The notes beneath the pieces were generated by a model. The model was not told the origin of the DNA and did no database searches. It saw only the letters and a list, made by a program, of their open reading frames with translations. 57,251 nucleotides of DNA from an uncultured Bacilli bacterium (GTDB lineage Bacteria > Bacillota_I > Bacilli_A > RF39 > UBA660), in NCBI GenBank assembly GCA_944350415.1, contig CALVOY010000044.1, positions 1 to 57,251 on the forward strand. The letters are read 5' to 3'. Shown here piece by piece: positions 1-57,251 of the stretch; within the stretch, counting starts at the first letter, position 1; every line of letters starts with the position of its first letter. A program made the translations under genes and the position numbers.

Positions 1-43
1 ATATAATCACTTTATAGCTAGAGTTTTTCTAATTTCAGGCATG

Positions 44-68
44 ATAAAAGGATGATTTTCATCATCCT
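44..68 (-). terminator. Possible weak intrinsic terminator downstream of rnr
   Basis: 8-bp stem AGGATGAT/ATCATCCT with a 4-nt loop (49-68). On the minus strand it is followed only by a short TTTAT run. Confidence 0.35.
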
Positions 69-168
69 CATATATGTAGTTACTTGTATCAATTTAATGT
101 CTACCAACACTATTTGACAAAGAACCATAAAAATAACGAAACTATTTCTAATTATTACTCTTTTCACA

Positions 169-2316
169 CTAAATCAATTCAATTTCACTATCTCTATTTT
201 CTATTTCATCCATTTTTTTGATAATCTCAAAGTCAATAGTTTGTTCCTCTTTGGAAGCTCTAACTACTTTAATCAGAACTCTATCTCCCATAGAATATTT
301 TGTTTTCGTCTTCTCTCCCACAACAGACATACTTCTTTCATCATAATGAAAAAATTCTTTCATATCAGCCAAACGGCACAATCCTTCTATCAAATTATCT
401 AATTGAATAAAAATACCAAAGTTTGTAATACTAGACACTGTTCCTTCGAATTTCTCTCCGATATGATCTTCCATATATTCAGCCATTTTCATATCCTCTA
501 CTTCACGCTCACAATTAACAGAAGCTTTTTCACGACTGGAAGCAATCTCCGCTACAACAGGCAACTTATCTTCCCAATGTTGAATCGTTTCTAAACTCAA
601 ATCATTTTTAAACAAATAAGTACGAAGAAGCCTATGAACTGTAGTATCAGGATATCTTCGAATTGGAGAGGTAAAATGGGTATAACATTTACTTGCCAAA
701 CCATAATGACCTAAGTTTTGAGGTTTATAAACTGCTTTTTGCATACTACGAAGAAGTAAGCTAGATAAAATTTTAAATTCCTTTTTATCTTTTAAAAACT
801 CTAATAATTTTTGAACACTTTTTGGATTATTATCTTTCATATTTCCTTTATAGACATAACCTAGAGTACCAATATATGATAAAAAGTCATGAATTCTCTC
901 TTCTTTAGGAACTTCGTGAACACGATAAATAAAAGGTAGTTCCATATAAAATATATGAGTAGCAACACATTCGTTAGCTATAATCATAAAATCTTCGATT
1001 AAATTTTCACCTACTCCTCTTTCTCTAAGAACAATATCCGTTGGATGACATTTTTCATCCACTAAAATTTTAGCTTCATCCACATCAAAATCTAAGTATC
1101 CTCGAGCTAATTTGCTTTTACGCAAAATTTTAGCAAGCTCTGCCATCATTTTTAGATCATCAGCAAATTCTTCATATCCTTCTGGTACAATATTATCTTC
1201 TAAAATACTATTAACGGCTGTGTAAGTCATCTTCTTACGAGACTTTATAAAACTTTCAAAGATATCATAATGGATAATTTTACCACTATCATCAATTTCC
1301 ATAACACAAGAAATAGTAAGTCTTTCCACACCTTCATTCAAAGAACAAATACCATTGGATAGCTGATGAGGAAGCATAGGGATCACCCTATCTACCAAAT
1401 AAACACTAGTCCCTCTATCCATAGCATTAATATCCAAAGCAGAACCTTCTTTTACATAATAACTAACATCCGCAATATGAACTCCTAATTCGTAATGACC
1501 ATTTTCCAATTTTTTAATAGAAATGGCATCATCGATATCTTTAGTATCTGCACCATCTATCGTAAAAATTACTTCATTCGTTAAATCTCGTCTTCCTTTT
1601 TTATCTTCTGCTGTTACTTCACTAGGAATCTTCTTCAACTCTTCAATCACTTCATCAGGAAAAGTATCATGAATATTATACTTATAAACAATGGATAAAA
1701 TATCTACTCCTGGATCATTTTTATGTCCTAATATTTTTACTACTTCTCCACGATAAATATTATCATGTAATTGCTCTAAAAGTTTCACTTGAACTTTATG
1801 CCCATCTACTGCACCATGAATATATTCAGGATCAATCATAATATCCATTTTTAGTCTTTCTTCATCTAAGATAATATGTCCTTGATTGTTATCCAGATAA
1901 AATTCGCCTACTACAAACTCTAAGTTACGATCTAGCACTTTTAGAATTCTACCTTCTAACTTATTTTTTTCTTTTTTCCCTGTAACTTCTGCTACAACCA
2001 AATCATTGTGCAAGGCTCCATTCATATTTCCAGATTCAATATAAATATCTTCTTCATCCGGTATCTCTACAAATCCGTATCCCTTTTTATTGACTCTTAG
2101 AATTCCTTTTTTCAAAGGACCTCTATCAAATGTCATGTAATGATTTTTATTCGTTCGATAAATTGTATAATCATCACACATTTTATTAATAGTATCTTCT
2201 AATTCTCTAAATTCTTCTGCCGTTTTTAATTCCAATAAATGATCGATTTCTTCAATGCTTAAAGCTTTATTTTTTCTCTTTAATAAATCTAATATTTTTT
2301 TTTCCAAAAATATCAC
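169..2316 (-). CDS. rnr: Ribonuclease R (3'-5' exoribonuclease, RNB family)
   Basis: 715-aa ORF. RNB catalytic core motifs are present (FTIDGADTKDIDDAISI, YRVHEVP, HYGLASKCYTHFTSPIRRYPD). N-terminal cold-shock-like region and C-terminal S1-like domain (EGTVSSITNFGIFIQL). Confidence 0.92.
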   Translation of the reverse strand: MIFLEKKILDLLKRKNKALSIEEIDHLLELKTAEEFRELEDTINKMCDDYTIYRTNKNHYMTFDRGPLKKGILRVNKKGYGFVEIPDEEDIYIESGNMNGALHNDLVVAEVTGKKEKNKLEGRILKVLDRNLEFVVGEFYLDNNQGHIILDEERLKMDIMIDPEYIHGAVDGHKVQVKLLEQLHDNIYRGEVVKILGHKNDPGVDILSIVYKYNIHDTFPDEVIEELKKIPSEVTAEDKKGRRDLTNEVIFTIDGADTKDIDDAISIKKLENGHYELGVHIADVSYYVKEGSALDINAMDRGTSVYLVDRVIPMLPHQLSNGICSLNEGVERLTISCVMEIDDSGKIIHYDIFESFIKSRKKMTYTAVNSILEDNIVPEGYEEFADDLKMMAELAKILRKSKLARGYLDFDVDEAKILVDEKCHPTDIVLRERGVGENLIEDFMIIANECVATHIFYMELPFIYRVHEVPKEERIHDFLSYIGTLGYVYKGNMKDNNPKSVQKLLEFLKDKKEFKILSSLLLRSMQKAVYKPQNLGHYGLASKCYTHFTSPIRRYPDTTVHRLLRTYLFKNDLSLETIQHWEDKLPVVAEIASSREKASVNCEREVEDMKMAEYMEDHIGEKFEGTVSSITNFGIFIQLDNLIEGLCRLADMKEFFHYDERSMSVVGEKTKTKYSMGDRVLIKVVRASKEEQTIDFEIIKKMDEIENRDSEIELI

Positions 2317-2396
2317 CTTATTCTTTCTAACTATATTATAAGATAAAGTTCTTTTTTGTACAATAGAAAAAAGGAATCAAACATTCCCTTTACACT

Positions 2397-2798
2397 TTAA
2401 ATACATTTATCATATAATCCTATTGCAGGTCTATTCTCATAATAAGTAGCATCTGGCCTAAAATATTTAAATTCTTTAAAAGACTGACAATAATGAATGG
2501 TATCTAATAAAACAGTTTCTCCCAAACTATTCCTACGATATTCCAGTAAGATTCCAAACCAATCTAACCAAAGAGTTTCAGAGTCATAATCTTCTATATA
2601 GGTACCTGTAATCCCTATTCAATCATTTCCGAAATAAATTAAAAAACAAGTATCATAAAGAGTAGGAATCATTACCTTATCATAAAAGCACTGATAGTCA
2701 GGATCCTCTATCCAAATATTTTTCTAGATTTGATAAGCCGATTCAAAATTGAATGAATTCATTTTTACATATTGAATTCTTTGATCACTGGATTTCAT
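2397..2798 (-). pseudogene. GNAT-family N-acetyltransferase-like gene interrupted by two in-frame stop codons
   Basis: Manual translation of the minus strand gives one 134-codon frame: MKSSDQRIQYVKMNSFNFESAYQI*KNIWIEDPDYQCFYDKVMIPTLYDTCFLIYFGND*IGITGTYIEDYDSETLWLDWFGILLEYRRNSLGETVLLDTIHYCQSFKEFKYFRPDATYYENRPAIGLYDKCI*. The internal stops are TAG (2724-2726) and TGA (2619-2621). The ORF track lists nothing here. Confidence 0.6.
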
Positions 2799-2814
2799 AC
2801 TATCATACTACATT

Positions 2815-3030
2815 TTAAATAAACTCCATAATAAAGCTGATAATAAAGAAAGCCATTCCAAGAACAAAAGTAATTCTAGTAATTACTAATTCGCTACCTC
2901 TTTCTTTACGATTAGAAAATAAATCTGAGTTCCCTCCACTAATAATTTGTGCTCCACTTTCTGCTTTATTACTTTGTAGTAACACAATTACAATTAATAA
3001 AATTGAAATAATTAATAATGCTGTTTGCAT
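2815..3030 (-). CDS. secG: Preprotein translocase subunit SecG
   Basis: 71-aa protein with two TM segments and the typical SecG N-terminus (LLIISILLIVIVLLQ). It lies next to rnr, as in many Firmicutes. Confidence 0.8.
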   Translation of the reverse strand: MQTALLIISILLIVIVLLQSNKAESGAQIISGGNSDLFSNRKERGSELVITRITFVLGMAFFIISFIMEFI

Positions 3031-3105
3031 AGAATCCCTCCGTAACTATCAACTATTTTAACATAGAACCATTATGAAATCAACTAACCATAATATATTT
3101 TTCCA

Positions 3106-3657
3106 CTACTGATAGCGCTTCAAAGTCTTTTCATATTTAGAGCCTCCATCTGGAGTTCCTAAGAAATCTACTATATTCTTCAATTTACGATTTTGGTAGC
3201 CTTCTAACATGATAAATTGTTCCTTATTTTCCACCATATGATTATAAAAGATATGTCCTCTATCTCCTATTAAAGATTTAGAAATATTAGCTTTACAAAT
3301 AATTTCCTCCTCACTATAAATAGATCGATCTAAAACCATAATACTACATTGACCAGCAGGAAATTCTTTATATGGGCCAATAGAAGAAAATGTTCCATTA
3401 TAATGAAGAACATCTTTCTCACAATAGAATCTTGAAATAAAATTATCGCAGCCATAAAACAAATCCATTATCCTATCTGGAAAATAAATACCAAAAACAA
3501 ATCCAATCTCCTCTTTGCCAGAATGAAAGCTTTCTTCTTTCATAAATCCTTCAACCCAACCATTTTTTTGCACTAAAATGGAACTTCTAGAAAGATAATA
3601 ATGTTTAGAAGCAGTATGATTTTGCTCCCAATAAATACTAAGATCTTTTAAATGCAT
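3106..3657 (-). CDS. Hypothetical cytoplasmic protein (no recognisable family)
   Basis: Long ORF. I place the start at the internal ATG (MHLKDLSIYW...) because AGAGGTG lies 8 nt upstream of it. No TM segment or motif recognised. Confidence 0.55.
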   Translation of the reverse strand: MHLKDLSIYWEQNHTASKHYYLSRSSILVQKNGWVEGFMKEESFHSGKEEIGFVFGIYFPDRIMDLFYGCDNFISRFYCEKDVLHYNGTFSSIGPYKEFPAGQCSIMVLDRSIYSEEEIICKANISKSLIGDRGHIFYNHMVENKEQFIMLEGYQNRKLKNIVDFLGTPDGGSKYEKTLKRYQ

Positions 3658-3685
3658 AAAAGCATCACCTCTTATCATTAGAATA

Positions 3686-4150
3686 TCACATATTTAAAAA
3701 TACAACAAATATATTTAAAACAGCAGCAAACAATAACCATAATAGATAAGGAACCTGTAAATAAGCACTTAATTTAGAAAAAAAGAAAAATTTACGAATC
3801 ATAATAACTACAAAACCAATTAGTAATAAAAGCCAAATAAAAGCTAAGAAATAGAATCGAAATACAAAAAACCAAATACTCCAAAATAAATTAATTCCTA
3901 GTTGAATAGCATAAATAAACAAGGCATCATTTTTTTTACTAGATTCACTTTGAATAATTAAATAACACGAGACCCCCATTAAAATATAGAGAATCGTCCA
4001 TACAGTAGGAAAAATCCAAGCAGGAGGTGCGAAAAAAGGAAGATTTAGTTCATAATAATGATTAAAAGAGGCAGTTAAAAAGCCAATAAAACTTCCTAAA
4101 AAAACGGGGATTAGAATACTAAAAAGTAAGGTCTTATAATCTATTTTCAT
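3686..4150 (-). CDS. tspO: TspO/MBR family tryptophan-rich sensory protein
   Basis: 154 aa with five hydrophobic segments. Contains TspO-type Trp-rich motifs (PPAWIFPTVWTILYILMG, LFWSIWFF). Confidence 0.8.
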   Translation of the reverse strand: MKIDYKTLLFSILIPVFLGSFIGFLTASFNHYYELNLPFFAPPAWIFPTVWTILYILMGVSCYLIIQSESSKKNDALFIYAIQLGINLFWSIWFFVFRFYFLAFIWLLLLIGFVVIMIRKFFFFSKLSAYLQVPYLLWLLFAAVLNIFVVFLNM

Positions 4151-4197
4151 AATACCACCTATTAAAGTATATGAAAAAAAGAAGTAGTCATTACTCC

Positions 4198-4557
4198 CTA
4201 ATAATTTTCTACTTCTTCATATTGAAATAATTCTTGATATTTACGACATCTAGATAATAATTCTGAATGTGTTCCAATATCTAGAATTCTTCCTTCATCT
4301 ACAACCACGATTTTATCACAATGAACAACAGTAGATAGACGATGAACAATAATTAAAATTGTTTTATCTCTATCTAATCCATAGATTGCTTTCTGTACTT
4401 GATTTTGAGTAATATTATCTAAGGCACTAATAGCTTCATCAAAAAGCAGAATCTTACTTTTCTTAAGTAAACTTCTAGCAATCGCAAGCCTTCGCTTTTC
4501 TCCACCAGATAAAACAACTCCCCTCTCCCTAGCATTTTTGTCAATAGTTAGGACAAT
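4198..4557 (-). pseudogene. 3' remnant of an ABC exporter ATP-binding domain (no Walker A, no membrane domain, no start codon)
   Basis: Manual translation: IVLTIDKNARERGVVLSGGEKRRLAIARSLLKKSKILLFDEAISALDNITQNQVQKAIYGLDRDKTILIIVHRLSTVVHCDKIVVVDEGRILDIGTHSELLSRCRKYQELFQYEEVENY*. The ABC signature LSGGEKRR, Walker B ILLFDEA and H-loop VHR are present. The frame is closed by TAA at 4558-4560, only 40 nt from the eno stop. Confidence 0.75.
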
Positions 4558-4600
4558 TTATCTTTGATTATATGAAATTTTAATTACAAAAAAAGAAGAA

Positions 4601-5839
<1,239 letters not shown>

Positions 5840-5887
5840 TCATTTCCTTTCTTATTAAAATCTAACAAATATATCTTTGCTTCATTA

Positions 5888-7240
5888 TTATTTCTTCAAT
5901 TCGTATGCATATTTCTTAAACTCAGCACCACGTTCTTCACATTCTTTATACTGATCCCAAGAAGCACTAGCAGGACTTAGCAATATTATATCACCCTCTT
6001 TACTAATACTCCAAGCCATTTCAAAAGCATCTTTTAAAAACTCATACTGATAAGTTGGTATTCCCATTTTATCTCCAAAATCTTTTACTCTTTTTCTACA
6101 AGTACCAATTGCCATAATTGCTTTTACATTTCCAACATAATCAGAAAGTTCATTAAAATCCTGCCCTCTTTCATATCCACCTAAGAATAAAATAATTGGT
6201 TGTTGAAACGAAGATAATGCTATTTGACAACACTGAATATTCGTAGCTTCGGTATCATTATAGAATTTTCTACCATCCACCTCACAAACAAACTCTAATC
6301 TATGTTCTACACCACCAAAATCTTTCAAAACTTTTATGATTGCCTCATTACTAACACCTATTTGTTTTACCACAAGAATAGCCGCCATAATATTTTCATA
6401 ATTATGATTTCCAATTAGTTTAATTTGATCTAAATCAACAATTTTTTCATCATAATAATAAATTGCCTGATCTTGAATATAAGCACCATTAATTGGATTC
6501 TTACTAGAGAAATATTGAACTGTTGACTTTATATTTTTTACTAAAGTCAAAGCTTCCTCATTTTCCATATTGGTAATCGCAATATCATCACTTGTTTGAT
6601 TATTAAAAATACGACTCTTTACTTCTTTATAATGCTCATAAGTTTTCATAAATTCAATATGGGCTTCACTAATATTAGTTAGCACCGCAATATGAGGATG
6701 ATACTCTTTTACATTTTCCAGCTGTTGACAACTAATTTCATCAACAATAATATCATTATCTTCTAACTTATCTAAAAAACTACATAAAGGATACCCAATA
6801 TTACCAGCCAAATGAACTCTATAACCATCTTCTTTCATAAAATTATAAATTAATGTTGTGGTAGTAGTTTTACCATTCGTACCCGTAATACCAATTAATT
6901 TAATATTTTTATCTTTAGGAAGAAGACGATAAGACATCTCAGTTTCATTGATTACTTCTATCCCAAGTTCTTTAGCTTTTAACACATATTTATGATCAAT
7001 AGGAATCCCAGGATTCTTAATCAAATATTGAAAACTATTATCCAATAAATCATCAGGATGGGATCCAAAAATAAACTCAACTCCTAAATCTCGTAATTCC
7101 TGAATTTTTTCCAAATCATGTTTATCTTCTTCTTTTCCATCATTAACAATTACTGTATTACCCCGTGCTATCAAAACCTTAGCAACTTCATATCCACTTC
7201 TAGCAAAACCCAAAACCAATATTTTACTATTTTCAAACAT
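5888..7240 (-). CDS. murD: UDP-N-acetylmuramoylalanine--D-glutamate ligase MurD
   Basis: Mur ligase P-loop GITGTNGKTTTTTLI and MurD-type N-terminal Rossmann segment (ILVLGFARSGYEVAKVL). Start moved to ATG 7240 (MFENSK...), which sits behind AGGTGA. Confidence 0.9.
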   Translation of the reverse strand: MFENSKILVLGFARSGYEVAKVLIARGNTVIVNDGKEEDKHDLEKIQELRDLGVEFIFGSHPDDLLDNSFQYLIKNPGIPIDHKYVLKAKELGIEVINETEMSYRLLPKDKNIKLIGITGTNGKTTTTTLIYNFMKEDGYRVHLAGNIGYPLCSFLDKLEDNDIIVDEISCQQLENVKEYHPHIAVLTNISEAHIEFMKTYEHYKEVKSRIFNNQTSDDIAITNMENEEALTLVKNIKSTVQYFSSKNPINGAYIQDQAIYYYDEKIVDLDQIKLIGNHNYENIMAAILVVKQIGVSNEAIIKVLKDFGGVEHRLEFVCEVDGRKFYNDTEATNIQCCQIALSSFQQPIILFLGGYERGQDFNELSDYVGNVKAIMAIGTCRKRVKDFGDKMGIPTYQYEFLKDAFEMAWSISKEGDIILLSPASASWDQYKECEERGAEFKKYAYELKK

Positions 7241-7337
7241 TATCATCACCTATTATTCATTATACTATATTTTTCCCCAGATTTGCGAAAAATAAAAAAA
7301 TATGATATAATAACATCCATTATCAAAAGGGGAGATT

Positions 7338-8594
7338 ATGATGAAAATTATTACATTGTCAGAAGAACAATTTAATCGATTCAGTGAGAATCATCGATAT
7401 GGCAATCTTTATCAAACCACTAACTATGCAAAAGTAATGAAACAAGAAGGATTTCACTATCACTTATTGGGATTTACGAATAACAGCAATGAACTAATCG
7501 GAGCCACTATGGTCCTTTTTAAAAAAACATTTCTAAACTATAAAGTAGCATATGCTCCCTTTGGCTTTCTAATAGATTATTCCAACAATGATTTAATAGA
7601 AGAGCTAACAAACAAATTAAAGAAATTATTAATCAAACAAAAATTTATTTATTTAAAGATGAACCCTAGAATTTATTGTTCGGAAAGAGATAGAAAAGGA
7701 AATATTCTTTCTTATAATCCTGAAACGAATGATATTTTAGAAATATTGCAACGAAATGGATATATTCATAACGGTTTTAATAATTTTTTTGAAAATCAAA
7801 AGCCGCGTTGGAATGCAGTTCTAAGATTAACTGCCTCTAATGAACGGCTATATAAAAATCTAAGTAAGCAAACTCGAAATAAAATTAGTAAAGCAACAAG
7901 AAAGGGAGTAGAAATCTATGAGGGAACTGAAAAAGATTTAGACATATTATATGAATTTATCAAAAAGAAACATAATCGAAGTTTAAAATACTATAAAAAT
8001 GTTCTGAAAGAATTCCATGAAGATGCCAAAATTTATTTAGCCAAAATCAATACGCAAAGCTATGTTAAAAAAAGCAAAGAAGAATATGAAGCAGAATTAA
8101 AAATGAATGAGCAAATGAATGAAAATCTACAAAAGGCTAGTAGAAGAGGAAAAGATATTACGCGAATTATTAACAAAAAGATGGAATCAGATAAAAGATT
8201 GACTAAATGTCAAAACAATCTAGTGCAAGCTACTAATTATTTTAGTAACTATCCAGATGGACTTATCATTGGTGGATTATTAGCAATCAAATATCAAAAT
8301 GGAATGAATTTGATAATCGAAGGTTTTGATCCAAAATATAGAAGTTTTAATCCAAACTACTTACTAAAATGGGAAATAATCAAAAAACTAAATTTAGAAG
8401 AATATAAATATTTTAATTTAAATGGTATTGTAGGTGAATTTAAAGAAAAGAATAAGTATTCTGGACTAAATGAGATGAAACTAGGATACAATGCCAGCGC
8501 TATGGAATATATTGGAGAATTTGATTTAATTATCAATAAAACAGTATACAATCTCTATCAAACAAAATCAGAAAAAAGTAAGAAAGAAAAATAA
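7338..8594 (+). CDS. FemAB-family peptidoglycan interpeptide-bridge aminoacyltransferase (FemX/MurM-like)
   Basis: 418 aa with the FemAB layout: N-terminal domain (FNRFSENHRYGNLYQTTNYAKV), a central Lys/Glu-rich coiled-coil arm, and C-terminal KYRSFNPNYLLKWEII. It is divergent from murD. Confidence 0.8.
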   Translation: MMKIITLSEEQFNRFSENHRYGNLYQTTNYAKVMKQEGFHYHLLGFTNNSNELIGATMVLFKKTFLNYKVAYAPFGFLIDYSNNDLIEELTNKLKKLLIKQKFIYLKMNPRIYCSERDRKGNILSYNPETNDILEILQRNGYIHNGFNNFFENQKPRWNAVLRLTASNERLYKNLSKQTRNKISKATRKGVEIYEGTEKDLDILYEFIKKKHNRSLKYYKNVLKEFHEDAKIYLAKINTQSYVKKSKEEYEAELKMNEQMNENLQKASRRGKDITRIINKKMESDKRLTKCQNNLVQATNYFSNYPDGLIIGGLLAIKYQNGMNLIIEGFDPKYRSFNPNYLLKWEIIKKLNLEEYKYFNLNGIVGEFKEKNKYSGLNEMKLGYNASAMEYIGEFDLIINKTVYNLYQTKSEKSKKEK

Positions 8595-8615
8595 TTCTCT
8601 CTTACTTTTTTTAAC

Positions 8616-8650
8616 AAAAAAATCCTAAGTATTCTTAGGATTTTAGTTTT
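8616..8650. terminator. Bidirectional intrinsic terminator between the convergent femX-like gene and tuf
   Basis: Hairpin AAATCCTAAG-TATT-CTTAGGATTT, flanked by an A-run on one side and a T-run on the other. Confidence 0.7.
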
Positions 8651-8667
8651 ATCTTAAATATAGTGAA

Positions 8668-9837
8668 TTAAGCATCAATCTTGCTAACAGAACCAGCACC
8701 AACAGTACGTCCACCTTCACGGATAGAGAATTTTGTACCTTGTTCTAGTGCAATTGGATGAATTAATTCAACTGTCATACTTATGTTATCACCTGGCATA
8801 ACCATTTCAACACCAGCAGGAAGTGTAATAACTCCTGTTACATCTGTTGTTCTGAAATAGAATTGAGGACGATAGTTTGCAAAGAATGGAGTATGACGTC
8901 CACCTTCTTCTTTACTAAGTACATAAACTTCTGCTTCGAACTTAGTATGTGGTGTAACAGTTCCTGGTTTAGCAAGTACTTGACCACGTTCTACTTGCTC
9001 ACGAGAAATACCACGAAGTAATACTCCAGCATTATCTCCAGCTTGAGCAAAGTCTAATTGTTTACGGAACATTTCAATTCCTGTAACAACTGTTTTTTGA
9101 GTAGGACGAATACCAACGATTTCAACTTCATCATTAAGTTTTAATTGTCCACGTTCAACACGTCCAGTAACAACAGTTCCACGTCCAGTAATTGTAAATA
9201 CATCTTCAATACTCATTAAGAATGGTTTATCAGTATCACGTACTGGAGTTGGAATCCACTCGTCAACTGCATCCATTAATTGCTTAATAGATTCTACATA
9301 TTTAGGATCTCCTTCAAGAGCTTTTAAAGCTGATCCACGAATAATTGGAGTATCGTCACCTTCAAATCCGTATTCATTTAATAAATCACGAACTTCCATT
9401 TCAACTAACTCTAATAATTCTTCATCGTCAACCATATCACATTTATTTAAGAACACTACCATTCTTGGTACACCAACTTGACGAGCAAGTAAGATGTGTT
9501 CACGAGTTTGTGCCATAGGTCCATCAGTAGCAGCAATAACTAAGATTGCACCATCCATTTGTGCTGCACCAGTAATCATGTTTTTAACATAGTCAGCATG
9601 TCCTGGACAGTCTACATGAGCATAATGACGATTAGCTGTTTCATACTCAACATGAGCAGTATTAATAGTAATACCTCTTTCTCTTTCTTCAGGTGCTTTG
9701 TCAATATCCTCGAATTTAACTTCTGCATTTAATACTTTAGTAATAGCAGCAGTTGTAGTAGTTTTACCATGGTCAACGTGACCAATTGTTCCTACATTAA
9801 CATGTGGTTTTGTACGATCAAATTTTTCTTTTGCCAT
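8668..9837 (-). CDS. tuf: Elongation factor Tu
   Basis: [17 protein letters not shown] and NKCD GTPase motifs. Full-length 389 aa. Confidence 0.98.
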
Positions 9838-9977
9838 GTTTCATTTCCTCCTTTTAATTTATACATATTATATTTTATCTAACAATTGAATATTTTTCAA
9901 CTGTTTTGATACTTTTTTTAGTTTCTGACAAAATATCTATAACAACAAGATACAATTCAGTATCTTGTTATTATTTT

Positions 9978-12047
9978 TTAATTACCGCTCTTTTTAATAA
10001 TTTCTTCAGCGATATTTTTAGGTACTTCTTCATAATGATCAAATACCATAACGAAGTTTCCACGTCCTTGTGTATTAGAACGTAAACTTGTAGCATATCC
10101 AAACATTTCAGAAAGTGGTACCATAGCATCTAATCTAACAGCATTGCCAACACTTTCTTGACCAAGTGGACGTCCACGACGACTAGTTAAGTCACCCATA
10201 ACATTACCAAAATATTCATCTGGTGTTGTTACTTCTACTTTCATAATTGGTTCAAGAAGTACAGGTTTACATTTGTTCTTAGCTTCTTTTAAAGCAAAGC
10301 TAGCAGCAATCTTAAATGCCATTTCATTAGAGTCTACATCATGATAAGATCCATCAAATAATGTAGCTTTAACATCAATCATAGGATATCCTGCTAATAC
10401 TCCGGTTTGTAAAGCTTCTTGTAAGCCCTTATCTACAACTGGAATATATTCACGAGGAACAACACCACCAACGATTGCATCGACAAATTCATATCCTTTA
10501 TCAGGATTTGGTTCAAACTTAACCCATACATGACCATATTGTCCACGTCCACCAGATTGTTTGATATATTTACCTTCACAATCAGCAGCCTGACGAAGTG
10601 TTTCACGATAAGCTACTTGTGGTTTACCAATATTGGCTTCTACTTGGAATTCATCTTTCATTCTTGTAACAAGTACATCTAGATGTAACTCACCCATACC
10701 AGCAATTACTGTTTGCCCAGTTTCTTGATCTGTATGTACTCTAAATGTTGGATCCTCTTCTGCTAATTTTTGTAAAGCAACACCCATTTTTTCTTGATCT
10801 GCTTTTGTTTTTGGTTCAACAGCTACTTCAATAACTGGTTCTGGGAATTCCATAGATTCCAAAATTACAGGTTTCTTTTCATCACATAAGGTATCACCAG
10901 TTGTTGTATTCTTAAGTCCAACAATAGCAGCAATATCTCCAGTATATACATCTGTAATTTCTGTTCTATTATTTGCATGCATTAAAAGCAAACGCCCAAC
11001 ACGCTCTTTCGTATCCTTAGTTGAGTTTAATACATAAGAACCACTGGATAAGTGTCCAGAATAAACTCTAAAGAATGTTAAACGTCCAACGAATGGATCG
11101 GTCATAACTTTAAATGCCAATGCACTAAATGGTTCATTATCAGATGGATGTCTAACTGCTGGATTACCATCCAAATCAGTTCCTTCAATAGAAGCAATAT
11201 CTGTAGGAGCAGGTAAATAGTCAATAACAGCATCTAGTAATAATTTAATACCTTTGTTTCCTAAAGCTGTTCCACACATAACTGGGAAAAACTTAACAGC
11301 AAGCGTACCTGTACGGATTGCTCTTTTGATCATATCAACAGTTACTTCTCCACCATCTAGATAAGTTTCCATTAATTCATCATCATATTCAGCAACAGCT
11401 TCCACAAGTTCATTGTGTTTTTCTTCCGCAATCGCTTTAAGATCTTCAGGAATTTCAATTTCTTTTGATTCTTCTTCTTGATTGCCATCGTATTCATAAG
11501 CTTTCATAGTAACAAGATCAATAACACCACGGAACTCACTTTCAGCACCAATTGGCCATTCAATAGGTTTTGCATTAACACCTAAACGAGATGCAATCGT
11601 ACCTAAAGTATATTCAAAGTTAGCACCCATTTTGTCCATCTTGTTAGCGAAAATAATACGTGGTACAGAAAATTCTGTAGCTTGACGCCAAACTGTTTCT
11701 GTTTGTGGTTCAACCCCCGCTTGTGAATCTAGTAATGCTACTGCACCATCTAGTACTCTTAAACTACGACTAACTTCAACTGTGAAGTCTACATGCCCTG
11801 GAGTATCGATAATATTCATACGATATCCTTTCCAATAGGCAGTCGTTGCTGCAGAAGTGATAGTAATACCACGTTCTTGTTCTTGTTTCATCCAGTCCAT
11901 TTGGCTAGCACCATCATGGGTTTCACCAATTTTATGAATCTTTTTCGTATGGAATAAGACACGCTCAGTAGTAGTTGTTTTTCCTGCATCGATATGTGCC
12001 ATAATTCCAAAATTTCTTGTCTTTTCTAACGACGTTTCACGAGCCAT
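9978..12047 (-). CDS. fusA: Elongation factor G
   Basis: [20 protein letters not shown] and NKMD motifs. 689 aa. Sits in the str-operon position. Confidence 0.98.
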
Positions 12048-12061
12048 ATTCTAATCCTTTC

Positions 12062-12529
12062 CTACCAACGATAATGTGCAAATGCTTTGTTAGCTTCTGC
12101 CATTCTATGGGTATCTTCACGTTTTTTAACTGCTGCTCCAGTTCCATTGGAAGCATCAATAATTTCATTAGCAAGATTTTCAGCCATTCCTTTTCCGCCT
12201 CTAAGTCTTGCATAATTAACCAACCAACGAAGCCCTAAAGCTTGACTTCTTTCAGGACTAACTTCAATTGGAACTTGATAGTTAGATCCACCAACACGAC
12301 GAGATTTTACTTCAAGTAATGGTTTAATATTCTCTAATGCTTTATTAAAAACATCTAGTGGATTTTCTCCAGTTTTTTCTTTAATCATATCAAAAGCATC
12401 ATATAAAATAGTTTGAGCTTTTCCTTTTTTACCACCAATCATCATACGATTAATTAATTTTGTAACAACTTTTGAATTGTATATAGGATCTGCTAAAACA
12501 TCTCTTTTAACTGCTTGTCTTTTACGCAT
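12062..12529 (-). CDS. rpsG: 30S ribosomal protein S7
   Basis: 155 aa. Canonical S7 sequence ending KAFAHYRW. Confidence 0.97.
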
Positions 12530-12565
12530 GATTATATCCTCCCTTCACAATGATTATTTCTTATT

Positions 12566-12979
12566 TTACTTTTTAGGTTTCTTAGCACCATATTTACTAC
12601 GACCTTGTTTTCTATCTTTAACTCCAGCTGTATCTAAGGTACCACGAATGATGTGATAACGAACTCCGATTAAGTCCTTAACACGTCCACCACGAACCAA
12701 AACAACACTATGCTCTTGTAAGTTATGTCCTTCACCAGGAATATAAGTATCTACTTCTTTTCCATTAGATAAACGAACACGAGCATACTTTCTTAAAGCT
12801 GAGTTTGGTTTCTTTGGTGTCTTAGTACCTACACGAGTACAAACTCCACGTTTTTGTGGACTATTCAATTTAGTAGATTTTCTTTGAATAGTATTAAGTC
12901 CAAATCCTAATACTGGAGATTTACTCTTTCTCACTTTATCAGTTCTCTTTTTTTTAATCAACTGTTGTATCGTAGGCAT
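12566..12979 (-). CDS. rpsL: 30S ribosomal protein S12
   Basis: MPTIQQLI... with the [10 protein letters not shown] motif. 137 aa. Confidence 0.97.
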
Positions 12980-13077
12980 ATTTTATCTCTCCTTTCTTTA
13001 CACATAACCAGGTGTATCATAATTCTATCTAAATATAAGTTTTGCCCAAAGCAAAACCTAAATTTATTAGCATGTAT

Positions 13078-13106
13078 AATATAACATTCTTAACTAGGAA
13101 AGTCAA
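13078..13106 (-). promoter_or_regulatory. Candidate sigma-A promoter of the rpsL-rpsG-fusA-tuf operon
   Basis: Minus strand reads TTGACT-17 nt-TATATT with a TG extended -10 (ATGTTATATT). It lies about 95 nt upstream of the rpsL start. Confidence 0.55.
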
Positions 13107-13319
13107 TAAAAAACTATAAAATATTAGGATAAAATATAGAAATAGATAGCCAATAATAAAACATAATACCACTAAATGCAGAATGCATATATTTCTTTTT
13201 CATAAAATTCCATGTGAAATAGAATGAATAAATTCTTCTGTTAAATTATAAGTCTTCTATTTCATATTTCAAAACATAAAATAATGATAAAAAATAAAAA
13301 GATAATGTATATTATCTAA

Positions 13320-13436
13320 TCAGCCAAGTCCTAAATTAGAGGCACCAATGCTAATTAAAATAATAGCAATAAAGAATACCAACAGAAATGCTAGTAATAC
13401 CCCAAGTCCCCAACCACGATTATTTAAATGAAACAT
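13320..13436 (-). CDS. Small hydrophobic protein (38 aa), below the ORF-track cutoff
   Basis: Translation is MFHLNNRGWGLGVLLAFLLVFFIAIILISIGASNLGLG*. The ATG is preceded by AGAGGTG at 6 nt. One TM helix. Confidence 0.5.
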   Translation of the reverse strand: MFHLNNRGWGLGVLLAFLLVFFIAIILISIGASNLGLG

Positions 13437-13555
13437 GCTATCACCTCTAATGATATTATTATATGATAAAACCAAAGAAAAAGGAAGATAAACCACAATA
13501 TTTCTTCCATATAAAAATAGTATAAAAAAATTATAAAATATTAAAAATATATATT

Positions 13556-14728
13556 TTATTTGAAAGTTTTCATTTTCTGAAAAGCCTGTTCAATCACTTG
13601 AAATTGTTCTGAAAACACATTTTTTTGTTCTAATAAATCTGTATTCTCTTCTTCTAACTGTTTCTTTTCTGCTTCTATTTGGATCAATTGCTCTTTTAAG
13701 CTTTGTAGCTCTTCTTTTAAACTTTGATTTTCTTTTTCCAATACAGAATAATTAGATTGAACACTATCCATATTGATATGTGCCTTAGAACAAATTAAGT
13801 TATTACAAGCATCTATTAGCTTTCTAATATCTTCACTAAGTTCCACCTCACCAACTACTTCAGAAATCGTATTAATATCTAATATATCCCCACCTGCAAT
13901 AGTATCTACCAAAAAACTCAAAACATTAGAATCAGTTTGTTTGGATTCTAAATTAGCTTTTGTTTTATTAATAGAGAAAAAATAATCACTAGAAGTAGAA
14001 GGAGTAGCATCATATTTTTTAGCGAAACTTATTACTCTTTTTAAAGCATCTATTTTATCATTTAAAGAAACTTTGATACTATTAGTATAATTTGCATTAC
14101 GATTATTTATTTTCATATGATATGGATAAGTTAAATCTTGTTTAAATGCTATTCTACTAATATAATTATCAAATTCACTGTAATCATCATATTTTCTAGA
14201 AGTAACAGGCAAATAAATAAAATCAACTGTAGGACTTTTCACTAATCCTAAAATCCCATAAGAACTAAGTGCTATTTTTCTAACAATATAATAGTCACAA
14301 ACTTCAGCCATTTCTTCTACTTGATAGGTTCTTTCTCTATCGTATTTAATCACAAATACAAGATCATCTGTTCTAATTTTAATATTAGATAAAAAGGAAT
14401 CTAATTTTTCATGAACATTTTTGGAAAAAATAGAATTACTATCCAGTTTTCCACTACTAATTAATCTAGAAAATTGATAGGAATTTTCTAAAAAATAATG
14501 AAGAGAATCATAAGAATTAGTTGCGGATTTAAAAAATCCCAATTGTCTTAAGTAATCAATATTAACACCTAAAAGATGAGCAATATGATTTTTAGGTACC
14601 ATAATATTTAACATTTCACCATTAGCAAGATATAAAACCTGTTGATTAGTATCAAAAGTCATTCTATCATATCGTTCTACACAATCATTAATTTTATCAA
14701 TTATAGCATTAAATTCACCTGTAGTCAT
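13556..14728 (-). CDS. Orphan 390-aa protein: N-terminal globular region plus C-terminal heptad coiled coil, with no signal peptide
   Basis: Long ORF whose ATG follows a GGGGGG Shine-Dalgarno. The C-terminus is LEKENQSLKEELQSLKEQLIQIEAEKKQLEEENTDLLEQ. It sits between rpoC and rpsL. No family recognised. Confidence 0.7.
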   Translation of the reverse strand: MTTGEFNAIIDKINDCVERYDRMTFDTNQQVLYLANGEMLNIMVPKNHIAHLLGVNIDYLRQLGFFKSATNSYDSLHYFLENSYQFSRLISSGKLDSNSIFSKNVHEKLDSFLSNIKIRTDDLVFVIKYDRERTYQVEEMAEVCDYYIVRKIALSSYGILGLVKSPTVDFIYLPVTSRKYDDYSEFDNYISRIAFKQDLTYPYHMKINNRNANYTNSIKVSLNDKIDALKRVISFAKKYDATPSTSSDYFFSINKTKANLESKQTDSNVLSFLVDTIAGGDILDINTISEVVGEVELSEDIRKLIDACNNLICSKAHINMDSVQSNYSVLEKENQSLKEELQSLKEQLIQIEAEKKQLEEENTDLLEQKNVFSEQFQVIEQAFQKMKTFK

Positions 14729-14756
14729 AATATAACCCCCCTTTTTAAGTGGTCAT

Positions 14757-14789
14757 ATTATATCCCCCCCCCCCCCACCACCTTGTCAA
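14757..14789 (-). promoter_or_regulatory. Consensus -35/-10 promoter with a homopolymeric G13 spacer (candidate phase-variable promoter)
   Basis: Minus strand reads TTGACA (14784-14789), AGGTGGT, G13, A, TATAAT (14757-14762). The spacer is 21 nt. The downstream start codon is at 14728. Confidence 0.65.
14764..14776. repeat. Homopolymeric tract C13 (+ strand) / G13 (- strand)
   Basis: Counted directly: tatCCCCCCC CCCCCCacca. It is the only long G/C homopolymer I noticed in the window. Confidence 0.95.
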
Positions 14790-14980
14790 GAGGGAATACT
14801 TTTCTTTAAAAAGTATACTAATAAATTAAAACTAATAATACTCATTTTGGTTAAATATAAATAGGATAATTTTAATTTCAAAAAATTGATAATTGCAGCC
14901 AAAATGTTAACAAAAAACATCAATCAATAACACATCATAATATGATAATAAGGAATAGCAAAAAATTCTAAAATCTCTTT

Positions 14981-15019
14981 AAAAAAGAAAAAAAAGAAGA
15001 GTCTACATAAACTCTTCTT
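14981..15019 (-). terminator. Intrinsic terminator of rpoBC
   Basis: 9-bp stem AAGAAGAGT/ACTCTTCTT encloses the rpoC stop codon. On the minus strand it is followed by TTTTTTTTC. Confidence 0.75.
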
Positions 15020-18000
15020 CTAATGTTTCAAGTGGTTCTTCATCCACAAACTGACTAGCTAAATCAAAATCAACATTTTTATATTTTTTAGCACCTGTAC
15101 CAGCTGGGATTAATTTACCAATAATAACATTTTCTTTTAATCCTTCTAGGTGATCAACTTTACCACGAATAGCGGCATCTGTTAAAATACGAGTCGTTTC
15201 TTGGAAACTTGCTGCAGATAAGAATGATTCTGTCTCTAGAGAAGCCTTGGTAATACCTAAAAGAATTGGTCTACCACTAGCTGGTTTTTTACCAGTAATA
15301 ATAGCTTCTTTATTAGCACTAGTAAAGGTTGAAAAGTCTACCAAGGCTCCTGGTAAGAACTTCGTTCCTCCTCCTTCAACAATACGAATCTTACTAATCA
15401 TTTTGCTAGCAATTACTTCAATATGTTTATCAGAAATGTCAACACCTTGACTACGATAAGTATTTTGAACTTCTTTTAAGATATATTCTTGAGTAGTAAG
15501 TGGATCCGTTACAGCAAGTAATTCTTTAGGGCTAATTGCACCTTCGGTAAGCTTTTCACCTGCTACTACTTTAGAACCCTTTTCTACACGAAGTTTAGCG
15601 CCATAATTGGTAACATGTTCTTTGGTTTCAACATCATTCTTAATGGAAATTCTAAACTTACCATGATCTTCATCAATCTTCGTAACTTCACCATCAATTT
15701 CAGCAATGGTTGCTTTTCCTTTTGGAATACGAGCTTCAAATAATTCTTGTACACGAGGAAGACCTTGGGTAATATCTTCTCCACCAGCAACTCCACCAGT
15801 ATGGAAAGTTCTCATGGTCAACTGTGTACCAGGTTCTCCAATAGATTGAGCTGCCATAACTCCAATAGCTTCTCCAACTTCTACTAAGTTACCTGTAGCT
15901 AAGTTACGTCCATAACATTTTTGACATACACCATGGTTAGAAGCACAAGTTAAAATTGTACGAATTTCAACTTCTTCAACACCACTAGCTACAATCTTAT
16001 CAGCAAGCTGTTCTGTTACAAAAGTTAATTTATCACAAATCACTTCTTTGGTTTCTGGATGAATTACTTTCTTATTTGTAAATCTACCAACAATTCTATC
16101 TCTTAACGATTCAATCACAGCACCAGTTTTATCATTAATGAATGCGCGAACTACAACACCTTGATCAGTTTCACAATCTTCTTCGCGAACGATAATATCT
16201 TGACTAACATCTACCAAACGACGAGTTAAATATCCAGAATCAGCTGTTTTCAAAGCAGTATCAGCACTACCTTTACGAGCACCATGAGTACTTAAGAAGA
16301 ACTCAGATACTGACAATCCTTCTTTGAAAGAAGATAATACTGGAATTTCTACACTTTCTCCATTAGGTTTTGCCATTAATCCACGCATACCTGCAACCTG
16401 TGTAAAGTTAGAAATATTACCACGTGCTTTAGAATGCATCATCATGAAAATTGGATTATCCATATCCGCATTCGCTTTTTCTTGAAGTTCTGCTTGAACT
16501 TGATCTTTAGCACTATTCCATGTTTCCACTACTTTCTCATATCTCTCTTGATCAGTAATCAAACCACGTTTATATTGTTTATTAATATTATCTACAATTT
16601 TCTGAGCATCCTGAACAATTTCAGGTTTCTTATCACTGCTTACAACATCAGCCATAGATACCGTAATACCAGCAATCGTAGAATATTTAAATCCTAAATC
16701 TTTTAATTTATCCAACATGATAGAAGTCTCAGTTGTTTTATAGCGTTTAAAAATCTGCGCAATAACTTTTTCTAAAACACCTTTAGCAAAAGGTTTCACA
16801 AGTGGCATATTAGCTACTACTTCAGGAATATTCTTTCCCATCTCAATGAAATATTTATTAGGTGTAATATTTTGAATATTATCATCAGTAGGTTCATTAA
16901 TATAAGGGAAAGAATCCGGTAAAATTTCATTAAATTTAACCTTACCAACAGTAGTAACTAAGTACTTTCCATGTTGTTCTTCCGTAAATAATTTATATTT
17001 GAAAGAATCTACTGGAATTACGATTCTGGTATGAAGAGTTACTTCTCTTCTTTCATAAGCCATTAAAGCTTCGTTAGTGTTTCTGAAAATTCTTCCTTCA
17101 TCTGGAAGACCAGCTTTTTCCATCGTAATATAATAATTACCTAATACCATATCTTGAGATGGAGTTACAATCGGATCTCCTGATTTTGGATGTAAAATGT
17201 TGTTAGCACCTAACATTAAAAGTCTAGCTTCAGCTTTTGCTTCTTCGGATAAAGGTACATGAACTGCCATTTGATCTCCATCGAAGTCAGCATTAAATGC
17301 TGTACAAACAAGTGGATGCAAACGAATAGCTTTACCACCAATTAATACCGGTTCAAAAGCCTGAATACCAAGTCTATGAAGTGTAGGAGCACGGTTTAAT
17401 AATACAGGATGCTCTTTGATTACTTCTTCTACAACATCCCAAACAATAGGATCTTGATTTTCAATTAATCGCTTAGCAGCTTTGATATTATGAGCAATAT
17501 CTTTGCTTACTAATCCATGAATAACATGTGGTTTAAATAACTCAAGTGCCATTTCTTTTGGAATACCACATTGATACATTTTAAGAGATGGCCCAACGAC
17601 AATAACACTACGACCAGAATAATCAACACGTTTACCAAGTAAGTTTTGACGGAAACGTCCTTGTTTTCCTTTTAACATGCTAGAAAGTGATTTTAAAGGT
17701 CTATTACCAGCACCAGTTACACTTCTACCACGACGTCCATTATCAAATAAGGCATCAACAGCTTCTTGCAACATACGTTTTTCATTTTGAATAATGATAC
17801 TAGGAGCACCTAAATCAATTAACTTCTTTAAACGATTATTACGATTAATGACACGACGATATAAATCATTCAAATCACTAGTTGCGAACCTACCACCATC
17901 TAATTGGATCATTGGTCTTAACTCTGGTGGAATTACTGGAATACAATCCATAATCATCCATTCTGGTTTATTGCCAGATTTATGGAAAGCATCTAATACA

Positions 18001-18632
18001 TCAATTCGTTTAAGTAAACGAGTTCTTTTTTGACCTTGAGCATCTTCTAACTCTTTAGTAAGTTCATTTAATTCTGCTTCAATATCTACTTTTTTCAAAA
18101 GCTCTTTGATAGCTTCTGCTCCCATACCAACCTTAAAAGTATTACCATATTTTTCATAGTAAGCACGATATTCTTTCTCTGATAAAGTTTGTTTATTTTC
18201 TAAAGGCGTATTTCCTTTATCAATCACAACATAACTTACAAAATATAATACTTCTTCAAGATCTCTTGGACTCATATCCAAAACAAGACCCATACGGCTA
18301 GGTACACCTTTAAAGAACCAAATATGAGAAACAGGAGACGCAAGTTCAATGTGACCCATTCTCTCACGTCTTACTTTACTACGAGTAACTTCAACTCCAC
18401 AACGATCACATACGATATTTTTATAACGAACTCTCTTATATTTACCACATGCACACTCGAAATCTTTTGTAGGTCCAAAAATTTTCTCGCAGAATAATCC
18501 GTCACGTTCTGGTCTTAAAGTACGATAGTTAATCGTTTCTGGTTTCTTAACTTCACCATAACTCCATTCACGAATCTTTTCAGGAGATGCAATACCAATT
18601 TTTAAAGCTTCAAATTTATCTACTGCTATCAT
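15003..18632 (-). CDS. rpoC: DNA-directed RNA polymerase subunit beta'
   Basis: 1209 aa with the NADFDGDQM catalytic motif and the zinc-binding CxCGKY...C..C segment. Confidence 0.98.
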
Positions 18633-18634
18633 TT

Positions 18635-21600
18635 TTATTCATCCCCTTCCATTAAATCTTTCTCTATCAATTCTTCATCAAAATCTAAGTCAAAATCATC
18701 ATCAAATTCGCTATCATCATCTTCATAGCTGTCATCTTCTTCACTGTCCGAAGCAGTGGAAATAAGCGGTGCATCCATCTCAGGCTCATTAGGATTGAAA
18801 TCATCTTTATATTCTTCTTGTTCAATTTCTTTTAAATCCAATTCATTACCTTCATCATCAATAATAGAAATATCAAGTCCTAAAGCTTGGAATTCTTTCA
18901 TAAGTACTCTAAAGGATTCTGGCATACCAGCCTGATTAATTTCTTCACCCTTAACAATAGATTCATATACTTTAACACGGCCAAGTACATCATCGGATTT
19001 ATAAGTAATAATTTCCTGTAAAGTATGAGCAGCACCATAAGCTTCTAGCGCCCAAACTTCCATTTCTCCAAATCTTTGTCCACCAAATTGTGCTTTACCA
19101 CCAAGTGGTTGTTGTGTTACTAAGGAATAAGGTCCGGTAGAACGGGCATGAAGTTTATCATCAACCATATGATGTAGTTTAATCATATACATCACACCAA
19201 CAGAGATACGATTATCAAATGGTTCTCCGGTACGACCATTATATAGAACTGTTTTTCCATCTTCATCCATTCCAGCTTCCTTCATCATATCGATGATATC
19301 TTGGTTCTTAGCACCATCGAATACTGGAGTAGCTACATGAATATTTAATTTCTTAGCAGCCATACCTAAGTGTAATTCTAAAATTTGTCCTAAGTTCATA
19401 CGAGAAGGTACACCTTGTGGATTTAACATAATATCAACTGGTGTTCCATCTGGTAAATATGGCATATCTTCACTTGGTAAAATCAAGGAAATAACACCTT
19501 TGTTACCATGACGTCCAGCCATTTTATCACCAATTTGAATCTTACGCTTTTGAGCAATATATACACGAATAACTTTGCTAACACCTGCTGGCAATTCATC
19601 ATTATCTTTACGAGAATAAATCTTAACATCATGAACAATACCTTCTCCACCATGTGGAACACGTAAAGAAGTATCTCTTACTTCACGAGTCTTTTCTCCA
19701 AAAATAGCGTGTAATAATTTTTCTTCAGAAGTAAGTTCAGCCATACCTTTAGGAGTAACTTTACCAACTAAAATATCGCCTTCTTTTACTTCCGTACCAA
19801 TGATAACGATACCATTTTCATCTAAGTTCTTACGAGCATCATCACCAACATTTGGAATATCACGAGTAATCTCTTCAGGACCTAGTTTGGTTTCACGACA
19901 TTGCATTTGATAATCTTCAATATGAATAGAAGTATAAACATCATCTCTAACTAATTTTTCATTCAAGATAACAGCATCTTCATAGTTATATCCATCAAAA
20001 GTCATGAAAGCAACTACGACATTCTTACCTAAAGCTAGCTCTCCCTGATCCATACTAGGACCGTCGGCAATAACATGTCCACGCTCTACTTTATCACCAA
20101 CTTGAACAATAGGTCTATGGTGATAGCATGAATCCTGGTTAGATTCTTCAAAGTTTGCTAAATAATAAGTGTCTTTTCCAGTTTTATTTTTAATCACAAT
20201 TTGTTTAGCATCTACATACTCAACAATTCCATCTGCTTTGGCTACAATAGCAGCACCACTATCTCTAGCAGCAATATATTCAACACCTGTTCCAACCAAA
20301 GGAGCTTCTGCTTTTAATAAAGGAACAGACTGACGTTGCATGTTAGCACCCATCAAAGCACGAGTAGCATCATCATGCTCTAGGAATGGAATACAACTTG
20401 TAGTAACAGCAACTACTTGTTGTGGTGAAACATCGATATAATCTACTTGTTCAGGTTTTACCAAAATGGTATCTCCTCTAAAGCGAGCAGAAACTTGACT
20501 GTCTGTCATAATATTATTATCATCCGTAGAAACAGTAGCTTGTGCAATAATAACATCATTTTCTTCATCAGCTGTTAAATAGTCAACCTGTTCTGTAATT
20601 TTACAGTTTTCTACTTTACGATATGGAGTCATGATAAATCCATATTCATCTACTTTTGCATAACTTGCAAGCGAAGTAATCAATCCGATATTAGCACCTT
20701 CTGGAGACTCAATAGGACAAATTCTACCATAGTGAGATGGATTAACATCACGTACTTCCATACCAGCACGATCACGAGATAATCCTCCAGGTCCTAAAGC
20801 TGATAAACGACGCTTATTAGTTAACTCACTAATAGGGTTAATCTGATCCATGAATTGTGATAATTGACTAGATCCAAAGAACTCTTTCATCGCTGCTGTT
20901 ACAGGTCTAATATTAATCAATGTTTTAGGGGTTACTTCTTCCATTTCCTGAGTAGTCATACGTTCACGAATAACTCTTTCCATACGAGATACACCAATTC
21001 TAAATTGGTTTTGTAATAACTCTCCTACTTGACGAATACGACGATTTCCTAAATGATCAATTTCATCGTAATTACCAACACCTTCTAATAAACATAAGTA
21101 ATAAGAAACTGCTGCATATATATCAGAAATAGTAAGTCTTTTCACTTCAAGAGTTTGATCATTACCAATAACAGTAATTTTCTCTTTTTTATTATTTGGA
21201 TTATAAATTTTAATTTCTTGAATTAATTTGTAATAATCTAATTCTTCATTAATCTTAGCTTCTCTAACACCATATCCATCTTCTAACATTGGTCTTAGTT
21301 GATCAAGAACATCTTTAGTAAGTAAAGTACCTTTTTCAAAAATAACTTCACCGTTTACTTTAATATCTTCTGCTAATGTTTGATTTAGTAATCTATCAAT
21401 AACATTTAACTTACGATTAAATTTATAACGACCAACTTTAGCTAAATCATAACGAAATTCATCAAAGAATCTAGTAATAATTTGATTCTTAGAAGAATCC
21501 AAAGTAGCAGGTTCTCCTGGTCTTAATTTTTCATAAATTTCAATCAATGCTTCATCTGTATTTCTAGTAGAATCTTTTAATATAGTATTCTCGATATATT

Positions 21601-22243
21601 GATTTTTTCCAAACATATCACGAATATCATCATCACTAGACAATCCAAAAGCACGCAACAATGTCGTCAATGTTACTTTTCTAGTTCTATCAATTCTTAC
21701 ATATAGTACATCCCTAGCATCCGTTTCGAACTCTAGCCATGTACCACGAGTTGGAATAATTTGTGAAGTAATTAATTCTCTACCATTTTTATCAATTTCA
21801 CGATTAAAATATACACTTGGAGAACGCACTAATTGACTGACAATAACACGTTCAGCACCATTAATAATAAATGTGCCACTATCTGTCATAATAGGCATAT
21901 CACCTAAGAATATTTCTTGTTCTTTTACTTCTCCAGTCTCATGATTGAAAAGTCTTACATCAACCTTAAGAGGAGCAGAATAAGTTGTTTCTCTATCTTT
22001 ACATTCTTTAATAGAAAATCTTGGTTCATCAAAATGATAATCACCAAATTCTAGAGATAGAGTACCAGAAAAATTTTCTACGGGGAATAAGTCCTCAAAT
22101 ACCTCTTTAATACCATTAGTAATAAAATCTTGGTATGATTCTGTTTGGATTTCTAATAAATCCTTAAGTTCATAAGTATTTCTAATTCTAGAAAAACTTC
22201 TTCTTTTACGATGGTCACCACAGTTAATAGTCTTAAATGCCAC
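18635..22243 (-). CDS. rpoB: DNA-directed RNA polymerase subunit beta
   Basis: 1202 aa. The rif-cluster region ([14 protein letters not shown]) and [13 protein letters not shown] are present. Has an acidic C-terminal tail. Confidence 0.98.
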
Positions 22244-22338
22244 TAAAATTCACCCCTATACATTAATAATCAAAGAACATATTTATTAAAAAATAATACG
22301 TTGCCAATTTATATTATTAGCATAAAATTCGCAACAAG

Positions 22339-22923
22339 TCAACGAATTTCACACTTTATTACAAAAAAACCTTTATTTTTTTCAAGCACTTCTACTTTAT
22401 ACACTTTTTCCAAATCTTTTAATAAAGATTTAGCACCTTGATCCTTATGAATCACCAAAAATAATTTTCCTTGATTCGTCAAATATTCTTTTGCACCAAA
22501 CAATATTTCATAAACAATTTTCTTCCCTGCTCTAATTGGTGGATTGGTAATAATCGTATCAAAAACACCATCTATTTTTTCATAACAATTGCTTTCTAAA
22601 ATATTAGCGGTTACTTTATTTTCTTTAGCATTCATTTGCGCTAAATGCAAAGCTCTTTTATTCACATCACACATAGTAACTGGTTGATTTGTAAGCTTAG
22701 AAGCCATAATCCCAATTGCCCCATATCCACAACCAACATCCAAAATATCTCCTTCTACCTCATCCCAAGGAATATTTTCTAGTAATAACCTCGTTCCAAA
22801 GTCCAGATGATTCTTACAAAAAACACCATTATCTGAAAAAAAGTGAAATACATAACCCAACAACTCTACATCAAAATTTCTAATCTCACTCTTCAAATTA
22901 ACATTATCAAAATATTGTGCCAA
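22339..22923 (-). CDS. Class I SAM-dependent (RsmC/YbxB-like) methyltransferase
   Basis: VLDVGCGYGAIG SAM motif and the NPPIRAGK catalytic motif. It sits immediately upstream of rpoB, like B. subtilis ybxB. I place the start at TTG 22923 (MAQYFDN...) behind GGGGTGG. Confidence 0.8.
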   Translation of the reverse strand: MAQYFDNVNLKSEIRNFDVELLGYVFHFFSDNGVFCKNHLDFGTRLLLENIPWDEVEGDILDVGCGYGAIGIMASKLTNQPVTMCDVNKRALHLAQMNAKENKVTANILESNCYEKIDGVFDTIITNPPIRAGKKIVYEILFGAKEYLTNQGKLFLVIHKDQGAKSLLKDLEKVYKVEVLEKNKGFFVIKCEIR

Positions 22924-22930
22924 GATAGAC

Positions 22931-22980
22931 CACCCCAAAAAGCAAAAGAACTAACTATCAATGTATAAATAGTTAGTTCT
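22931..22980 (-). terminator. 12-bp perfect hairpin plus U-tract immediately upstream of the methyltransferase RBS (attenuator or relic terminator)
   Basis: AGAACTAACTAT (22947-22958) pairs with ATAGTTAGTTCT (22969-22980) across a 10-nt loop. On the minus strand it is followed by TTTGCTTTTT. Confidence 0.6.
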
Positions 22981-23042
22981 CCTTTCGTATCTATATAATA
23001 CACCATAAACTGATTATTTTCAAGAAAATTTTCTAAAAACAT

Positions 23043-23071
23043 TTGTCGAATAAAATAAAAAGTGGTATAAT
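23043..23071 (+). promoter_or_regulatory. Strong candidate sigma-A promoter for the + strand 324-aa gene
   Basis: TTGTCG-17 nt-TATAAT with an extended -10 TGG. The RBS AAAGGAAG and the ATG at 23100 follow. Confidence 0.6.
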
Positions 23072-23099
23072 AGGCCACTAACAAGAAAGGAAGAAAAAT

Positions 23100-24074
23100 A
23101 TGCAAAATAGACAAGTAGGAACATTAACTGAACAAGAAGTAAAAGACTATATTCACACCCAATATGAGTATCTAGATTTGACACAAGAAGAATTTGATCG
23201 TTATGTTAAATTTATTTTAAAAATCGATCGTTTCAAATCATGGAATCGTAAATTAAAAAATATAATGAATGCCTTTGATTTTTTTGAATCAAAATTTAAT
23301 CAAGTATATGAATTATTCTTACAAAGAGGCTACTCCCAAGAAACAAGTCTAGAACTTGCTAAGAATGGTGTACTATATTCCGATAGGCGTAACTATAATA
23401 CAGATTTTAATATTTTAAGAGTATTAGACTTCGAAGAAGTAGTAATCCGACAAAATGTATTACTTTATAAAAGAATTCCTGAAAAAATTCATGCTAAAAA
23501 ATGCTATTTTATGGATATCAACGATCAAGAAAATCAAACTATAACAAATCTATTGAAAATAACAGATAACAATTTTGAAAAAAAATTCTCGGTTGATGTT
23601 ACCAAACTATTAAAAAGATATCCATTAACAGAAGAGACCAAAAATGTATGGGCTTACCTAGCTAACTTAAAAGATAAAGATTTATTTTCTGAATTTCAAT
23701 TAACCCGTAGAGAAATGGCTGCTATATATCCAACTAGTATCGAAGAAATTGCCCTTCTAAAAATGATAGCAAAATTATCAGATACAGAAATCGTAGAAAA
23801 ATATGGTATCACAAGAAAAGAATTATTACAGAAGCACCCGTTAAACAATGATACTTTAAAAGCAATTAAGGCAATTCATACTGCAAAAGATGAAACCGTT
23901 CAAAAACTATTTCACCAATCAAAAAAAGAAGTATTACAACTAAGAACAATTTCAACAGAAATGATTAAAATTGCAAACAGAGATATTCGCATCAGTCGTG
24001 GTACACCCTGCTCAAGGGAAGAGTTATTACAAATGTTTAAAAGCAAAAAGAAGGGAACTTACCCAAATGGATAG
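23100..24074 (+). CDS. Orphan 324-aa predicted all-helical protein with repeated modules
   Basis: Long ORF with its own promoter and RBS. It is the only + strand gene inside the rplL-rpoB interval. Segments recur, for example LLKRYPLTEETKNVWAYL and LLQKHPLNNDTLKAIKAI. No family recognised. Confidence 0.65.
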   Translation: MQNRQVGTLTEQEVKDYIHTQYEYLDLTQEEFDRYVKFILKIDRFKSWNRKLKNIMNAFDFFESKFNQVYELFLQRGYSQETSLELAKNGVLYSDRRNYNTDFNILRVLDFEEVVIRQNVLLYKRIPEKIHAKKCYFMDINDQENQTITNLLKITDNNFEKKFSVDVTKLLKRYPLTEETKNVWAYLANLKDKDLFSEFQLTRREMAAIYPTSIEEIALLKMIAKLSDTEIVEKYGITRKELLQKHPLNNDTLKAIKAIHTAKDETVQKLFHQSKKEVLQLRTISTEMIKIANRDIRISRGTPCSREELLQMFKSKKKGTYPNG

Positions 24075-24342
24075 TTCCTTTTATCATGTATCATTTTTTC
24101 TTACTTTTGATTTCCTCTATTTTTTAGAAATAACGATTCATAATTATCTTCATATAAATCACAGACTTACTCTGACTTTCTTATCTGTGAATAAGATAGT
24201 TCTAACTTTAAACAAAAGAAATATTTTTCTTTTGATATATGACTGATAATTACAAAAATATTTTTGACTTTATAAAATACATATCACAATTTTCAAAAAT
24301 TCATTACTGCTAAATTTTATAGTTGATACTTCTAAATAGAAT

Positions 24343-24384
24343 ATAAAAAACTGATATTAGAAATATGAATCCCAATATCAGTTT
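24343..24384 (-). terminator. Intrinsic terminator after rplL
   Basis: Stem AACTGATATT/AATATCAGTT with a 15-nt loop. On the minus strand it is followed by TTTTTTAT. Confidence 0.6.
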
Positions 24385-24406
24385 AAAAACCTACTATAAA
24401 TTTATT

Positions 24407-24778
24407 TTACTTAAATTCAACAGTAGCTCCAGCCTCTTCAAGCTTAGTTTTAATTTCATTAGCTTCATCTTTAGAAACATTTTCTTTAACAGTACCATTA
24501 GTATCTACAATATCTTTAGATTCTTTTAAACCTAATCCAGTAATTTCACGAACTACTTTGATTACATTAACTTTAGCAGCACCACCATCAGCGATTACTA
24601 CTGATACAGTAGCACTTCCTTCATCTTCACCAGCTCCAGCTGCAGGAGCAGCAGCAACTGCTACAGCAGATGGATCTACTCCAAATTCTTCTTTCATTGC
24701 ATCTACTAATTCTTTAATTTCTAAAAGACTCATTTCTTTTAAGCTTTCAATAAAGCTTTCTTTTGTTAATTTAGCCAT
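24407..24778 (-). CDS. rplL: 50S ribosomal protein L7/L12
   Basis: 123 aa with the Ala-rich hinge and the C-terminal domain ending EEAGATVEFK. Confidence 0.97.
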   Translation of the reverse strand: MAKLTKESFIESLKEMSLLEIKELVDAMKEEFGVDPSAVAVAAAPAAGAGEDEGSATVSVVIADGGAAKVNVIKVVREITGLGLKESKDIVDTNGTVKENVSKDEANEIKTKLEEAGATVEFK

Positions 24779-24804
24779 TTTATATTCCTCCTTAAATTTT
24801 TAAA

Positions 24805-25305
24805 TTATTCATTTCCTTCTTTTTGCTTAGCATATAAATCCAAACAGATAGATAAATCTTTTGGAATTCCAATCAATGCACCAGCTAACATAGTAAGTAG
24901 TCCTTCTCTTGATGGAATCTTTGCAAGTTCTGCAAGTTGTTTTTGGTCAGAAATCTCACCATCTACAATCCCTACTTTTAAAACTAATGCTGGATGAGTT
25001 TTAGCAAACTCTGTTAAAACCTTAATTGGAGCAACTGCATCATCACCATAAGCAAAAGCACTTGGTCCTTCTAAACTAGAAGTAACATCAATATTTAAAT
25101 CATGAAATGCTCTAGCCATCAAAGTATTTTTATATACTTTATAGTCAGCCCCAACTTCACGAAGTTTTATTCTTAATTCTTTAGATTCGTTATCTGTAAG
25201 ACCACGATAATCAAATAAAACCACAGTAGTAGAAGCATCAACTTTAGCTTTTACTTCATCAATAATCTCTTGCTTCTTTGCCAAGATATTTACATTTGCC
25301 ACCAT
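24805..25305 (-). CDS. rplJ: 50S ribosomal protein L10
   Basis: 166 aa. Typical L10 sequence (VVLFDYRGLT...) in the position upstream of rplL. Confidence 0.95.
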   Translation of the reverse strand: MVANVNILAKKQEIIDEVKAKVDASTTVVLFDYRGLTDNESKELRIKLREVGADYKVYKNTLMARAFHDLNIDVTSSLEGPSAFAYGDDAVAPIKVLTEFAKTHPALVLKVGIVDGEISDQKQLAELAKIPSREGLLTMLAGALIGIPKDLSICLDLYAKQKEGNE

Positions 25306-25460
25306 TACACCTCCTCTTAATTTTTAATTTAGGGATGCCACAAAAAAGTTCTCGGTCTCCCGAGAACTATTAAAACTTTTCTAAAGTCCTCGGCAGGATT
25401 TATCTGTATACCTGCTGTCTATGGCACCAACAAATTACTAATATTATATATTACCAATTA
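25306..25460 (-). promoter_or_regulatory. Ribosomal protein L10 leader with an internal attenuator terminator
   Basis: 155-nt rplA-rplJ spacer. Its minus strand contains AGTTCTCGG-GAGA-CCGAGAACT followed by TTTTTTG (25341-25368). This matches the known Firmicutes L10(L12)4 autoregulatory attenuation leader in position and architecture. Confidence 0.7.
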
Positions 25461-26159
25461 CTATTTGTCAAAGGAATTTATTAAAACTTTAATTCCAGGA
25501 CCCATAGTAGTTGTAATAGCGATATTTTTAATATAATCTCCTTTTACAGTAGAAGGTTTTACTTTCAAAATAGTACTCATAAATGCATCAAGGTTTTCTA
25601 GTAATTGATCTTCCGTGAAAGATACTTTACCGATAATACCATGAACATTTCCAAAACTATCTGTTCTATATTCAACACGACCAGCTTTTACTTCGTTAAC
25701 TGCTTTTACAACATCTGTTGTAACCGTTCCAGTTTTTGGATTTGGCATTAATCCCTTAGGTCCTAAAACCTTACCCAATTTACCAAGTAAAGGCATCATA
25801 TCTGGAGTTGCAATCATAACATCAAAATCGAACCAATTTTCTTTCTCGACTTTTTCTAACATGTCAACATCTCCAACATAATCAGCACCAGCTTCTTTGG
25901 CTTTGGTTGCATTTTCTCCCTTCGCTACAACTAAAACTTTTTTTGTTTTTCCTGTTCCATGAGGTAAAACAATTGCGCCTCTTAATTGTTGATCAGCCTT
26001 TTTTGTGTCTAAGTTTAATCTTACTGCAACCTCAACAGTAGCATCAAACTTACTAGTTGAAGTCTCTTTTACTAATTTGACAGCTTCTTCTTTTGAATAA
26101 GCTTTATTCTTTTCCACTTTTTCACAAGCTGCAACATACTTCTTTCCTCTTTGTTTCAC
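25461..26159 (-). CDS. rplA: 50S ribosomal protein L1
   Basis: 232 aa. Canonical L1 ([10 protein letters not shown]..., [10 protein letters not shown]). Confidence 0.97.
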
Positions 26160-26244
26160 TTTTATTCCTCCTTATGTGGTTTCTTTCGAAATATTCGAAA
26201 ATACGGATATATCAGGAGTTAAGCGGATCCTCCCACATAGTAAT

Positions 26245-26670
26245 TTAATCTACTACTTCGATTCCCATGTTACGAGCAGTTCCTTCCACAATTTTCATTG
26301 CTTCTTCAACTGTGTAAGCATTTAAATCAGGTAATTTCGTTTCTGCAATTTCTTTTAATTGAGCCTTCGTAATAGAACCAACAATTTCACTAGATCCTTT
26401 ACTAGACCCTTTCTTTACATTAGCAGCTTTCATAATTAAGAAAGGAGCTGGTGGAGTCTTAATTACAAAATCAAAACTTCTGTCATCATAAATAGAAATT
26501 TCAACTGGTAAAATATCTCCCATCTTATCTCTTGTTGCATCATTATATTTTGTACAAAAATCTTGTAAATTAATTCCTGCAGGTCCTAACACAGTTCCAA
26601 CTGGTGGAGCTGGTGTAGCTTTTCCAGCAGCAATTTGTAATTTAATCTTCTTAACAACTTCTTTTGCCAC
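26245..26670 (-). CDS. rplK: 50S ribosomal protein L11
   Basis: [29 protein letters not shown]. Start reassigned to GTG 26670, which lies 8 nt after AGGAGG. The track start at 26679 falls inside the RBS. Confidence 0.95.
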
Positions 26671-26850
26671 GAAAAACACCTCCTATAATTTTGTCTTCGT
26701 GAGTGGTTCAAATAGCTACCCGCTTCTATATGGTACAAATAATCTTTAGACCACATACTATTAGCTTTGCTTCCCACTAATCGAATTTATCTATATTAAA
26801 ATAATATAGCTCTTAAATGATAACACTAAACCCTCTAAAAATCAAGCATT

Positions 26851-27249
26851 TTATTTATTATTAGTAACAATAGTAGATTGCTGTGAAGTTTTTGGATAAT
26901 GAAATTGATTAAACAAATTGAAATCAAGTTTTCCGCTACTTAAAAGTTCTCCAAATTGAAAACCATGATATTCTTGATATTTACTGAAAAGGATTTGATC
27001 ACTAATATGATACTTCTCTTGCAAACCACTTGTCATCAAACTTTCTTGAGAAACAGATTTCATATCGTAAAATAAATCTAAATCATAAGGAAATAAGTAA
27101 GTATTGATAGCAATAGTTTTGAGCTTTCCCATAGAATTTAAAAACCTATTTCTATGCTCTTCATTAAAATCAAGTAGTAAATTATAATTAGCTAAAAGTT
27201 TAGTTTTTAAAGTGATATAATCCTCTATACTAACATGCTCTTGATACAT
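26851..27249 (-). CDS. Orphan 132-aa protein between nusG and rplK
   Basis: The ATG lies 1 nt after the nusG stop. Shares the segment QF..L.SSGKLD.N.F with the 390-aa orphan at 13556-14728. Confidence 0.55.
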   Translation of the reverse strand: MYQEHVSIEDYITLKTKLLANYNLLLDFNEEHRNRFLNSMGKLKTIAINTYLFPYDLDLFYDMKSVSQESLMTSGLQEKYHISDQILFSKYQEYHGFQFGELLSSGKLDFNLFNQFHYPKTSQQSTIVTNNK

Positions 27250-27250
27250 A

Positions 27251-27787
27251 TTAACTAGCTACCTCAATTTCAGATATACTTACTTCTACAGAAGTTTCTT
27301 GTCCAAATAAATCCACAAGTAACATAATTTTTTGAGTAGCAGTATCTACAGAATCAATCACTCCAAACATACCAGAGAAAGGACCAGATATAATCTTAAC
27401 TTTACTACCAACTTCTAATTCTTTATTAACATCCAATCTACTCATGCCCATATTATTTAATATTTTGTCTACTTCGTAAGGTTGAAGAGGTGTAGGTTTG
27501 GCACCTTTTCCACTAGAACCAATAAATCCCGTTACACCAGGAGTATTACGAACAACATACCAAGCTTCATCGCTCATAACCATCTCAACTAAAATATAGC
27601 CAGGGAACATCTTTTTAATTTTTTCTTTGGTTTGACCATCTTTCTCTTCAACTATTTTTTGTTCCGGAACAATTACTCTAAAAATATAATCTTTCATATC
27701 CATGCTTTCAGCACGCATTTCCAATTTCTCTTTTACTTTATTCTCATGACCAGAATAAGTATTTACTACATACCATTGCTTATCCAT
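27251..27787 (-). CDS. nusG: Transcription termination/antitermination factor NusG
   Basis: MDKQWYVVNTYSGHENKV... with a KOW motif near the C-terminus. Start set at ATG 27787 behind AGGTG. Confidence 0.95.
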   Translation of the reverse strand: MDKQWYVVNTYSGHENKVKEKLEMRAESMDMKDYIFRVIVPEQKIVEEKDGQTKEKIKKMFPGYILVEMVMSDEAWYVVRNTPGVTGFIGSSGKGAKPTPLQPYEVDKILNNMGMSRLDVNKELEVGSKVKIISGPFSGMFGVIDSVDTATQKIMLLVDLFGQETSVEVSISEIEVAS

Positions 27788-27788
27788 A

Positions 27789-28133
27789 CTAAACACCTGC
27801 TTTCAATAATGCAATAATTAAATCTATAATATAGAAAAATAATGCAAAAAATATCACAAATACAATAGTAGCGGCAGAATATTTAACCATATCTTTTTTA
27901 GAAGGCCACTTTACTTTAGAAACTTCACTTTTTACCTCTTTCAAAAAGGTAATAATTTTGGAATGTTTTTTAGTTGTTTTTGTCTTTTTTTTCTGCTTTG
28001 AATTCTTACTGGAAGCAGTTTTTTTTGTCTTACTGTCTTTCGTCTTAGAAGTAGATTTCTTTTTACTTTCAATCTTTGATAGTTCTAAATCGACATCTAT
28101 AGTTTCCCTAGTGTCTTTTACAACTTTTGCCAT
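27789..28133 (-). CDS. secE: Preprotein translocase subunit SecE with a roughly 50-aa Lys/Ser/Thr-rich N-terminal extension
   Basis: The C-terminal 60 aa are canonical SecE (FLKEVKSEVSKVKWPSKKDMVKYSAATIVFVIFFALFFYIIDLII). Directly upstream of nusG. Confidence 0.88.
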   Translation of the reverse strand: MAKVVKDTRETIDVDLELSKIESKKKSTSKTKDSKTKKTASSKNSKQKKKTKTTKKHSKIITFLKEVKSEVSKVKWPSKKDMVKYSAATIVFVIFFALFFYIIDLIIALLKAGV

Positions 28134-28219
28134 ATACCCACCTAACCTTTTTTATCAAAATAAAAACACCTTCCCGTGTTCACCACTAAATTAACACAAA
28201 AAGGTTGTAAAGTCAATAA

Positions 28220-28858
28220 CTAAACCAAATAATTCGAAAAATAGAAAAGAACACCCAACATAATAACAACCAACGAAGCAGCTACCGTTAACAAAAAGAA
28301 ATTATGACCAAAAGCCGCTTCATCCATAGAAGCCAATGCTCTACCCGCTTCTGTCGCTTTGACATATGCCAAACTAGAAGCATTAGTACTAGAATGACCC
28401 TTGCTTTGTTTTATAACATGATCAGATAGATAAATATCTGTTCCTACTACTTTTCCAGCTTGATAGCTATCCACTAAAATAGATTTATAATAAGCTCTAT
28501 CTTCTTCTGGATACCAAAAAGAAAAATTCGCAAAGTGGTTACTAACATAAAGAGGTGCCAACAAACTATTGGAAGAATGATCACTATAAGCCCATAAAGC
28601 AACCATAGACATCCAAATCATATTATTTAAAATAGCCATTTCTTTATTATCCGCAACAACACTAGAAATAGGAGCAGTTTTACTAAAAAAATAGATACCA
28701 TCTTGGAAATAAATATTATGAATGTTAAAATCCGTTACCATCATATTTTTGGCATGCAATTTTTTTAACATCAAATCCATGATAACCAAAGCAGCTCTTT
28801 TTTGTTCAACAGGCATATTTTTAAAATTCATATCCATTAAACTAACTCTATCTCCCAT
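28220..28858 (-). CDS. Orphan C-terminally membrane-anchored protein downstream of the sigH-like gene
   Basis: Single C-terminal TM (FFLLTVAASLVVIMLGVLFYF). Start placed at ATG 28858 behind AGGTGA. Has its own promoter. Confidence 0.6.
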   Translation of the reverse strand: MGDRVSLMDMNFKNMPVEQKRAALVIMDLMLKKLHAKNMMVTDFNIHNIYFQDGIYFFSKTAPISSVVADNKEMAILNNMIWMSMVALWAYSDHSSNSLLAPLYVSNHFANFSFWYPEEDRAYYKSILVDSYQAGKVVGTDIYLSDHVIKQSKGHSSTNASSLAYVKATEAGRALASMDEAAFGHNFFLLTVAASLVVIMLGVLFYFSNYLV

Positions 28859-28873
28859 AGTATCACCTATTAT

Positions 28874-28902
28874 CATTATATCATTAAAAAGACTTTTTTC
28901 AA
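28874..28902 (-). promoter_or_regulatory. Candidate sigma-A promoter (TTGAAA-16 nt-TATAAT with extended -10 TG)
   Basis: Minus strand reads TTGAAAAAAGTCTTTTTAATGATATAAT. It lies between the sigma-factor stop (28920) and the start at 28858. Confidence 0.55.
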
Positions 28903-28919
28903 TGTGCTAACCAAAAATA

Positions 28920-29546
28920 TTAAAGAAGCTTCTCTAATTTCAAATAATCTTTCAATTTTTTACGAACCCGAAACAAGATATTAGAAACAGATTTTAAAGA
29001 TACATCCAATAATTTCATAATATCTTGATTTTGAAAGCCATTCATTTTTAATTCAAAAACACAAGCAGAAAGAAAATCTAATGTTAATAAAAAATTATGA
29101 ATAACTACTTTCAATTCTTTTTCTTCTACCATTAAATGTGGTAATAATGCTTTTTTATCTTCTAAAATATCAATCAAAGATCCATCTTCTACCATAGAAA
29201 GTGGATGAAACAAGGAAATCCCTTGATTTAAATGCTTATGTTTATCTGCTTTTTTCATAGTCAAACAATTTAAGATTTTACTTCGAATTGAAATCATTGC
29301 ATAAGTATAAAATAAAACATTATTATTAGAGTCATAAGTTTGAATAGCTTGATAAAGACCTAAATATGCTTCTTGAATAATATCATCCACTTCTAATCCA
29401 TAAAGTCTAGCTTCATTTTGATACTGATAAGCCAATTTTAATATAATGGGTTTATACTTTTGAAATAAAATCTCCCTAGCATCTTCATTTTGTTCTTCTA
29501 CTAAATACATTACTTCATAATCATTGAAATCTCTATACATTCCCAT
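28920..29546 (-). CDS. sigH: Sigma-70 family sigma factor, SigH-like by synteny
   Basis: 208 aa. Region 2 (DDIIQEAYLGLYQAIQTYD) and a region 4 HTH are present. The order cysS-mrnC-rlmB-sigma-secE-nusG matches B. subtilis sigH. Confidence 0.6.
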   Translation of the reverse strand: MGMYRDFNDYEVMYLVEEQNEDAREILFQKYKPIILKLAYQYQNEARLYGLEVDDIIQEAYLGLYQAIQTYDSNNNVLFYTYAMISIRSKILNCLTMKKADKHKHLNQGISLFHPLSMVEDGSLIDILEDKKALLPHLMVEEKELKVVIHNFLLTLDFLSACVFELKMNGFQNQDIMKLLDVSLKSVSNILFRVRKKLKDYLKLEKLL

Positions 29547-29549
29547 ATC

Positions 29550-30251
29550 CTACTTTCTTTTCTGTCTAACCACCTCATAAATCATAATTCCTGCAGCTAC
29601 AGAAGCGTTTAGACTATTTACTTTGCCATACATGGGAATTCTAGCTATAAAATCACAAGATTCACGAACCATTCTAGAAAGGCCATTCCCTTCATTTCCA
29701 ATCACCAAAGCAATCTTACCAGAATAATCAAGATTGCGATAATCCGTACTATCTTCCATATTCGTTCCAATAATCCAAAAACCATTTTTTTTAAGGTCTT
29801 GAATAGTCTGATTTAAATTAGTAACCAGAGAAATCGGAATATTATCAATCGCTCCCGTACTAGTTTTGATTACAGTAGCATTCACGGTTACTCCGCGATC
29901 CTTAGGAATAATAATCCCATCTACACCTGCAGCTTCACTAGTACGAATAATAGCCCCTAAGTTATGAGGATCTTCTAAATGATCCAAAATAACAACAAAA
30001 CTATTTTCATTATCGATAAATTGATGATAATCAGTATAGCTAAAATCCTCAACATCTAGAATTATACCTTGATGCACCCCATTTGCAAGTTGATCTAATT
30101 CTTTTTTGCTTCGATACAAAACCGGAATTTTAAATTTTTCTATAAGGATTTTCAATTTTTCATCATGAAATCCTATCTGCAAATACACTTTTCTAACTTT
30201 TTCATTTTTTCCCAAAAATTCGAAAGCTACATTTCTACCATATACCAACAT
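29550..30251 (-). CDS. rlmB: TrmH/SpoU-family 23S rRNA 2'-O-methyltransferase (RlmB/YacO-like)
   Basis: SpoU motifs are present (DPHNLGAIIRTSEAAGV, LVIGNEGNGLS, SLNASVAAGI). Start set at ATG 30251 behind GGAGG. Confidence 0.85.
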   Translation of the reverse strand: MLVYGRNVAFEFLGKNEKVRKVYLQIGFHDEKLKILIEKFKIPVLYRSKKELDQLANGVHQGIILDVEDFSYTDYHQFIDNENSFVVILDHLEDPHNLGAIIRTSEAAGVDGIIIPKDRGVTVNATVIKTSTGAIDNIPISLVTNLNQTIQDLKKNGFWIIGTNMEDSTDYRNLDYSGKIALVIGNEGNGLSRMVRESCDFIARIPMYGKVNSLNASVAAGIMIYEVVRQKRK

Positions 30252-30300
30252 AAAATCCTCCATAATAATTACATACAATCAATATGTAATCTAATCTTCT

Positions 30301-30687
30301 TTATTTTATAGAAGTACTTTCTAATATAAAATTCATAATCTCATCTATTCTATCCCTGCGTTGCATTAAATCTAAATATCCAATCAAAGCTTCTAATCCT
30401 GTTGCATGCTTATATGTTAAAATATCACAGTTCTTAGGATGAGAACGACTTTTATAATTTCTAGCTCGTTTAACAACAAGAAGTTCCTCTTCAGTAAAAA
30501 AGTTCTTTTCAATAAGATCCGTTAAAAACTTTGCTTGCGCTTTCGCACTCACATAAGAAATAGAAGCTGTTTGTAAATCATTTACATTACCAATTCCTGT
30601 TTGGATCAGATATTTTCTAACATAATTCTCGTAAATGGTATCACCCAAATAGGCAAGAACTAAAACATTAATTTCTAATACATTCAT
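30301..30687 (-). CDS. mrnC: Mini-ribonuclease 3
   Basis: 128 aa with LAYLGDTIYENYVR and ATGLEALIGYL RNase III-like motifs. Positioned between cysS and rlmB. Confidence 0.85.
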   Translation of the reverse strand: MNVLEINVLVLAYLGDTIYENYVRKYLIQTGIGNVNDLQTASISYVSAKAQAKFLTDLIEKNFFTEEELLVVKRARNYKSRSHPKNCDILTYKHATGLEALIGYLDLMQRRDRIDEIMNFILESTSIK

Positions 30688-30790
30688 CTTACTCCTCCAT
30701 CGTGATCTTTGATTTTATACTATCAAATCATGCTCATTATAATCAATCATTTCTTGTACTAACTACCTGCTAAAATTATAACATGATTTT

Positions 30791-30819
30791 AAATAAGAAA
30801 AAACTCAATCATGAGTTTT
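30791..30819 (-). terminator. Intrinsic terminator after the Zn-metallopeptidase gene
   Basis: AAAACTCA-ATCA-TGAGTTTT hairpin, followed on the minus strand by TTTCTTATTT. Confidence 0.55.
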
Positions 30820-30875
30820 AACATAACAATAATAATACCATTTATCTAAAGGATAAAAAAACAGTTTAATAACAA

Positions 30876-31574
30876 TTAATTTCTATCATTACGGCCAATA
30901 ATTAATAAAACAAATCGTAGTATCTCAAGTATAGTAGCCGCTACACCAGCTACATAAGTCATAGCTGCTACCTTTAACATATCACGACTTCCATCTATCT
31001 CATTAGCATTTAAAACTTGATTACTTTCTAACTCTGTTAGAGCTCTTTTAGAAGCATCAAATTCTACTGGCAAAGTAATTAATTGAAACAATAAAATTAC
31101 CAAAAGAAGTCCAATTCCTGCCCAGGCAAGTTCCAAAAAGTTAAAAATAAAACCAATAAATATCGCTATGTATCCAAATTTAGAAGCGAAAGAAACAAAA
31201 GGAAAAATAGCTCCACGAATCTTAATCATAGTATATCCTTCTTTATGTTGAATAGCGTGTCCCACTTCATGAGCAGCTATGGAAACAGAAGCAATACTAT
31301 CGCCATGAAATACATCCTTAGATAACCTAACTACTTTTCTATTAGGATCATAATGATCACTTAAAACTCCTTTTACTTCAGTAACATAAATATCTTGTAA
31401 CCCATGCTGATCTAGAATAATTCTAGCCACTTCTTGCCCAGTCAGACCTTTTTTAGAACGAATTTTACGATAAGTATGATAACGATTATTAACAAAATAA
31501 TCAGCAACTACTGTAATAATAAATGCAATAATAACAAGTAAATAACCTAATGAATCATAAAAACTATATCCCAA
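30876..31574 (-). CDS. Membrane zinc metallopeptidase (neutral zinc metallopeptidase family)
   Basis: 232 aa with the HEVGHAIQH zinc motif, flanking TM helices, and an N-terminal TM. TTG start behind AGGAGA. Confidence 0.8.
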   Translation of the reverse strand: MGYSFYDSLGYLLVIIAFIITVVADYFVNNRYHTYRKIRSKKGLTGQEVARIILDQHGLQDIYVTEVKGVLSDHYDPNRKVVRLSKDVFHGDSIASVSIAAHEVGHAIQHKEGYTMIKIRGAIFPFVSFASKFGYIAIFIGFIFNFLELAWAGIGLLLVILLFQLITLPVEFDASKRALTELESNQVLNANEIDGSRDMLKVAAMTYVAGVAATILEILRFVLLIIGRNDRN

Positions 31575-31585
31575 AATATCATCTC

Positions 31586-32980
31586 CTATAATCTTTCATA
31601 AGTAGTCCCTTCTCTAGAGTCTACCAAACGAATTCCTTTTTCTAATAATTCTTCACGAATGGCATCAGCTAAATCAAAATTTTTCTCTTTTTTAGCCAAA
31701 TTTCTTTCTTCAATCTTAGCAAGAACATAAGAATCCATCTCTTCATCCATTTCGTTCTCTTCTTCAATTAAATCCAAGGATAACACTTTATCAAAATCTT
31801 CTATCAAATAAAGCTTCGTAAAATCCGTTAACTCTTTATCTTTTAAAACATCATAAACAAGAGTCAGCATATTAGAAGTATTTAAATCATCTGCTATGGC
31901 ATCTTGAAATTGTTTCTGATAATAGTCGATCTTATTTTCATGCAAATCTGGTGTTCTATTTAGTTTACGAATACGATTTTTTAATTTCTTATAAGCAGCT
32001 TCTGCTTGAGATAATGCCTCATAAGAAAAAACCAACACTTTACGATAATGACTTCCCAAACAAAAATAACGATAACTTAACGGATCATAACCTTTTTCTT
32101 CTAATAAGGAAACCGTTAAAAATTCTCCCTTCGATTTACTCATCTTTCCAGTTTGATCATTTAAATGTTCTCCATGAACCCAATAATTACACCATTTATG
32201 ACCAAAGTAAGCTTCACTTTGAGCAATCTCATTCGTATGATGTGGAAAAATATTATCCACCCCTCCGCAATGAATATCCAAATATTCTCCTAAATATTTT
32301 CCACTAATACCACTACATTCAATATGCCAACCAGGATAACCAAGTCCCCAAGGGGAATCCCATCTCATATCTTGATTTTTAAACTTACTATCTGTAAACC
32401 ATAATACAAAATCAGCAGGATTTCTCTTAGCTTTATCCTCTTCTACTGTATCCCGAACTCCAATCATCAAATCTTCAGAATTTTTACCAGATAATTGATA
32501 ATAATCATTAGCTTTACTAATATCAAAATAAACATTACCACTAGAAATATAAGCATAACCATCATCTAGCATCTTAGAAATCATTTTTATATAAGTATTA
32601 ATATGGTGACTAGCTGGCTCTACAACACTAGGCTTCTTAATCTTTAACTTATCACAATCATCAAAAAAAGCATCCGTATAAAATTTAGCGATTTCATAAA
32701 CCGTTTTCCCTTCCCGTTCAGCTCCCTTAGCCATCTTATCTTCTCCGGTATCTCCATCACTAGTCAAATGACCTACATCCGTAATATTCATAACACGTTT
32801 TACTTCATAGCCTAAATACTTTAACCCTTTTTCTAAAATATCTTCAAAAATATAGGTTCGCAGATTTCCAATATGGGCAAAATGATAAACAGTGGGACCA
32901 CAAGTATACATACGAACAACTCTCTCTTCATGAGGAATAAAGTCTTCCACTTGCCTAGTTAATGTATTATATAATTTCAT
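31586..32980 (-). CDS. cysS: Cysteine--tRNA ligase
   Basis: Class I HIGN (FAHIGNLRT) and KMSKS motifs. 464 aa. Confidence 0.95.
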   Translation of the reverse strand: MKLYNTLTRQVEDFIPHEERVVRMYTCGPTVYHFAHIGNLRTYIFEDILEKGLKYLGYEVKRVMNITDVGHLTSDGDTGEDKMAKGAEREGKTVYEIAKFYTDAFFDDCDKLKIKKPSVVEPASHHINTYIKMISKMLDDGYAYISSGNVYFDISKANDYYQLSGKNSEDLMIGVRDTVEEDKAKRNPADFVLWFTDSKFKNQDMRWDSPWGLGYPGWHIECSGISGKYLGEYLDIHCGGVDNIFPHHTNEIAQSEAYFGHKWCNYWVHGEHLNDQTGKMSKSKGEFLTVSLLEEKGYDPLSYRYFCLGSHYRKVLVFSYEALSQAEAAYKKLKNRIRKLNRTPDLHENKIDYYQKQFQDAIADDLNTSNMLTLVYDVLKDKELTDFTKLYLIEDFDKVLSLDLIEEENEMDEEMDSYVLAKIEERNLAKKEKNFDLADAIREELLEKGIRLVDSREGTTYERL

Positions 32981-33173
32981 AACATCACCTTCTTCATTAT
33001 ATTATAAAACTATGGGATAATTGTGAAAATATCCCAGAAAGTTACACTTATTATACCATAAAAGAAAAGATAGTAACTAGATTAGTTTATTGAAATCATA
33101 AATCGATAGTATTAAATTACCTATAATAATTTACATCTTTCCCATACTCAACTCTACAATCCAATCATAACAC

Positions 33174-33196
33174 ATAAAAAGAGGAGTATCTCCTCT
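33174..33196 (-). terminator. Intrinsic terminator after clpC
   Basis: AGAGGAG-TAT-CTCCTCT hairpin starting 2 nt after the stop, followed by TTTTTAT on the minus strand. Confidence 0.65.
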
Positions 33197-33198
33197 AA

Positions 33199-35499
33199 TT
33201 AACTATTATTTACATAAATATTGGTTTTTCCATCTAAAATACTATCTATCACATAATCATCTATCTTATCTTCAATTACTTGATCAATCTTACGTGCTCC
33301 AAATTCTGAGTATCTAGCCAGTTCTACCATTTCTTGAATTACACTTTCTCCTATATGAACCTGAATATTTCTTTCCTTAAACTTTTTCTTAACATCATCT
33401 AATTTATTTTTAATAATAATACGAATATCATTAGCATCTAATTTTCTAAAATAAATCACCTTTTGAATGCGATTTAATAATTCTAAAGATAGTACTTCTT
33501 TTAGTTTACTATCATTTATACTAGTCTCTTCTACAAAACCAACACTATCTTTATGAAACCCAACATTAGAAGTCATAATAATAATATGATGATGAAAATA
33601 AATAGTATTCCCTTTACTATCTGCAATCTTTCCTTCATCTAAGATCTGTAAAAATAAATTTAAAACAGAAGGATGAGCTTTTTCAATTTCATCTAGTAGA
33701 ATAACAGCATGTGGATTTTTACGAATTTCTTCTAATTTGTTTTTTCCATCATCATAACCAACATAACCAGGAGCAGAGCCAATGATTTTAGAAATAGAAC
33801 TACTATCACGATATTCACTCATATCAAAACGAATCAGTTTTCCTTTACCAAACAAATAATTAGCATATTCTAAAGCCAGTTTTGTCTTTCCTACTCCCGT
33901 GGACCCTACAAACAAATAAGAATATGGCTTACTGTGATCTTTATATCCCAATTTAATTCTTTTGGTAACTTTCACAAGTTCCGTAATAGCCTCATCCTGA
34001 CCAACGATTTTCTTATGTAATTCTTTTTCTAATTGTTTCATGTATCTACCACTACTACTATGAATTTCATAAACAGGAATCTTCGTTTTTTCTGAGATTA
34101 CAGAAGCAATATCATTTTCATGAATAAACTGAACATTTTTCTTTTTTTGACTTTGAAGTTCTAATTGATTAATCTTAGTAAGCAGTTCTTTTTCTTTTTG
34201 TTTAATCATAGTAGCCTTTTCAAAATTTTGTTTCATAATATATTGATTTTTTTCTTCTAACAAATCTCTCAATTCTTCTTTATAAGAACTAATTTTATCA
34301 GAACTTTTATGATGAATTAATGATACCTTAGAACATACTTCATCCAAAACATCAATCGCCTTATCTGGTTGTTTACGATCATAAATATATTTATCAGATA
34401 ATTTAATAATTAATTTTAGTTCAGAATCTTTTATTTTAACATGATGGTAAGACTCATAAATTGGGCGAAGTTTTTCCAAAATGTGATATACTTCTAATTC
34501 ATTAGGCTCATAGACAAATACTGTCTGAAATCTTCTATCCATAGCACGATCTTTTTCAATTGTCTGTTTATATTCTTCAGTGGTAGTAGCACCAATCAAA
34601 CGGATTTTACCACGAGCAAGCGCTGGTTTAAAAATATTGGCAGCGTCAATAGCACCTTCCGCACCACCTGCACCCATCAAAGTATGAATTTCATCAATAA
34701 AAAGTAAAATATCATCATTAGATTCCAATTCTTTTAACATTTTCGTAACACGTTCTTCAAATTCCCCACGATATTTCGTTCCAGAAACCAAAGTAGCAAT
34801 AGATACGGAAATAATTCTCTTATTCTTCAATTTATCCGGAACCTTATCTTGTACAATTAATCTAGCTAACTCCTCTACCAAAGCAGTCTTTCCTACTCCA
34901 GCATCCCCGATGAGCAAGGGATTGTTTTTCCCTCTACGACATAGTATCTCCATAATTCGTTTTAATTCTTCTCCTCTACCTACAACAGGATCTAATTGAT
35001 TTTCAAAAGCTCTTTTGGTTAAATCAACGCCGAATTCTTCTATTAACAATTTCTTTTTCCCATTTTTCTTTTTGCTGCTTAATTTAGTAGAAAAATAGTC
35101 CTGCAAATCTGAAATATCAACTGACAATTTACTAAGCACACGAACTGCTACTCCTTCCCCTTCTTCTAAAATCGCAAACAGAAGATGCTCCGGAGTCACT
35201 TCGCTTTTAGCAGATTCTTTACTAATCAGAAGGGCTGTTTCCATAACTCTTTTTAAAAGAGGTGTATATAAAAACCAAGAATTCTCTTCATTTCCAATTC
35301 CAACCAGTTCGATTAATTTATCTTTAAATTTAGGATAAGTAACCCCAAATTCATTCAATTTTTTACTAGAATCACTTTTTAATTTTAAAAGTGCAAGGAA
35401 CAAATGTTCACTTCCAACATATGGATGTCTTAATTCTTGCATCTCTTTTTTTGCATTAATTAATATTTTCTGTGCTTCTTCACTAAAATTAGAAAACAT
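33199..35499 (-). CDS. clpC: ATP-dependent Clp protease ATP-binding subunit ClpC
   Basis: Clp N-domain repeats and two AAA+ modules (GDAGVGKT/LFIDEIH and GSTGVGKT/VILLDEIEKAH). Start set at ATG 35499 (MFSNFSEEAQ), 7 nt after GGGAGG. Confidence 0.92.
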   Translation of the reverse strand: MFSNFSEEAQKILINAKKEMQELRHPYVGSEHLFLALLKLKSDSSKKLNEFGVTYPKFKDKLIELVGIGNEENSWFLYTPLLKRVMETALLISKESAKSEVTPEHLLFAILEEGEGVAVRVLSKLSVDISDLQDYFSTKLSSKKKNGKKKLLIEEFGVDLTKRAFENQLDPVVGRGEELKRIMEILCRRGKNNPLLIGDAGVGKTALVEELARLIVQDKVPDKLKNKRIISVSIATLVSGTKYRGEFEERVTKMLKELESNDDILLFIDEIHTLMGAGGAEGAIDAANIFKPALARGKIRLIGATTTEEYKQTIEKDRAMDRRFQTVFVYEPNELEVYHILEKLRPIYESYHHVKIKDSELKLIIKLSDKYIYDRKQPDKAIDVLDEVCSKVSLIHHKSSDKISSYKEELRDLLEEKNQYIMKQNFEKATMIKQKEKELLTKINQLELQSQKKKNVQFIHENDIASVISEKTKIPVYEIHSSSGRYMKQLEKELHKKIVGQDEAITELVKVTKRIKLGYKDHSKPYSYLFVGSTGVGKTKLALEYANYLFGKGKLIRFDMSEYRDSSSISKIIGSAPGYVGYDDGKNKLEEIRKNPHAVILLDEIEKAHPSVLNLFLQILDEGKIADSKGNTIYFHHHIIIMTSNVGFHKDSVGFVEETSINDSKLKEVLSLELLNRIQKVIYFRKLDANDIRIIIKNKLDDVKKKFKERNIQVHIGESVIQEMVELARYSEFGARKIDQVIEDKIDDYVIDSILDGKTNIYVNNS

Positions 35500-35611
35500 A
35501 ATCATTCCTCCCTTATACTCTATGAACATTATGAGAAAATTATCATTTATTTATGCATTTTCCTACTATTTTTCGGTTCGTAAGACATATAATAAATCAA
35601 GGAGGAACAAA

Positions 35612-35863
35612 ATGTATAAATCACTATTAAAAGGATATATTGAAAATCTAAAGAAAGAAGATATTATTAAATATATAGGAAAAAATAATTATCAAGTAAG
35701 TGATAAAGAAATCGATACTATTTATTTTTATATAAAAAATTATTGGGAAGATATCTTAGATAATAAAAAAGAGATTTGGGAAAAAATCAGTCAAGATGTT
35801 AGTCCAAACACCTTTCTGCAAATCCAAAATCTATATCAAAAATATAAAAAATATATTAGTTAG
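35612..35863 (+). CDS. Small helical protein, DUF2624-like
   Basis: 83 aa starting at the ATG behind AAGGAGG. The track ORF extends upstream without an RBS. The family call is from memory of similar roughly 85-aa Firmicutes proteins. Confidence 0.5.
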   Translation: MYKSLLKGYIENLKKEDIIKYIGKNNYQVSDKEIDTIYFYIKNYWEDILDNKKEIWEKISQDVSPNTFLQIQNLYQKYKKYIS

Positions 35864-35897
35864 AAAAAGAGTAGATCTATACAATCTACTCTTTTAT
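35863..35897. terminator. Bidirectional terminator between convergent genes
   Basis: AGAGTAGAT-CTATACA-ATCTACTCT hairpin flanked by an A-run and a T-run. Confidence 0.7.
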
Positions 35898-35900
35898 CGT

Positions 35901-37559
35901 TTAAATCAAAAATATAATGAAGAATATAACAACAAGTACTATTAATAATTGTAAGAACAATTTCCAAATATGTTTTAGCCATTGTCCATAAGAAACATCT
36001 AAATAAGATAATACTCCAATTAGAATAACACTTGTAGGTGCTACCAACATCATTAATCCATAAATAGATTGGAAAATTACTCCAAGTAATGGATACAATG
36101 TAGAATCGGTAATTACAGATGCAACATAAGGTAAAGTACTTTGTGCAACATAAATACTTTCAACATTGAAGATACTAGATATCATAGCAACAATAGTCAT
36201 TGTAATAACATTGAAACCACTTGTAATATCTAGGAAAAATTTAGTTATGTTCAATTGGAATGGATTATAAGTAACAATCACCAATACCAAATAAACTAAA
36301 AACATAAATATTGCTGGACGAATTGCTTTCTTAACACCAGCCACTACTCCATCCAAGAATTCATCAAATTTTAATCCGTAAATGAACCCTAAGAAGCAAG
36401 TAGCTAAGATAATAAGTGTAGGTATCTCGTAATTTAATGACCATTCACCAAACACATTTACATTACCAAGTATTTTAGCAAAAATTGGGAATCCTCCAAT
36501 TTCAAATTCTCGAACAGCTTCTAATGCTTGTTCAAAAATATCAATATTGAAAACACCAACCCAGTCAAAAGAAGCAATTGCTAAAATGATAATTACCAAA
36601 TCAAAAACTAAAACAAATGGCCAAGTATGTACTTTTTTCTTTGGTTTAACAGTAACCTTAGTTTCTACTTTAGATTTTAAATCATAAGCTCTTGTCTTAG
36701 TAGAAGACTTTTTGGTAGTGCTCTTTGAAGAAGTTTTACTTCCAGTCTTAGTAGCACTTTTAGTAGTAGCTTTCTTTTCTTCTGTATTATTCTTTTTAGA
36801 TGTTGTTTTCTTAGAACTTGTCGTTTTAACATCCTTCTTTTCTTTAACAGGAGAATCTACTTTCTTTTCTTCTACAACTGTAACTTTAGCATCTTTTCGC
36901 TCTGCACTAGCACTTGCTGGTACAAATTCTAAAACCTTATCCGTATTATTTTTAATCTTCTTTGCATATGATAGTACATTATATATAAGTAAGACTAAGG
37001 CAATTACCAACAAAATAACTTTTGTAATCATCTCACTTTGTACTTCAATACCTAATATTGCATTGATGTAATAAGTAGTACTAGAACCAAGAGTTGTACC
37101 TAAGATACCTACAATAGTAGATCCAACAGTAACGCTTGCAGCCACTAATTTATTATATCCCATCAATAATACGATAGATATAACGAATGGAAAGACGAAT
37201 AAAATAGCAAAAGATAAACCAGAAACAGATACAATTGCCGCAATTAAAACCATCATAATAGCTAATAAAACAGACTCTTTTCCGGCAAACTTTTTCACAA
37301 TCTTATCCAACATAACACGATAAGCAGGAATTTTATAAGCCACTCCATAAAATATACCTGTAGCAAGAACCATTAAAATCACATATGGAAAATAACGGAA
37401 TAACTCAACTACATAAGCAAATAAATCGAAAATTCCCAATTGTGCTCTCTCATCTACTATAAACTCATATTGATAAGAAGCGGTTGGAAAAATCCATGTA
37501 CATAGTAATACTACCAAAATAGATAATAAAACTACTTTTAAAATATTATGTTTCTTCAT
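35901..37559 (-). CDS. Polytopic membrane permease (YfcC/anaerobic C4-dicarboxylate carrier-like) with a roughly 110-aa Lys/Thr/Ser-rich loop
   Basis: At least 10 hydrophobic segments. The N-terminus has the style of YfcC-family proteins. Start set at ATG 37559 behind GGGAGGG. The family assignment is tentative. Confidence 0.55.
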   Translation of the reverse strand: MKKHNILKVVLLSILVVLLCTWIFPTASYQYEFIVDERAQLGIFDLFAYVVELFRYFPYVILMVLATGIFYGVAYKIPAYRVMLDKIVKKFAGKESVLLAIMMVLIAAIVSVSGLSFAILFVFPFVISIVLLMGYNKLVAASVTVGSTIVGILGTTLGSSTTYYINAILGIEVQSEMITKVILLVIALVLLIYNVLSYAKKIKNNTDKVLEFVPASASAERKDAKVTVVEEKKVDSPVKEKKDVKTTSSKKTTSKKNNTEEKKATTKSATKTGSKTSSKSTTKKSSTKTRAYDLKSKVETKVTVKPKKKVHTWPFVLVFDLVIIILAIASFDWVGVFNIDIFEQALEAVREFEIGGFPIFAKILGNVNVFGEWSLNYEIPTLIILATCFLGFIYGLKFDEFLDGVVAGVKKAIRPAIFMFLVYLVLVIVTYNPFQLNITKFFLDITSGFNVITMTIVAMISSIFNVESIYVAQSTLPYVASVITDSTLYPLLGVIFQSIYGLMMLVAPTSVILIGVLSYLDVSYGQWLKHIWKLFLQLLIVLVVIFFIIFLI

Positions 37560-37640
37560 ATTAACCCTCCCATAATAATTATACATAATTTATAAGAAAA
37601 AACAAACTTTTTTCAGTGAAACTTTGGTGAAAATTGGAAA

Positions 37641-37678
37641 TTAAAAACTAGGAAATAATAAATTATAAATTCCTAGTT
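37641..37678 (-). terminator. Intrinsic terminator after lysS
   Basis: ACTAGGAA/TTCCTAGT stem with a 15-nt loop, followed by TTTTTAA on the minus strand. Confidence 0.5.
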
Positions 37679-37684
37679 AATTTT

Positions 37685-39169
37685 TTAATCATTTTCTTGG
37701 TTATCAAGAGGTCGCATCAAAGGAAACATAACTACATCACGGATGCTTTCACTTCCTGTCAGTAATTGAACAATTCGATCAATACCCATTCCCCATCCAG
37801 AAATAGGAGGCATACCATATTCCATAGCAGAAATATAGTCATAATCCATTTCCATAGCTTCTTCATCCCCTTGAGCTTTTAAACTAGCTTGCTCGAGCAA
37901 TCTTCTTTCCTGTTCCTGTGGGTCTACAAGCTCTGAATATCCATTGACAATCTCCGCTCCATTAATAACTAGTTGAAAACGATCGCTAATTTCAGGATGA
38001 AGATCGTTACTTCTTGCTAAAGGAGATAAACTAGTTGGATGTTCTGTTAAATAAACTGGACCTACCATATGAGGACGAGCTACTTTCTTATATAACACAT
38101 CCACTAAATTACCGAATCCTAAATTTTCAAGTGGTGTTTCACTCTCTACTTCAATTTTCTTGTCCTGAATAATTTCTAATAATTTTTCTTTCGTATCATA
38201 AATATGAATATCAATATCCGCATATTGAATCAATAAATCCCTAAAAGATACTTTACCCCAGTCTCCACTCATATCAATTTCTTTATCCCCAAATGGAATA
38301 GTCAAGGTACCAAAAATATTCATAATAATAGTTTGAAGCATCTTTTGAATAAATTTCATATTATCTTCATAATTAAAATAGGCTTGATATCCTTCTACCA
38401 TAGTAAAATCCTGTAAATGGGAAGCATCCATTCCCTCATTCCTAAAACATCTTGCTACTTCATAAACTTTAGGAAATCCTCCCACAACAGCTCTTTTTAA
38501 ATAGGTTTCAGGAGCAATACGAAGATAAACATCTAAATCAAGGGCATTATGATGAGCCTTAAAAGGACGCGCTGTAGCACCACTGGCTTTATTATTCAAA
38601 ATAGGCGTTTCAATTTCCATATATCCTAAATTATCTAAATAATTACGAAGTTCACGAATAAATCGAATACGGGTAATAAATCTCTTCCTAGTGTCTTCGT
38701 TCATAATCAAATCTACATATCTTTGACGATAACAAGCTTCTAAATCCGTAAGGCCATGAAACTTTTCTGGAAGTGGTTTTAAGGCTTTTCCTAAAAATTC
38801 AAAATGGTTAGCACGCAATGTTTTTTCACCAGTATGGGTAGTAAAGATTTCCCCTTCTGCACCAATAAAATCACCAATATCGATGTTAGATTTAAAAAAC
38901 TCATATTTTTCTTCTCCAACCAAATCAATCTTAATGGAAACTTGAAGTTCTCCTTCTATATCACGCAATTTTAGAAAGCTCATCTTACCCATTTTACGCA
39001 TAAATACAATTCTTCCTGCAATCTTAACTCCAGTCGTTTCATCTTCTAAAGTACTAGCCTCCTGTAAAGAATGAGTTAATTCATATCTTTCAGGATAAGG
39101 GTTACAAAACTCTTTAATTTTTTCTACTTTCTCTCTTCGAACAAGTTCCTGTTCAGAAAAATTTCTCAT
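37685..39169 (-). CDS. lysS: Lysine--tRNA ligase (class II)
   Basis: 494 aa with an OB anticodon-binding domain and class II motifs (FRNEG, GMGIDRIVQLL). Confidence 0.95.
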   Translation of the reverse strand: MRNFSEQELVRREKVEKIKEFCNPYPERYELTHSLQEASTLEDETTGVKIAGRIVFMRKMGKMSFLKLRDIEGELQVSIKIDLVGEEKYEFFKSNIDIGDFIGAEGEIFTTHTGEKTLRANHFEFLGKALKPLPEKFHGLTDLEACYRQRYVDLIMNEDTRKRFITRIRFIRELRNYLDNLGYMEIETPILNNKASGATARPFKAHHNALDLDVYLRIAPETYLKRAVVGGFPKVYEVARCFRNEGMDASHLQDFTMVEGYQAYFNYEDNMKFIQKMLQTIIMNIFGTLTIPFGDKEIDMSGDWGKVSFRDLLIQYADIDIHIYDTKEKLLEIIQDKKIEVESETPLENLGFGNLVDVLYKKVARPHMVGPVYLTEHPTSLSPLARSNDLHPEISDRFQLVINGAEIVNGYSELVDPQEQERRLLEQASLKAQGDEEAMEMDYDYISAMEYGMPPISGWGMGIDRIVQLLTGSESIRDVVMFPLMRPLDNQEND

Positions 39170-39180
39170 ATAGATACCTC

Positions 39181-39897
39181 CTAATTTTCTTGAATTACCT
39201 TAGTTCCTGCAATAACATCATGAAGTCCACGCCCATCTTTGCGAAATAATACCATAATCAAAGTAGTAAGAATAATCACTCCAGCAAGAAACTGTAATGA
39301 CACACTAGCATAATAATAGTATTCTCTTCCTAAGAAAAGCAAAGAGCCCAAAATCAATAAATTAATAAAAATTGAATTAATGATCAAAGATCGATAAGCC
39401 ATCTGATTTAAAGTCAACTCTTTATCTTTTACACTAACAACTCTCAACTTCATCAATCTTTTTCCAAAAGTCTGCCCTTTATTATAAAACTGAAATACTA
39501 CAAAGTAAAGAATAATCAAACCAATTTCTAGTATCATTGGCAAAACATTACTGTAGTCAATATCATATACAACATCAATAGATTTATTAAAATATTCATC
39601 ATATGTAATCTTTTCTGAAATAAAGTCTGTTTGAATTTGTTCATATTCTTTTACATATTTTTGATAATTCTCATTTCTAGGAACAAAAAATAAAATACCA
39701 GAACAAACCAAACTAATCAAAAAAATATCGATTATATAAGCAATTAAGCGTGGAAAAAAATAAGGTTTTGTTGATGAAGTCTGCTCTATAATTTTGGTAT
39801 CAGAATGATTTTGCTCTTGTTTCGTTTCTTTCTTTTTCTTCTTTGGTTCGTGAATCACGACATCCATTTCACTATTTTTCTTTTTTCCTCTTGGCAT
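39181..39897 (-). CDS. RDD-family membrane protein
   Basis: FGKRLMKLRVV and the C-terminal RGLHDVIAGTKV signature. Three TM segments and a Lys-rich N-terminus. Confidence 0.75.
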   Translation of the reverse strand: MPRGKKKNSEMDVVIHEPKKKKKETKQEQNHSDTKIIEQTSSTKPYFFPRLIAYIIDIFLISLVCSGILFFVPRNENYQKYVKEYEQIQTDFISEKITYDEYFNKSIDVVYDIDYSNVLPMILEIGLIILYFVVFQFYNKGQTFGKRLMKLRVVSVKDKELTLNQMAYRSLIINSIFINLLILGSLLFLGREYYYYASVSLQFLAGVIILTTLIMVLFRKDGRGLHDVIAGTKVIQEN

Positions 39898-39906
39898 AGC
39901 CATCAC

Positions 39907-40893
39907 CTAACTTTCTAAATTTTGAATATACTCTTTATATTCCTTTAATATTTTAATTATAGCAGAAATATTCTTTTGTAGGAATATTTTATTTTTGATT
40001 TCATTAGAACCAGGTATTCCCTTTAAATACCAAGCAATATGATTTCGGATCTCGAGTACTGCTAATTTTTCATTTTTTAACTGATACAAATTATCTAGAT
40101 GTTCTAAACACATATCTATTTTTTCTAAAGAAGTTGGATCTGGTAAAATAATACCTTCTTCTAAATAGGCATTAATCTGTTTTATAAGCCAAGGATTGCC
40201 TAATACTCCTCTACCTATCATAATAAGATCACAACCAGTTTCATCTAGCATTTGTTTAGCAGTATAAATGTCGATAATATCCCCGTTGCCAATAACAGGG
40301 ATAGATACAGCTTCTTTCACTGCTTTAATAATAGACCAATCTGCTTTTCCACTATATCCTTGGCTACGAGTTCTTGGATGAACGCAAATAGCACTAGCTC
40401 CTGCTTCTTCGCATATCTTAGCAACCTCTACTGCATTAATATGGTCACTATCCCAGCCACTTCTAATTTTAACAGTTACTGGAATAGGAACAGCTTCCAC
40501 AACACTAGATACAATATCTCTTATTTTTTCTGGATCTTTAAGAAGAGCACTACCAGCCTGAGCACGAACTGCTACTTTTGGAACTGGACATCCCATATTA
40601 ATATCAATAATATCGGGATGCATATTTTCATAGATAAACTTAGCAGCAACTACAAAAGATTCTTTATCGCTACCAAAAATCTGTTGTGTAATAGGTCTTT
40701 CCATCTCTTCCATATATAGCATATCTACTGTTTTCTTATTTTGATAAAATAAGGCTTTATCACTAACCATTTCCGCATAAATTAAACCTGCACCCATCTT
40801 TTTAATAATCTTACGAAAACTAGAATTTCCAATTCCAGCCATAGGAGCAAGAACCGTTTTATGTTTAATCTCAACATTTCCTATATACACCAT
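39907..40893 (-). CDS. dusB: tRNA-dihydrouridine synthase
   Basis: LAPMAGIGNSSFR, DINMGCP and the TIM-barrel pattern are present. Positioned between ftsH and lysS, as in Bacillus. Confidence 0.9.
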   Translation of the reverse strand: MVYIGNVEIKHKTVLAPMAGIGNSSFRKIIKKMGAGLIYAEMVSDKALFYQNKKTVDMLYMEEMERPITQQIFGSDKESFVVAAKFIYENMHPDIIDINMGCPVPKVAVRAQAGSALLKDPEKIRDIVSSVVEAVPIPVTVKIRSGWDSDHINAVEVAKICEEAGASAICVHPRTRSQGYSGKADWSIIKAVKEAVSIPVIGNGDIIDIYTAKQMLDETGCDLIMIGRGVLGNPWLIKQINAYLEEGIILPDPTSLEKIDMCLEHLDNLYQLKNEKLAVLEIRNHIAWYLKGIPGSNEIKNKIFLQKNISAIIKILKEYKEYIQNLES

Positions 40894-40944
40894 ACTATCC
40901 CTCAAATCACTATAGATAATAACATAAAACTTAAAAAAAAGAAA

Positions 40945-42900
40945 CTATTCATTTTCTTTCATAGCTTCTTCTAATTCTTTCTTAGTCATCTTAGTATAAC
41001 CTTTGATACCTTTTTCCTTCGCTTTTGCTTTTAATTCTGCTAATGTATCTACCTTAGTATCTTCTTCAGGCATATGACCCGTTTCTACTAAAGAATCAAT
41101 TTGTTCTTTGGTAATAGTTTCATATTCTAATAAAGCATCTGCAATCAATTTTACCAAATCTTGATTTTCTTTTAAAATTTTAGTAGCTTGTTGATAACAC
41201 TCATCTATAATCTTACGCACTTCTTTATCGATTTCATGTGCAATCTCATTAGAAAAGTTACGGGTTTTATTATAATCCCTTCCTAAGAAGACACCACCTT
41301 CTTGCTGTTCTAATTGAACAGGACCTAAATCACTCATACCATATTCGGTAACCATAGCTCTAGCAATCTTAGTAGCCTTTTCAAAATCATTGTGAGCACC
41401 TGTTGTTACTTCTTTAAAACGAATTTCTTCAGAAACACGTCCACCAAGCAAACCAGTAATTCTTTCCAATAACTCTGATTTTGTAGCAAGATATGTTTCT
41501 TCTTTTGGCATCATTAAAGTATAACCTCCGGCCTGACCACGAGGAATAATCGTAATTTTTTGCACATCATCTGCATTTGGAAGTTTAATTCCCAAAACAG
41601 CATGCCCTGCTTCATGATAAGCAACCACTTCTTTTTCATGATCCGTATACTTACGAGAAAGTTTAGCAGGACCACCAATCACACGATCGGTTGCTTCATC
41701 AACTTCACTCATAGTGATAGCATCCTTATTTCTTCTAACTGCAAGTAGTGCAGCTTCATTTAATAAGTTCTCTAACGCCGCTCCACTAAATCCTGGAGTA
41801 CGTTTTGCTAAATACTCAAGTTTTACACTTGGAGCTAATACTTTATTTTTAGCATGAACCTTTAAAATTTCTTCTCTTTCTCTAACATCTGGTAAATCTA
41901 CAGTCACTTGTCTATCAAATCTTCCTGGACGAAGAAGAGCTGGATCCAGTACATCTGCTCTATTGGTAGCAGCCATAATAATAATTCCTTCATTAACACC
42001 AAATCCATCCATTTCTGTTAATAATTGATTTAGTGTTTGCTCTCTTTCATCATGTCCACCGCCTAAACCAGTTCCACGCTGTCTTCCAACAGCATCAATC
42101 TCATCAATAAAAATCAAACATGGAGCTGTATGTTTAGCCTGCTTAAACATATCTCTTACACGACTAGCACCTACACCTACAAATAATTCCACAAAATCAG
42201 AACCGCTAATGAAGTAAAAAGGAACATTAGCTTCTCCAGCTACCGCTTTAGCAAGTAAGGTTTTACCCGTTCCTGGAGGACCTACCAATAATACTCCCTT
42301 TGGAATTCTAGCACCTAATTTAGTAAACTTTTTAGGATTTTTTAAGAAATCAATCAATTCACTAACTTCTTCTTTTTCCTCTTTTAAACCAGCTACATCT
42401 TTAAAGGTTACTTTATTCGCATCATTAGAAAGTCTAGCTCTACTCTTTCCAAAATCCATAGATCTATTGGCACCATTCATCTGTCTAGTCAACAAGAAAA
42501 ATCCAACCCCAATAATTAAAATCATTGGAAGTACATTGACAATAATCAACCAAAAAGAACTAGATTCTGGATCTGCATTGGTAGTAAGTTTAAATTCATT
42601 TTCACTACCAGCTTCTAAAATATTACTAATAACAGAATCAGTAAGAGGAACACGAATAAAGAAATGTTCATTCTCCTGATAATCTTTTAACTTACCTGTA
42701 ATCTCATAAACAACAGCTCTTGATTTAGGAGTAACAGCCATTTCCGTTACAGAACCATTATCAAGTGCTTCCATCAATTCATTATAAGTAAATACATTTA
42801 CCTTTTGATTTAATACACTAAATAGGTAATAAACACCAAATATTAAAAGTACTAAAAATAAGTAAGGTAAAACTCCTTTTTTTACTGTATTTTTGTTCAT
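40945..42900 (-). CDS. ftsH: ATP-dependent zinc metalloprotease FtsH
   Basis: GPPGTGKT Walker A, the SRH region, and the HEAGHA zinc motif. Two N-terminal TM segments. Confidence 0.97.
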
Positions 42901-42914
42901 TTGTCGCATCTCCT

Positions 42915-44234
42915 TTAATAATATTTAATTATTATATCACATTTTTCATTTTTTTGCTTATTAAATTTACTCTTTTTAAGTCCCGGTATCCAAACAATCG
43001 TATCTCTACTATCTACTACGATAGGCCACAATTCTCTATCTTGCATTGGAATTTTACTATCTATTAAAATATCTTTTACCTTTTTATGACCATTAATACC
43101 TTTTAAAGTCATTTTGTCTCCATATTTTCTAGTACGAACATAAAGAGGAGGAAAAACATCAGAACTATCTAATCTACAAATATCATTTCCATTTGTATCA
43201 CAAGAATCTACTACTTCCAAATGCTTACCATTAGGTAAAACAGCATAATCAATTAACTCCATATGATAGCCATGAATATTTTCTTCATTTAAAAGAAATT
43301 GTAAACGATCATAAGATTTAACCACTTTTATATGATTAGGCAAATAAATATAAGTATTTTTTTTATTTGATAAAATTAATTTCTGAATTAAAGAAATATG
43401 TCTATCATTCACTAAAATTAAATCATCATGATAAATGGTTTCCAATAAATGATATAGAATTTTATTTTGAAGTAGTTTTTCTAATTGTAAGTAACTAGGA
43501 ATATTTAAAGTATAATTCTGACATACTTTAGAAAAAACTTTTTTAACCTGATTATCTATATATTCATCATATTCACTAATAAGTTGACTAAATTTTAAAA
43601 ATTTTTCATGTACCCTAGGATCTTCCTTTTTTAAAAAAGGTAAGACAACCTTACGGTAACGATTTCTAGTATACTTATTTTTGTGATTCGATTGATCCGT
43701 TACATAAGGAATTTTTTGCTTTCTATCAAATTCTTCTATCTCCTTTTTGGTAGCATAAATCAACGGTCTAATAATTTTGTAGTATTCTTTGTCAACAACC
43801 TGATAAAAACCTCCATACCCTTTTAAAGTAGAACCACGAACAAGTCTCATCAAAATGGTTTCAATCAAATCATCTCCATGATGAGCTGTCATTAAATAAT
43901 TAGCATGATATTTTTGAATTAAGGATTCAAAATAATGATATCGAATAGACCTTGCTTCATTATGAAAATTATCATCCTCATATTTCTCAATGATCATAGA
44001 TTCAAACAAAATATCATTTTGGCAACACCAATTTTCTAAAAATTCTTTCTCTTTAGCACTCTCTTTTCTTACATTATGATTCACATGACTACAAACCAAA
44101 AAAATCTGCATCTTTTTTCGAATTTCCTTTAACAAATACAAAAGGGCCATGGAATCAGGTCCGCCAGAAACACCAACAATAATAACATCTTGATCTTTTA
44201 ATAAATTCATTAAGTATTGATAAGCTTGTTTCAT
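42915..44234 (-). CDS. tilS: tRNA(Ile)-lysidine synthase
   Basis: PP-loop VGVSGGPDSMAL. 439 aa. Lies upstream of ftsH. Confidence 0.9.
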   Translation of the reverse strand: MKQAYQYLMNLLKDQDVIIVGVSGGPDSMALLYLLKEIRKKMQIFLVCSHVNHNVRKESAKEKEFLENWCCQNDILFESMIIEKYEDDNFHNEARSIRYHYFESLIQKYHANYLMTAHHGDDLIETILMRLVRGSTLKGYGGFYQVVDKEYYKIIRPLIYATKKEIEEFDRKQKIPYVTDQSNHKNKYTRNRYRKVVLPFLKKEDPRVHEKFLKFSQLISEYDEYIDNQVKKVFSKVCQNYTLNIPSYLQLEKLLQNKILYHLLETIYHDDLILVNDRHISLIQKLILSNKKNTYIYLPNHIKVVKSYDRLQFLLNEENIHGYHMELIDYAVLPNGKHLEVVDSCDTNGNDICRLDSSDVFPPLYVRTRKYGDKMTLKGINGHKKVKDILIDSKIPMQDRELWPIVVDSRDTIVWIPGLKKSKFNKQKNEKCDIIIKYY

Positions 44235-44401
44235 AACACCACCTATTTCTAAAACTACTCCATAAGTATTTTATCATAGGTATGATAAAACAACCACTAA
44301 AATAAAAAAGAAACTAAATATTTTACACTTACTTAGTGATTTTCTGATTCTATAACAACCTATTGGGAATAAAATAGCGAAAAAAGACAAAAAAAAGAAG
44401 A

Positions 44402-44710
44402 CTACTCCTCTTCTCCCTCTGGCAACCTTAAAATAATCTCGCCTTCTTTAGAATACATATATTTTTCTCTAGCATATCTAGCAACATAATCCGGATCTTC
44501 TAGTCTTTCTACATCAACTTTCAATTGTTCTTCCTTTTCTTTTAAAGAGATAATTTCCTCTTCTAACTGTTGCTTTTCCTGATACTTTTCTACAATCTGT
44601 AACCAATAACTACCAACAGATACAAAAACGGTTATTAGAACAACACAGCAAATAGGAATAAACAAACATAAACGACATTTCATTTTTGCTTTATTCTTTT
44701 TTGCAGTCAT
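44402..44710 (-). CDS. divIC: Septum formation initiator (DivIC/FtsB family)
   Basis: An N-terminal TM, then a coiled coil, then the DPDYVARYAREKY motif. Confidence 0.8.
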   Translation of the reverse strand: MTAKKNKAKMKCRLCLFIPICCVVLITVFVSVGSYWLQIVEKYQEKQQLEEEIISLKEKEEQLKVDVERLEDPDYVARYAREKYMYSKEGEIILRLPEGEEE

Positions 44711-44805
44711 CCTAATCATCCTCCTACTATATTATAATCATAGCTATCTTCATTTTTCAATCAAATAAAATGACATCTTTTGTTTCTTTACAAAAAAGAT
44801 GTCAA

Positions 44806-45078
44806 CTATTTCTTTTTTTTCTTAGTTAAATAATTTCCAAATAGATATCCCAGTATCAATAAAATCAAAAAATATATATGAAATACCCCATAATTAATAG
44901 TTCTTAAAATTAAAAAATAAAGTAAACAATTATCAAATACAAATAATAGTGTAATGAAAACTTTATAAAAAAGTTTACTTTCAAATAAAAAGCGATACTG
45001 CATTCTTAATAGATAAGAAAAGAAAATTCCATATGCAAAAGATACTGTTAAAACTTGTAATTGTATGGATAAATCCAT
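44806..45078 (-). CDS. yabQ: Spore cortex biosynthesis protein YabQ-like
   Basis: 90-aa three-TM protein immediately downstream of and overlapping yabP. The call is based on synteny. Confidence 0.6.
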   Translation of the reverse strand: MDLSIQLQVLTVSFAYGIFFSYLLRMQYRFLFESKLFYKVFITLLFVFDNCLLYFLILRTINYGVFHIYFLILLILGYLFGNYLTKKKKK

Positions 45079-45368
45079 TATTTAAACAACCTACTAATAA
45101 TATTATTTTCCTTGTCCTTCTTCGCTGCATCATCTACATAAGAAAACGATTTTAACAGTCCCTTGATAGAAACATTTCCTTGTAGTGTATCTAATTTCAA
45201 TAGTTCTAATCCTTCACCCTTTAAGACTAAAAATCCCATAACTGTTTCCATCAAAAATTCTTCATCATCAAAACTTTCAATCTTTTTTACTCCTGTAACC
45301 AAGATATTCTTTCTTTCCAGTATATTGATACTATGATTATAATTATTAATTGTATGATCCTTGTCCAT
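45078..45368 (-). CDS. yabP: Sporulation protein YabP
   Basis: Contains HSINILERKNILVTGVKKIESFDDEEFLMETVMGFLVLKGEGLELLKLD. Start set at ATG 45368 behind AGGAGG. Confidence 0.85.
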   Translation of the reverse strand: MDKDHTINNYNHSINILERKNILVTGVKKIESFDDEEFLMETVMGFLVLKGEGLELLKLDTLQGNVSIKGLLKSFSYVDDAAKKDKENNIISRLFK

Positions 45369-45441
45369 ATAATTGCCTCCTAATAAACTATATGAACAAA
45401 ACAGAAAAAAAGAACTATCAATTTGATAGCTCTTTGAAATA

Positions 45442-45723
45442 TTATTCTTCTTCTGTACTAGTTGGTTCTTCTGCTTCTTCATATGCTTTTAGAATTGCTT
45501 CTTCAAACATAGAACGAACTTCAGGATTAATAGGATGTGCAATATCTCTATAATCACCAGTAGGAGTCTTCTTACTAGGCATAGCAATAAATAACCCTTT
45601 TTCTCCTTCAATGATTCTAATATCATGAACTGCAAAACTATCATCTAATAATACAGATGCAATCCCTTTCATTCTAGAACCTTCTTTTTCAATCTTACGT
45701 ACATTTACAGATGTAATCTTCAT
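45442..45723 (-). CDS. spoVG: Septation protein SpoVG
   Basis: Contains [11 protein letters not shown]...[36 protein letters not shown]. Confidence 0.93.
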
Positions 45724-45805
45724 GTGTATCCTCCTTCTAAAGTAATTACTTTATGAAATAATCATATAATAATTTACAAAAAAAAGCAATAGATTTACTA
45801 AAAGT

Positions 45806-46027
45806 TTATGCAACTACTGTCAATACCAATTTTTTAATTAAAACATCACTATAACTAAAAGATTTTACTTGCGAACTATCTTCTAATTTTACCAAAAAAA
45901 TAGAAGGGTAAGTATCTATAATAGTAGCGGAAAATTCTTCTACTTGATTTCTGCTTCCATTAAAACGAAACTGTAGTGTTTGGCCTTTATAAGAATCAAT
46001 TTTTATCTTTACTTTTTCGATATTCAT
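45806..46027 (-). CDS. veg: Veg protein
   Basis: 73 aa beginning MNIEKVKIKIDSYKGQ.... ATGA overlap with the yabG stop. Position between yabG and spoVG. Confidence 0.8.
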   Translation of the reverse strand: MNIEKVKIKIDSYKGQTLQFRFNGSRNQVEEFSATIIDTYPSIFLVKLEDSSQVKSFSYSDVLIKKLVLTVVA

Positions 46028-46806
46028 CTTGGATACCCCACAAACATACAACCCTTAGTCATCACGCCACCAATTCCATCGGCACCAGATTTCGTTTTTG
46101 CCAGTACATCTAATAAATCTACTGTTTTATTTCGATCATACAAAGCCAAATAAGAAGCAATAATAGCAGGATCTAATGCATGAATATTAATTCGTTTAGG
46201 ACTCGAAGCGAAAGTAGAACCAGCCTTAATCAATTCCTCATAATTACTTTGACAAGCCCCAGCAATAATAATTAATTTATCTTGATTTTTTTCATAATTT
46301 CTAGCTTCTTTTACAGCTTCGATAAAATTAACAGTATTCTTATAATTCATCACATTATCTTGAGACCCTTTGCGGCGATAATAAGCATCATGTCCTGTAA
46401 TCACTACAATATCAGGATTCAAATTTTCCAAATAACTTTTGATTTCTGTTTTAATATCATTTTCTTTTAAGCATAAACCATAGGCCATAATATTTAATTT
46501 CTTATAAAAATTCATACATCTCTTTAAATAATCTTCATCACCATCAATATGCAAGATCTTACCTGGTAAATAGAAAAACTCACTTCGATCTAAGTTCAAA
46601 TCATTGGTAATAGAATCTGTAATTCTTTCATCATCTACAACATCTTTTCCATCAACCTTTACCAGATCACTAAGATCACTATCAGCATACAATCTTAAAT
46701 TAATTCCTTTCAAATAAGCAACATTACCCTCTATCTCTACAATCACAAAAAATGTATCATTTTGATGAGAATTGCGAGTAACAATGTCTCCAACTTGAAA
46801 AAGCAT
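46024..46806 (-). CDS. yabG: Sporulation-specific protease YabG
   Basis: 260 aa. N-terminal GDIVTR...AYLKG and central VVITGHDAY motifs. Lies between rsmA and veg, as in Bacillus. Confidence 0.75.
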   Translation of the reverse strand: MLFQVGDIVTRNSHQNDTFFVIVEIEGNVAYLKGINLRLYADSDLSDLVKVDGKDVVDDERITDSITNDLNLDRSEFFYLPGKILHIDGDEDYLKRCMNFYKKLNIMAYGLCLKENDIKTEIKSYLENLNPDIVVITGHDAYYRRKGSQDNVMNYKNTVNFIEAVKEARNYEKNQDKLIIIAGACQSNYEELIKAGSTFASSPKRINIHALDPAIIASYLALYDRNKTVDLLDVLAKTKSGADGIGGVMTKGCMFVGYPR

Positions 46807-46841
46807 AACATCACCTCATTATGGTGAATTATATGCTTTTT

Positions 46842-47639
46842 TTATCCTAAATTATTACTAATACGAACAAAAATTTCTAAAGAAAGATCTTCTGCTCTTA
46901 CATTTAAATCCAAATGATACTCATTCAAAACCGCCTCTATCTTTTCCAAACAGTAACCTTTTAAGTTATTTCGAATAGTTTTTCTCTTAAAACGAAAACT
47001 ATCTTTTACCAATTGAAAAAAAAGTTCTTTATTGTTAACAGACAGCTGTTCTTTTTTCTTATTAAGCGATATTACAACACTATCTACATTAGGTTTGGGA
47101 ACAAAACAATTTCTACTAACTAAAAATTCTTTTTTTAAATCAAAGTAATAATTCAAAAATACTGTAATAGAACCATATTCTCTCGTTCCAGGTTTCGCAC
47201 AAAAACGGTCAGCAACTTCCTTTTGAATCATCACAACAACCTTATCCACCCCTAAATCACTTTCTATCAAGCGAGTAATAATAGGAGTCGTAATATAATA
47301 AGGAAGATTTGCTACTACATATAAATAATGATATTCATAAGAACACAAATCCTGCTTTACATCTCTTTTTAAAAAATCATCATAAATTACACGAACATTA
47401 TCTAACCCTAATAACTCTCTATCTAAAATATCTTCTAAAGAAGTATCAATCTCATAACAAATAACTTGTTTAGCAACTTTGGATAATTCTTTCGTTAAAG
47501 CACCCGCTCCTGGTCCTATTTCAATCACCAAACTGTCATTCTGAATATTAGCAGCTTCCACTATCTTTCTAGGAATCGTTTGATCTTTTAAAAAATTTTG
47601 ACCAAATTTCTTTTTAAAGTGAAAATAATTTTCTTTCAT
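46842..47639 (-). CDS. rsmA: 16S rRNA (adenine1518/1519-N6)-dimethyltransferase
   Basis: FGQNFL, EIGPGAGALT and NLPYYITTPI motifs. Start set at ATG 47639 behind GGTGG. Confidence 0.92.
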   Translation of the reverse strand: MKENYFHFKKKFGQNFLKDQTIPRKIVEAANIQNDSLVIEIGPGAGALTKELSKVAKQVICYEIDTSLEDILDRELLGLDNVRVIYDDFLKRDVKQDLCSYEYHYLYVVANLPYYITTPIITRLIESDLGVDKVVVMIQKEVADRFCAKPGTREYGSITVFLNYYFDLKKEFLVSRNCFVPKPNVDSVVISLNKKKEQLSVNNKELFFQLVKDSFRFKRKTIRNNLKGYCLEKIEAVLNEYHLDLNVRAEDLSLEIFVRISNNLG

Positions 47640-47756
47640 AAAACCACCAATTATTAATATATCATAACTAAGTAAAAATGCCAAAAAAAAGAGATAATCT
47701 ATATCTCCATCAAAATACATAATATATTACCATTATTTTAAATGGTTCAAAGCAAA

Positions 47757-48257
47757 CTACATAATGCTATTTTTAGTATCCTCTATAATTTTCTTATCAA
47801 AATTAGCAGTAGAAACTACTTCTTTTTTATTACGATGCCACTGAAATCCCTCCAGCATTAATAAAATATTCGATAAAGATAACATATATAACATAGCCCT
47901 CATTGGCGCAATAATATCCGCAAAATAATTAAAATTAATATCGTATCCCAAGCGTATCATAACTACCATATTACGATCAAAGAAAGTTCTATATATAACA
48001 AACAATAACATTACAAATACTAAACAACAAGTAACATTATAAAAGAAACACTGATTAACACTTTTTTGTCTAAAAATAATATTAATGGAAAATAACAGAA
48101 ATAATAAAACAAATGGAATAAAATTAACAATAGCATCCATCATATTTTTTTCAAGTCTTTGATACATATGAATAATAATATAGAAAGTAAATACAAAGGA
48201 AATTAATAATAATAAAACTTTTAAAATCGAAAAAATAGCATTAATAATCTTAATCAT
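47757..48257 (-). CDS. Orphan polytopic membrane protein (last gene of the SipW cluster)
   Basis: About 4-5 hydrophobic segments. Its ATG overlaps the upstream gene's stop (ATGATTAA) and follows GGAGGG. Confidence 0.6.
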   Translation of the reverse strand: MIKIINAIFSILKVLLLLISFVFTFYIIIHMYQRLEKNMMDAIVNFIPFVLLFLLFSINIIFRQKSVNQCFFYNVTCCLVFVMLLFVIYRTFFDRNMVVMIRLGYDINFNYFADIIAPMRAMLYMLSLSNILLMLEGFQWHRNKKEVVSTANFDKKIIEDTKNSIM

Positions 48258-48945
48258 AATTTCCCTCCACTTCATTTCTAAACCAATTAGAAATAAATTC
48301 TACAAAACTAGCTGCTTTTTGATAGGCACCCATAACTTCATAAAAACCATCTTTCGTATTATCTTTAATAGAAGAAGAAGCAATAGATGTATTATAAAAA
48401 TAACTACTATTATTCAGTAAATCTTTTTTTAGATAAGAAGTTTCTTCTTTTAATGAGTTGATATAAAGCTGAATCATATGCTGATTATCTAATAAATAGG
48501 AGCTGTTAAGAGTTTCAGGAGTGATAGTAGTAGTCCAATGTAAATTATTGATAATACAGCTACTCAAAATATCATTTTCATAAGATTCTCTAAGACGATA
48601 TACATCGATAATCGTTATTTTATTTTTTCCTTTCATCTCCTGAATAGTCTTATTTTCAAAGGAATCTGCACAAGACTTTAAATTATAATAAATAACTTGC
48701 ATCTGATTCATAGGAATATTTCCATTATAATTATTAGTAGTAAACAAAGAAATATTTTCTTTGACATTCTGAATCTTAGTTTCAAAATCAACAACCAAAG
48801 GCTGTGAATTAAAATCCGTAATAAAATCCTTACGAATCTCTAAATAATGATACGCATTAGATAATAAATAAAAACTAGCAAAGGCAAAAACAAGCCCAAT
48901 CATAGCATAATTAATAATTTTAAGATATTGTTTAATAAATTCCAT
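48250..48945 (-). CDS. Orphan single-pass membrane protein with a roughly 200-aa extracytoplasmic domain
   Basis: Start ATG 48945 behind AGGAGG. One N-terminal TM (MIGLVFAFASFYLL). Directly follows sipW. Confidence 0.6.
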   Translation of the reverse strand: MEFIKQYLKIINYAMIGLVFAFASFYLLSNAYHYLEIRKDFITDFNSQPLVVDFETKIQNVKENISLFTTNNYNGNIPMNQMQVIYYNLKSCADSFENKTIQEMKGKNKITIIDVYRLRESYENDILSSCIINNLHWTTTITPETLNSSYLLDNQHMIQLYINSLKEETSYLKKDLLNNSSYFYNTSIASSSIKDNTKDGFYEVMGAYQKAASFVEFISNWFRNEVEGNYD

Positions 48946-48955
48946 AATATGCCTC

Positions 48956-49861
48956 CTAAATAATTTGATCTGGATCAGATGGATGATTGGTATCTGATGA
49001 AGATTGAGATAAATTTGTCTGTTCATCGTTATCATCCGGAATAAATATCACTTTGGGTTCTGCTTCTTCTAAAATTTGATAATTTTGTGATGAATTATCA
49101 TGAATTTCATTTCTATTTGCTAAATGAGATGAACCCTGCTCTATAGGTTTTTCTTGCCCTAAATCAGACAGATTTAAGGTTGCTGAAGTAGAACTGGAAG
49201 TATCGTAAGTGGATTCTATATGATTTAATTTCTGTTCAGGAACATCAGAAGAAATAAGTTGCTGAGACTCATCATTTTTATTTTCTTCTTTTTGTTTAGC
49301 AGTTTTAATAAGTTTTAAAACATCACTTCCAATAATTAACAAACAAGGAATTACTACAATCAATAACCATCCAATAGGCTTGGTCATAATCGTTTGTAAA
49401 TATCCAATCATCGGTATTCTTAAGAAAACTTTTCCAATTACCTCATCAGGAGCAATCAAGGCAAAATCTGGCGTGTTATTATGATCACCTTTTGTTCTAA
49501 AACCAACAATTTTTTGTTTAGTCTCATCTTCATAAACAATACCAATCACGCGATGAGTAATAGGAGTACCGGCTGTTTCAATTTCCTTAGATAAAAAAGT
49601 AATAATATCGTCTACTTGAATATCATTTGCATCTACTCGCATAGTAACAACAGCATCATAGACATTAATATGAGGAATCATACTTTCACTAATGATCACA
49701 TAAGCTCCAAATAATGGAGAACGATTTTGACCATTTTTCATAGAATTTTTTTTATCTACAAAAGTAGCAATAAACATTAATAAAGCAATCCCCAAAACCA
49801 AAAGAATAGAATAGAAAAGGATAGATGATAAAAAACGAAAAATTTTTTTAGCTAAATCCAC
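48956..49861 (-). CDS. sipW: SipW-type (ER/archaeal-type) signal peptidase I with a long disordered C-terminal tail
   Basis: N-terminal TM, the catalytic Ser box VIISESMIPHI, the His box PITHRVIG (Ser/His type, not the Ser/Lys type), and a second TM. These are followed by about 110 aa rich in S, Q, D and N. Confidence 0.8.
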   Translation of the reverse strand: MDLAKKIFRFLSSILFYSILLVLGIALLMFIATFVDKKNSMKNGQNRSPLFGAYVIISESMIPHINVYDAVVTMRVDANDIQVDDIITFLSKEIETAGTPITHRVIGIVYEDETKQKIVGFRTKGDHNNTPDFALIAPDEVIGKVFLRIPMIGYLQTIMTKPIGWLLIVVIPCLLIIGSDVLKLIKTAKQKEENKNDESQQLISSDVPEQKLNHIESTYDTSSSTSATLNLSDLGQEKPIEQGSSHLANRNEIHDNSSQNYQILEEAEPKVIFIPDDNDEQTNLSQSSSDTNHPSDPDQII

Positions 49862-49971
49862 TCTATCACCCGATTCCTATTCTTTACTATTATTTAAAAT
49901 AATAATATCACATAAAAAAAAGGAAGTAAAATAAAATAAGAAAAACCAAAGTTTTTCTTGACAATAACTAA

Positions 49972-50607
49972 TTAATGAGCACTGATTGCAGCAACATTTA
50001 CTTTTAAGGAAAAATATTTATCATTTAAAATACTATAATCGAAATTTAGTTCCTGTGGATCTTTGATCCATATTCTAAGTCGAAATCTTTTTCCATAAGA
50101 TACTTCTCCTGCTTGAACCGTCCCATAATAAACAGTCTTTCCTGTTAAAAGGCTATTGGTAGTATCCTCTAATTCATAATATGTTGGAATTCCTTTCTCA
50201 GTAGAAGTAATAGAAGTAGGAATTTCTTGATTGCCTTCAAAAGTAGTTAAATAGATCTTTATCCAATCATCTGGTAAAGTAGAAGCTTCATCTTTTTGTA
50301 CAGTTATTTCATAGGCAAGATTACTTTGAGTAGTAGTAGCAAAAATAGAAAAATCAAAATATTCTCCATCACCAGCCAACACCTTTCCTACTTCATCAGA
50401 AATAGGGGTAGCATTTTCAATATAAATACCATTACCACCATAATCGGCATCTGAATAAGAAAAAACAATTCTACCTGTTTGAATAACATTATTCGTTAAT
50501 CCTTCTCCAAAATAATCAAAAATAGCATAACTAATGCCACCAAAAAGAAAAATTAATGATAAAAATAACAAAATGATAGCAATAGTATTTATTTTAGATT
50601 GCCTCAT
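49972..50607 (-). CDS. Secreted protein with a SipW-cognate (TasA/CalY-style) signal peptide, paralog 2
   Basis: The N-terminus ...LIFLFGGISYAIFDYFGEG resembles the GGGT(F/W)A(Y/A)F(S/N)D signal-peptide end of TasA/CalY. About 60% identical to paralog 1 over the GRIVFSYSDA...YFDFSI core. Confidence 0.7.
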   Translation of the reverse strand: MRQSKINTIAIILLFLSLIFLFGGISYAIFDYFGEGLTNNVIQTGRIVFSYSDADYGGNGIYIENATPISDEVGKVLAGDGEYFDFSIFATTTQSNLAYEITVQKDEASTLPDDWIKIYLTTFEGNQEIPTSITSTEKGIPTYYELEDTTNSLLTGKTVYYGTVQAGEVSYGKRFRLRIWIKDPQELNFDYSILNDKYFSLKVNVAAISAH

Positions 50608-50613
50608 TTAAAA

Positions 50614-51240
50614 TCACTCCTCTTCTATTTGATAAGCATAAACATCAATTTTAACAGAAAAATATTGTTCCTCATAGTTTTTAGCATCTTCTTTAAGCCA
50701 CATTCGAAAACGGTAAGCATCACTATAATTATTTAACTCCTTACCTAACTTTTTCTCATAAAGAACATAATAATCTTGATTATGAATTTTCTCCATTTTC
50801 AAATCGGAAAAATCAGCAAAAACTTTTTCCTCTTCATAACCTCCCATTAATTGAGTTAAATAGACACGAACATTATCATTACTCAAAGTAGAACCTGAAT
50901 CTTTATGAATTAAAATTTTATACAAGAGATTAGTATTTTTAGTAGAAGTAGTAATAGCAAAATCAAAATATTGATGGGTTCCAACCATTACCTTGCCTAC
51001 TGCATCTGAAATGGGAATAGCATCTTCTAATAAAATTCCATTCCCTGCTTGTCCAGCATCTGAATAAGTAAAAACAATCTCACCAGTATTGATTTCATTA
51101 TCACCAGTTTCATCTTTATAATATATAGAGTAAGTGATTCCTAACACACAAAAAAATAAAAGAATGGTAAATAAAAACAGATAGATCCAGTAATGACTAT
51201 TTGTTTGTTTTTTTGAATCAGTATTTACATGATCATCCAT
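50614..51240 (-). CDS. Secreted protein with a SipW-cognate-like signal peptide, paralog 1
   Basis: TM/signal segment ending LGITYSIYYKDETGDN. The core GEIVFTYSDAGQAGNGILLEDAIPISDAVGKV...YFDFAI is paralogous to 49972-50607. Start set at ATG 51240 behind GGGAG. Confidence 0.65.
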   Translation of the reverse strand: MDDHVNTDSKKQTNSHYWIYLFLFTILLFFCVLGITYSIYYKDETGDNEINTGEIVFTYSDAGQAGNGILLEDAIPISDAVGKVMVGTHQYFDFAITTSTKNTNLLYKILIHKDSGSTLSNDNVRVYLTQLMGGYEEEKVFADFSDLKMEKIHNQDYYVLYEKKLGKELNNYSDAYRFRMWLKEDAKNYEEQYFSVKIDVYAYQIEEE

Positions 51241-51255
51241 TTTTTCATCTCCCAA

Positions 51256-51855
51256 CTACCAACCCCATCTTAAAATTTCATAACGAACATTTCTTTGTCT
51301 TCCAATCACATTCATATCATCGGTTTCGGTTACTAAAAAATCCATAATATTTCCTTTAATAGCTCCGCCTCTATCTAACACAATACCAATAATTGAAGCA
51401 TCAGAAAAACTAACATTCGTAACTTGAACAATAGTACCACAAGGAATTGCTGGATCAGCTGCTAAAATTCTAATAGTTCCATAAGTACTATCCTCAAAAT
51501 AAATATTTCCATTACGAACATCTTGTCTAGGTGGACAAGCCACTTTTCCTGTACAGCCCACACAAACTGGATTATAAGCAGTCATTTGACCAACAAAAGA
51601 AATAGGCATATCAGGACCATATAACATCGCTTCTTGCATATTAGCAACCTCTCTAACAGCAAGATTCTGATTTCTGTTATCATATTTGGTAATAATATGA
51701 ATAGCTTCGATCGATTTTACACCATTAATATTACTAATACTATTAGTCTTATGAGTAGTATTAGATACCATAACATACAGAAAAGAAAAAATAGTAATAA
51801 CCAATAAAAAACGATATAACATCACTTTATAGAATTTGTGAGTACATTTATTCAT
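51256..51855 (-). CDS. 3D-domain (MltA-like) cell-wall protein, YabE-like
   Basis: N-terminal TM. C-terminal RILAADPAIPCGTIV...VLDRGGAIKGNIMDFLV resembles the 3D domain. Positioned after tatD, like B. subtilis yabE. Confidence 0.65.
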   Translation of the reverse strand: MNKCTHKFYKVMLYRFLLVITIFSFLYVMVSNTTHKTNSISNINGVKSIEAIHIITKYDNRNQNLAVREVANMQEAMLYGPDMPISFVGQMTAYNPVCVGCTGKVACPPRQDVRNGNIYFEDSTYGTIRILAADPAIPCGTIVQVTNVSFSDASIIGIVLDRGGAIKGNIMDFLVTETDDMNVIGRQRNVRYEILRWGW

Positions 51856-51903
51856 AATCCAGCACCTACTTCTATTCTCTAGCTATTATATAGGTTAAAT
51901 ATA

Positions 51904-52668
51904 TCACATTCTATTACGCAAGTCAAACAGAGTAATTGCATTTTCAGTAGTGACCTCAGCCACTTTTTTCAGTGAAACATTTTGAATAGATGCGATTTTA
52001 GCGGCTATAAGCGGAATATTACTAGATTCATTTACTCTACCACGCTTAGGTTCTGGTGAAAGATAAGGACTATCTGTTTCTAAAACAATAGATTCTAATG
52101 GAATCTTCTCCACTACTTGATAAAGCTTGCTATTTTTAAAAGTTATAACTCCTCCTATTCCCAAAAGAAAACCCAAATCAATAAATTTTTTAGCCATTTC
52201 CAAACTTCCACTAAAGCAATGAATCACTCCATGCACATGATATTCGCTTAATATCTCATAAGTTTCTCCTATCGAATCACGACTATGAATAACTACTGGA
52301 ATATCGAGTCTTTCTGCAATTTCTAGTTGTTTGCGAAATACTTGTCTTTGTTTTTCTTTATTGTCCTTATTCCAATAATAATCAAGCCCGATTTCCCCAA
52401 TTGCTACAATTTTAGGATGATTTCTTATCAAACTTTCTAATAGTTCGTAATCTTTTTCCACAATATTGTTGGCAACTTCAGGATGATACCCTATACTTGC
52501 ATATAAGCATTCATACTTTTCCACAAATTTAGTGGATAACAAAATATCTTCTTTCTCACAAAAAGACGCTATCAACAATTGAACATTATTATCCAAAGCA
52601 TGCTTTATATAAAAATCTGGACTGATACCCTCATTATCACTAATATGTAAATGTGTATCTACAAACAT
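51904..52668 (-). CDS. tatD: TatD-family metal-dependent hydrolase
   Basis: MFVDTHLHISD, GEIGLDYYW, VIHSRD and ETDSPYL motifs. Start set at ATG 52668 behind GGAGG. Confidence 0.9.
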   Translation of the reverse strand: MFVDTHLHISDNEGISPDFYIKHALDNNVQLLIASFCEKEDILLSTKFVEKYECLYASIGYHPEVANNIVEKDYELLESLIRNHPKIVAIGEIGLDYYWNKDNKEKQRQVFRKQLEIAERLDIPVVIHSRDSIGETYEILSEYHVHGVIHCFSGSLEMAKKFIDLGFLLGIGGVITFKNSKLYQVVEKIPLESIVLETDSPYLSPEPKRGRVNESSNIPLIAAKIASIQNVSLKKVAEVTTENAITLFDLRNRM

Positions 52669-52700
52669 AATAAAACCTCCACATATTACCATTATAACAT

Positions 52701-52731
52701 GAAAAAAGTAGTTCCTTACTTCGAACTACTT
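52701..52731 (-). terminator. Intrinsic terminator after metG
   Basis: AAGTAGTTC-8 nt-GAACTACTT hairpin, followed by TTTTTTC on the minus strand. An extended -10 (TGTTATAAT) for tatD follows. Confidence 0.6.
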
Positions 52732-52843
52732 AAAATCCAAAACCATCACTTATTATTTAAAAATATATGGAAAGATCTAATCAAAAGACTACAACTACCA
52801 TATAATCTTCAGTAAATAACATACTTTTGCTGCACGAATAATA

Positions 52844-54382
52844 TTATTTAGCTAACTCTTCTAATTTCTTCTCCTTATCAATTCTCATAAATAAAGCTTC
52901 TGGATTTCCTACTATATAGCTATTATCTTCTAAATACATTCTTTCTTCCCTCATATTATGAATTTGGCTTTTTATTTTTTCACTGGTCTCAGGTAAAAAT
53001 GGACTTAAGAAAATACCACATACACGGATAGATTCTAATAAATTATATAATACTGTTTCTAATCGATCTTTTTGCGTTTCATCTTTTGCTAGTACCCAAG
53101 GAGTAGCTTCATCAATATACTTATTACTCCTTCTTAATACTTCAAAAATTTCATCTAAAGCAGCACCAATTTCCAAATTATCCATTTTCTTTTCTACTTT
53201 TTCTTCTAAAGCATTCATCATGGAAATTAATTCATTATCATAATTCTCTGTTACTTTTCTATTGCAAACAGTACCATCAAAGTACTTATTTACCATAGAG
53301 ATTGTACGATTAACCAAATTTCCTAAAACATTAGCCAAATCACTATTAATTCTTTCAATCAATAACTCATAAGTTAAACTACCGTCTTGCTGATAAGGGA
53401 TTTCATGAAGTACATAATAGCGAACAGCATCTACACCAAAAGTATCTACTAAATCATCTGCATAAATCACATTGCCCTTCGATTTACTCATCTTGCCATC
53501 TCCTACCAATAACCAAGGATGACCAAATACTTGTTTAGGAAGTGGTAAATCTAAACTCATCAAGAAACAAGGCCAATAAATGGTATGAAAACGGATAATA
53601 TCTTTACCAATTAAATGTAAGTCAGCTGGCCAATATTTTTCAAACTCCTGACTACTACCATCTGGATCATAACCGATATTGGTAATATAGTTCGTAAGCG
53701 CATCTAACCAGACATAAACAACATGTTTAGAATCAAAATCGACTGGAATTCCCCAATTAAAAGAAGTACGAGAAACACATAAGTCTTGAAGTCCTGGTTT
53801 AATGAAGTTATTCATCATTTCATTTTTTCTAGACTCTGGTTTAATAAAGTCAGGATGAGTTTCAATATATTCTATTAATCGATCTTGATACTTAGATAAT
53901 CTAAAGAAATATGCCTCTTCGCTCTTAGGTTGAACATCTCTTCCACAATCAGGACACTTTCCATCTACCAATTGACTTTCTGTAAAAAAAGATTCACAAG
54001 GAGTACAGTAAAGACCTTCATATTTACCTAAATAAATATCTCCCTTCTCGTACATTTTTTTAAAGATTTTTTGAACGATTTCTTCATGATGTTTATCGGT
54101 TGTACGCACAAAACGATCGTAACTAGTATTCATAACATCCCAAATTCTTTTGATTTCCGTTGCCACTTCATCTACAAATTCCTGAGGAGATAGACCTTTT
54201 TCTTCAGCCTTAATTTGAATTTTTTCCCCATGCTCATCTGTACCAGTTTGAAAATAAACATCAAACCCTTTTAATCTTTTATAACGTGCAATTGCATCTG
54301 CTAACACAATTTCATAAGTATTTCCAATATGAGGTTTTCCTGAAGTATAAGCAATAGCCGTTGAAATATAATATTTTTCCAT
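52844..54382 (-). CDS. metG: Methionine--tRNA ligase (short form, without the C-terminal tRNA-binding domain)
   Basis: Contains MEKYYISTAIAYTSGKPHIGN, a zinc knuckle (CPDCG) and KMSKS. Start set at ATG 54382, 1 nt after the dut stop and behind AAGGA. Confidence 0.93.
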   Translation of the reverse strand: MEKYYISTAIAYTSGKPHIGNTYEIVLADAIARYKRLKGFDVYFQTGTDEHGEKIQIKAEEKGLSPQEFVDEVATEIKRIWDVMNTSYDRFVRTTDKHHEEIVQKIFKKMYEKGDIYLGKYEGLYCTPCESFFTESQLVDGKCPDCGRDVQPKSEEAYFFRLSKYQDRLIEYIETHPDFIKPESRKNEMMNNFIKPGLQDLCVSRTSFNWGIPVDFDSKHVVYVWLDALTNYITNIGYDPDGSSQEFEKYWPADLHLIGKDIIRFHTIYWPCFLMSLDLPLPKQVFGHPWLLVGDGKMSKSKGNVIYADDLVDTFGVDAVRYYVLHEIPYQQDGSLTYELLIERINSDLANVLGNLVNRTISMVNKYFDGTVCNRKVTENYDNELISMMNALEEKVEKKMDNLEIGAALDEIFEVLRRSNKYIDEATPWVLAKDETQKDRLETVLYNLLESIRVCGIFLSPFLPETSEKIKSQIHNMREERMYLEDNSYIVGNPEALFMRIDKEKKLEELAK

Positions 54383-54383
54383 T

Positions 54384-54872
54384 TTAATCATCCTTTCTAT
54401 CCGTAGAACCAATTCCACTAGTTCTAACAGTTTCTATTTTCTCTTCATCATCCACCGTTAAAAATGATACAAAAATACCCTGACAAATCTTGTCTCCTTT
54501 TGCAACAACATAATCCTTTTCTCCATGATTCTCTAACTGAACCCACATATGCCCTTCATTTTCAGAATTATTATAATAATCTTTATCAATCACACCAACT
54601 TGATTACACATTCGTACATTATATTTAAAACCTTGACTACTTCTAACTGTTAAAAGCAGTACTTCCCCACAATTCATATTTACCTTAATTCCTGTTGGAA
54701 TCTTTATAATTTTACCCGGCGATAAAACAAAATCTATAATCGATTCAAAATCATAACCCGCACTCTCCTTTGTGCTTCTTTTTGGAATATGATAAGACTC
54801 ATATAACTTTTTATCATCACATATATCCTTTTTAAACTGTTCAAAACTAATCTTTTCAAAATATCTTGCCAT
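54384..54872 (-). CDS. dut: dUTP diphosphatase (trimeric dUTPase family)
   Basis: Motifs SAGYDF, RSS, GVIDKDYY, KICQGIF and the C-terminal RTSGIGSTD are present. Start set at ATG 54872 (MARYFEK) behind GAAGGTGG. Confidence 0.8.
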   Translation of the reverse strand: MARYFEKISFEQFKKDICDDKKLYESYHIPKRSTKESAGYDFESIIDFVLSPGKIIKIPTGIKVNMNCGEVLLLTVRSSQGFKYNVRMCNQVGVIDKDYYNNSENEGHMWVQLENHGEKDYVVAKGDKICQGIFVSFLTVDDEEKIETVRTSGIGSTDRKDD

Positions 54873-54893
54873 AAACTCTACCACCTTCTAAAT

Positions 54894-55105
54894 AAAAAAA
54901 CGATGATTCATCTATAAGGACGAATCATCGCGGTACCACCTTAATTTATAAGTAAAACTTATACACTTAAACTCTTAACGCGAGTAACGTACAAACCTAA
55001 TATCGATTTATCAGTTCCAGAACCATCTATTATTGTTCCTCTATATCTACTTTCACCTAACTAGACTCTCTACAATAGATTTCCAATAACTCTTTCCTTC
55101 AAAAC
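54894..55105 (-). promoter_or_regulatory. T-box riboswitch leader with terminator/antiterminator
   Basis: The minus strand carries an AGAGA bulge and GGTGAAAG distal-loop elements. It also has the T-box sequence AATTAAGGTGGTACCGCG (54929-54946) and the terminator GCGATGATTCGTCC-TTAT-AGATGAATCATCG followed by T7 (54894-54931). Confidence 0.85.
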
Positions 55106-55118
55106 ATTTATGAAACAA

Positions 55119-55147
55119 ATTATAACACAGTTATAGCTATTCTTCAA
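55119..55147 (-). promoter_or_regulatory. Candidate promoter of the T-box-dut-metG unit
   Basis: TTGAAG-17 nt-TATAAT with an extended -10 TG (TGTTATAAT). The -35 overlaps the end of the spoVT-like ORF. Confidence 0.55.
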
Positions 55148-55655
55148 CTCTTTTTACTAAAATAGAGCTGATAAATCTTACTAAGTTTTTATCCTCTTCA
55201 CTAATATTCTGATCTACTAATATCACACTTCCTAATGTATCACTATTTACTAAAAGTGGTACTAAAAAGAAAGAAAAATCAGTTACCTCATCTATAATAA
55301 TGAAAGAACCATCTCTAGAATAAGATTCTTCTCTAGAATCAATTTTTTCTTTAATACTATTAGATAATTCTTTTCCTAAAAAATTACGGTTAAAACTTTT
55401 AGGTGCAGCAATAACCTTTTCTTTATTAGTAATCAAAATATTCTTATTATAAATTCTGGATACAGAGTCTACCAATACAAAGGCACTCTCTACCATATCA
55501 TCTAATAAGGAATATTTTTTTAAAATAATATCCCCATCATCTACAAAAATCTCTAAACTATCTCCCTCATTAATTTTAAAATTTCTTCTAATTTCTTTAG
55601 GAATCACAATTCTACCCAAATCATCAATTCTTCTAACAACGCCAGTTGCTTTCAT
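55137..55655 (-). CDS. spoVT: AbrB/SpoVT-family transcriptional regulator (SpoVT-like, with a C-terminal GAF-like domain)
   Basis: Contains MKATGVVRRIDDLGRIVIPKEIRRNFKINEGDSLEIF (SpoVT-AbrB swapped-hairpin domain) plus a C-terminal domain of about 120 aa. Length is about 172 aa, as for SpoVT. Confidence 0.8.
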   Translation of the reverse strand: MKATGVVRRIDDLGRIVIPKEIRRNFKINEGDSLEIFVDDGDIILKKYSLLDDMVESAFVLVDSVSRIYNKNILITNKEKVIAAPKSFNRNFLGKELSNSIKEKIDSREESYSRDGSFIIIDEVTDFSFFLVPLLVNSDTLGSVILVDQNISEEDKNLVRFISSILVKRVEE

Positions 55656-55731
55656 ATATAACCTTCTTTCTATCATTAGTGTTAGAAAAAATCTTAAGAT
55701 TATACAAAAAAAGTATAGATTTTAATCTATA

Positions 55732-56361
55732 CTAATGGTCTGTTGTTTTGGATGAAATCGCTTGAAAGCGCAAATAGCTTTCTTTCGCTTTATTAATTAA
55801 ATTATTATCACGCAACATAATCTCCATATGAATTTTAGTTTCGACTTTTCCATACAAACGATTTTTCAAATAATCTGCTATACGACTAAGTGTTAATTTT
55901 TCTTTTTCCTCATCTACATATTTTAAAATATACTGATTTAGCTTTTCTAATCCATATTTCTGAACATTTATAACACAATGTTTATTCAAATATTTTTTAA
56001 AATCTTTTGTAGTTCGCAAAACATGCTCATAATAGTCATTCAAAGCTGACTCTTCAAACTCTAGATGATCAATACTATTTTCTAATTCTTCTTTTTTAAT
56101 CATCAAAAATTTTTCTATTTCTCCATAACTAGAAGTCTTCATTTGATTAATAGCATCCGTTATAAATTTATCACTATGATAAATTCCAGAATCTTCATGA
56201 ATAGAAATAATATTTTTAATAGCAGTATCAAATTCTAAATTAAAGATATTAGTAATAGTATCTAATAAACTATTAATATTTTTTTCTAAATCATATTTTA
56301 AATTGTTAATAATAATAATTTTATTTTTCTCACGAAACATCTCTTTTAAATCTTTGTCCAT
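55732..56361 (-). CDS. Orphan 209-aa helical protein
   Basis: Long ORF rich in Lys, Glu and Asn. No TM and no recognised motif. Confidence 0.5.
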   Translation of the reverse strand: MDKDLKEMFREKNKIIIINNLKYDLEKNINSLLDTITNIFNLEFDTAIKNIISIHEDSGIYHSDKFITDAINQMKTSSYGEIEKFLMIKKEELENSIDHLEFEESALNDYYEHVLRTTKDFKKYLNKHCVINVQKYGLEKLNQYILKYVDEEKEKLTLSRIADYLKNRLYGKVETKIHMEIMLRDNNLINKAKESYLRFQAISSKTTDH

Positions 56362-56476
56362 GGTATCAATCCTTTTATTCTTAAAATAATCATAACAGTT
56401 TACAGAAATTTAGTCAAATTTTAAAAAAATATCGGATCATTTTACTGCTCTAAATAGGATATCATGATAAAAGAAA

Positions 56477-56923
56477 TTAATTAAAATCTCCAGTTCTAAG
56501 TTTTGTTAAAACTTTTTCTTTTCTCCCCTGTTCTTTTCTTTTGTAATCATTATGATGATATTGGATATCTCTACTATAAGCAATAGGCAACTGGTATAAA
56601 TCCGCCATTCCTTTACTATAAGAAATTAATTTATGATTCACCAAAAAATGAAAAATAGATGGATCAATTAAAAACTCTCTTGCTAATACTTTCTTAACTC
56701 GATAATCTAATGGTTTTAATAAGCGAACACCATGTTCATATCCTCCATTTTCAAAATAAACCCATAAGTCTGGTTTAATCAATAAACGGATAATATGATT
56801 AGGACAACTTTCTAAAGTAAAATAAGGCCTATCTGCATCATCTACTAATTGAAATGTATGAAAATTATTATCAAATGTTTCCACTACAATCTTTTTAGTA
56901 CCTTTTAACTCTAAATCTAACAT
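56477..56923 (-). CDS. Orphan protein of about 148 aa
   Basis: Start set at ATG 56923 (MLDLELKG...) behind AGGAGG. No recognised motif. Confidence 0.5.
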   Translation of the reverse strand: MLDLELKGTKKIVVETFDNNFHTFQLVDDADRPYFTLESCPNHIIRLLIKPDLWVYFENGGYEHGVRLLKPLDYRVKKVLAREFLIDPSIFHFLVNHKLISYSKGMADLYQLPIAYSRDIQYHHNDYKRKEQGRKEKVLTKLRTGDFN

Positions 56924-57251
56924 GAAATCCCTCCTATTATTTTTATATGCATAGATCAATATAGAAATTAAAAAACGAAGCTAAATAAATAAAGCTCTCG
57001 TTTACTCCCACTATGCACCAAAAAAGGTGCTCATTAAAAATATAACATTTTAATAAAATTGTCAAGTCAATACAGTAAAAAAGAGTAAAAATAAAAAATT
57101 AATAAAAAATAGATAGGATTTGGGAAAAACAAATTTTATCTATTTTTTTCTTCTCAAAACAATAAACTTTATATCACGACAAAAAGAACCAACAAAGGTT
57201 TAAAAAAAATTTTTTCAAAAAGTAGTGCTTTCAAAGAACAAATAGTGTATA

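Follow-up and report, generated by a model that had tools for sequence, protein, structure and literature searches.

The PBECR domains reported by Iyer et al. (2017, PMC5512222) belong to phages and conjugative elements, where they occur either within polyvalent proteins or as products of solo genes, and conflict proteins of such elements are the only known source of PBECR4. For the whole clade RNase activity has only been predicted; its signature is a histidine in an N-terminal helix together with a serine or threonine in strand 4, and inactive PBECR domains are also known, the MuF-C domain of phage Mu having been proposed to serve binding only (PMC5512222). Extra strands ahead of the histidine helix were reported for PBECRs and CDI toxins in a 2026 preprint. 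An experimentally shown activity of a PBECR4 (PF18813) protein was not found in the literature searched.

Single-gene abortive-infection systems, the Abi genes, are known from lactococci and other Firmicutes. Contingency loci with a repeat in the promoter spacer include porA and opc of Neisseria meningitidis, hif of Haemophilus influenzae, and vlp of Mycoplasma hyorhinis. The principle of repeats in promoter spacers which act as contingency loci has been stated in PMC5084427.

Here a gene for a protein of 390 amino acids is described, which lies in a window (the whole stretch of DNA analysed) of 57,251 nucleotides. The protein family to which it belongs resembles the PBECR clade, and PBECR4 in particular, in that relatives match the PBECR4 model, in the layout of a histidine helix and a serine or threonine strand, in the presence of extra strands, and in having phage proteins as structural neighbours. 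It differs from the clade in being chromosomal and solo, in carrying a helical domain and a coiled coil in addition, and in going undetected in phage, plasmid, and IMG/VR collections, the window protein itself being too divergent to match the Pfam model. The predicted fold class and the layout of histidine and serine or threonine are shared with the BECR tRNases colicin D, colicin E5, and CdiA-CT; these toxins, however, leave the cell by secretion or delivery and are invariably paired with a cognate immunity protein, whereas the 390 amino acid protein has neither a secretion signal or delivery domain nor an immunity gene, and none of them gave a significant Foldseek match to it. Like the Abi genes, the gene stands alone with no partner, has a low GC content and a constitutive promoter, and encodes a cytoplasmic product, which plausibly acts on RNA and is plausibly costly to the cell, but no PADLOC Abi model matched it, and it is chromosomal and syntenic rather than plasmid-borne. 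With the promoter-spacer contingency loci it shares a homopolymer between the promoter hexamers which sets their spacing and which is the only polymorphism between two related loci (L001 and L002), and a second lineage of the family uses the intragenic frameshift version of such a switch. Known contingency loci mostly concern surface proteins, glycosyltransferases, and restriction-modification genes of cultured pathogens, in contrast to the cytoplasmic predicted RNase of an uncultured gut commensal found here, for which, as a further difference, no allele of ON length was observed.

The gene between rpoC and rpsL

On the minus strand the genes follow each other in the order rpoC (15003–18632), the 390 amino acid reading frame, a small peptide reading frame, rpsL (12566–12979), rpsG, fusA, and tuf. 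The gap between rpoC and rpsL amounts to 2,023 nt and holds the two reading frames in place of an L7Ae-like gene, which is absent from it, as had been described in the original prediction. Including its stop codon, the reading frame of the 390 amino acid protein occupies positions 13556–14728 of the minus strand and starts with ATG. Because of the clusters of homologs described below and a dN/dS of 0.27 as compared to the closest ortholog lineage it is to be regarded as a selected gene and not as a chance reading frame. An intrinsic terminator of rpoC on the same strand (14992–15021), consisting of a 13 bp stem followed by a run of T with a folding energy of −13.8 kcal/mol (z = −2.7), shields the gene from read-through from rpoBC. 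The protein is cytoplasmic: its predicted lack of a transmembrane segment was borne out by a maximum Kyte-Doolittle mean over 19 residues of 1.12, and neither a secretion signal nor a delivery domain was found in it. A recent foreign origin of the gene was considered on the basis of composition and rejected, its GC content being 26% as compared to a mean of 30.8% (SD 3.2%) and its GC3 of 0.13 being host-like and close to that of tuf. A scan of positions 12400–15200 with Rfam yielded no RNA family.

The gene is contained in a block of 1.6 kb (13206–14814), which has a counterpart of 89.7% identity in a related MAG. Besides the 390 amino acid gene and its promoter with the G tract, the block includes the peptide gene and the beginning of hlyIII. 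In the MAG the same block is located between intact lysR and hlyIII genes; in the window these two have decayed to remnants, and the 390 amino acid gene and the peptide gene have been kept intact. The remnant of the LysR-family regulator gene (minus strand, 14806–14873) matches nucleotides 631–700 of the intact lysR of L001, with a score of 71 in local DNA alignment as compared to a maximum of 34 in 200 shuffles. Its final codons run on to a TGA overlapping the −35 hexamer of the 390 amino acid gene, and the blastn homology block with L001 begins at 14814. The remnant of the HlyIII-family membrane protein gene (minus strand, 13153–13268), recognised in tblastn and blastn comparisons with the intact gene of L001, consists of codons 6–26, with a stop inside, joined to codons 190–210, about 160 internal codons having been deleted. 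LysR was also considered as a dedicated regulator; the gene is co-directional in L001, degraded in the window, and absent from other contexts.

The second gene in the gap (minus strand, 13320–13436) encodes a conserved membrane peptide of 38 amino acids (MFHLNNRGWGLGVLLAFLLVFFIAIILISIGASNLGLG), and its ATG is preceded by AGAGGTGA. This gene, too, had been predicted and proved to be genuine and conserved, the peptide being 97% identical in L001 and L002 and having relatives of 37–38 amino acids in 26 clusters at 74–95% identity. A terminator scan between the two genes found none, the intergenic RNA folds no better than shuffled sequences, and the peptide gene may be co-transcribed with the 390 amino acid gene.

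The protein family and its candidate active site

The original prediction had called the 390 amino acid protein an orphan, which proved to be wrong. Full-length homologs were found in 40 clusters with 29–91% identity, and a profile search yielded at least 335 clusters (at 50% identity) of proteins of about 380 amino acids with the same architecture; among the 150 family matches listed nearly all have 370–410 amino acids, with the N-terminal domain corresponding to residues 1–243. All members seen come from uncultured gut Bacilli, with 25–47% identity among related ones, and a second word-index search with a diverse profile of the N-terminal domain gave nothing beyond the family. The family is large, previously uncharacterised and made up of cytoplasmic proteins in which a predicted RNase domain of phage type is combined with a tail forming a coiled coil.

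Residues 1–243 (minus strand, 14000–14728) form an alpha/beta domain modelled by AF2 with a pLDDT of 92, which is probably a divergent PBECR4 domain, that is, a colicin-D-like predicted metal-independent endoRNase of the BECR fold. Precomputed matches to PF18813 are carried by 12 of the 40 homologs, and the family member P0030 scores 28.1 bits over residues 33–183, the gathering score being 27. PBECR4 was also matched by 2 of 67 distant members (best E = 7e-11), and the PBECR4-matching members in turn match the family profile with E < 1e-36. As the window protein itself gave no match to the Pfam PBECR4 model at E ≤ 1, its membership is transitive by way of these relatives. Searches of Pfam and NCBIfam with the window protein returned only coiled-coil noise and no housekeeping family, and a PDB sequence search with the N-terminal domain profile returned nothing. 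The sole significant structural neighbours found by Foldseek were two phage proteins matching the N-terminal domain with a probability of 1.0 and TM scores of 0.5–0.6. Against the PDB neither the full model nor that of the N-terminal domain gave a significant match, be it to a BECR or to another fold, the best hits (E 5e-3) being unrelated folds and CdiA-CT and ParE-type toxins appearing only at E of about 0.5–0.8.

His51, Ser102, Lys108, and Gln197 are invariant in all 67 aligned family sequences, and position 176 is always alcoholic (38 threonines and 29 serines), the sequences otherwise being only 21–37% identical to the window protein. In the AF2 model His51 is located in a short predicted helix (46–52) preceding the sheet, and Thr176 in a predicted strand (171–180), which is the fourth strand after the histidine helix and the last core strand. 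The order of secondary structure elements fits the BECR core fold, in which a helix precedes a sheet of four to five strands, and two extra strands lie ahead of the histidine helix. The PBECR signature is present in the family in the form of His51 and Thr/Ser176, and these two residues together with Ser102, Lys108, and Gln197 constitute a candidate active site; an endoribonuclease activity of the 390 amino acid protein is predicted. From the two histidine-containing segments pointed out originally, PKNHIAHLLGV does hold the invariant His51, but in KNVHEKL it is Lys108 which is invariant, the histidine being unconserved.

The globular N-terminal part and the C-terminal coiled coil of the original prediction are supported by the AF2 model and the heptad count. 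A helical middle domain (residues 244–320; minus strand, 13769–13999) with helices at 247–279, 285–292, and 299–319 contains the near-invariant motif LIxxCN(D/N), and Asn309 is found in 66 of the 67 sequences. It is followed by the heptad coiled coil (residues 321–390; minus strand, 13559–13768), which AF2 models as one single helix from 327 to 389 and whose best heptad register places hydrophobic residues at 15 of 20 a/d positions. This coiled coil most likely makes the protein dimeric.

The promoter and its poly-G tract

Upstream of the gene, on the minus strand, a −35 hexamer TTGACA of perfect consensus can be read directly (14784–14789), at the same place as the −35 hexamer of homologs without a tract. 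The sequence and the comparison with homologs yield a −10 hexamer TATAAT (14757–14762), 28 nt upstream of the ATG, and a Shine-Dalgarno element GGGGGG is found at 14736–14741. Nearly all homologs are preceded by a conserved (A)AGGGGG motif. The spacer between the hexamers contains a homopolymer of 13 G (C13 on the plus strand; 14764–14776), which is the proposed slipped-strand switch and is included in the −35/−10 spacing of 21 nt. In 24 of 26 homolog loci without a tract this spacing is 15–17 nt, mostly 17, at an equal distance to the ATG. The G13 tract is the sole G/C run of at least 7 in the 57 kb window, which has 30.5% GC, and all G/C runs of at least 8 in 335 kb of homolog loci and the window fall at the loci of this gene family. 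A long homopolymer between −35 and −10 is the arrangement seen in promoter-spacer contingency loci.

The length of the tract varies. In 3,491 bp shared by L001 and L002 the only difference is one of tract length, G12 as opposed to G13; among conspecific assemblies G13 (after GGT) and G16 both occur, and two further contigs end inside the tract. In the second lineage a stretch of 9,523 bp distinguishes L029 from L020 by nothing but an intragenic run, G13 in L029 and G9 in L020, the former giving an intact protein of 393 amino acids and the latter a frameshift. Such a length polymorphism in otherwise identical sequences is typical of contingency loci, with the caveat that sequencing or assembly artefacts have to be considered. 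Illumina sequencing is prone to errors in long poly-G runs, and the differences in homopolymer length and the contig breaks could have arisen there or during assembly. A practical warning is that metagenome assemblies break or differ precisely at poly-G tracts. A scan of JGI metagenomes with the promoter pattern and for close relatives yielded nothing and hence no further tract alleles.

All six assemblies of the window's clade have a spacer of 19–21 nt or a tract left unresolved, and none has 17 nt; as the observed spacers are 2–4 steps away from 17 nt, no ON state is seen. The reading frame is intact in all six. In L001, L002, L033, and L035 the −10 element is extended by TGn (TGATATAAT), and an extended −10 of this kind can work without a properly spaced −35. 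It is proposed that changes of the spacing by slippage lead to stochastic expression, and the poly-G tract in the promoter probably makes the expression of the gene stochastic. The ON/OFF expression suggested originally is thus plausible with regard to a tract which lies between perfect hexamers and varies in length, but the effect on transcription is one that we infer.

Possible roles of the predicted RNase

The best explanation, to which a probability of roughly one half may be assigned, is that the gene encodes a domesticated chromosomal RNase of the conflict type, a single-gene Abi-like or growth-arrest effector which is phase-variable and restrained in cis. It would be a cytoplasmic protein of three parts, a PBECR4-type domain (1–240), a helical domain (247–319), and a coiled coil (327–389), with His51 as the predicted catalytic residue and Thr176 on the last core strand as its alcoholic partner, and the RNase would be held back in cis by the helical and coiled-coil part instead of by an antitoxin. 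Throughout its family, which resides on the chromosomes of small-genome uncultured gut Bacilli, the gene is solo and self-contained; it is equipped with a sigma-A promoter close to consensus and a strong Shine-Dalgarno element and has no immunity partner. A hypermutable G12–G16 tract has replaced the AT-rich 17 nt spacer in the window's lineage, and slipped-strand mispairing would shift the −35/−10 spacing, which is 19–21 nt in the states seen. In the majority tract state expression is predicted to be weak or OFF, and phase variation would manage the cost of the effector.

A defence or conflict role is suggested by the relationship with PBECR4, which fits the defence or toxin effector guessed in the original prediction; against it stand the lack of a consistent PADLOC family, of an immunity gene, and of phage or plasmid relatives. 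PADLOC-DB v2 gave a weak PDC-M68B match (E = 3.8e-4) and coiled-coil-type LmuB noise with the window protein, and no common family with the 67 family members, none being matched by more than 2 of them. With PHROGs the window protein yielded only coiled-coil noise and the 67 members no common family. No match was obtained when the N-terminal domain was compared by tblastn with the records of 50,697 phages and 72,556 plasmids, and no relative by a scan of IMG/VR with family patterns. Clustering of neighbouring reading frames over 24 loci revealed no family common to different contexts and no immunity gene. Neighbours of conflict type, which speak for such a role, are present in some genomes: one homolog (L006) has an island of Gabija, Schlafen-like, and helicase genes 1.3 kb upstream, and another (L030) is adjoined by Fic/RhuM. 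The near-consensus constitutive promoters of the homologs without a tract would be unexpected for an unrestrained toxin.

The genomic context of the homologs bears on a possible but rather doubtful alternative, a lineage-specific housekeeping or regulatory RNA-processing factor derived from a PBECR domain recruited long ago, which would serve the core of the cell, for instance in the maturation or decay of RNA or in quality control at the ribosome, and whose level is only tuned by the G tract. Each homolog stands alone behind a TTGACA-N17-TATAAT promoter of its own, and their loci are all chromosomal and mostly among housekeeping genes, which is to be expected by chance since these small genomes mostly consist of such genes. 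Their position is syntenic inside sublineages, across many species (as seen in 9 genomes from the CAG:451 group), and different between sublineages, a pattern more like vertical inheritance than that of a mobile defence gene. This synteny speaks for a processing factor, as do the strong constitutive promoters and Shine-Dalgarno elements of the homologs, the frequent translation and RNA genes among their neighbours (rplS, tuf/eno, RNase J, mini-RNase III/rlmB/nusG, and rpoC/rpsL in the window), the host-like GC3, and the absence of an immunity gene and of phage or plasmid relatives. The homologs do not, however, sit between rpoC and rpsL as expected from a lineage-specific core gene in a conserved position, and the gene has been inactivated in Clostridium sp. 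CAG:451, where it contains a nonsense codon, and in L020 by the frameshift. In addition, hypermutable switches arose twice, which is typical of contingency rather than core genes, the family diverges fast, the dN/dS of 0.27 lies above what is usual for core genes, and no housekeeping family was matched in Pfam or NCBIfam.

It is quite improbable that the expansion to G13–G16 is a silencing event, which disabled the promoter for good in a gene heading for loss in a reductive genome, the length variation being artefactual. None of the six clade assemblies has a 17 nt spacer, lysR and hlyIII on either side are already reduced to remnants, and poly-G is error-prone on Illumina, all of which would fit; but the reading frame is intact in all six assemblies and was kept while its neighbours were lost, the dN/dS of 0.27 between two tract-bearing lineages means that selection continued after the tract had arisen, and the extended −10 of L001, L002, L033, and L035 may act without a properly spaced −35. 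Very improbable is a non-catalytic scaffold, in which the PBECR-like domain would bind RNA or protein and the coiled coil would build a structural assembly. The length of the coiled coil, the existence of inactive PBECR domains (PMC5512222), and the lack of a PDB RNase matching the fold are in accordance with it; five polar residues conserved in 67 of 67 sequences at 21–37% identity, in contrast, are the pattern of an active site and the configuration of active PBECRs. Hardly credible is a role as toxin in a toxin-antitoxin or toxin-immunity pair of two genes, the partner being the 38 amino acid peptide or another neighbour, since, even though the two genes are kept together in two contexts with no terminator-like site in between, the peptide was rejected as an antitoxin or partner for being hydrophobic, of membrane type, far more conserved (74–95%) than the 390 amino acid protein, adjacent to its gene only in the window's clade, and absent from ±5 kb of every other homolog examined, and no neighbour family is common across contexts.

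The domesticated conflict-type RNase remains the preferred reading. With considerable reservation it may be extended to an unrecognised class of single-gene chromosomal BECR RNase effectors without immunity protein, widespread in small-genome uncultured gut Bacilli and used for bet-hedging by growth arrest or abortive infection. Poly-G switches would have evolved in it recurrently, within the promoter spacer in one lineage and within the gene in another, and it would then be the first phase-variable RNase contingency locus.

While PBECRs are a large and purely predicted class of phage-type RNases, the family described here offers a compact solo chromosomal version of them, which is directly testable because of its clear candidate active site of five residues. 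If the poly-G tracts do switch the gene, contingency biology would extend to uncultured gut commensal Bacilli and to a cytoplasmic RNA-directed enzyme, and the family would provide an example of a potentially toxic enzyme being maintained with no antitoxin to restrain it.

A conserved three-domain protein with a probable PBECR4-type domain

The minus strand of the window carries, in this order, rpoC (15003-18632) with a good intrinsic terminator at its 3' end (15021-14992), the gene of a 390 amino acids protein (13556-14728, ATG start; X in the following), a small peptide reading frame, rpsL (12566-12979), rpsG, fusA, and tuf. The gap of 2,023 nucleotides between rpoC and rpsL is as described in the original prediction, and it lacks an L7Ae-like gene. 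The reading frame had also been described correctly, as had the absence of a transmembrane segment (peak 19-residue hydropathy 1.12) and the C-terminal heptad coiled coil, in which 15 of 20 a/d positions are hydrophobic in the best register. The protein can no longer be called an orphan. Full-length homologs (377-406 amino acids, 29-91% identity) formed 40 clusters in a word-index search, none of them with a name; one family member at NCBI is annotated as 'hypothetical protein [Bacilli bacterium]'. An exhaustive HMM search with a profile of the N-terminal domain yielded 335 clusters (50% identity) at E <= 1e-3 and 193 at E <= 1e-30, and nearly all of the 150 family clusters listed among the 335 are 370-410 amino acids long with the domain at residues 1-243. 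The recovered genome loci all belong to metagenome-assembled genomes of uncultured 'Firmicutes' or Bacilli of human, mouse, and ruminant guts, Clostridium sp. CAG:451 among them. The GC3 of X is host-like, and comparison with the closest ortholog lineage (metagenome contig L001, 94% nucleotide and 91% amino acid identity) gave a dN/dS of 0.27.

The product of X is a conserved, selected, cytoplasmic protein of three domains. AF2 models were confident for the full length (pLDDT 84) and for residues 1-243 (pLDDT 92, pTM 0.85). A long helix (3-23) opens the N-terminal domain; a beta hairpin (28-34/39-43) comes next, followed by a short helix bearing histidine 51 (46-52), a helical insert (57-116), four strands (123-128, 146-153, 156-164, and 171-180), and finally a helix, a hairpin, and a last helix reaching to about residue 238. 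A helical region (247-319) and a low-confidence linker (319-324) connect it to one long helix (327-389), the coiled coil, through which the protein is predicted to dimerise. Among 67 family members just 21-37% identical to the window protein, histidine 51, glycine 54, serine 102, lysine 108, and glutamine 197 are invariant, position 176 is always threonine or serine, and asparagine 309 is found in 66.

Standard libraries searched with the window protein yielded coiled-coil noise only. It is the homologs which tie the N-terminal domain to Pfam PF18813, PBECR4 ('phage-Barnase-EndoU-ColicinE5/D-RelE-like nuclease 4'): precomputed matches exist for 12 of the 40, the homolog P0030 scores 28.1 bits over residues 33-183 (gathering score 27), and two of the 67 distant members match the model, the best with E = 7e-11. 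Histidine 51 together with threonine/serine 176 exactly fits the PBECR residue signature of Iyer et al. [quoted passage not shown] According to a 2026 preprint, PBECRs fall into a 'colicin-like' group of BECR domains, in which extra strands often precede the histidine helix, and such strands are also present in the AF2 model. Foldseek found no significant neighbours of the protein in the PDB, where BECR toxins such as CdiA-CT and ParE/YoeB reached E values of about 0.5-0.8 only; in BFVD two unnamed phage proteins were hit at probability 1.0 (TM 0.5-0.6). By way of its homologs the N-terminal domain is judged to be of a divergent PBECR4 type, in which the predicted catalytic dyad is intact, and the protein is predicted to be an endoribonuclease. 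No experimental RNase activity of any PBECR4 protein was found in the literature searched.

Solo genes in changing neighbourhoods

In every context of the family the gene stands solo, and the contexts vary between sublineages. Besides rpoC-X-rpsL in the window, they comprise lysR-X-hlyIII (contigs L001, L002, and L008), FAD protein-X-rplS-lepB, eno-X-GATase-priA, RNase J-X-ftsK, X-mini-RNase III-rlmB-secE-nusG, leuS-X-Fic/RhuM, an island with Gabija, a Schlafen-like protein and a helicase followed by X (L006), and several further ones. Within a sublineage the position is conserved, as exemplified by nine CAG:451-group genomes. Clustering of the neighbouring reading frames over 24 loci gave no family common to different contexts and therefore no immunity or partner gene. 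Relatives were found neither in phage or plasmid records nor in IMG/VR, and PADLOC and PHROGs gave no consistent match for 67 members. The island on L006 (1-4660), 1.3 kb upstream of homolog P0036, is a defence island that encodes a Gabija-like pair of OLD-TOPRIM/AAA ATPase and UvrD helicase together with a ResIII/SNF2 helicase and a protein of the Schlafen/AlbA_2 type. In the window a FemAB-family peptidyltransferase gene (7338-8594, plus strand) adjoins tuf; in L025, L020, and L029 the homolog sits in the same tuf/FemAB/eno neighbourhood, a hint that these regions have a shared ancestry.

A block of 1.6 kb (13206-14814), which extends from the promoter through X and the peptide gene into hlyIII (first 26 codons), is 89.7% identical between the window and L001, L002, and L008, where it lies between intact lysR and intact hlyIII. 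In the window remnants of both genes are left on the minus strand, a HlyIII-family one (13153-13268) with codons 6-26, including a stop, fused to codons 190-210, and a LysR-family one (14806-14873 plus the last codons; local alignment score 71, shuffle maximum 34). That X and the peptide gene were kept while the flanking genes decayed argues for selection on both, and the locus illustrates how reductive decay can proceed on either side of a selected cassette. Of the promoter-like sites upstream of rpsL, the best one (TTGAAA-16-TATAAT, 11 of 12 positions, 13245-13272, minus strand) falls on the border of the hlyIII remnant. The former hlyIII promoter may therefore serve the str operon today. 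The peptide gene (13320-13436, minus strand) encodes a small membrane protein of 38 amino acids, MFHLNNRGWGLGVLLAFLLVFFIAIILISIGASNLGLG, which is strongly conserved (26 clusters, 37-38 amino acids, 74-95% identity), far above the 390 amino acids protein. Its N-terminus NNRGWGL loosely resembles a prepilin-type signal, but without the glutamate at +5. As it is not adjacent to other homologs of X it was treated as an independent gene; in the window it may be co-transcribed with X, and a scan found no terminator-like sites between the two.

A poly-G tract in the promoter or in the reading frame

Of 26 loci without the tract, 24 provide the gene with its own TTGACA/TTTACA-(15-17, mostly 17)-TATAAT promoter, often with a TGn extended -10, located 23-33 nucleotides from the ATG, and an AAGGGGG Shine-Dalgarno element is conserved in the family. 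In the window the hexamers are perfect and the distance to the ATG is 28 nucleotides as in the tract-less homologs, but the hexamers are 21 nucleotides apart. This spacer (14763-14783, minus strand) consists of AGGTGGT, G13, and A, and no other G/C run in the window (30.5% GC) reaches 7. Every G/C run of at least 8 in 335 kb of fetched loci is located at homologs of X.

Related assemblies disagree precisely at this tract, although differing homopolymer lengths and broken contigs can have technical causes. L001 and L002, from different samples, differ over 3,491 bp solely by G12 versus G13 (spacers of 19 and 20 nucleotides). In L034, from the species of the window and with one nucleotide difference in the gene, an uninterrupted G16 (1436-1451) replaces GGT plus G13 in a spacer of again 21 nucleotides, and two independent metagenome contigs of this species (L033 and L035) terminate inside the tract, at position 1. 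Independently, in another lineage of the family, L029 has a G13 within the coding region (4221-4233) which leaves the protein intact (393 amino acids) and encodes extra glycines in a loop between helices of the middle domain, whereas L020, otherwise identical over 9,523 bp and possibly derived from the same reads, has G9 at this site (6871-6879) and a frameshift to 306 amino acids. A hypermutable tract is found inside the core promoter in the window and inside the reading frame in another lineage. Repeats altering the spacing of promoter elements and intragenic repeats shifting the frame are the two classic mechanisms of phase variation (PMC5084427). Tract length is predicted to switch transcription of X ON and OFF; as none of the assemblies compared has a spacer of 16-18 nucleotides, the promoter as sampled is expected to be weak or OFF. 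The promoter region (14729-14800, minus strand), which precedes the likely transcription start, has an unusually stable single-strand fold (-24.8 kcal/mol, z = -3.7), owing to pairing of the G tract with CCCUCUU 5' of the -35.

Possible role of the family

Solo genes with self-contained promoters and occasional inactivation characterise the family. In CAG:451 (L015) codon 288 of the homolog is an in-frame stop, which cuts the protein off ahead of its helical and coiled-coil C-terminal part; 3' of it the reading frame shows no other damage, and the G run in the Shine-Dalgarno region is expanded to G7. We give a probability of about 0.5 to X encoding a conflict-type phase-variable RNase, with an Abi-like or growth-arrest role that would be restrained in cis. 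The main alternative, a lineage-specific housekeeping RNA factor, would agree with the synteny within lineages, the strong constitutive promoters of family members, and the lack of an immunity gene, but is rather unlikely; the contingency switches recurring in the family and its pseudogenes argue against it. Other explanations appear less probable still.

PBECR domains as predicted RNases and simple sequence repeat contingency loci are both known kinds. New are the combination of the two, the architecture of a solo chromosomal gene whose product adds a helical domain and a coiled coil, and the occurrence in uncultured gut Bacilli.

Follow-up and report, generated by a model that had tools for sequence, protein, structure and literature searches.

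In Neisseria, opc is phase-variable through a poly-C tract in its promoter spacer, and in Mycoplasma hyorhinis the vlp promoters carry a poly-A tract in the spacer and are ON at about 17 nt. Sigma-70/sigma-A promoters have a spacer optimum of 17±1 nt, and an extended -10 element can lessen a promoter's dependence on its -35. For fetA and porA, a poly-C or poly-G tract between the -35 and -10 elements makes transcription depend on their spacing, in graded steps (PMC5320596), and in the sortase-dependent pilus genes of Bifidobacterium breve slippage at an intragenic G tract turns reading frames ON and OFF (PMC9187656). Phase variation at SSRs has been documented mostly in pathogens, and a review that also cites the Vlp system asks whether this reflects sampling bias (PMC11868660).

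The locus described here has the textbook layout, a homopolymer in a promoter spacer whose length varies between near-identical strains, and it belongs to an uncultured gut commensal lineage. We believe, with a probability of roughly 70%, that its slippage-prone G13 run, lying in the spacer of a sigma-A-type promoter, acts as a heritable and reversible transcription dimmer for a PBECR4-like gene. The sequence analysed, hereafter the window, is a stretch of 57,251 nt (contig CALVOY010000044.1) from an uncultured Bacilli bacterium; the features on which the argument draws, there and in related contigs, are collected in the table.

Read directly from the minus strand, the 5' region of the gene runs CTC-TTGACA-AGGTGGT-G13-A-TATAAT-ATGACCACTTAAAAA-GGGGGG-TTATATT-ATG, which is the arrangement that the initial annotation had described: a consensus -35 and a consensus -10 held 21 nt apart, G13 included. 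A promoter-spacer homopolymer can be defined as a run of at least about 8 nt between the two hexamers, and here 13 G lie between TTGACA and TATAAT. At the -10 the window allele reads GGATATAAT, without the TG of an extended -10. An alternative -35 placed at 17 nt in this allele was rejected, the hexamer there being CAAGGT, a poor match. The G+C content of the window is 30.5%, and runs of at least 13 C are expected from base composition about 2e-5 times; only two of its G/C runs reach 6 nt, the C13 and the C6 of the Shine-Dalgarno, both in the 5' region of this gene, and the earlier remark that the window holds no comparable G/C homopolymer is correct, the tract being its sole G/C run of more than 6 nt. 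Across the window and about 150 kb of homolog loci, G/C runs of at least 7 are confined to this gene and the sequence just 5' of it. A search of positions 12900-15100 against Rfam, at E up to 1, matched no RNA family, and a known RNA element was rejected. The + strand of the window holds 10978 C and 6484 G, and ORFs of at least 100 aa lie nearly all on the minus strand; this suggests that the whole window belongs to a single replichore and that its genes are co-oriented.

Table. Positions of the promoter, gene and neighbouring features in the window, and of tract alleles and assembly breaks in related contigs
Sequence	Feature	Position	Strand	Remark
Window	rpsL	12566-12979
Window	38-aa hydrophobic small ORF (MFHLNNRGWGLGVLLAFLLVFFIAIILISIGASNLGLG)	13320..13436	-	3' of the gene in both close clades
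Window	terminator-like hairpin and T run just 3' of the 390-aa ORF	13474..13508	-	fold energy -6.0 kcal/mol; conserved in clade B
Window	390-aa ORF	13556-14728	-	between rpoC and rpsL
Window	start codon ATG of the 390-aa ORF	14726-14728	-
Window	G6 Shine-Dalgarno	14736..14741	-	7 nt 5' of ATG
Window	-10 hexamer TATAAT	14757..14762	-	preceded by GGA, not TGA, in the window allele
Window	promoter spacer AGGTGGT-G13-A	14763..14783	-	21 nt
Window	G13 homopolymer (C13 on the + strand)	14764..14776	-	hypervariable element
Window	-35 hexamer TTGACA	14784..14789	-	TTGACA, TTGACT, TTTACA or TTGCAA at the equivalent place in all homolog loci
Window	3'-end remnant of a degenerate LysR-family gene	14786..14827	-	NLLVYFLKKSIPS and stop, versus QFIDFLKKNTPS and stop in L001
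Window	second promoter-like site TTGAAA-16-TATATT	14854-14881	-	10/12 matches; rpoC-proximal intergenic part
Window	rpoC terminator-like hairpin	14992..15021	-	isolates the unit from rpoC read-through
Window	rpoC	15003-18632
390-aa protein	divergent PBECR4-like N-terminal domain (predicted)	residues ~1-245		followed by a helical region
390-aa protein	C-terminal coiled coil	residues ~327-389
Window (clade A)	allele AGGTGGT-G13-A			spacer 21 nt
L021 (clade A)	allele AGGT-G16-A			spacer 21 nt
L023, L024 (clade A)	allele AGGTGGT-G10-TGA			spacer 20 nt
L029 (clade A)	allele AGGT-G11-TGA			spacer 18 nt
L001 (clade B)	allele G12			spacer 19 nt
L003 (clade B)	allele G13			spacer 20 nt
L026 (clade B)	allele G10			spacer 17 nt
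L028 (clade B; Logan)	allele A-G7-TGA			spacer 11 nt
L002	N10 scaffold gap at the tract	~2946-2965
L022, L027	contig begins within the tract or immediately after it
L026	contig start at the -35
L025	G18 run, unrelated (junk) sequence upstream	1-110
L016 (mouse gut)	intragenic G9	4871-4879		frameshifted
L030 (contig of intact protein P0027)	intragenic G13	2380-2392		in frame
L031-L038	intragenic tract	~1480
Mouse-gut cluster	intragenic G10			in frame; 21 contigs
Mouse-gut cluster	intragenic G11			frameshifted; 9 contigs
L036, L038	intragenic GGGGGAGGGG (G5AG4)			synonymous interruption, in frame

The gene itself had been taken for an orphan, a view that does not survive a wider search. Full-length homologs fall into 40 clusters in a collection of 5.8 billion proteins, and an exhaustive search with residues 1-250 as query brings the family to 276 clusters at 50% identity, nearly all of 370-400 aa, in uncultured gut Bacilli; the loci that can be named belong to MAGs of uncultured gut Bacilli and to "Clostridium sp. 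CAG:451", and the sources include water deer, rumen, the Hadza human gut and mouse. No record matches the window protein exactly. Against Pfam the window protein matched only coiled-coil models, PBECR4 not among them, and across Pfam, PHROGs, PADLOC and NCBIfam it gave coiled-coil noise or weak matches; a profile search of the PDB returned coiled coils only, and a fold search of the PDB no match at an E of 1e-3 or better. In the AF2 model (mean pLDDT 83.5) an N-terminal alpha/beta domain is followed by a helical region and then by a long coiled coil at the C terminus; against BFVD the model matched two unnamed phage proteins at E of about 1e-5. PBECR4 (PF18813) is the Barnase-EndoU-ColicinE5/D-RelE-like nuclease 4 of phage polyvalent proteins, and it is matched by 4 of 105 distant members (best E-value 7e-11), by the homolog P0030 at 28.1 bits where the gathering cutoff is 27, and, in a precomputed record, by the frameshift-truncated P0050. 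All 105 members share S102, Q197 and G54, and each of H51, K108 and Y129 is conserved in no fewer than 90% of them. By this transitive homology the 390-aa product is predicted to be a divergent PBECR4-like protein with an RNase fold and a coiled-coil tail. Because it has neither a signal peptide nor a transmembrane segment, it is expected to be cytoplasmic.

Distant members of the family offer an independent view of the promoter. At 17 distant homolog loci we chose the best pair of -35 and -10 hexamers located 5' of the Shine-Dalgarno, and in all 17 a -35-like hexamer, a TATAAT-like -10 and a G-rich Shine-Dalgarno follow one another in that order, the last being a block of G4-G7 or GGAGG/GAGGG in every homolog. 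The spacer is AT-rich and 16-17 nt long in 16 of the 17, the exception (L005) allowing an equally plausible reading with 17 nt, and the -10 lies 25-28 nt from the ATG, or 33 nt in L005. Because this phylogenetic footprint keeps the same promoter at the matching place in distant loci, the original assignment of the two hexamers is valid. None of the 17 has a G tract in the spacer; among the loci compared, the run is confined to the window and its close relatives. The comparison indicates that 17 nt is the functional spacing of the family, and we take the G tract to be a derived expansion inside the spacer of a real, conserved promoter.

Within the close relatives, the spacer behaves very differently. 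The 90% cluster of the window protein has nine members, whose contigs were retrieved, and the comparison set comprised 12 contigs sharing at least 93% identity with the window, compared along 1430 nt on the downstream side of the tract. They form two clades about 7% apart over this length: clade A, with the window, L021, L022, L023, L024 and L029 (0-5 differences per 1430 nt), and clade B, with L001-L003, L025, L026 and L028 (0-6 differences); L027 stands nearer clade A yet separate, at 16-19 differences. The tract in these relatives is G7, G10, G11, G12, G13 or G16, the G-rich spacer spans 11-21 nt, and nearly every near-identical pair differs there, so that length is polymorphic between close strains whose flanks are conserved (0-6 differences per 1430 nt within a clade). 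The initial annotation had proposed a comparison among related genomes as a check on its switch and had named a tract invariant across strains as grounds for refuting it; by that comparison the tract is not invariant, with spacers of 11 and of 17-21 nt, and the proposal withstands the check. The -35, in turn, remains a perfect TTGACA wherever the allele is complete, in clade A as in clade B, although the two have diverged. Pattern scans of JGI metagenomes for further alleles found none. An artefact of the window assembly alone is ruled out, the tract being present in at least 10 independent assemblies.

A second form of the same phenomenon was found inside the gene. In a mouse-gut MAG (L016) the homolog has a normal promoter, TTGACA-17-TATTAT, and carries its G tract within the coding sequence; apart from tract length, the locus is identical over 1450 nt to the contig that encodes an intact protein (L030). 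The mouse-gut cluster contains six protein variants, and five tract states occur in the DNA that was retrieved; in-frame and out-of-frame homopolymer alleles are thus found in otherwise identical genes, which we read as the classical signature of translational phase variation. The GGGGGAGGGG interruption would lock the gene on. By sequence, therefore, slippage-based variable expression of this protein appears to have arisen at least twice, by two mechanisms, and the gene family looks to be a recurrent target of slippage control. Two of the six mouse-gut variants, P0051 and P0053, show a second varying repeat, in which NGNYNYNATSS becomes NGNYNYNYNATSS with an extra Asn-Tyr (AATTAT).

The genomic neighbourhood tells us how the unit is delimited in the window and how it came to lie there. 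Given the hairpins after rpoC and after the ORF, the gene is best regarded as a self-contained monocistronic unit with its own promoter. The rpoC-rpsL interval, which had been singled out as an unexpected setting for such a switch, loses that distinction: the position is not conserved for the gene, and homologs elsewhere adjoin rplS, ruvA, enolase/GATase and other genes. In clade B the order is LysR, gene, small ORF, HlyIII, with rpsL next in line in L028. Because the window keeps a LysR remnant, and because L028 has the block beside rpsL, the rpoC-gene-rpsL layout of the window can be understood as a deletion derivative. A mobile cassette, consisting of gene, promoter and small ORF and moving between the rpoC-rpsL and LysR-HlyIII contexts, was considered and rejected, since local deletion explains the difference. 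The G tract does not lie at the homology boundary between the window and clade B contexts. The 38-aa ORF has its own -10-like TATAAT and a AGAGGTGA Shine-Dalgarno, and it is absent beside the distant homologs; because synonymous changes between clades A and B outnumber non-synonymous ones (7 to 1, counted by hand from the alignment), it is probably a genuine gene for a small membrane peptide. IS66-family and Y1 transposase genes occur at 5860-7173 of L001, some 1.7 kb downstream of the copy in clade B, with HlyIII and a 177-aa ORF without a Pfam match in between, which hints that the clade B neighbourhood is prone to rearrangement.

Overall, we believe that these observations fit a simple model. 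Slipped-strand mispairing at the G run during replication would add or remove a G, shifting the distance from -35 to -10 between about 17 and 21 nt; at 17-18 nt transcription would be high, the hexamers being consensus and the spacing that of the rest of the family, and at 20-21 nt it would be low or off. The favourable spacing equals G10-G11 where the flanks are AGGT...TGA, or G9-G10 where they are those of the window, and the arithmetic of the initial annotation, which had placed its ON state at G9-G10, is sound. Because the window allele combines a 21-nt spacer with the loss of the TG of an extended -10, we predict that it is the lowest-expression state seen. We infer slippage to be the cause of the length changes, and switching to occur within one population; that transcription depends on spacer length would follow from the properties of sigma-70/sigma-A, from the 16-17 nt spacing of the family and by analogy with fetA and porA. 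The phase-variation reading first proposed for this tract is strengthened on three sides, by the conserved promoter, by a tract that varies between strains and by the independent intragenic G tract of a relative.

At the same time, the promoter has properties that could blunt such a switch. Eleven alleles cover the bases directly before the -10, and 9 of these keep an extended -10, TGATATAAT; its TGn, present in most alleles and missing from that of the window, could weaken the spacing effect. One may therefore suppose that the tract is hypermutable yet nearly neutral, and that the perfect -10 or another promoter drives transcription. For example, the window has the TTGAAA-16-TATATT site some 90 nt upstream of the promoter with the G tract; in clade B that site is absent and LysR coding sequence stands in its place, the intact LysR ORF ending, as the remnant in the window does, with its stop codon inside the -35 hexamer (TGA within TTGACA) and without a terminator, so that co-transcription is possible there. 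The alleles are also skewed towards long, non-optimal spacers of 19-21 nt, with only two at 17-18 nt. Near-neutrality nevertheless sits poorly with a TTGACA kept perfect in all full alleles of clades about 7% apart, with a family promoter otherwise held at 16-17 nt in all loci but one, and with an ON/OFF tract inside the ORF of another family member, which speaks for variable expression being under selection; we consider near-neutrality unlikely.

Sequencing and assembly noise around a tract of really single length would be a more mundane explanation. Poly-G is error-prone on Illumina and G/T miscalls are common after it, the source contigs have a coverage of about 2.7-6x according to their record names, and single allele lengths may accordingly be off by about 1, while T/G differences within the tract could in part be miscalls. 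Five assemblies (L002, L022, L025, L026 and L027) break or gap at the tract, where assembly fails repeatedly and contigs are left truncated; the junk upstream of G18 in L025 and the odd A-G7-TGA of L028 belong to the same picture. The range from G10 to G16, however, far exceeds errors of 1, two separate studies recovered the same allele (L023 and L024), and the mouse lineage shows G10 on 21 contigs and G11 on 9, across NCBI, ENA and Logan. Thus noise as the main source of the variation is improbable, and real length change at the tract is the reading we retain; the contig breaks and the N-gap are themselves suggestive, though only that, of high-frequency, reversible length change in a clonal population. 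That the run acts through a G-quadruplex on the non-template strand, which 13-16 G could in principle form, or as the site of a G-tract-binding regulator, rather than through spacing, is hardly credible for an element that is missing at the equivalent position in distant homologs, is unconstrained in length (G7-G16), is interrupted by T in some alleles and matched no Rfam family.

The cytoplasmic target of the proposed switch points to bet-hedging over a possibly costly intracellular activity, be it defence, toxin action or RNA metabolism. More tentatively, and with some doubt on our part, the protein might be a costly intracellular effector, for instance an RNase acting in abortive infection or against phage, or a toxin directed at its own cell, placed under stochastic, heritable ON/OFF control as a contingency locus that evolved convergently in two lineages. 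Annotation pipelines will misjudge this family, because the tract breaks metagenome assemblies and yields "pseudogene" calls.

The closest parallels remain those of Neisseria, where porA (poly-G), opc and fetA/frpB (poly-C) likewise have a G/C homopolymer of about 10-14 nt in the promoter spacer, with a length that varies between strains. Here, however, the host is no proteobacterial pathogen but an uncultured low-G+C gut Bacilli lineage, a predicted RNase-like protein of the cytoplasm takes the place of the outer-membrane target, most alleles carry an extended -10, and the switch is a predicted one. Mycoplasma hyorhinis vlp shares the spacer homopolymer and comes from a low-G+C member of the Bacilli/Mollicutes radiation, but its tract is poly-A and serves a multigene family of surface lipoproteins, whereas here poly-G precedes the gene of a single cytoplasmic protein in a genome of 30% G+C that otherwise lacks runs of this kind. 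Bifidobacterium breve, also of the gut, provides the match for the G9, G10, G11 and G13 alleles of the mouse-gut homolog; its switch is translational and acts on a surface pilus, while the tract of the window lies in a promoter and would act on transcription. PBECR4 elsewhere is a domain of phage or conjugative polyvalent proteins, and here the predicted PBECR4-like domain belongs to a stand-alone chromosomal protein with a C-terminal coiled coil, encoded beside housekeeping genes. Among classical phase-variable genes a cytoplasmic target is atypical. In this context, the proposed mechanism is one already familiar from Neisseria and Mycoplasma; what is unusual is where it is found, in an uncultured low-G+C gut commensal, and what it appears to control, a cytoplasmic RNase-like protein.

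Follow-up and report, generated by a model that had tools for sequence, protein, structure and literature searches.

In the tapA-sipW-tasA cluster of Bacillus subtilis (PF12389), TasA carries a phenylalanine at position P2' of its cleavage site and is cut by SipW, a dedicated ER-type peptidase; Escherichia coli LepB processes aromatic P2' residues inefficiently (PMC10269814). The TasA donor strand spans residues 28-38 and includes this phenylalanine (PMC9674648). In the sipW-bsaA-bsaB-bsaC operon of Clostridium perfringens, a SipW gene is accompanied by two tandem, remotely TasA-like paralogs, of which one polymerises and the other does not. BsaA, whose detection requires sensitive profile methods, forms a matrix polymer by donor-strand exchange with an isopeptide lock, and this polymer is membrane-anchored without LPXTG (PMC11580942). 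Archaeal and bacterial TasA-superfamily loci, namely the Tafi (TafA/E, TafC, TafD, TafF, TafG) and AbpX/AbpA clusters, encode subunits of a major and a minor kind, a dedicated peptidase of the TIGR02228 type together with its membrane accessory protein, tip proteins combining the subunit module with other domains, and a membrane anchor.

We analyzed a 57,251-nt stretch of DNA from an uncultured Bacilli bacterium, hereafter the window. It carries a five-gene block whose layout matches that of published TasA-superfamily loci, in which genes for subunits are combined with those for a TIGR02228 peptidase, membrane accessory proteins, a tip protein, and an anchor. With a probability of about 0.55, we interpret this block as a divergent TasA-superfamily, SipW-processed extracellular fibre or surface-display/scaffold system acting on its own substrates.

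Organization of the Locus and of Related Loci

The earlier note had placed the block at positions 47757-51240, between a yabE-like gene and rsmA, and this is correct: all five genes lie on the minus strand, flanked by a 3D-domain (yabE-like) gene on one side and by rsmA (TIGR00755, 261.6 bits) and yabG downstream (table 1). We took the ATG as the start of parA, the mechanical ORF beginning at a TTG at 51255; similarly, the mechanical ORF of G4 (261 aa) exaggerates its overlap with the peptidase gene. The two subunit genes are 6 nt apart and are followed by a 110-nt gap before the peptidase gene. As had been noticed, the last three genes are tightly packed, with 10 nt between the peptidase gene and G4 and an 8-nt overlap of the G5 start with the G4 stop. 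This order, two subunit genes, a peptidase gene, and two membrane protein genes, differs from that of tapA-sipW-tasA, and no TapA homolog was recognized in the window cluster. It also differs from the bsa operon, in which the peptidase gene comes first and the von Willebrand A protein BsaC stands in place of G4 and G5.

Table 1. Positions of the genes and putative signals of the locus in the window
Feature	Position	Strand	Remarks
3D-domain (yabE-like) gene	51256..51855	-	PF06725 31 bits, cut-off 23.8; 15 nt upstream of parA
parA	50614..51240	-	208 aa; ATG 3' of GGGAG ribosome-binding site
parB	49972..50607	-	211 aa
Hairpin, 9 bp, then U-rich tract	49938..49959	-	just 3' of parB stop codon
Promoter-like site ahead of peptidase gene	49902..49930	-	TTTACT, 17 nt, TATTAT, upstream TG
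Peptidase gene	48956..49861	-	301 aa; GTG start; ER/archaeal-type signal peptidase I
G4	48250..48945	-	231 aa; ATG 3' of AGGAGG
G5	47757..48257	-	166 aa; small polytopic membrane protein

The hairpin following parB (folding energy -7.8 kcal/mol, z = -2.2) does not pass the consensus terminator scan because of its G+C content; from its sequence, it resembles an intrinsic terminator or attenuator of low strength between the subunit and peptidase genes. The promoter-like site that precedes the peptidase gene is no more than a match to the consensus, such sites being as frequent in the region as expected from shuffling. Another one, at 51926-51898, was noted by the consensus scan with the 3D-domain gene. 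This gene is part of the conserved surroundings of the block, and parA and parB may share its transcript.

Genes of the parA/parB family adjoin a SipW gene at ten loci including the window, and in L004-L007, L012, L069, L074, L094, and L095 the family genes are followed by the SipW homolog. Judged by gene order, family and peptidase genes demonstrably travel together across divergent lineages. Seven of these loci (window, L004-L007, L094, and L095) occupy the same chromosomal slot, just downstream of tatD or of the 3D-domain gene, the latter being present in L004, L006, L007, and L094 and absent from L005 and L095. The slot is closed by rsmA in six of the seven; the exception is L004, where G5 is followed by other genes and the flank covered contains no rsmA. 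In L004, L006, and L007, the parA ortholog likewise comes first.

The Signal Peptidase and Its Predicted Cleavage Site

As proposed from the SESM and THRV boxes in the earlier note, the third gene encodes, according to its sequence, an ER/archaeal (SipW-class) type I signal peptidase. It matches TIGR02228 with 98.9 bits (cut-off 51.85) and scores 82.5 bits with NF046067, below the cut-off of 190. The boxes SESM (S58-E-S60-M), THRV (T102-H103-R-V), and GDHN have counterparts in the catalytic boxes of human SEC11C (7p2q), SESM and THRV aligning with SGSM and VHRV, and the catalytic set consists of Ser60, His103, and Asp126. Hydropathy places two transmembrane (TM) helices at residues 6-38 and 157-188, before a polar tail of about 110 aa, whereas 10 TM helices were reported for the AbpX-associated enzymes.

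The best-conserved feature of the parA/parB family is a motif, G-[IV]-[ST]-[YF]-A-x-F-x-Y, that closes the N-terminal hydrophobic helix. Among 131 of the 149 wide-family representatives compared at fixed positions, 119 have the Gly, 121 the Ser/Thr, 111 the Ala, and 120 the Phe. The pattern G.[ST].[AS].[FY] occurs within the first 60 aa of 123/149 wide-family, 105/120 close-family, and 118/120 TasA proteins, against 0/120 G4 proteins and 3/612 background ORFs. The A-x-F site is absent from some members (P0116-P0120 and both L095 members). At the sequence level, G-x-[ST]-x-[AS]↓x-[FY] (↓, cleavage) is the signature of the SipW cleavage site of TasA, with its aromatic P2'.

Profile comparison aligned the family motif with the TasA cleavage site GGTWA↓AF and donor strand. 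The hhalign P values of the family against the TasA alignment ranged from 3.5e-4 to 7e-4, compared with 0.13-0.29 for controls, with GVSYAxF placed over GGTWAAF and N.I.TG.I.F over N.FA.GTLDL. When only the mature parts were compared, the match was not significant (P = 0.15); the signal depends on the signal-peptide/cleavage region. The family HMM scored above 5 bits in 7 of 120 TasA proteins, always in the GVSYAxF-on-GGTWAAF register, and in none of the 108 reversed TasA sequences with any reported score or of the 120 G4 proteins. These results bear out the resemblance of the signal peptides to the TasA/SipW-cognate class suggested earlier. Beyond this region the family has no significant sequence similarity to TasA, and the motif continues differently, with F-x-Y-x-K-x-G in the family and F-N/S-D in TasA.

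An improbable alternative is that this reduced Bacilli lineage uses the SipW-class enzyme as its general signal peptidase, parA and parB being abundant neighboring substrates; G4 and G5 might then be accessory subunits comparable to those of the eukaryotic or archaeal signal peptidase complex. The core, vertically inherited slot among metG, tatD, and rsmA in at least seven loci including the window would suit a housekeeping complex, as would the translational coupling of the peptidase gene, G4, and G5 and their separation from the subunit genes by the hairpin and promoter-like site. Accessory subunits of TIGR02228-type peptidases have also been proposed in archaeal loci (DUF5305/TafG). However, the enzyme always adjoins family members rather than unrelated secreted proteins, and the family site is of a specialized kind inefficiently cut by general P-type peptidases. 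Moreover, L094 and L095 do without G4 and G5, neither of which resembles DUF5305 or a subunit of the signal peptidase complex.

The parA/parB Family

The two proteins of about 210 aa were rightly described as paralogs: they are 37% identical over 184 aa (E 6e-35), far above chance. The parA protein has a long charged N-region and one hydrophobic helix (about residues 15-41) ending in GITYS↓IYY, before the family beta-sandwich domain. In parB, MRQSK precedes a 20-residue hydrophobic helix and GGISYA↓IFDY, with cleavage predicted after Ala28 and followed by a beta-jelly-roll. Their family HMM scores are 219 and 237 bits, respectively, and the N-terminal strings and mature-part motifs quoted in the earlier note are found in the sequence and conserved family-wide.

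Neither protein matched any Pfam, NCBIfam, or PDB sequence model. No match to PF12389 was reported for parA to E 0.1 or for parB to E 10, and none to TIGR04088 or NF046066 for both paralogs to E 0.1 and for parB also to E 10. Likewise, the family profile had no match to PF12389, NF046066, TIGR04088, or PDB sequences (E ceilings of 0.1 or 10), and sub-threshold matches to the three models were found in only two to three of 76 relatives. The HMM searches proposed for the SipW-cognate signal peptide and the camelysin/TasA and BsaA families were negative at curated thresholds, in agreement with the view that the paralogs are not TasA or camelysin proper.

The AlphaFold2 single-chain model of parB (pLDDT 85.4) starts with a helix (residues 2-34) and continues as an all-beta sandwich. 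The top PDB match found by Foldseek is the TasA fibre (8aur_A, E 2e-4, probability 1.0, TM 0.39), and the TasA-like archaeal bundling pilus 7ueg is among the matches; generic jelly-rolls (carbohydrate-binding modules, TNF, and adhesin domains) score nearly as high. The structure prediction suggested earlier thus gave the TasA fibre as best match, but a TM score of 0.39 leaves homology of the mature domain to TasA unestablished. The model is least confident at residues 31-60 (pLDDT 59-71), past the cleavage motif, in the region that is the best conserved of the protein. This combination is expected if the strand pairs with another subunit.

The locus reveals a very large, as yet unnamed protein family, for which a search at E<=1e-3 gave 5,127 cluster representatives. 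Many of them are 300-1,781 aa long and carry C-terminal adhesin-type domains: Cadherin-like, Laminin_G_3, and ALK_LTK_GRD, in others LRR_5 or Big_2. Judging from their annotation, these domains support an extracellular location. Unlike TasA, the family holds hundreds of such multidomain adhesin-like members.

These long members could also point to surface display without polymerization, a reading that we consider possible but doubtful. The N-terminal module would then be a membrane-proximal base, and parA and parB small monomeric surface or matrix proteins, held by an uncleaved signal anchor or else cleaved and docked singly on a membrane partner; variable adhesin domains would be shown in this way by bacteria in which sortase may be of little importance. 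Of the best 149 representatives, about 60% exceed 260 aa, with the module N-terminal in all of them and adhesin-type C-terminal parts. The hydrophobic segment of about 20 residues is long enough for a TM anchor, some variants consist of a TM helix, a Pro/Thr linker, and a domain, and most family genes lie away from a SipW gene (in all but two of 80 metagenome loci, and also at the P0104 locus). However, a plain anchor would need no strongly conserved small-x-small site with an aromatic P2' exactly at the helix end, and this site matches the TasA cleavage site. The dedicated peptidase gene next to short members in the ten loci, and the conservation and low pLDDT of the region past the site, as for an inter-subunit strand, also argue against this reading.

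Proposed Assembly and Accessory Proteins

The most likely product of the module is a fibre or display scaffold on the cell surface, and we infer polymerization. In the fibre reading, Sec would export parA and parB with the N-terminus inside the cell, and the peptidase would cleave parB after Ala28 and parA after Ser38. The freed aromatic-rich N-terminus (IFDYFGEG..NNVIQTG) would act as a donor strand that inserts into the neighboring subunit's jelly-roll, in the manner of TasA, BsaA, AbpA, and Tafi, so that a fibre would form without a chaperone. parB is the candidate major subunit and parA the candidate minor or nucleating one, which recalls tapA-sipW-tasA, where beta-jelly-roll subunits of about 200 aa are also accompanied by a second related or minor exported protein. 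Export by Sec, as we read it, rather than Tat, and the host, a gut Bacilli lineage, set the window apart from the Tafi/AbpX loci. A number of related loci also carry a gene for a family-like protein, "X", that is anchored by a TM segment, truncated at the N-terminus, and devoid of both motif and donor region. An acceptor subunit fixed in the membrane would be expected to look like this, which supports strand exchange. An Asn-Glu-Lys isopeptide triad is unsupported in the family: among 76 relatives, Lys117 is Arg in 16 and Lys75 is present in only 60.

Long members encoded elsewhere, in which the N-terminal module is fused to Cadherin-like, Laminin_G_3, LRR, or Ig-like domains, would share the same peptidase and become adhesive subunits, either incorporated into the structure or docked on it. 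They resemble chaperone-usher adhesins such as FimH, in which an adhesin domain is joined to a beta-sandwich module of the pilin type, an analogy drawn in PMC9245690. By this analogy, we infer incorporation by strand complementation. Unlike in FimH, the module common to these proteins lies at the N-terminus and would supply the strand, and the window system has no chaperone or usher and belongs to a monoderm cell.

The earlier note had proposed a fibre, matrix, or spore-appendage system. The fibre and matrix part fits the layout of TasA-superfamily loci, but the link to spores is one of gene position only. That parA and parB form a coat, crust, or appendage component made in sporulation and processed by the adjoining peptidase is the least probable of the readings. 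The sporulation neighbors yabG, spoVG, yabP, and spoVT, in the window or syntenic loci, would agree with it, as would the first description of TasA as spore-coat associated and the many TasA-family proteins named "spore coat-associated protein N". This neighborhood is, however, what we take to be a conserved origin-proximal arrangement of Bacillota, metS-yabD-yabE-rnmV-ksgA-yabG-veg in B. subtilis. Furthermore, the consensus scan of the region identified no sporulation promoter or regulator, and the adhesin domains of long members are typical of vegetative surface proteins.

The two membrane proteins had been called orphans, yet G4 has 154 homologs, all unnamed. G4 has no Pfam hit, and neither it nor G5 is DUF5305/TafG, the accessory protein of the Tafi loci; it is predicted to form one N-terminal TM helix and an extracytoplasmic helical bundle (AlphaFold2 pLDDT 83.6), and its fold is uninformative, the best Foldseek match having an E of 0.075. 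G5 has three strong hydrophobic segments and a weaker one, and its sole database match is a sub-threshold one to EpsG (18.9 bits vs. 30.1). Both are absent from L094 and L095, which keep the peptidase and family genes; they are therefore not core, and the anchoring role suggested for them is not established. They are lineage-specific accessory proteins and, translationally coupled to the peptidase gene, might act as membrane accessory or anchoring factors. A highly conserved loop of G4, NNSSYFYNTSIASSS.KDNTKDG, is predicted to be disordered. G4 is kept with the peptidase in L004-L007, L012, L069, and L074, and G5 follows it in every related locus that has G4.

Organization and conservation of the cluster

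The five genes of the cluster lie on the minus strand and encode two paralogous proteins predicted to be exported, parA (208 aa) and parB (211 aa), a signal peptidase (301 aa), and two membrane proteins that we call G4 (231 aa) and G5 (166 aa). Rechecking of coordinates and gene order upheld both the span (47757-51240) and the count of five genes reported in the earlier note. With internal ATG starts, a gap of 10 nt without overlap separates the peptidase gene from G4, and G4 shares 8 nt with G5. The genes 3' of G5 are, in order, rsmA, yabG (identified by PF05582 and TIGR02855), veg and spoVG, this part of the window being on the minus strand throughout. No rnmV gene is found between the 3D-domain (3D) gene and rsmA in the window; in Bacillus subtilis it lies between yabE and rsmA (ksgA). 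The G+C content is about 28% all along, with no compositional break, and the genes for rpoB/C, tuf, fusA and ribosomal proteins identify the window as core chromosome. Sporulation-associated genes surround the cluster (44402-46806 and 55140-55676), which suggests that the host belongs to a low-G+C lineage of Bacilli, known only from MAGs, that forms spores or once did. Among them, spoVG, divIC and the yabP-like, yabQ-like and SpoVT/AbrB-like ORFs were read from translation and from synteny with the related loci L005 and L094. Amid such neighbors a spore-specific role for the cluster comes to mind; we regard it as one of the less likely alternatives.

Features of the window and of related loci (L-numbers, metagenome or MAG loci)
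Sequence	Feature	Coordinates	Strand	Remarks
Window	metG	54418-52844	minus	
Window	tatD	52692-51904	minus	
Window	promoter-like site	51898-51926		5' of 3D gene
Window	3D-domain (yabE-like) gene	51855-51256	minus	15 nt upstream of parA
Window	parA	51240-50614	minus	internal ATG with GGGAG ribosome-binding site
Window	parB	50607-49972	minus	followed by 110-nt spacer
Window	signal peptidase gene	49861-48956	minus	
Window	peptidase tail	48956-49290		residues ~190-301
Window	G4	48945-48250	minus	internal ATG with AGGAGG ribosome-binding site
Window	G5	48257-47757	minus	internal ATG with GGAGGG ribosome-binding site
Window	spoVG	45442-45723		
Window	yabP-like ORF	45078-45482		
Window	yabQ-like ORF	44806-45078		
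Window	divIC	44402-44719		
Window	SpoVT/AbrB-like ORF	55140-55676		
L001	second family member	703-1341		
L001	GGDEF gene (P0104 locus)	7407-8531		
L005	X	7523-8032		
L012	X	4387-4920		
L069	C-terminal family domain protein	6474-8450		
L069	X	9072-9605		
L074	C-terminal family domain protein	7617-8450		
L074	X	9069-9599		
L094	variant cluster	2980-6726		
L094	X	6202-6726		
L095	reduced cluster	1801-3671		

A 9-bp AT-rich hairpin with a U tract directly follows parB (-7.8 kcal/mol, z = -2.2); it misses the G+C criterion of the intrinsic terminator scan and is kept as a weak AT-rich terminator-like feature. Promoter-like sites, which are consensus matches only, precede the peptidase gene and the 3D gene, the latter being the only strong one nearby. 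Hairpin and sites together suggest that 3D-parA-parB and peptidase-G4-G5 are transcribed as two units, the subunits being the more highly expressed. As the 3D gene closely precedes parA and has a promoter-like site upstream, a peptidoglycan-active protein may be co-transcribed with the subunits. No Rfam match to a riboswitch or other RNA element was obtained at E <= 1 in or around the block.

The slot just downstream of tatD or of the 3D gene holds the cluster at seven loci (the window, L004, L005, L006, L007, L094, and L095). In six of these rsmA is immediately downstream, and in L004 other genes follow G5. Between the window and L005, identity reaches 76% for MetG, 52-62% for TatD, RsmA, and YabG, and 45% for the peptidase, and only 26-39% for parA, parB, G4, and G5; such fast evolution is typical of surface proteins. 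L094 carries a variant cluster in the tatD-rsmA slot (three family members, the peptidase, and the anchored protein X described below) and L095 a reduced one (two motif-less family members and the peptidase only). Outside this slot, a gene of the parA/parB family is followed directly by the peptidase gene in L012, L069, and L074. Subunit genes are clustered with a type I signal peptidase gene in the window and nine related loci, and the constant pair across loci consists of the family gene or genes and the peptidase gene. G4 and G5 accompany this pair in L004-L007, L069, and L074, are absent in L094 and L095, and the L012 contig ends inside G4. A housekeeping role for the peptidase is likewise one of the less likely alternatives.

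A large unnamed family with a TasA-type signal

parA and parB are 37% identical (E 6e-35). Scanning of all five cluster proteins against Pfam and NCBIfam identified only the peptidase, no match being reported for parA or parB (searched to E 0.1). parB had no match among PDB sequences at E 10; neither single-sequence nor profile searches gave a relevant match, TasA included. When 33 and 76 family members were scanned at E <= 10, most matches were hydrophobic-helix noise (such as FliL, Sigma_reg_N, ETRAMP). A word-indexed search found 120 relatives, every one from metagenomes or MAGs and none named. An HMM search of 1.84 billion cluster representatives yielded 5,127 matches at E <= 1e-3 (617 at E <= 1e-30), a family size of about 5,100 that counts cluster representatives at 50% identity. 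Among the best 149 of the 5,127, the family module is N-terminal in all; 60 do not exceed 260 aa, like parA and parB, and 68 are longer than 400 aa, up to 1,781 aa. These long members carry Cadherin-like, Laminin_G_3, ALK_LTK glycine-rich, LRR_5 or Big_2 domains, and such adhesin-type domains imply that the proteins are extracellular from the end of the N-terminal helix onwards. Where a source is named, it is an uncultured Bacilli MAG or 'Clostridium sp. CAG:451'; the label of several contigs is human gut metagenome, one MAG name contains 'Hadza', and one MAG has at least four family copies on separate contigs. What makes the family interesting is how large it is, that annotation misses it and that it is fused to adhesin domains.

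Two other architectures were seen. In L069 and L074, proteins encoded directly upstream of the peptidase gene begin with a TM helix and carry the family domain at the C-terminus, the long stretch in between being Pro/Thr-rich in L074; these represent a predicted anchored architecture, distinct from the cleavable one. The relatives P0106 and P0225 (276-277 aa) have an extension of about 75 aa before the hydrophobic helix, with a precomputed PF08032 (SpoU_sub_bind) match in P0106. Either gene calling has fused part of an upstream rRNA methyltransferase to these proteins, or the extension is a real cytoplasmic one.

Conservation in the family peaks at the end of the hydrophobic helix and in the next 30 residues, not in the globular domain, with the consensus G-[VI]-[ST]-[YF]-A-x-F-x-Y-x-K-x-G-x-x-x-N-x-I-x-T-G-x-I-x-F-x-Y. 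The predicted sites, marked by a slash, are GGISYA/IFDYFGEGLTNNVIQTGRIVFSY in parB and LGITYS/IYYKDETGDNEINTGEIVFTY in parA, both with small residues at -3 and -1, in keeping with type I cleavage. For parB a signal peptide of 28 aa is predicted, against 27 aa in TasA. After the site, IFDY...NNVIQTGRIVF of parB and IYY...NEINTGEIVF of parA follow the pattern N-x-[FI]-x-x-G-x-[LI], with an aromatic residue at P2'. TasA also has an aromatic P2'; such residues are cut inefficiently by Escherichia coli LepB, and SipW is the dedicated ER-type peptidase of TasA (PMC10269814). In TasA the N-terminus freed by cleavage (residues 28-38, Phe29 among them) acts as donor strand in the fibre (PMC9674648). 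The pattern G.[ST].[AS].[FY], picked after both families had been seen, occurs within the first 60 residues of 118/120 TasA proteins, 123/149 of the best HMM-search representatives and 105/120 nearer relatives, compared with 0/120 G4 proteins and 3/612 background ORFs. We conclude that the predicted signal of parA and parB is of the TasA/SipW-cognate type.

Profile comparison with TasA (an alignment of 30 sequences) by hhalign aligned only the first 62-63 columns of the family (P 3.5e-4 to 7e-4; nominal probability 26-37%). The register places GVSYAxF on GGTWAAF, N.I.TG.I.F on N.FA.GTLDL, and I.NA.P on L.NLKP; the motifs of parB and parA fall on GGTWA/AFND...ATFASGTLDL of TasA (P = 3.5e-4). 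Reversed TasA, the family against G4, and TasA against G4 gave P = 0.13-0.29, and the signal is therefore not made by the hydrophobic helix alone. When signal peptides were cut from both alignments the register was unchanged with P = 0.15, so that only the signal and cleavage region has an established sequence similarity to TasA. The family HMM scored 7/120 TasA proteins above 5 bits (maximum 9.2), 0/108 reversed TasA sequences giving a score and 0/120 G4 proteins.

In the AlphaFold2 model of parB (pLDDT 85.4, pTM 0.73), residues 2-34 form a helix and an all-beta sandwich comes after it, with the lowest confidence at residues 31-60 (pLDDT 59-71). Foldseek against the PDB ranked the TasA fibre 8aur_A first (E 2e-4, probability 1.0), with TM 0.39/0.36 and rmsd 10.8 A for a model built with the helix uncleaved. 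The archaeal bundling pilus 7ueg, which is TasA-like, was also among the matches, and jelly-rolls of carbohydrate-binding modules, TNF, and adhesins scored close behind 8aur_A. The modeled mature domain is a jelly-roll, compatible with the TasA superfamily but not proven to be a member.

The HMM check put forward in the earlier note, for the SipW-cognate signal peptide and camelysin/TasA models, was negative. TIGR04088 matched neither parA nor parB and two of 76 relatives at E 0.07. PF12389 (Peptidase_M73) and NF046066 had no reported match in parA to E 0.1 or in parB to E 10, in line with the view expressed there that these are not TasA/camelysin proper; among the 76 relatives, PF12389 matched two (best E 0.052) and NF046066 three (best E 0.0082), all sub-threshold. 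By these models' own criteria, both sequences are outside PF12389 and TIGR04088. As PF12389 finds no paralog and two of 76 relatives below threshold, surveys based on it or on BLAST are not expected to find the family. The observation made earlier is confirmed and its interpretation in part: the TasA-style reading stands for the type of signal and the peptidase-subunit layout, and the mature parts gave no significant sequence similarity.

Signal peptidase and accessory membrane proteins

The peptidase scored 98.9 bits against TIGR02228 (sigpep_I_arch, the model of archaeal/ER-type signal peptidase I, the SipW/SEC11 class; cut-off 51.85; model positions 4-154 of 158), 17.6 bits against the bacterial P-type model TIGR02227 (cut-off 47), and 82.5 bits against the Bacillus SipW equivalog NF046067, below its cut-off of 190. 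By these scores, it is of the class shared with Bacillus SipW, an ortholog-level match not being reached. The TIGR02228 score and the presence of SESM and THRV bear out the earlier reading of a SipW-type enzyme with Ser and His boxes. Its sole PDB relative by sequence is human SEC11C (7p2q), on whose SGSM, VHRV, and GDNN the motifs SESM, THRV, and GDHN align, pointing to Ser60, His103, and Asp126. The predicted catalytic set is Ser-His(-Asp) and not the Ser-Lys dyad of P-type (LepB) enzymes. Hydropathy indicates two TM helices. The ~110 aa beyond them form a polar tail with abundant Ser, Asp, Gln, Asn, and Glu; in orthologs, whose lengths are 197-293 aa, this tail is largely missing or variable.

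G4 has 154 homologs, all unnamed, and no Pfam match. Its model (pLDDT 83.6) consists of a TM helix and a helical bundle, and structure gave no lead to function, the best matches being generic helical bundles (vinculin, catenin tails; E >= 0.075). Conservation peaks at LKKDLLNNSSYFYNTSIASSS.KDNTKDGFYEV (residues 172-200, within 48250-48945), overlapping the sole segment that AlphaFold2 leaves disordered (residues 180-192, pLDDT below 50). This conserved loop may be an interaction or strand-donating loop. A related NN[SA][SN]Y core persists in the distant homologs of L005, L069, and L074. G5 is a small, polytopic membrane protein according to hydropathy; we rejected its identification as EpsG (18.9 bits vs 30.1), a sub-threshold similarity between membrane helices. 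Unlike DUF5305/TafG, the accessory protein proposed for TIGR02228-type peptidases in archaeal loci, G4 and G5 have no Pfam match to this domain and lack its layout of beta-sandwich, two TM helices and alpha/beta part.

In L005, L012, L069, L074, and L094, the peptidase gene is followed by an ORF of 170-178 aa, X, which is absent from the window. X combines an N-terminal TM helix with a family-like domain (P.SD..GK, Y.F.V, Y.L[KR]IW, K.F) and has neither the cleavage motif nor the donor-strand region; L095 encodes a comparable anchored, motif-less member. Judging from this architecture, X could be a membrane-anchored, membrane-proximal acceptor subunit.

Assembly and surface display

The layout of the cluster matches that of tapA-sipW-tasA in B. 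subtilis, of sipW-bsaA-bsaB-bsaC in Clostridium perfringens, and of the archaeal Tafi and AbpX loci, which combine major and minor subunits, a TIGR02228 peptidase, an accessory membrane protein, tip proteins, and an anchor. BsaA is a SipW-dependent, membrane-anchored polymer formed by strand exchange (PMC11580942). This likeness to published TasA-superfamily systems favors Sec export, SipW-class cleavage, and donor-strand polymerisation, and by analogy the cluster most likely works like the TasA/BsaA system. parA and parB would be exported by Sec and cut by the SipW-class enzyme, and the cleaved subunits would polymerise by donor-strand complementation, with parB as the putative major and parA as the minor subunit. 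Long family members would be adhesive subunits, and the donor-less X of sister loci would take the membrane-proximal place expected of an acceptor. The main rival is surface display of the exported proteins without polymerisation, which would equally employ the adhesin-type domains of the long members; the low pLDDT at residues 31-60 of parB and the truncated, anchored X are indirect hints of N-terminal donor-strand complementation.

Other identities were rejected. A BsaA-like isopeptide lock is not supported, because 16 of 76 relatives have Arg in place of the candidate Lys117 and Lys75 also varies. A sortase-dependent pilin would not end in ...VNVAAISAH or ...VYAYQIEEE, C-termini that lack both LPXTG and a hydrophobic segment, and no sortase family matched among eight scanned proteins of the cluster neighborhood. 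Against a type IV pilin with a class III signal peptide, the conserved site is after the hydrophobic helix, not before it as a G/F-x-x-x-E processing site would be, and the locus has no prepilin peptidase; weak Pilin_N matches in 4/76 relatives (best E 0.051) are of the hydrophobic-helix kind.

Long family genes are mostly dispersed, with a peptidase gene within the fetched flanks at two of 80 metagenome loci and none near the relative P0104 (L001). If they are substrates, such members would be served in trans. A broader reading, which we put forward as an improbable one, is that the N-terminal module serves for general sortase-independent attachment and polymerisation of surface proteins in a large clade of gut Bacilli. 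The module would comprise a SipW-type cleavage site, a donor strand and a jelly-roll, and the one SipW-class peptidase of each genome would process numerous scattered members, giant adhesins (up to ~1,800 aa) among them. Once processed, they would be tethered non-covalently, by strand complementation, to anchored acceptors (donor-less X or G4), or incorporated into mixed fibres. If true, this would be a chaperone-free Gram-positive functional counterpart of the display of adhesins at pilus tips.

Recent work has shown TasA-type donor-strand fibres to be a way of making biofilm matrices and pili that is shared across domains of life. If the family is SipW-processed and strand-exchanging, the known range of this assembly principle grows substantially. 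Confirmation would account for the display of large adhesins by poorly known gut bacteria, provide a compact gene set (peptidase and 210-aa subunit) testable in heterologous hosts, and make G4, G5, and X new accessory proteins for fibre anchoring to the monoderm cell. At the P0104 locus, a GGDEF (c-di-GMP synthase) gene is found two genes downstream, and a second family member is encoded 5 kb upstream of P0104.
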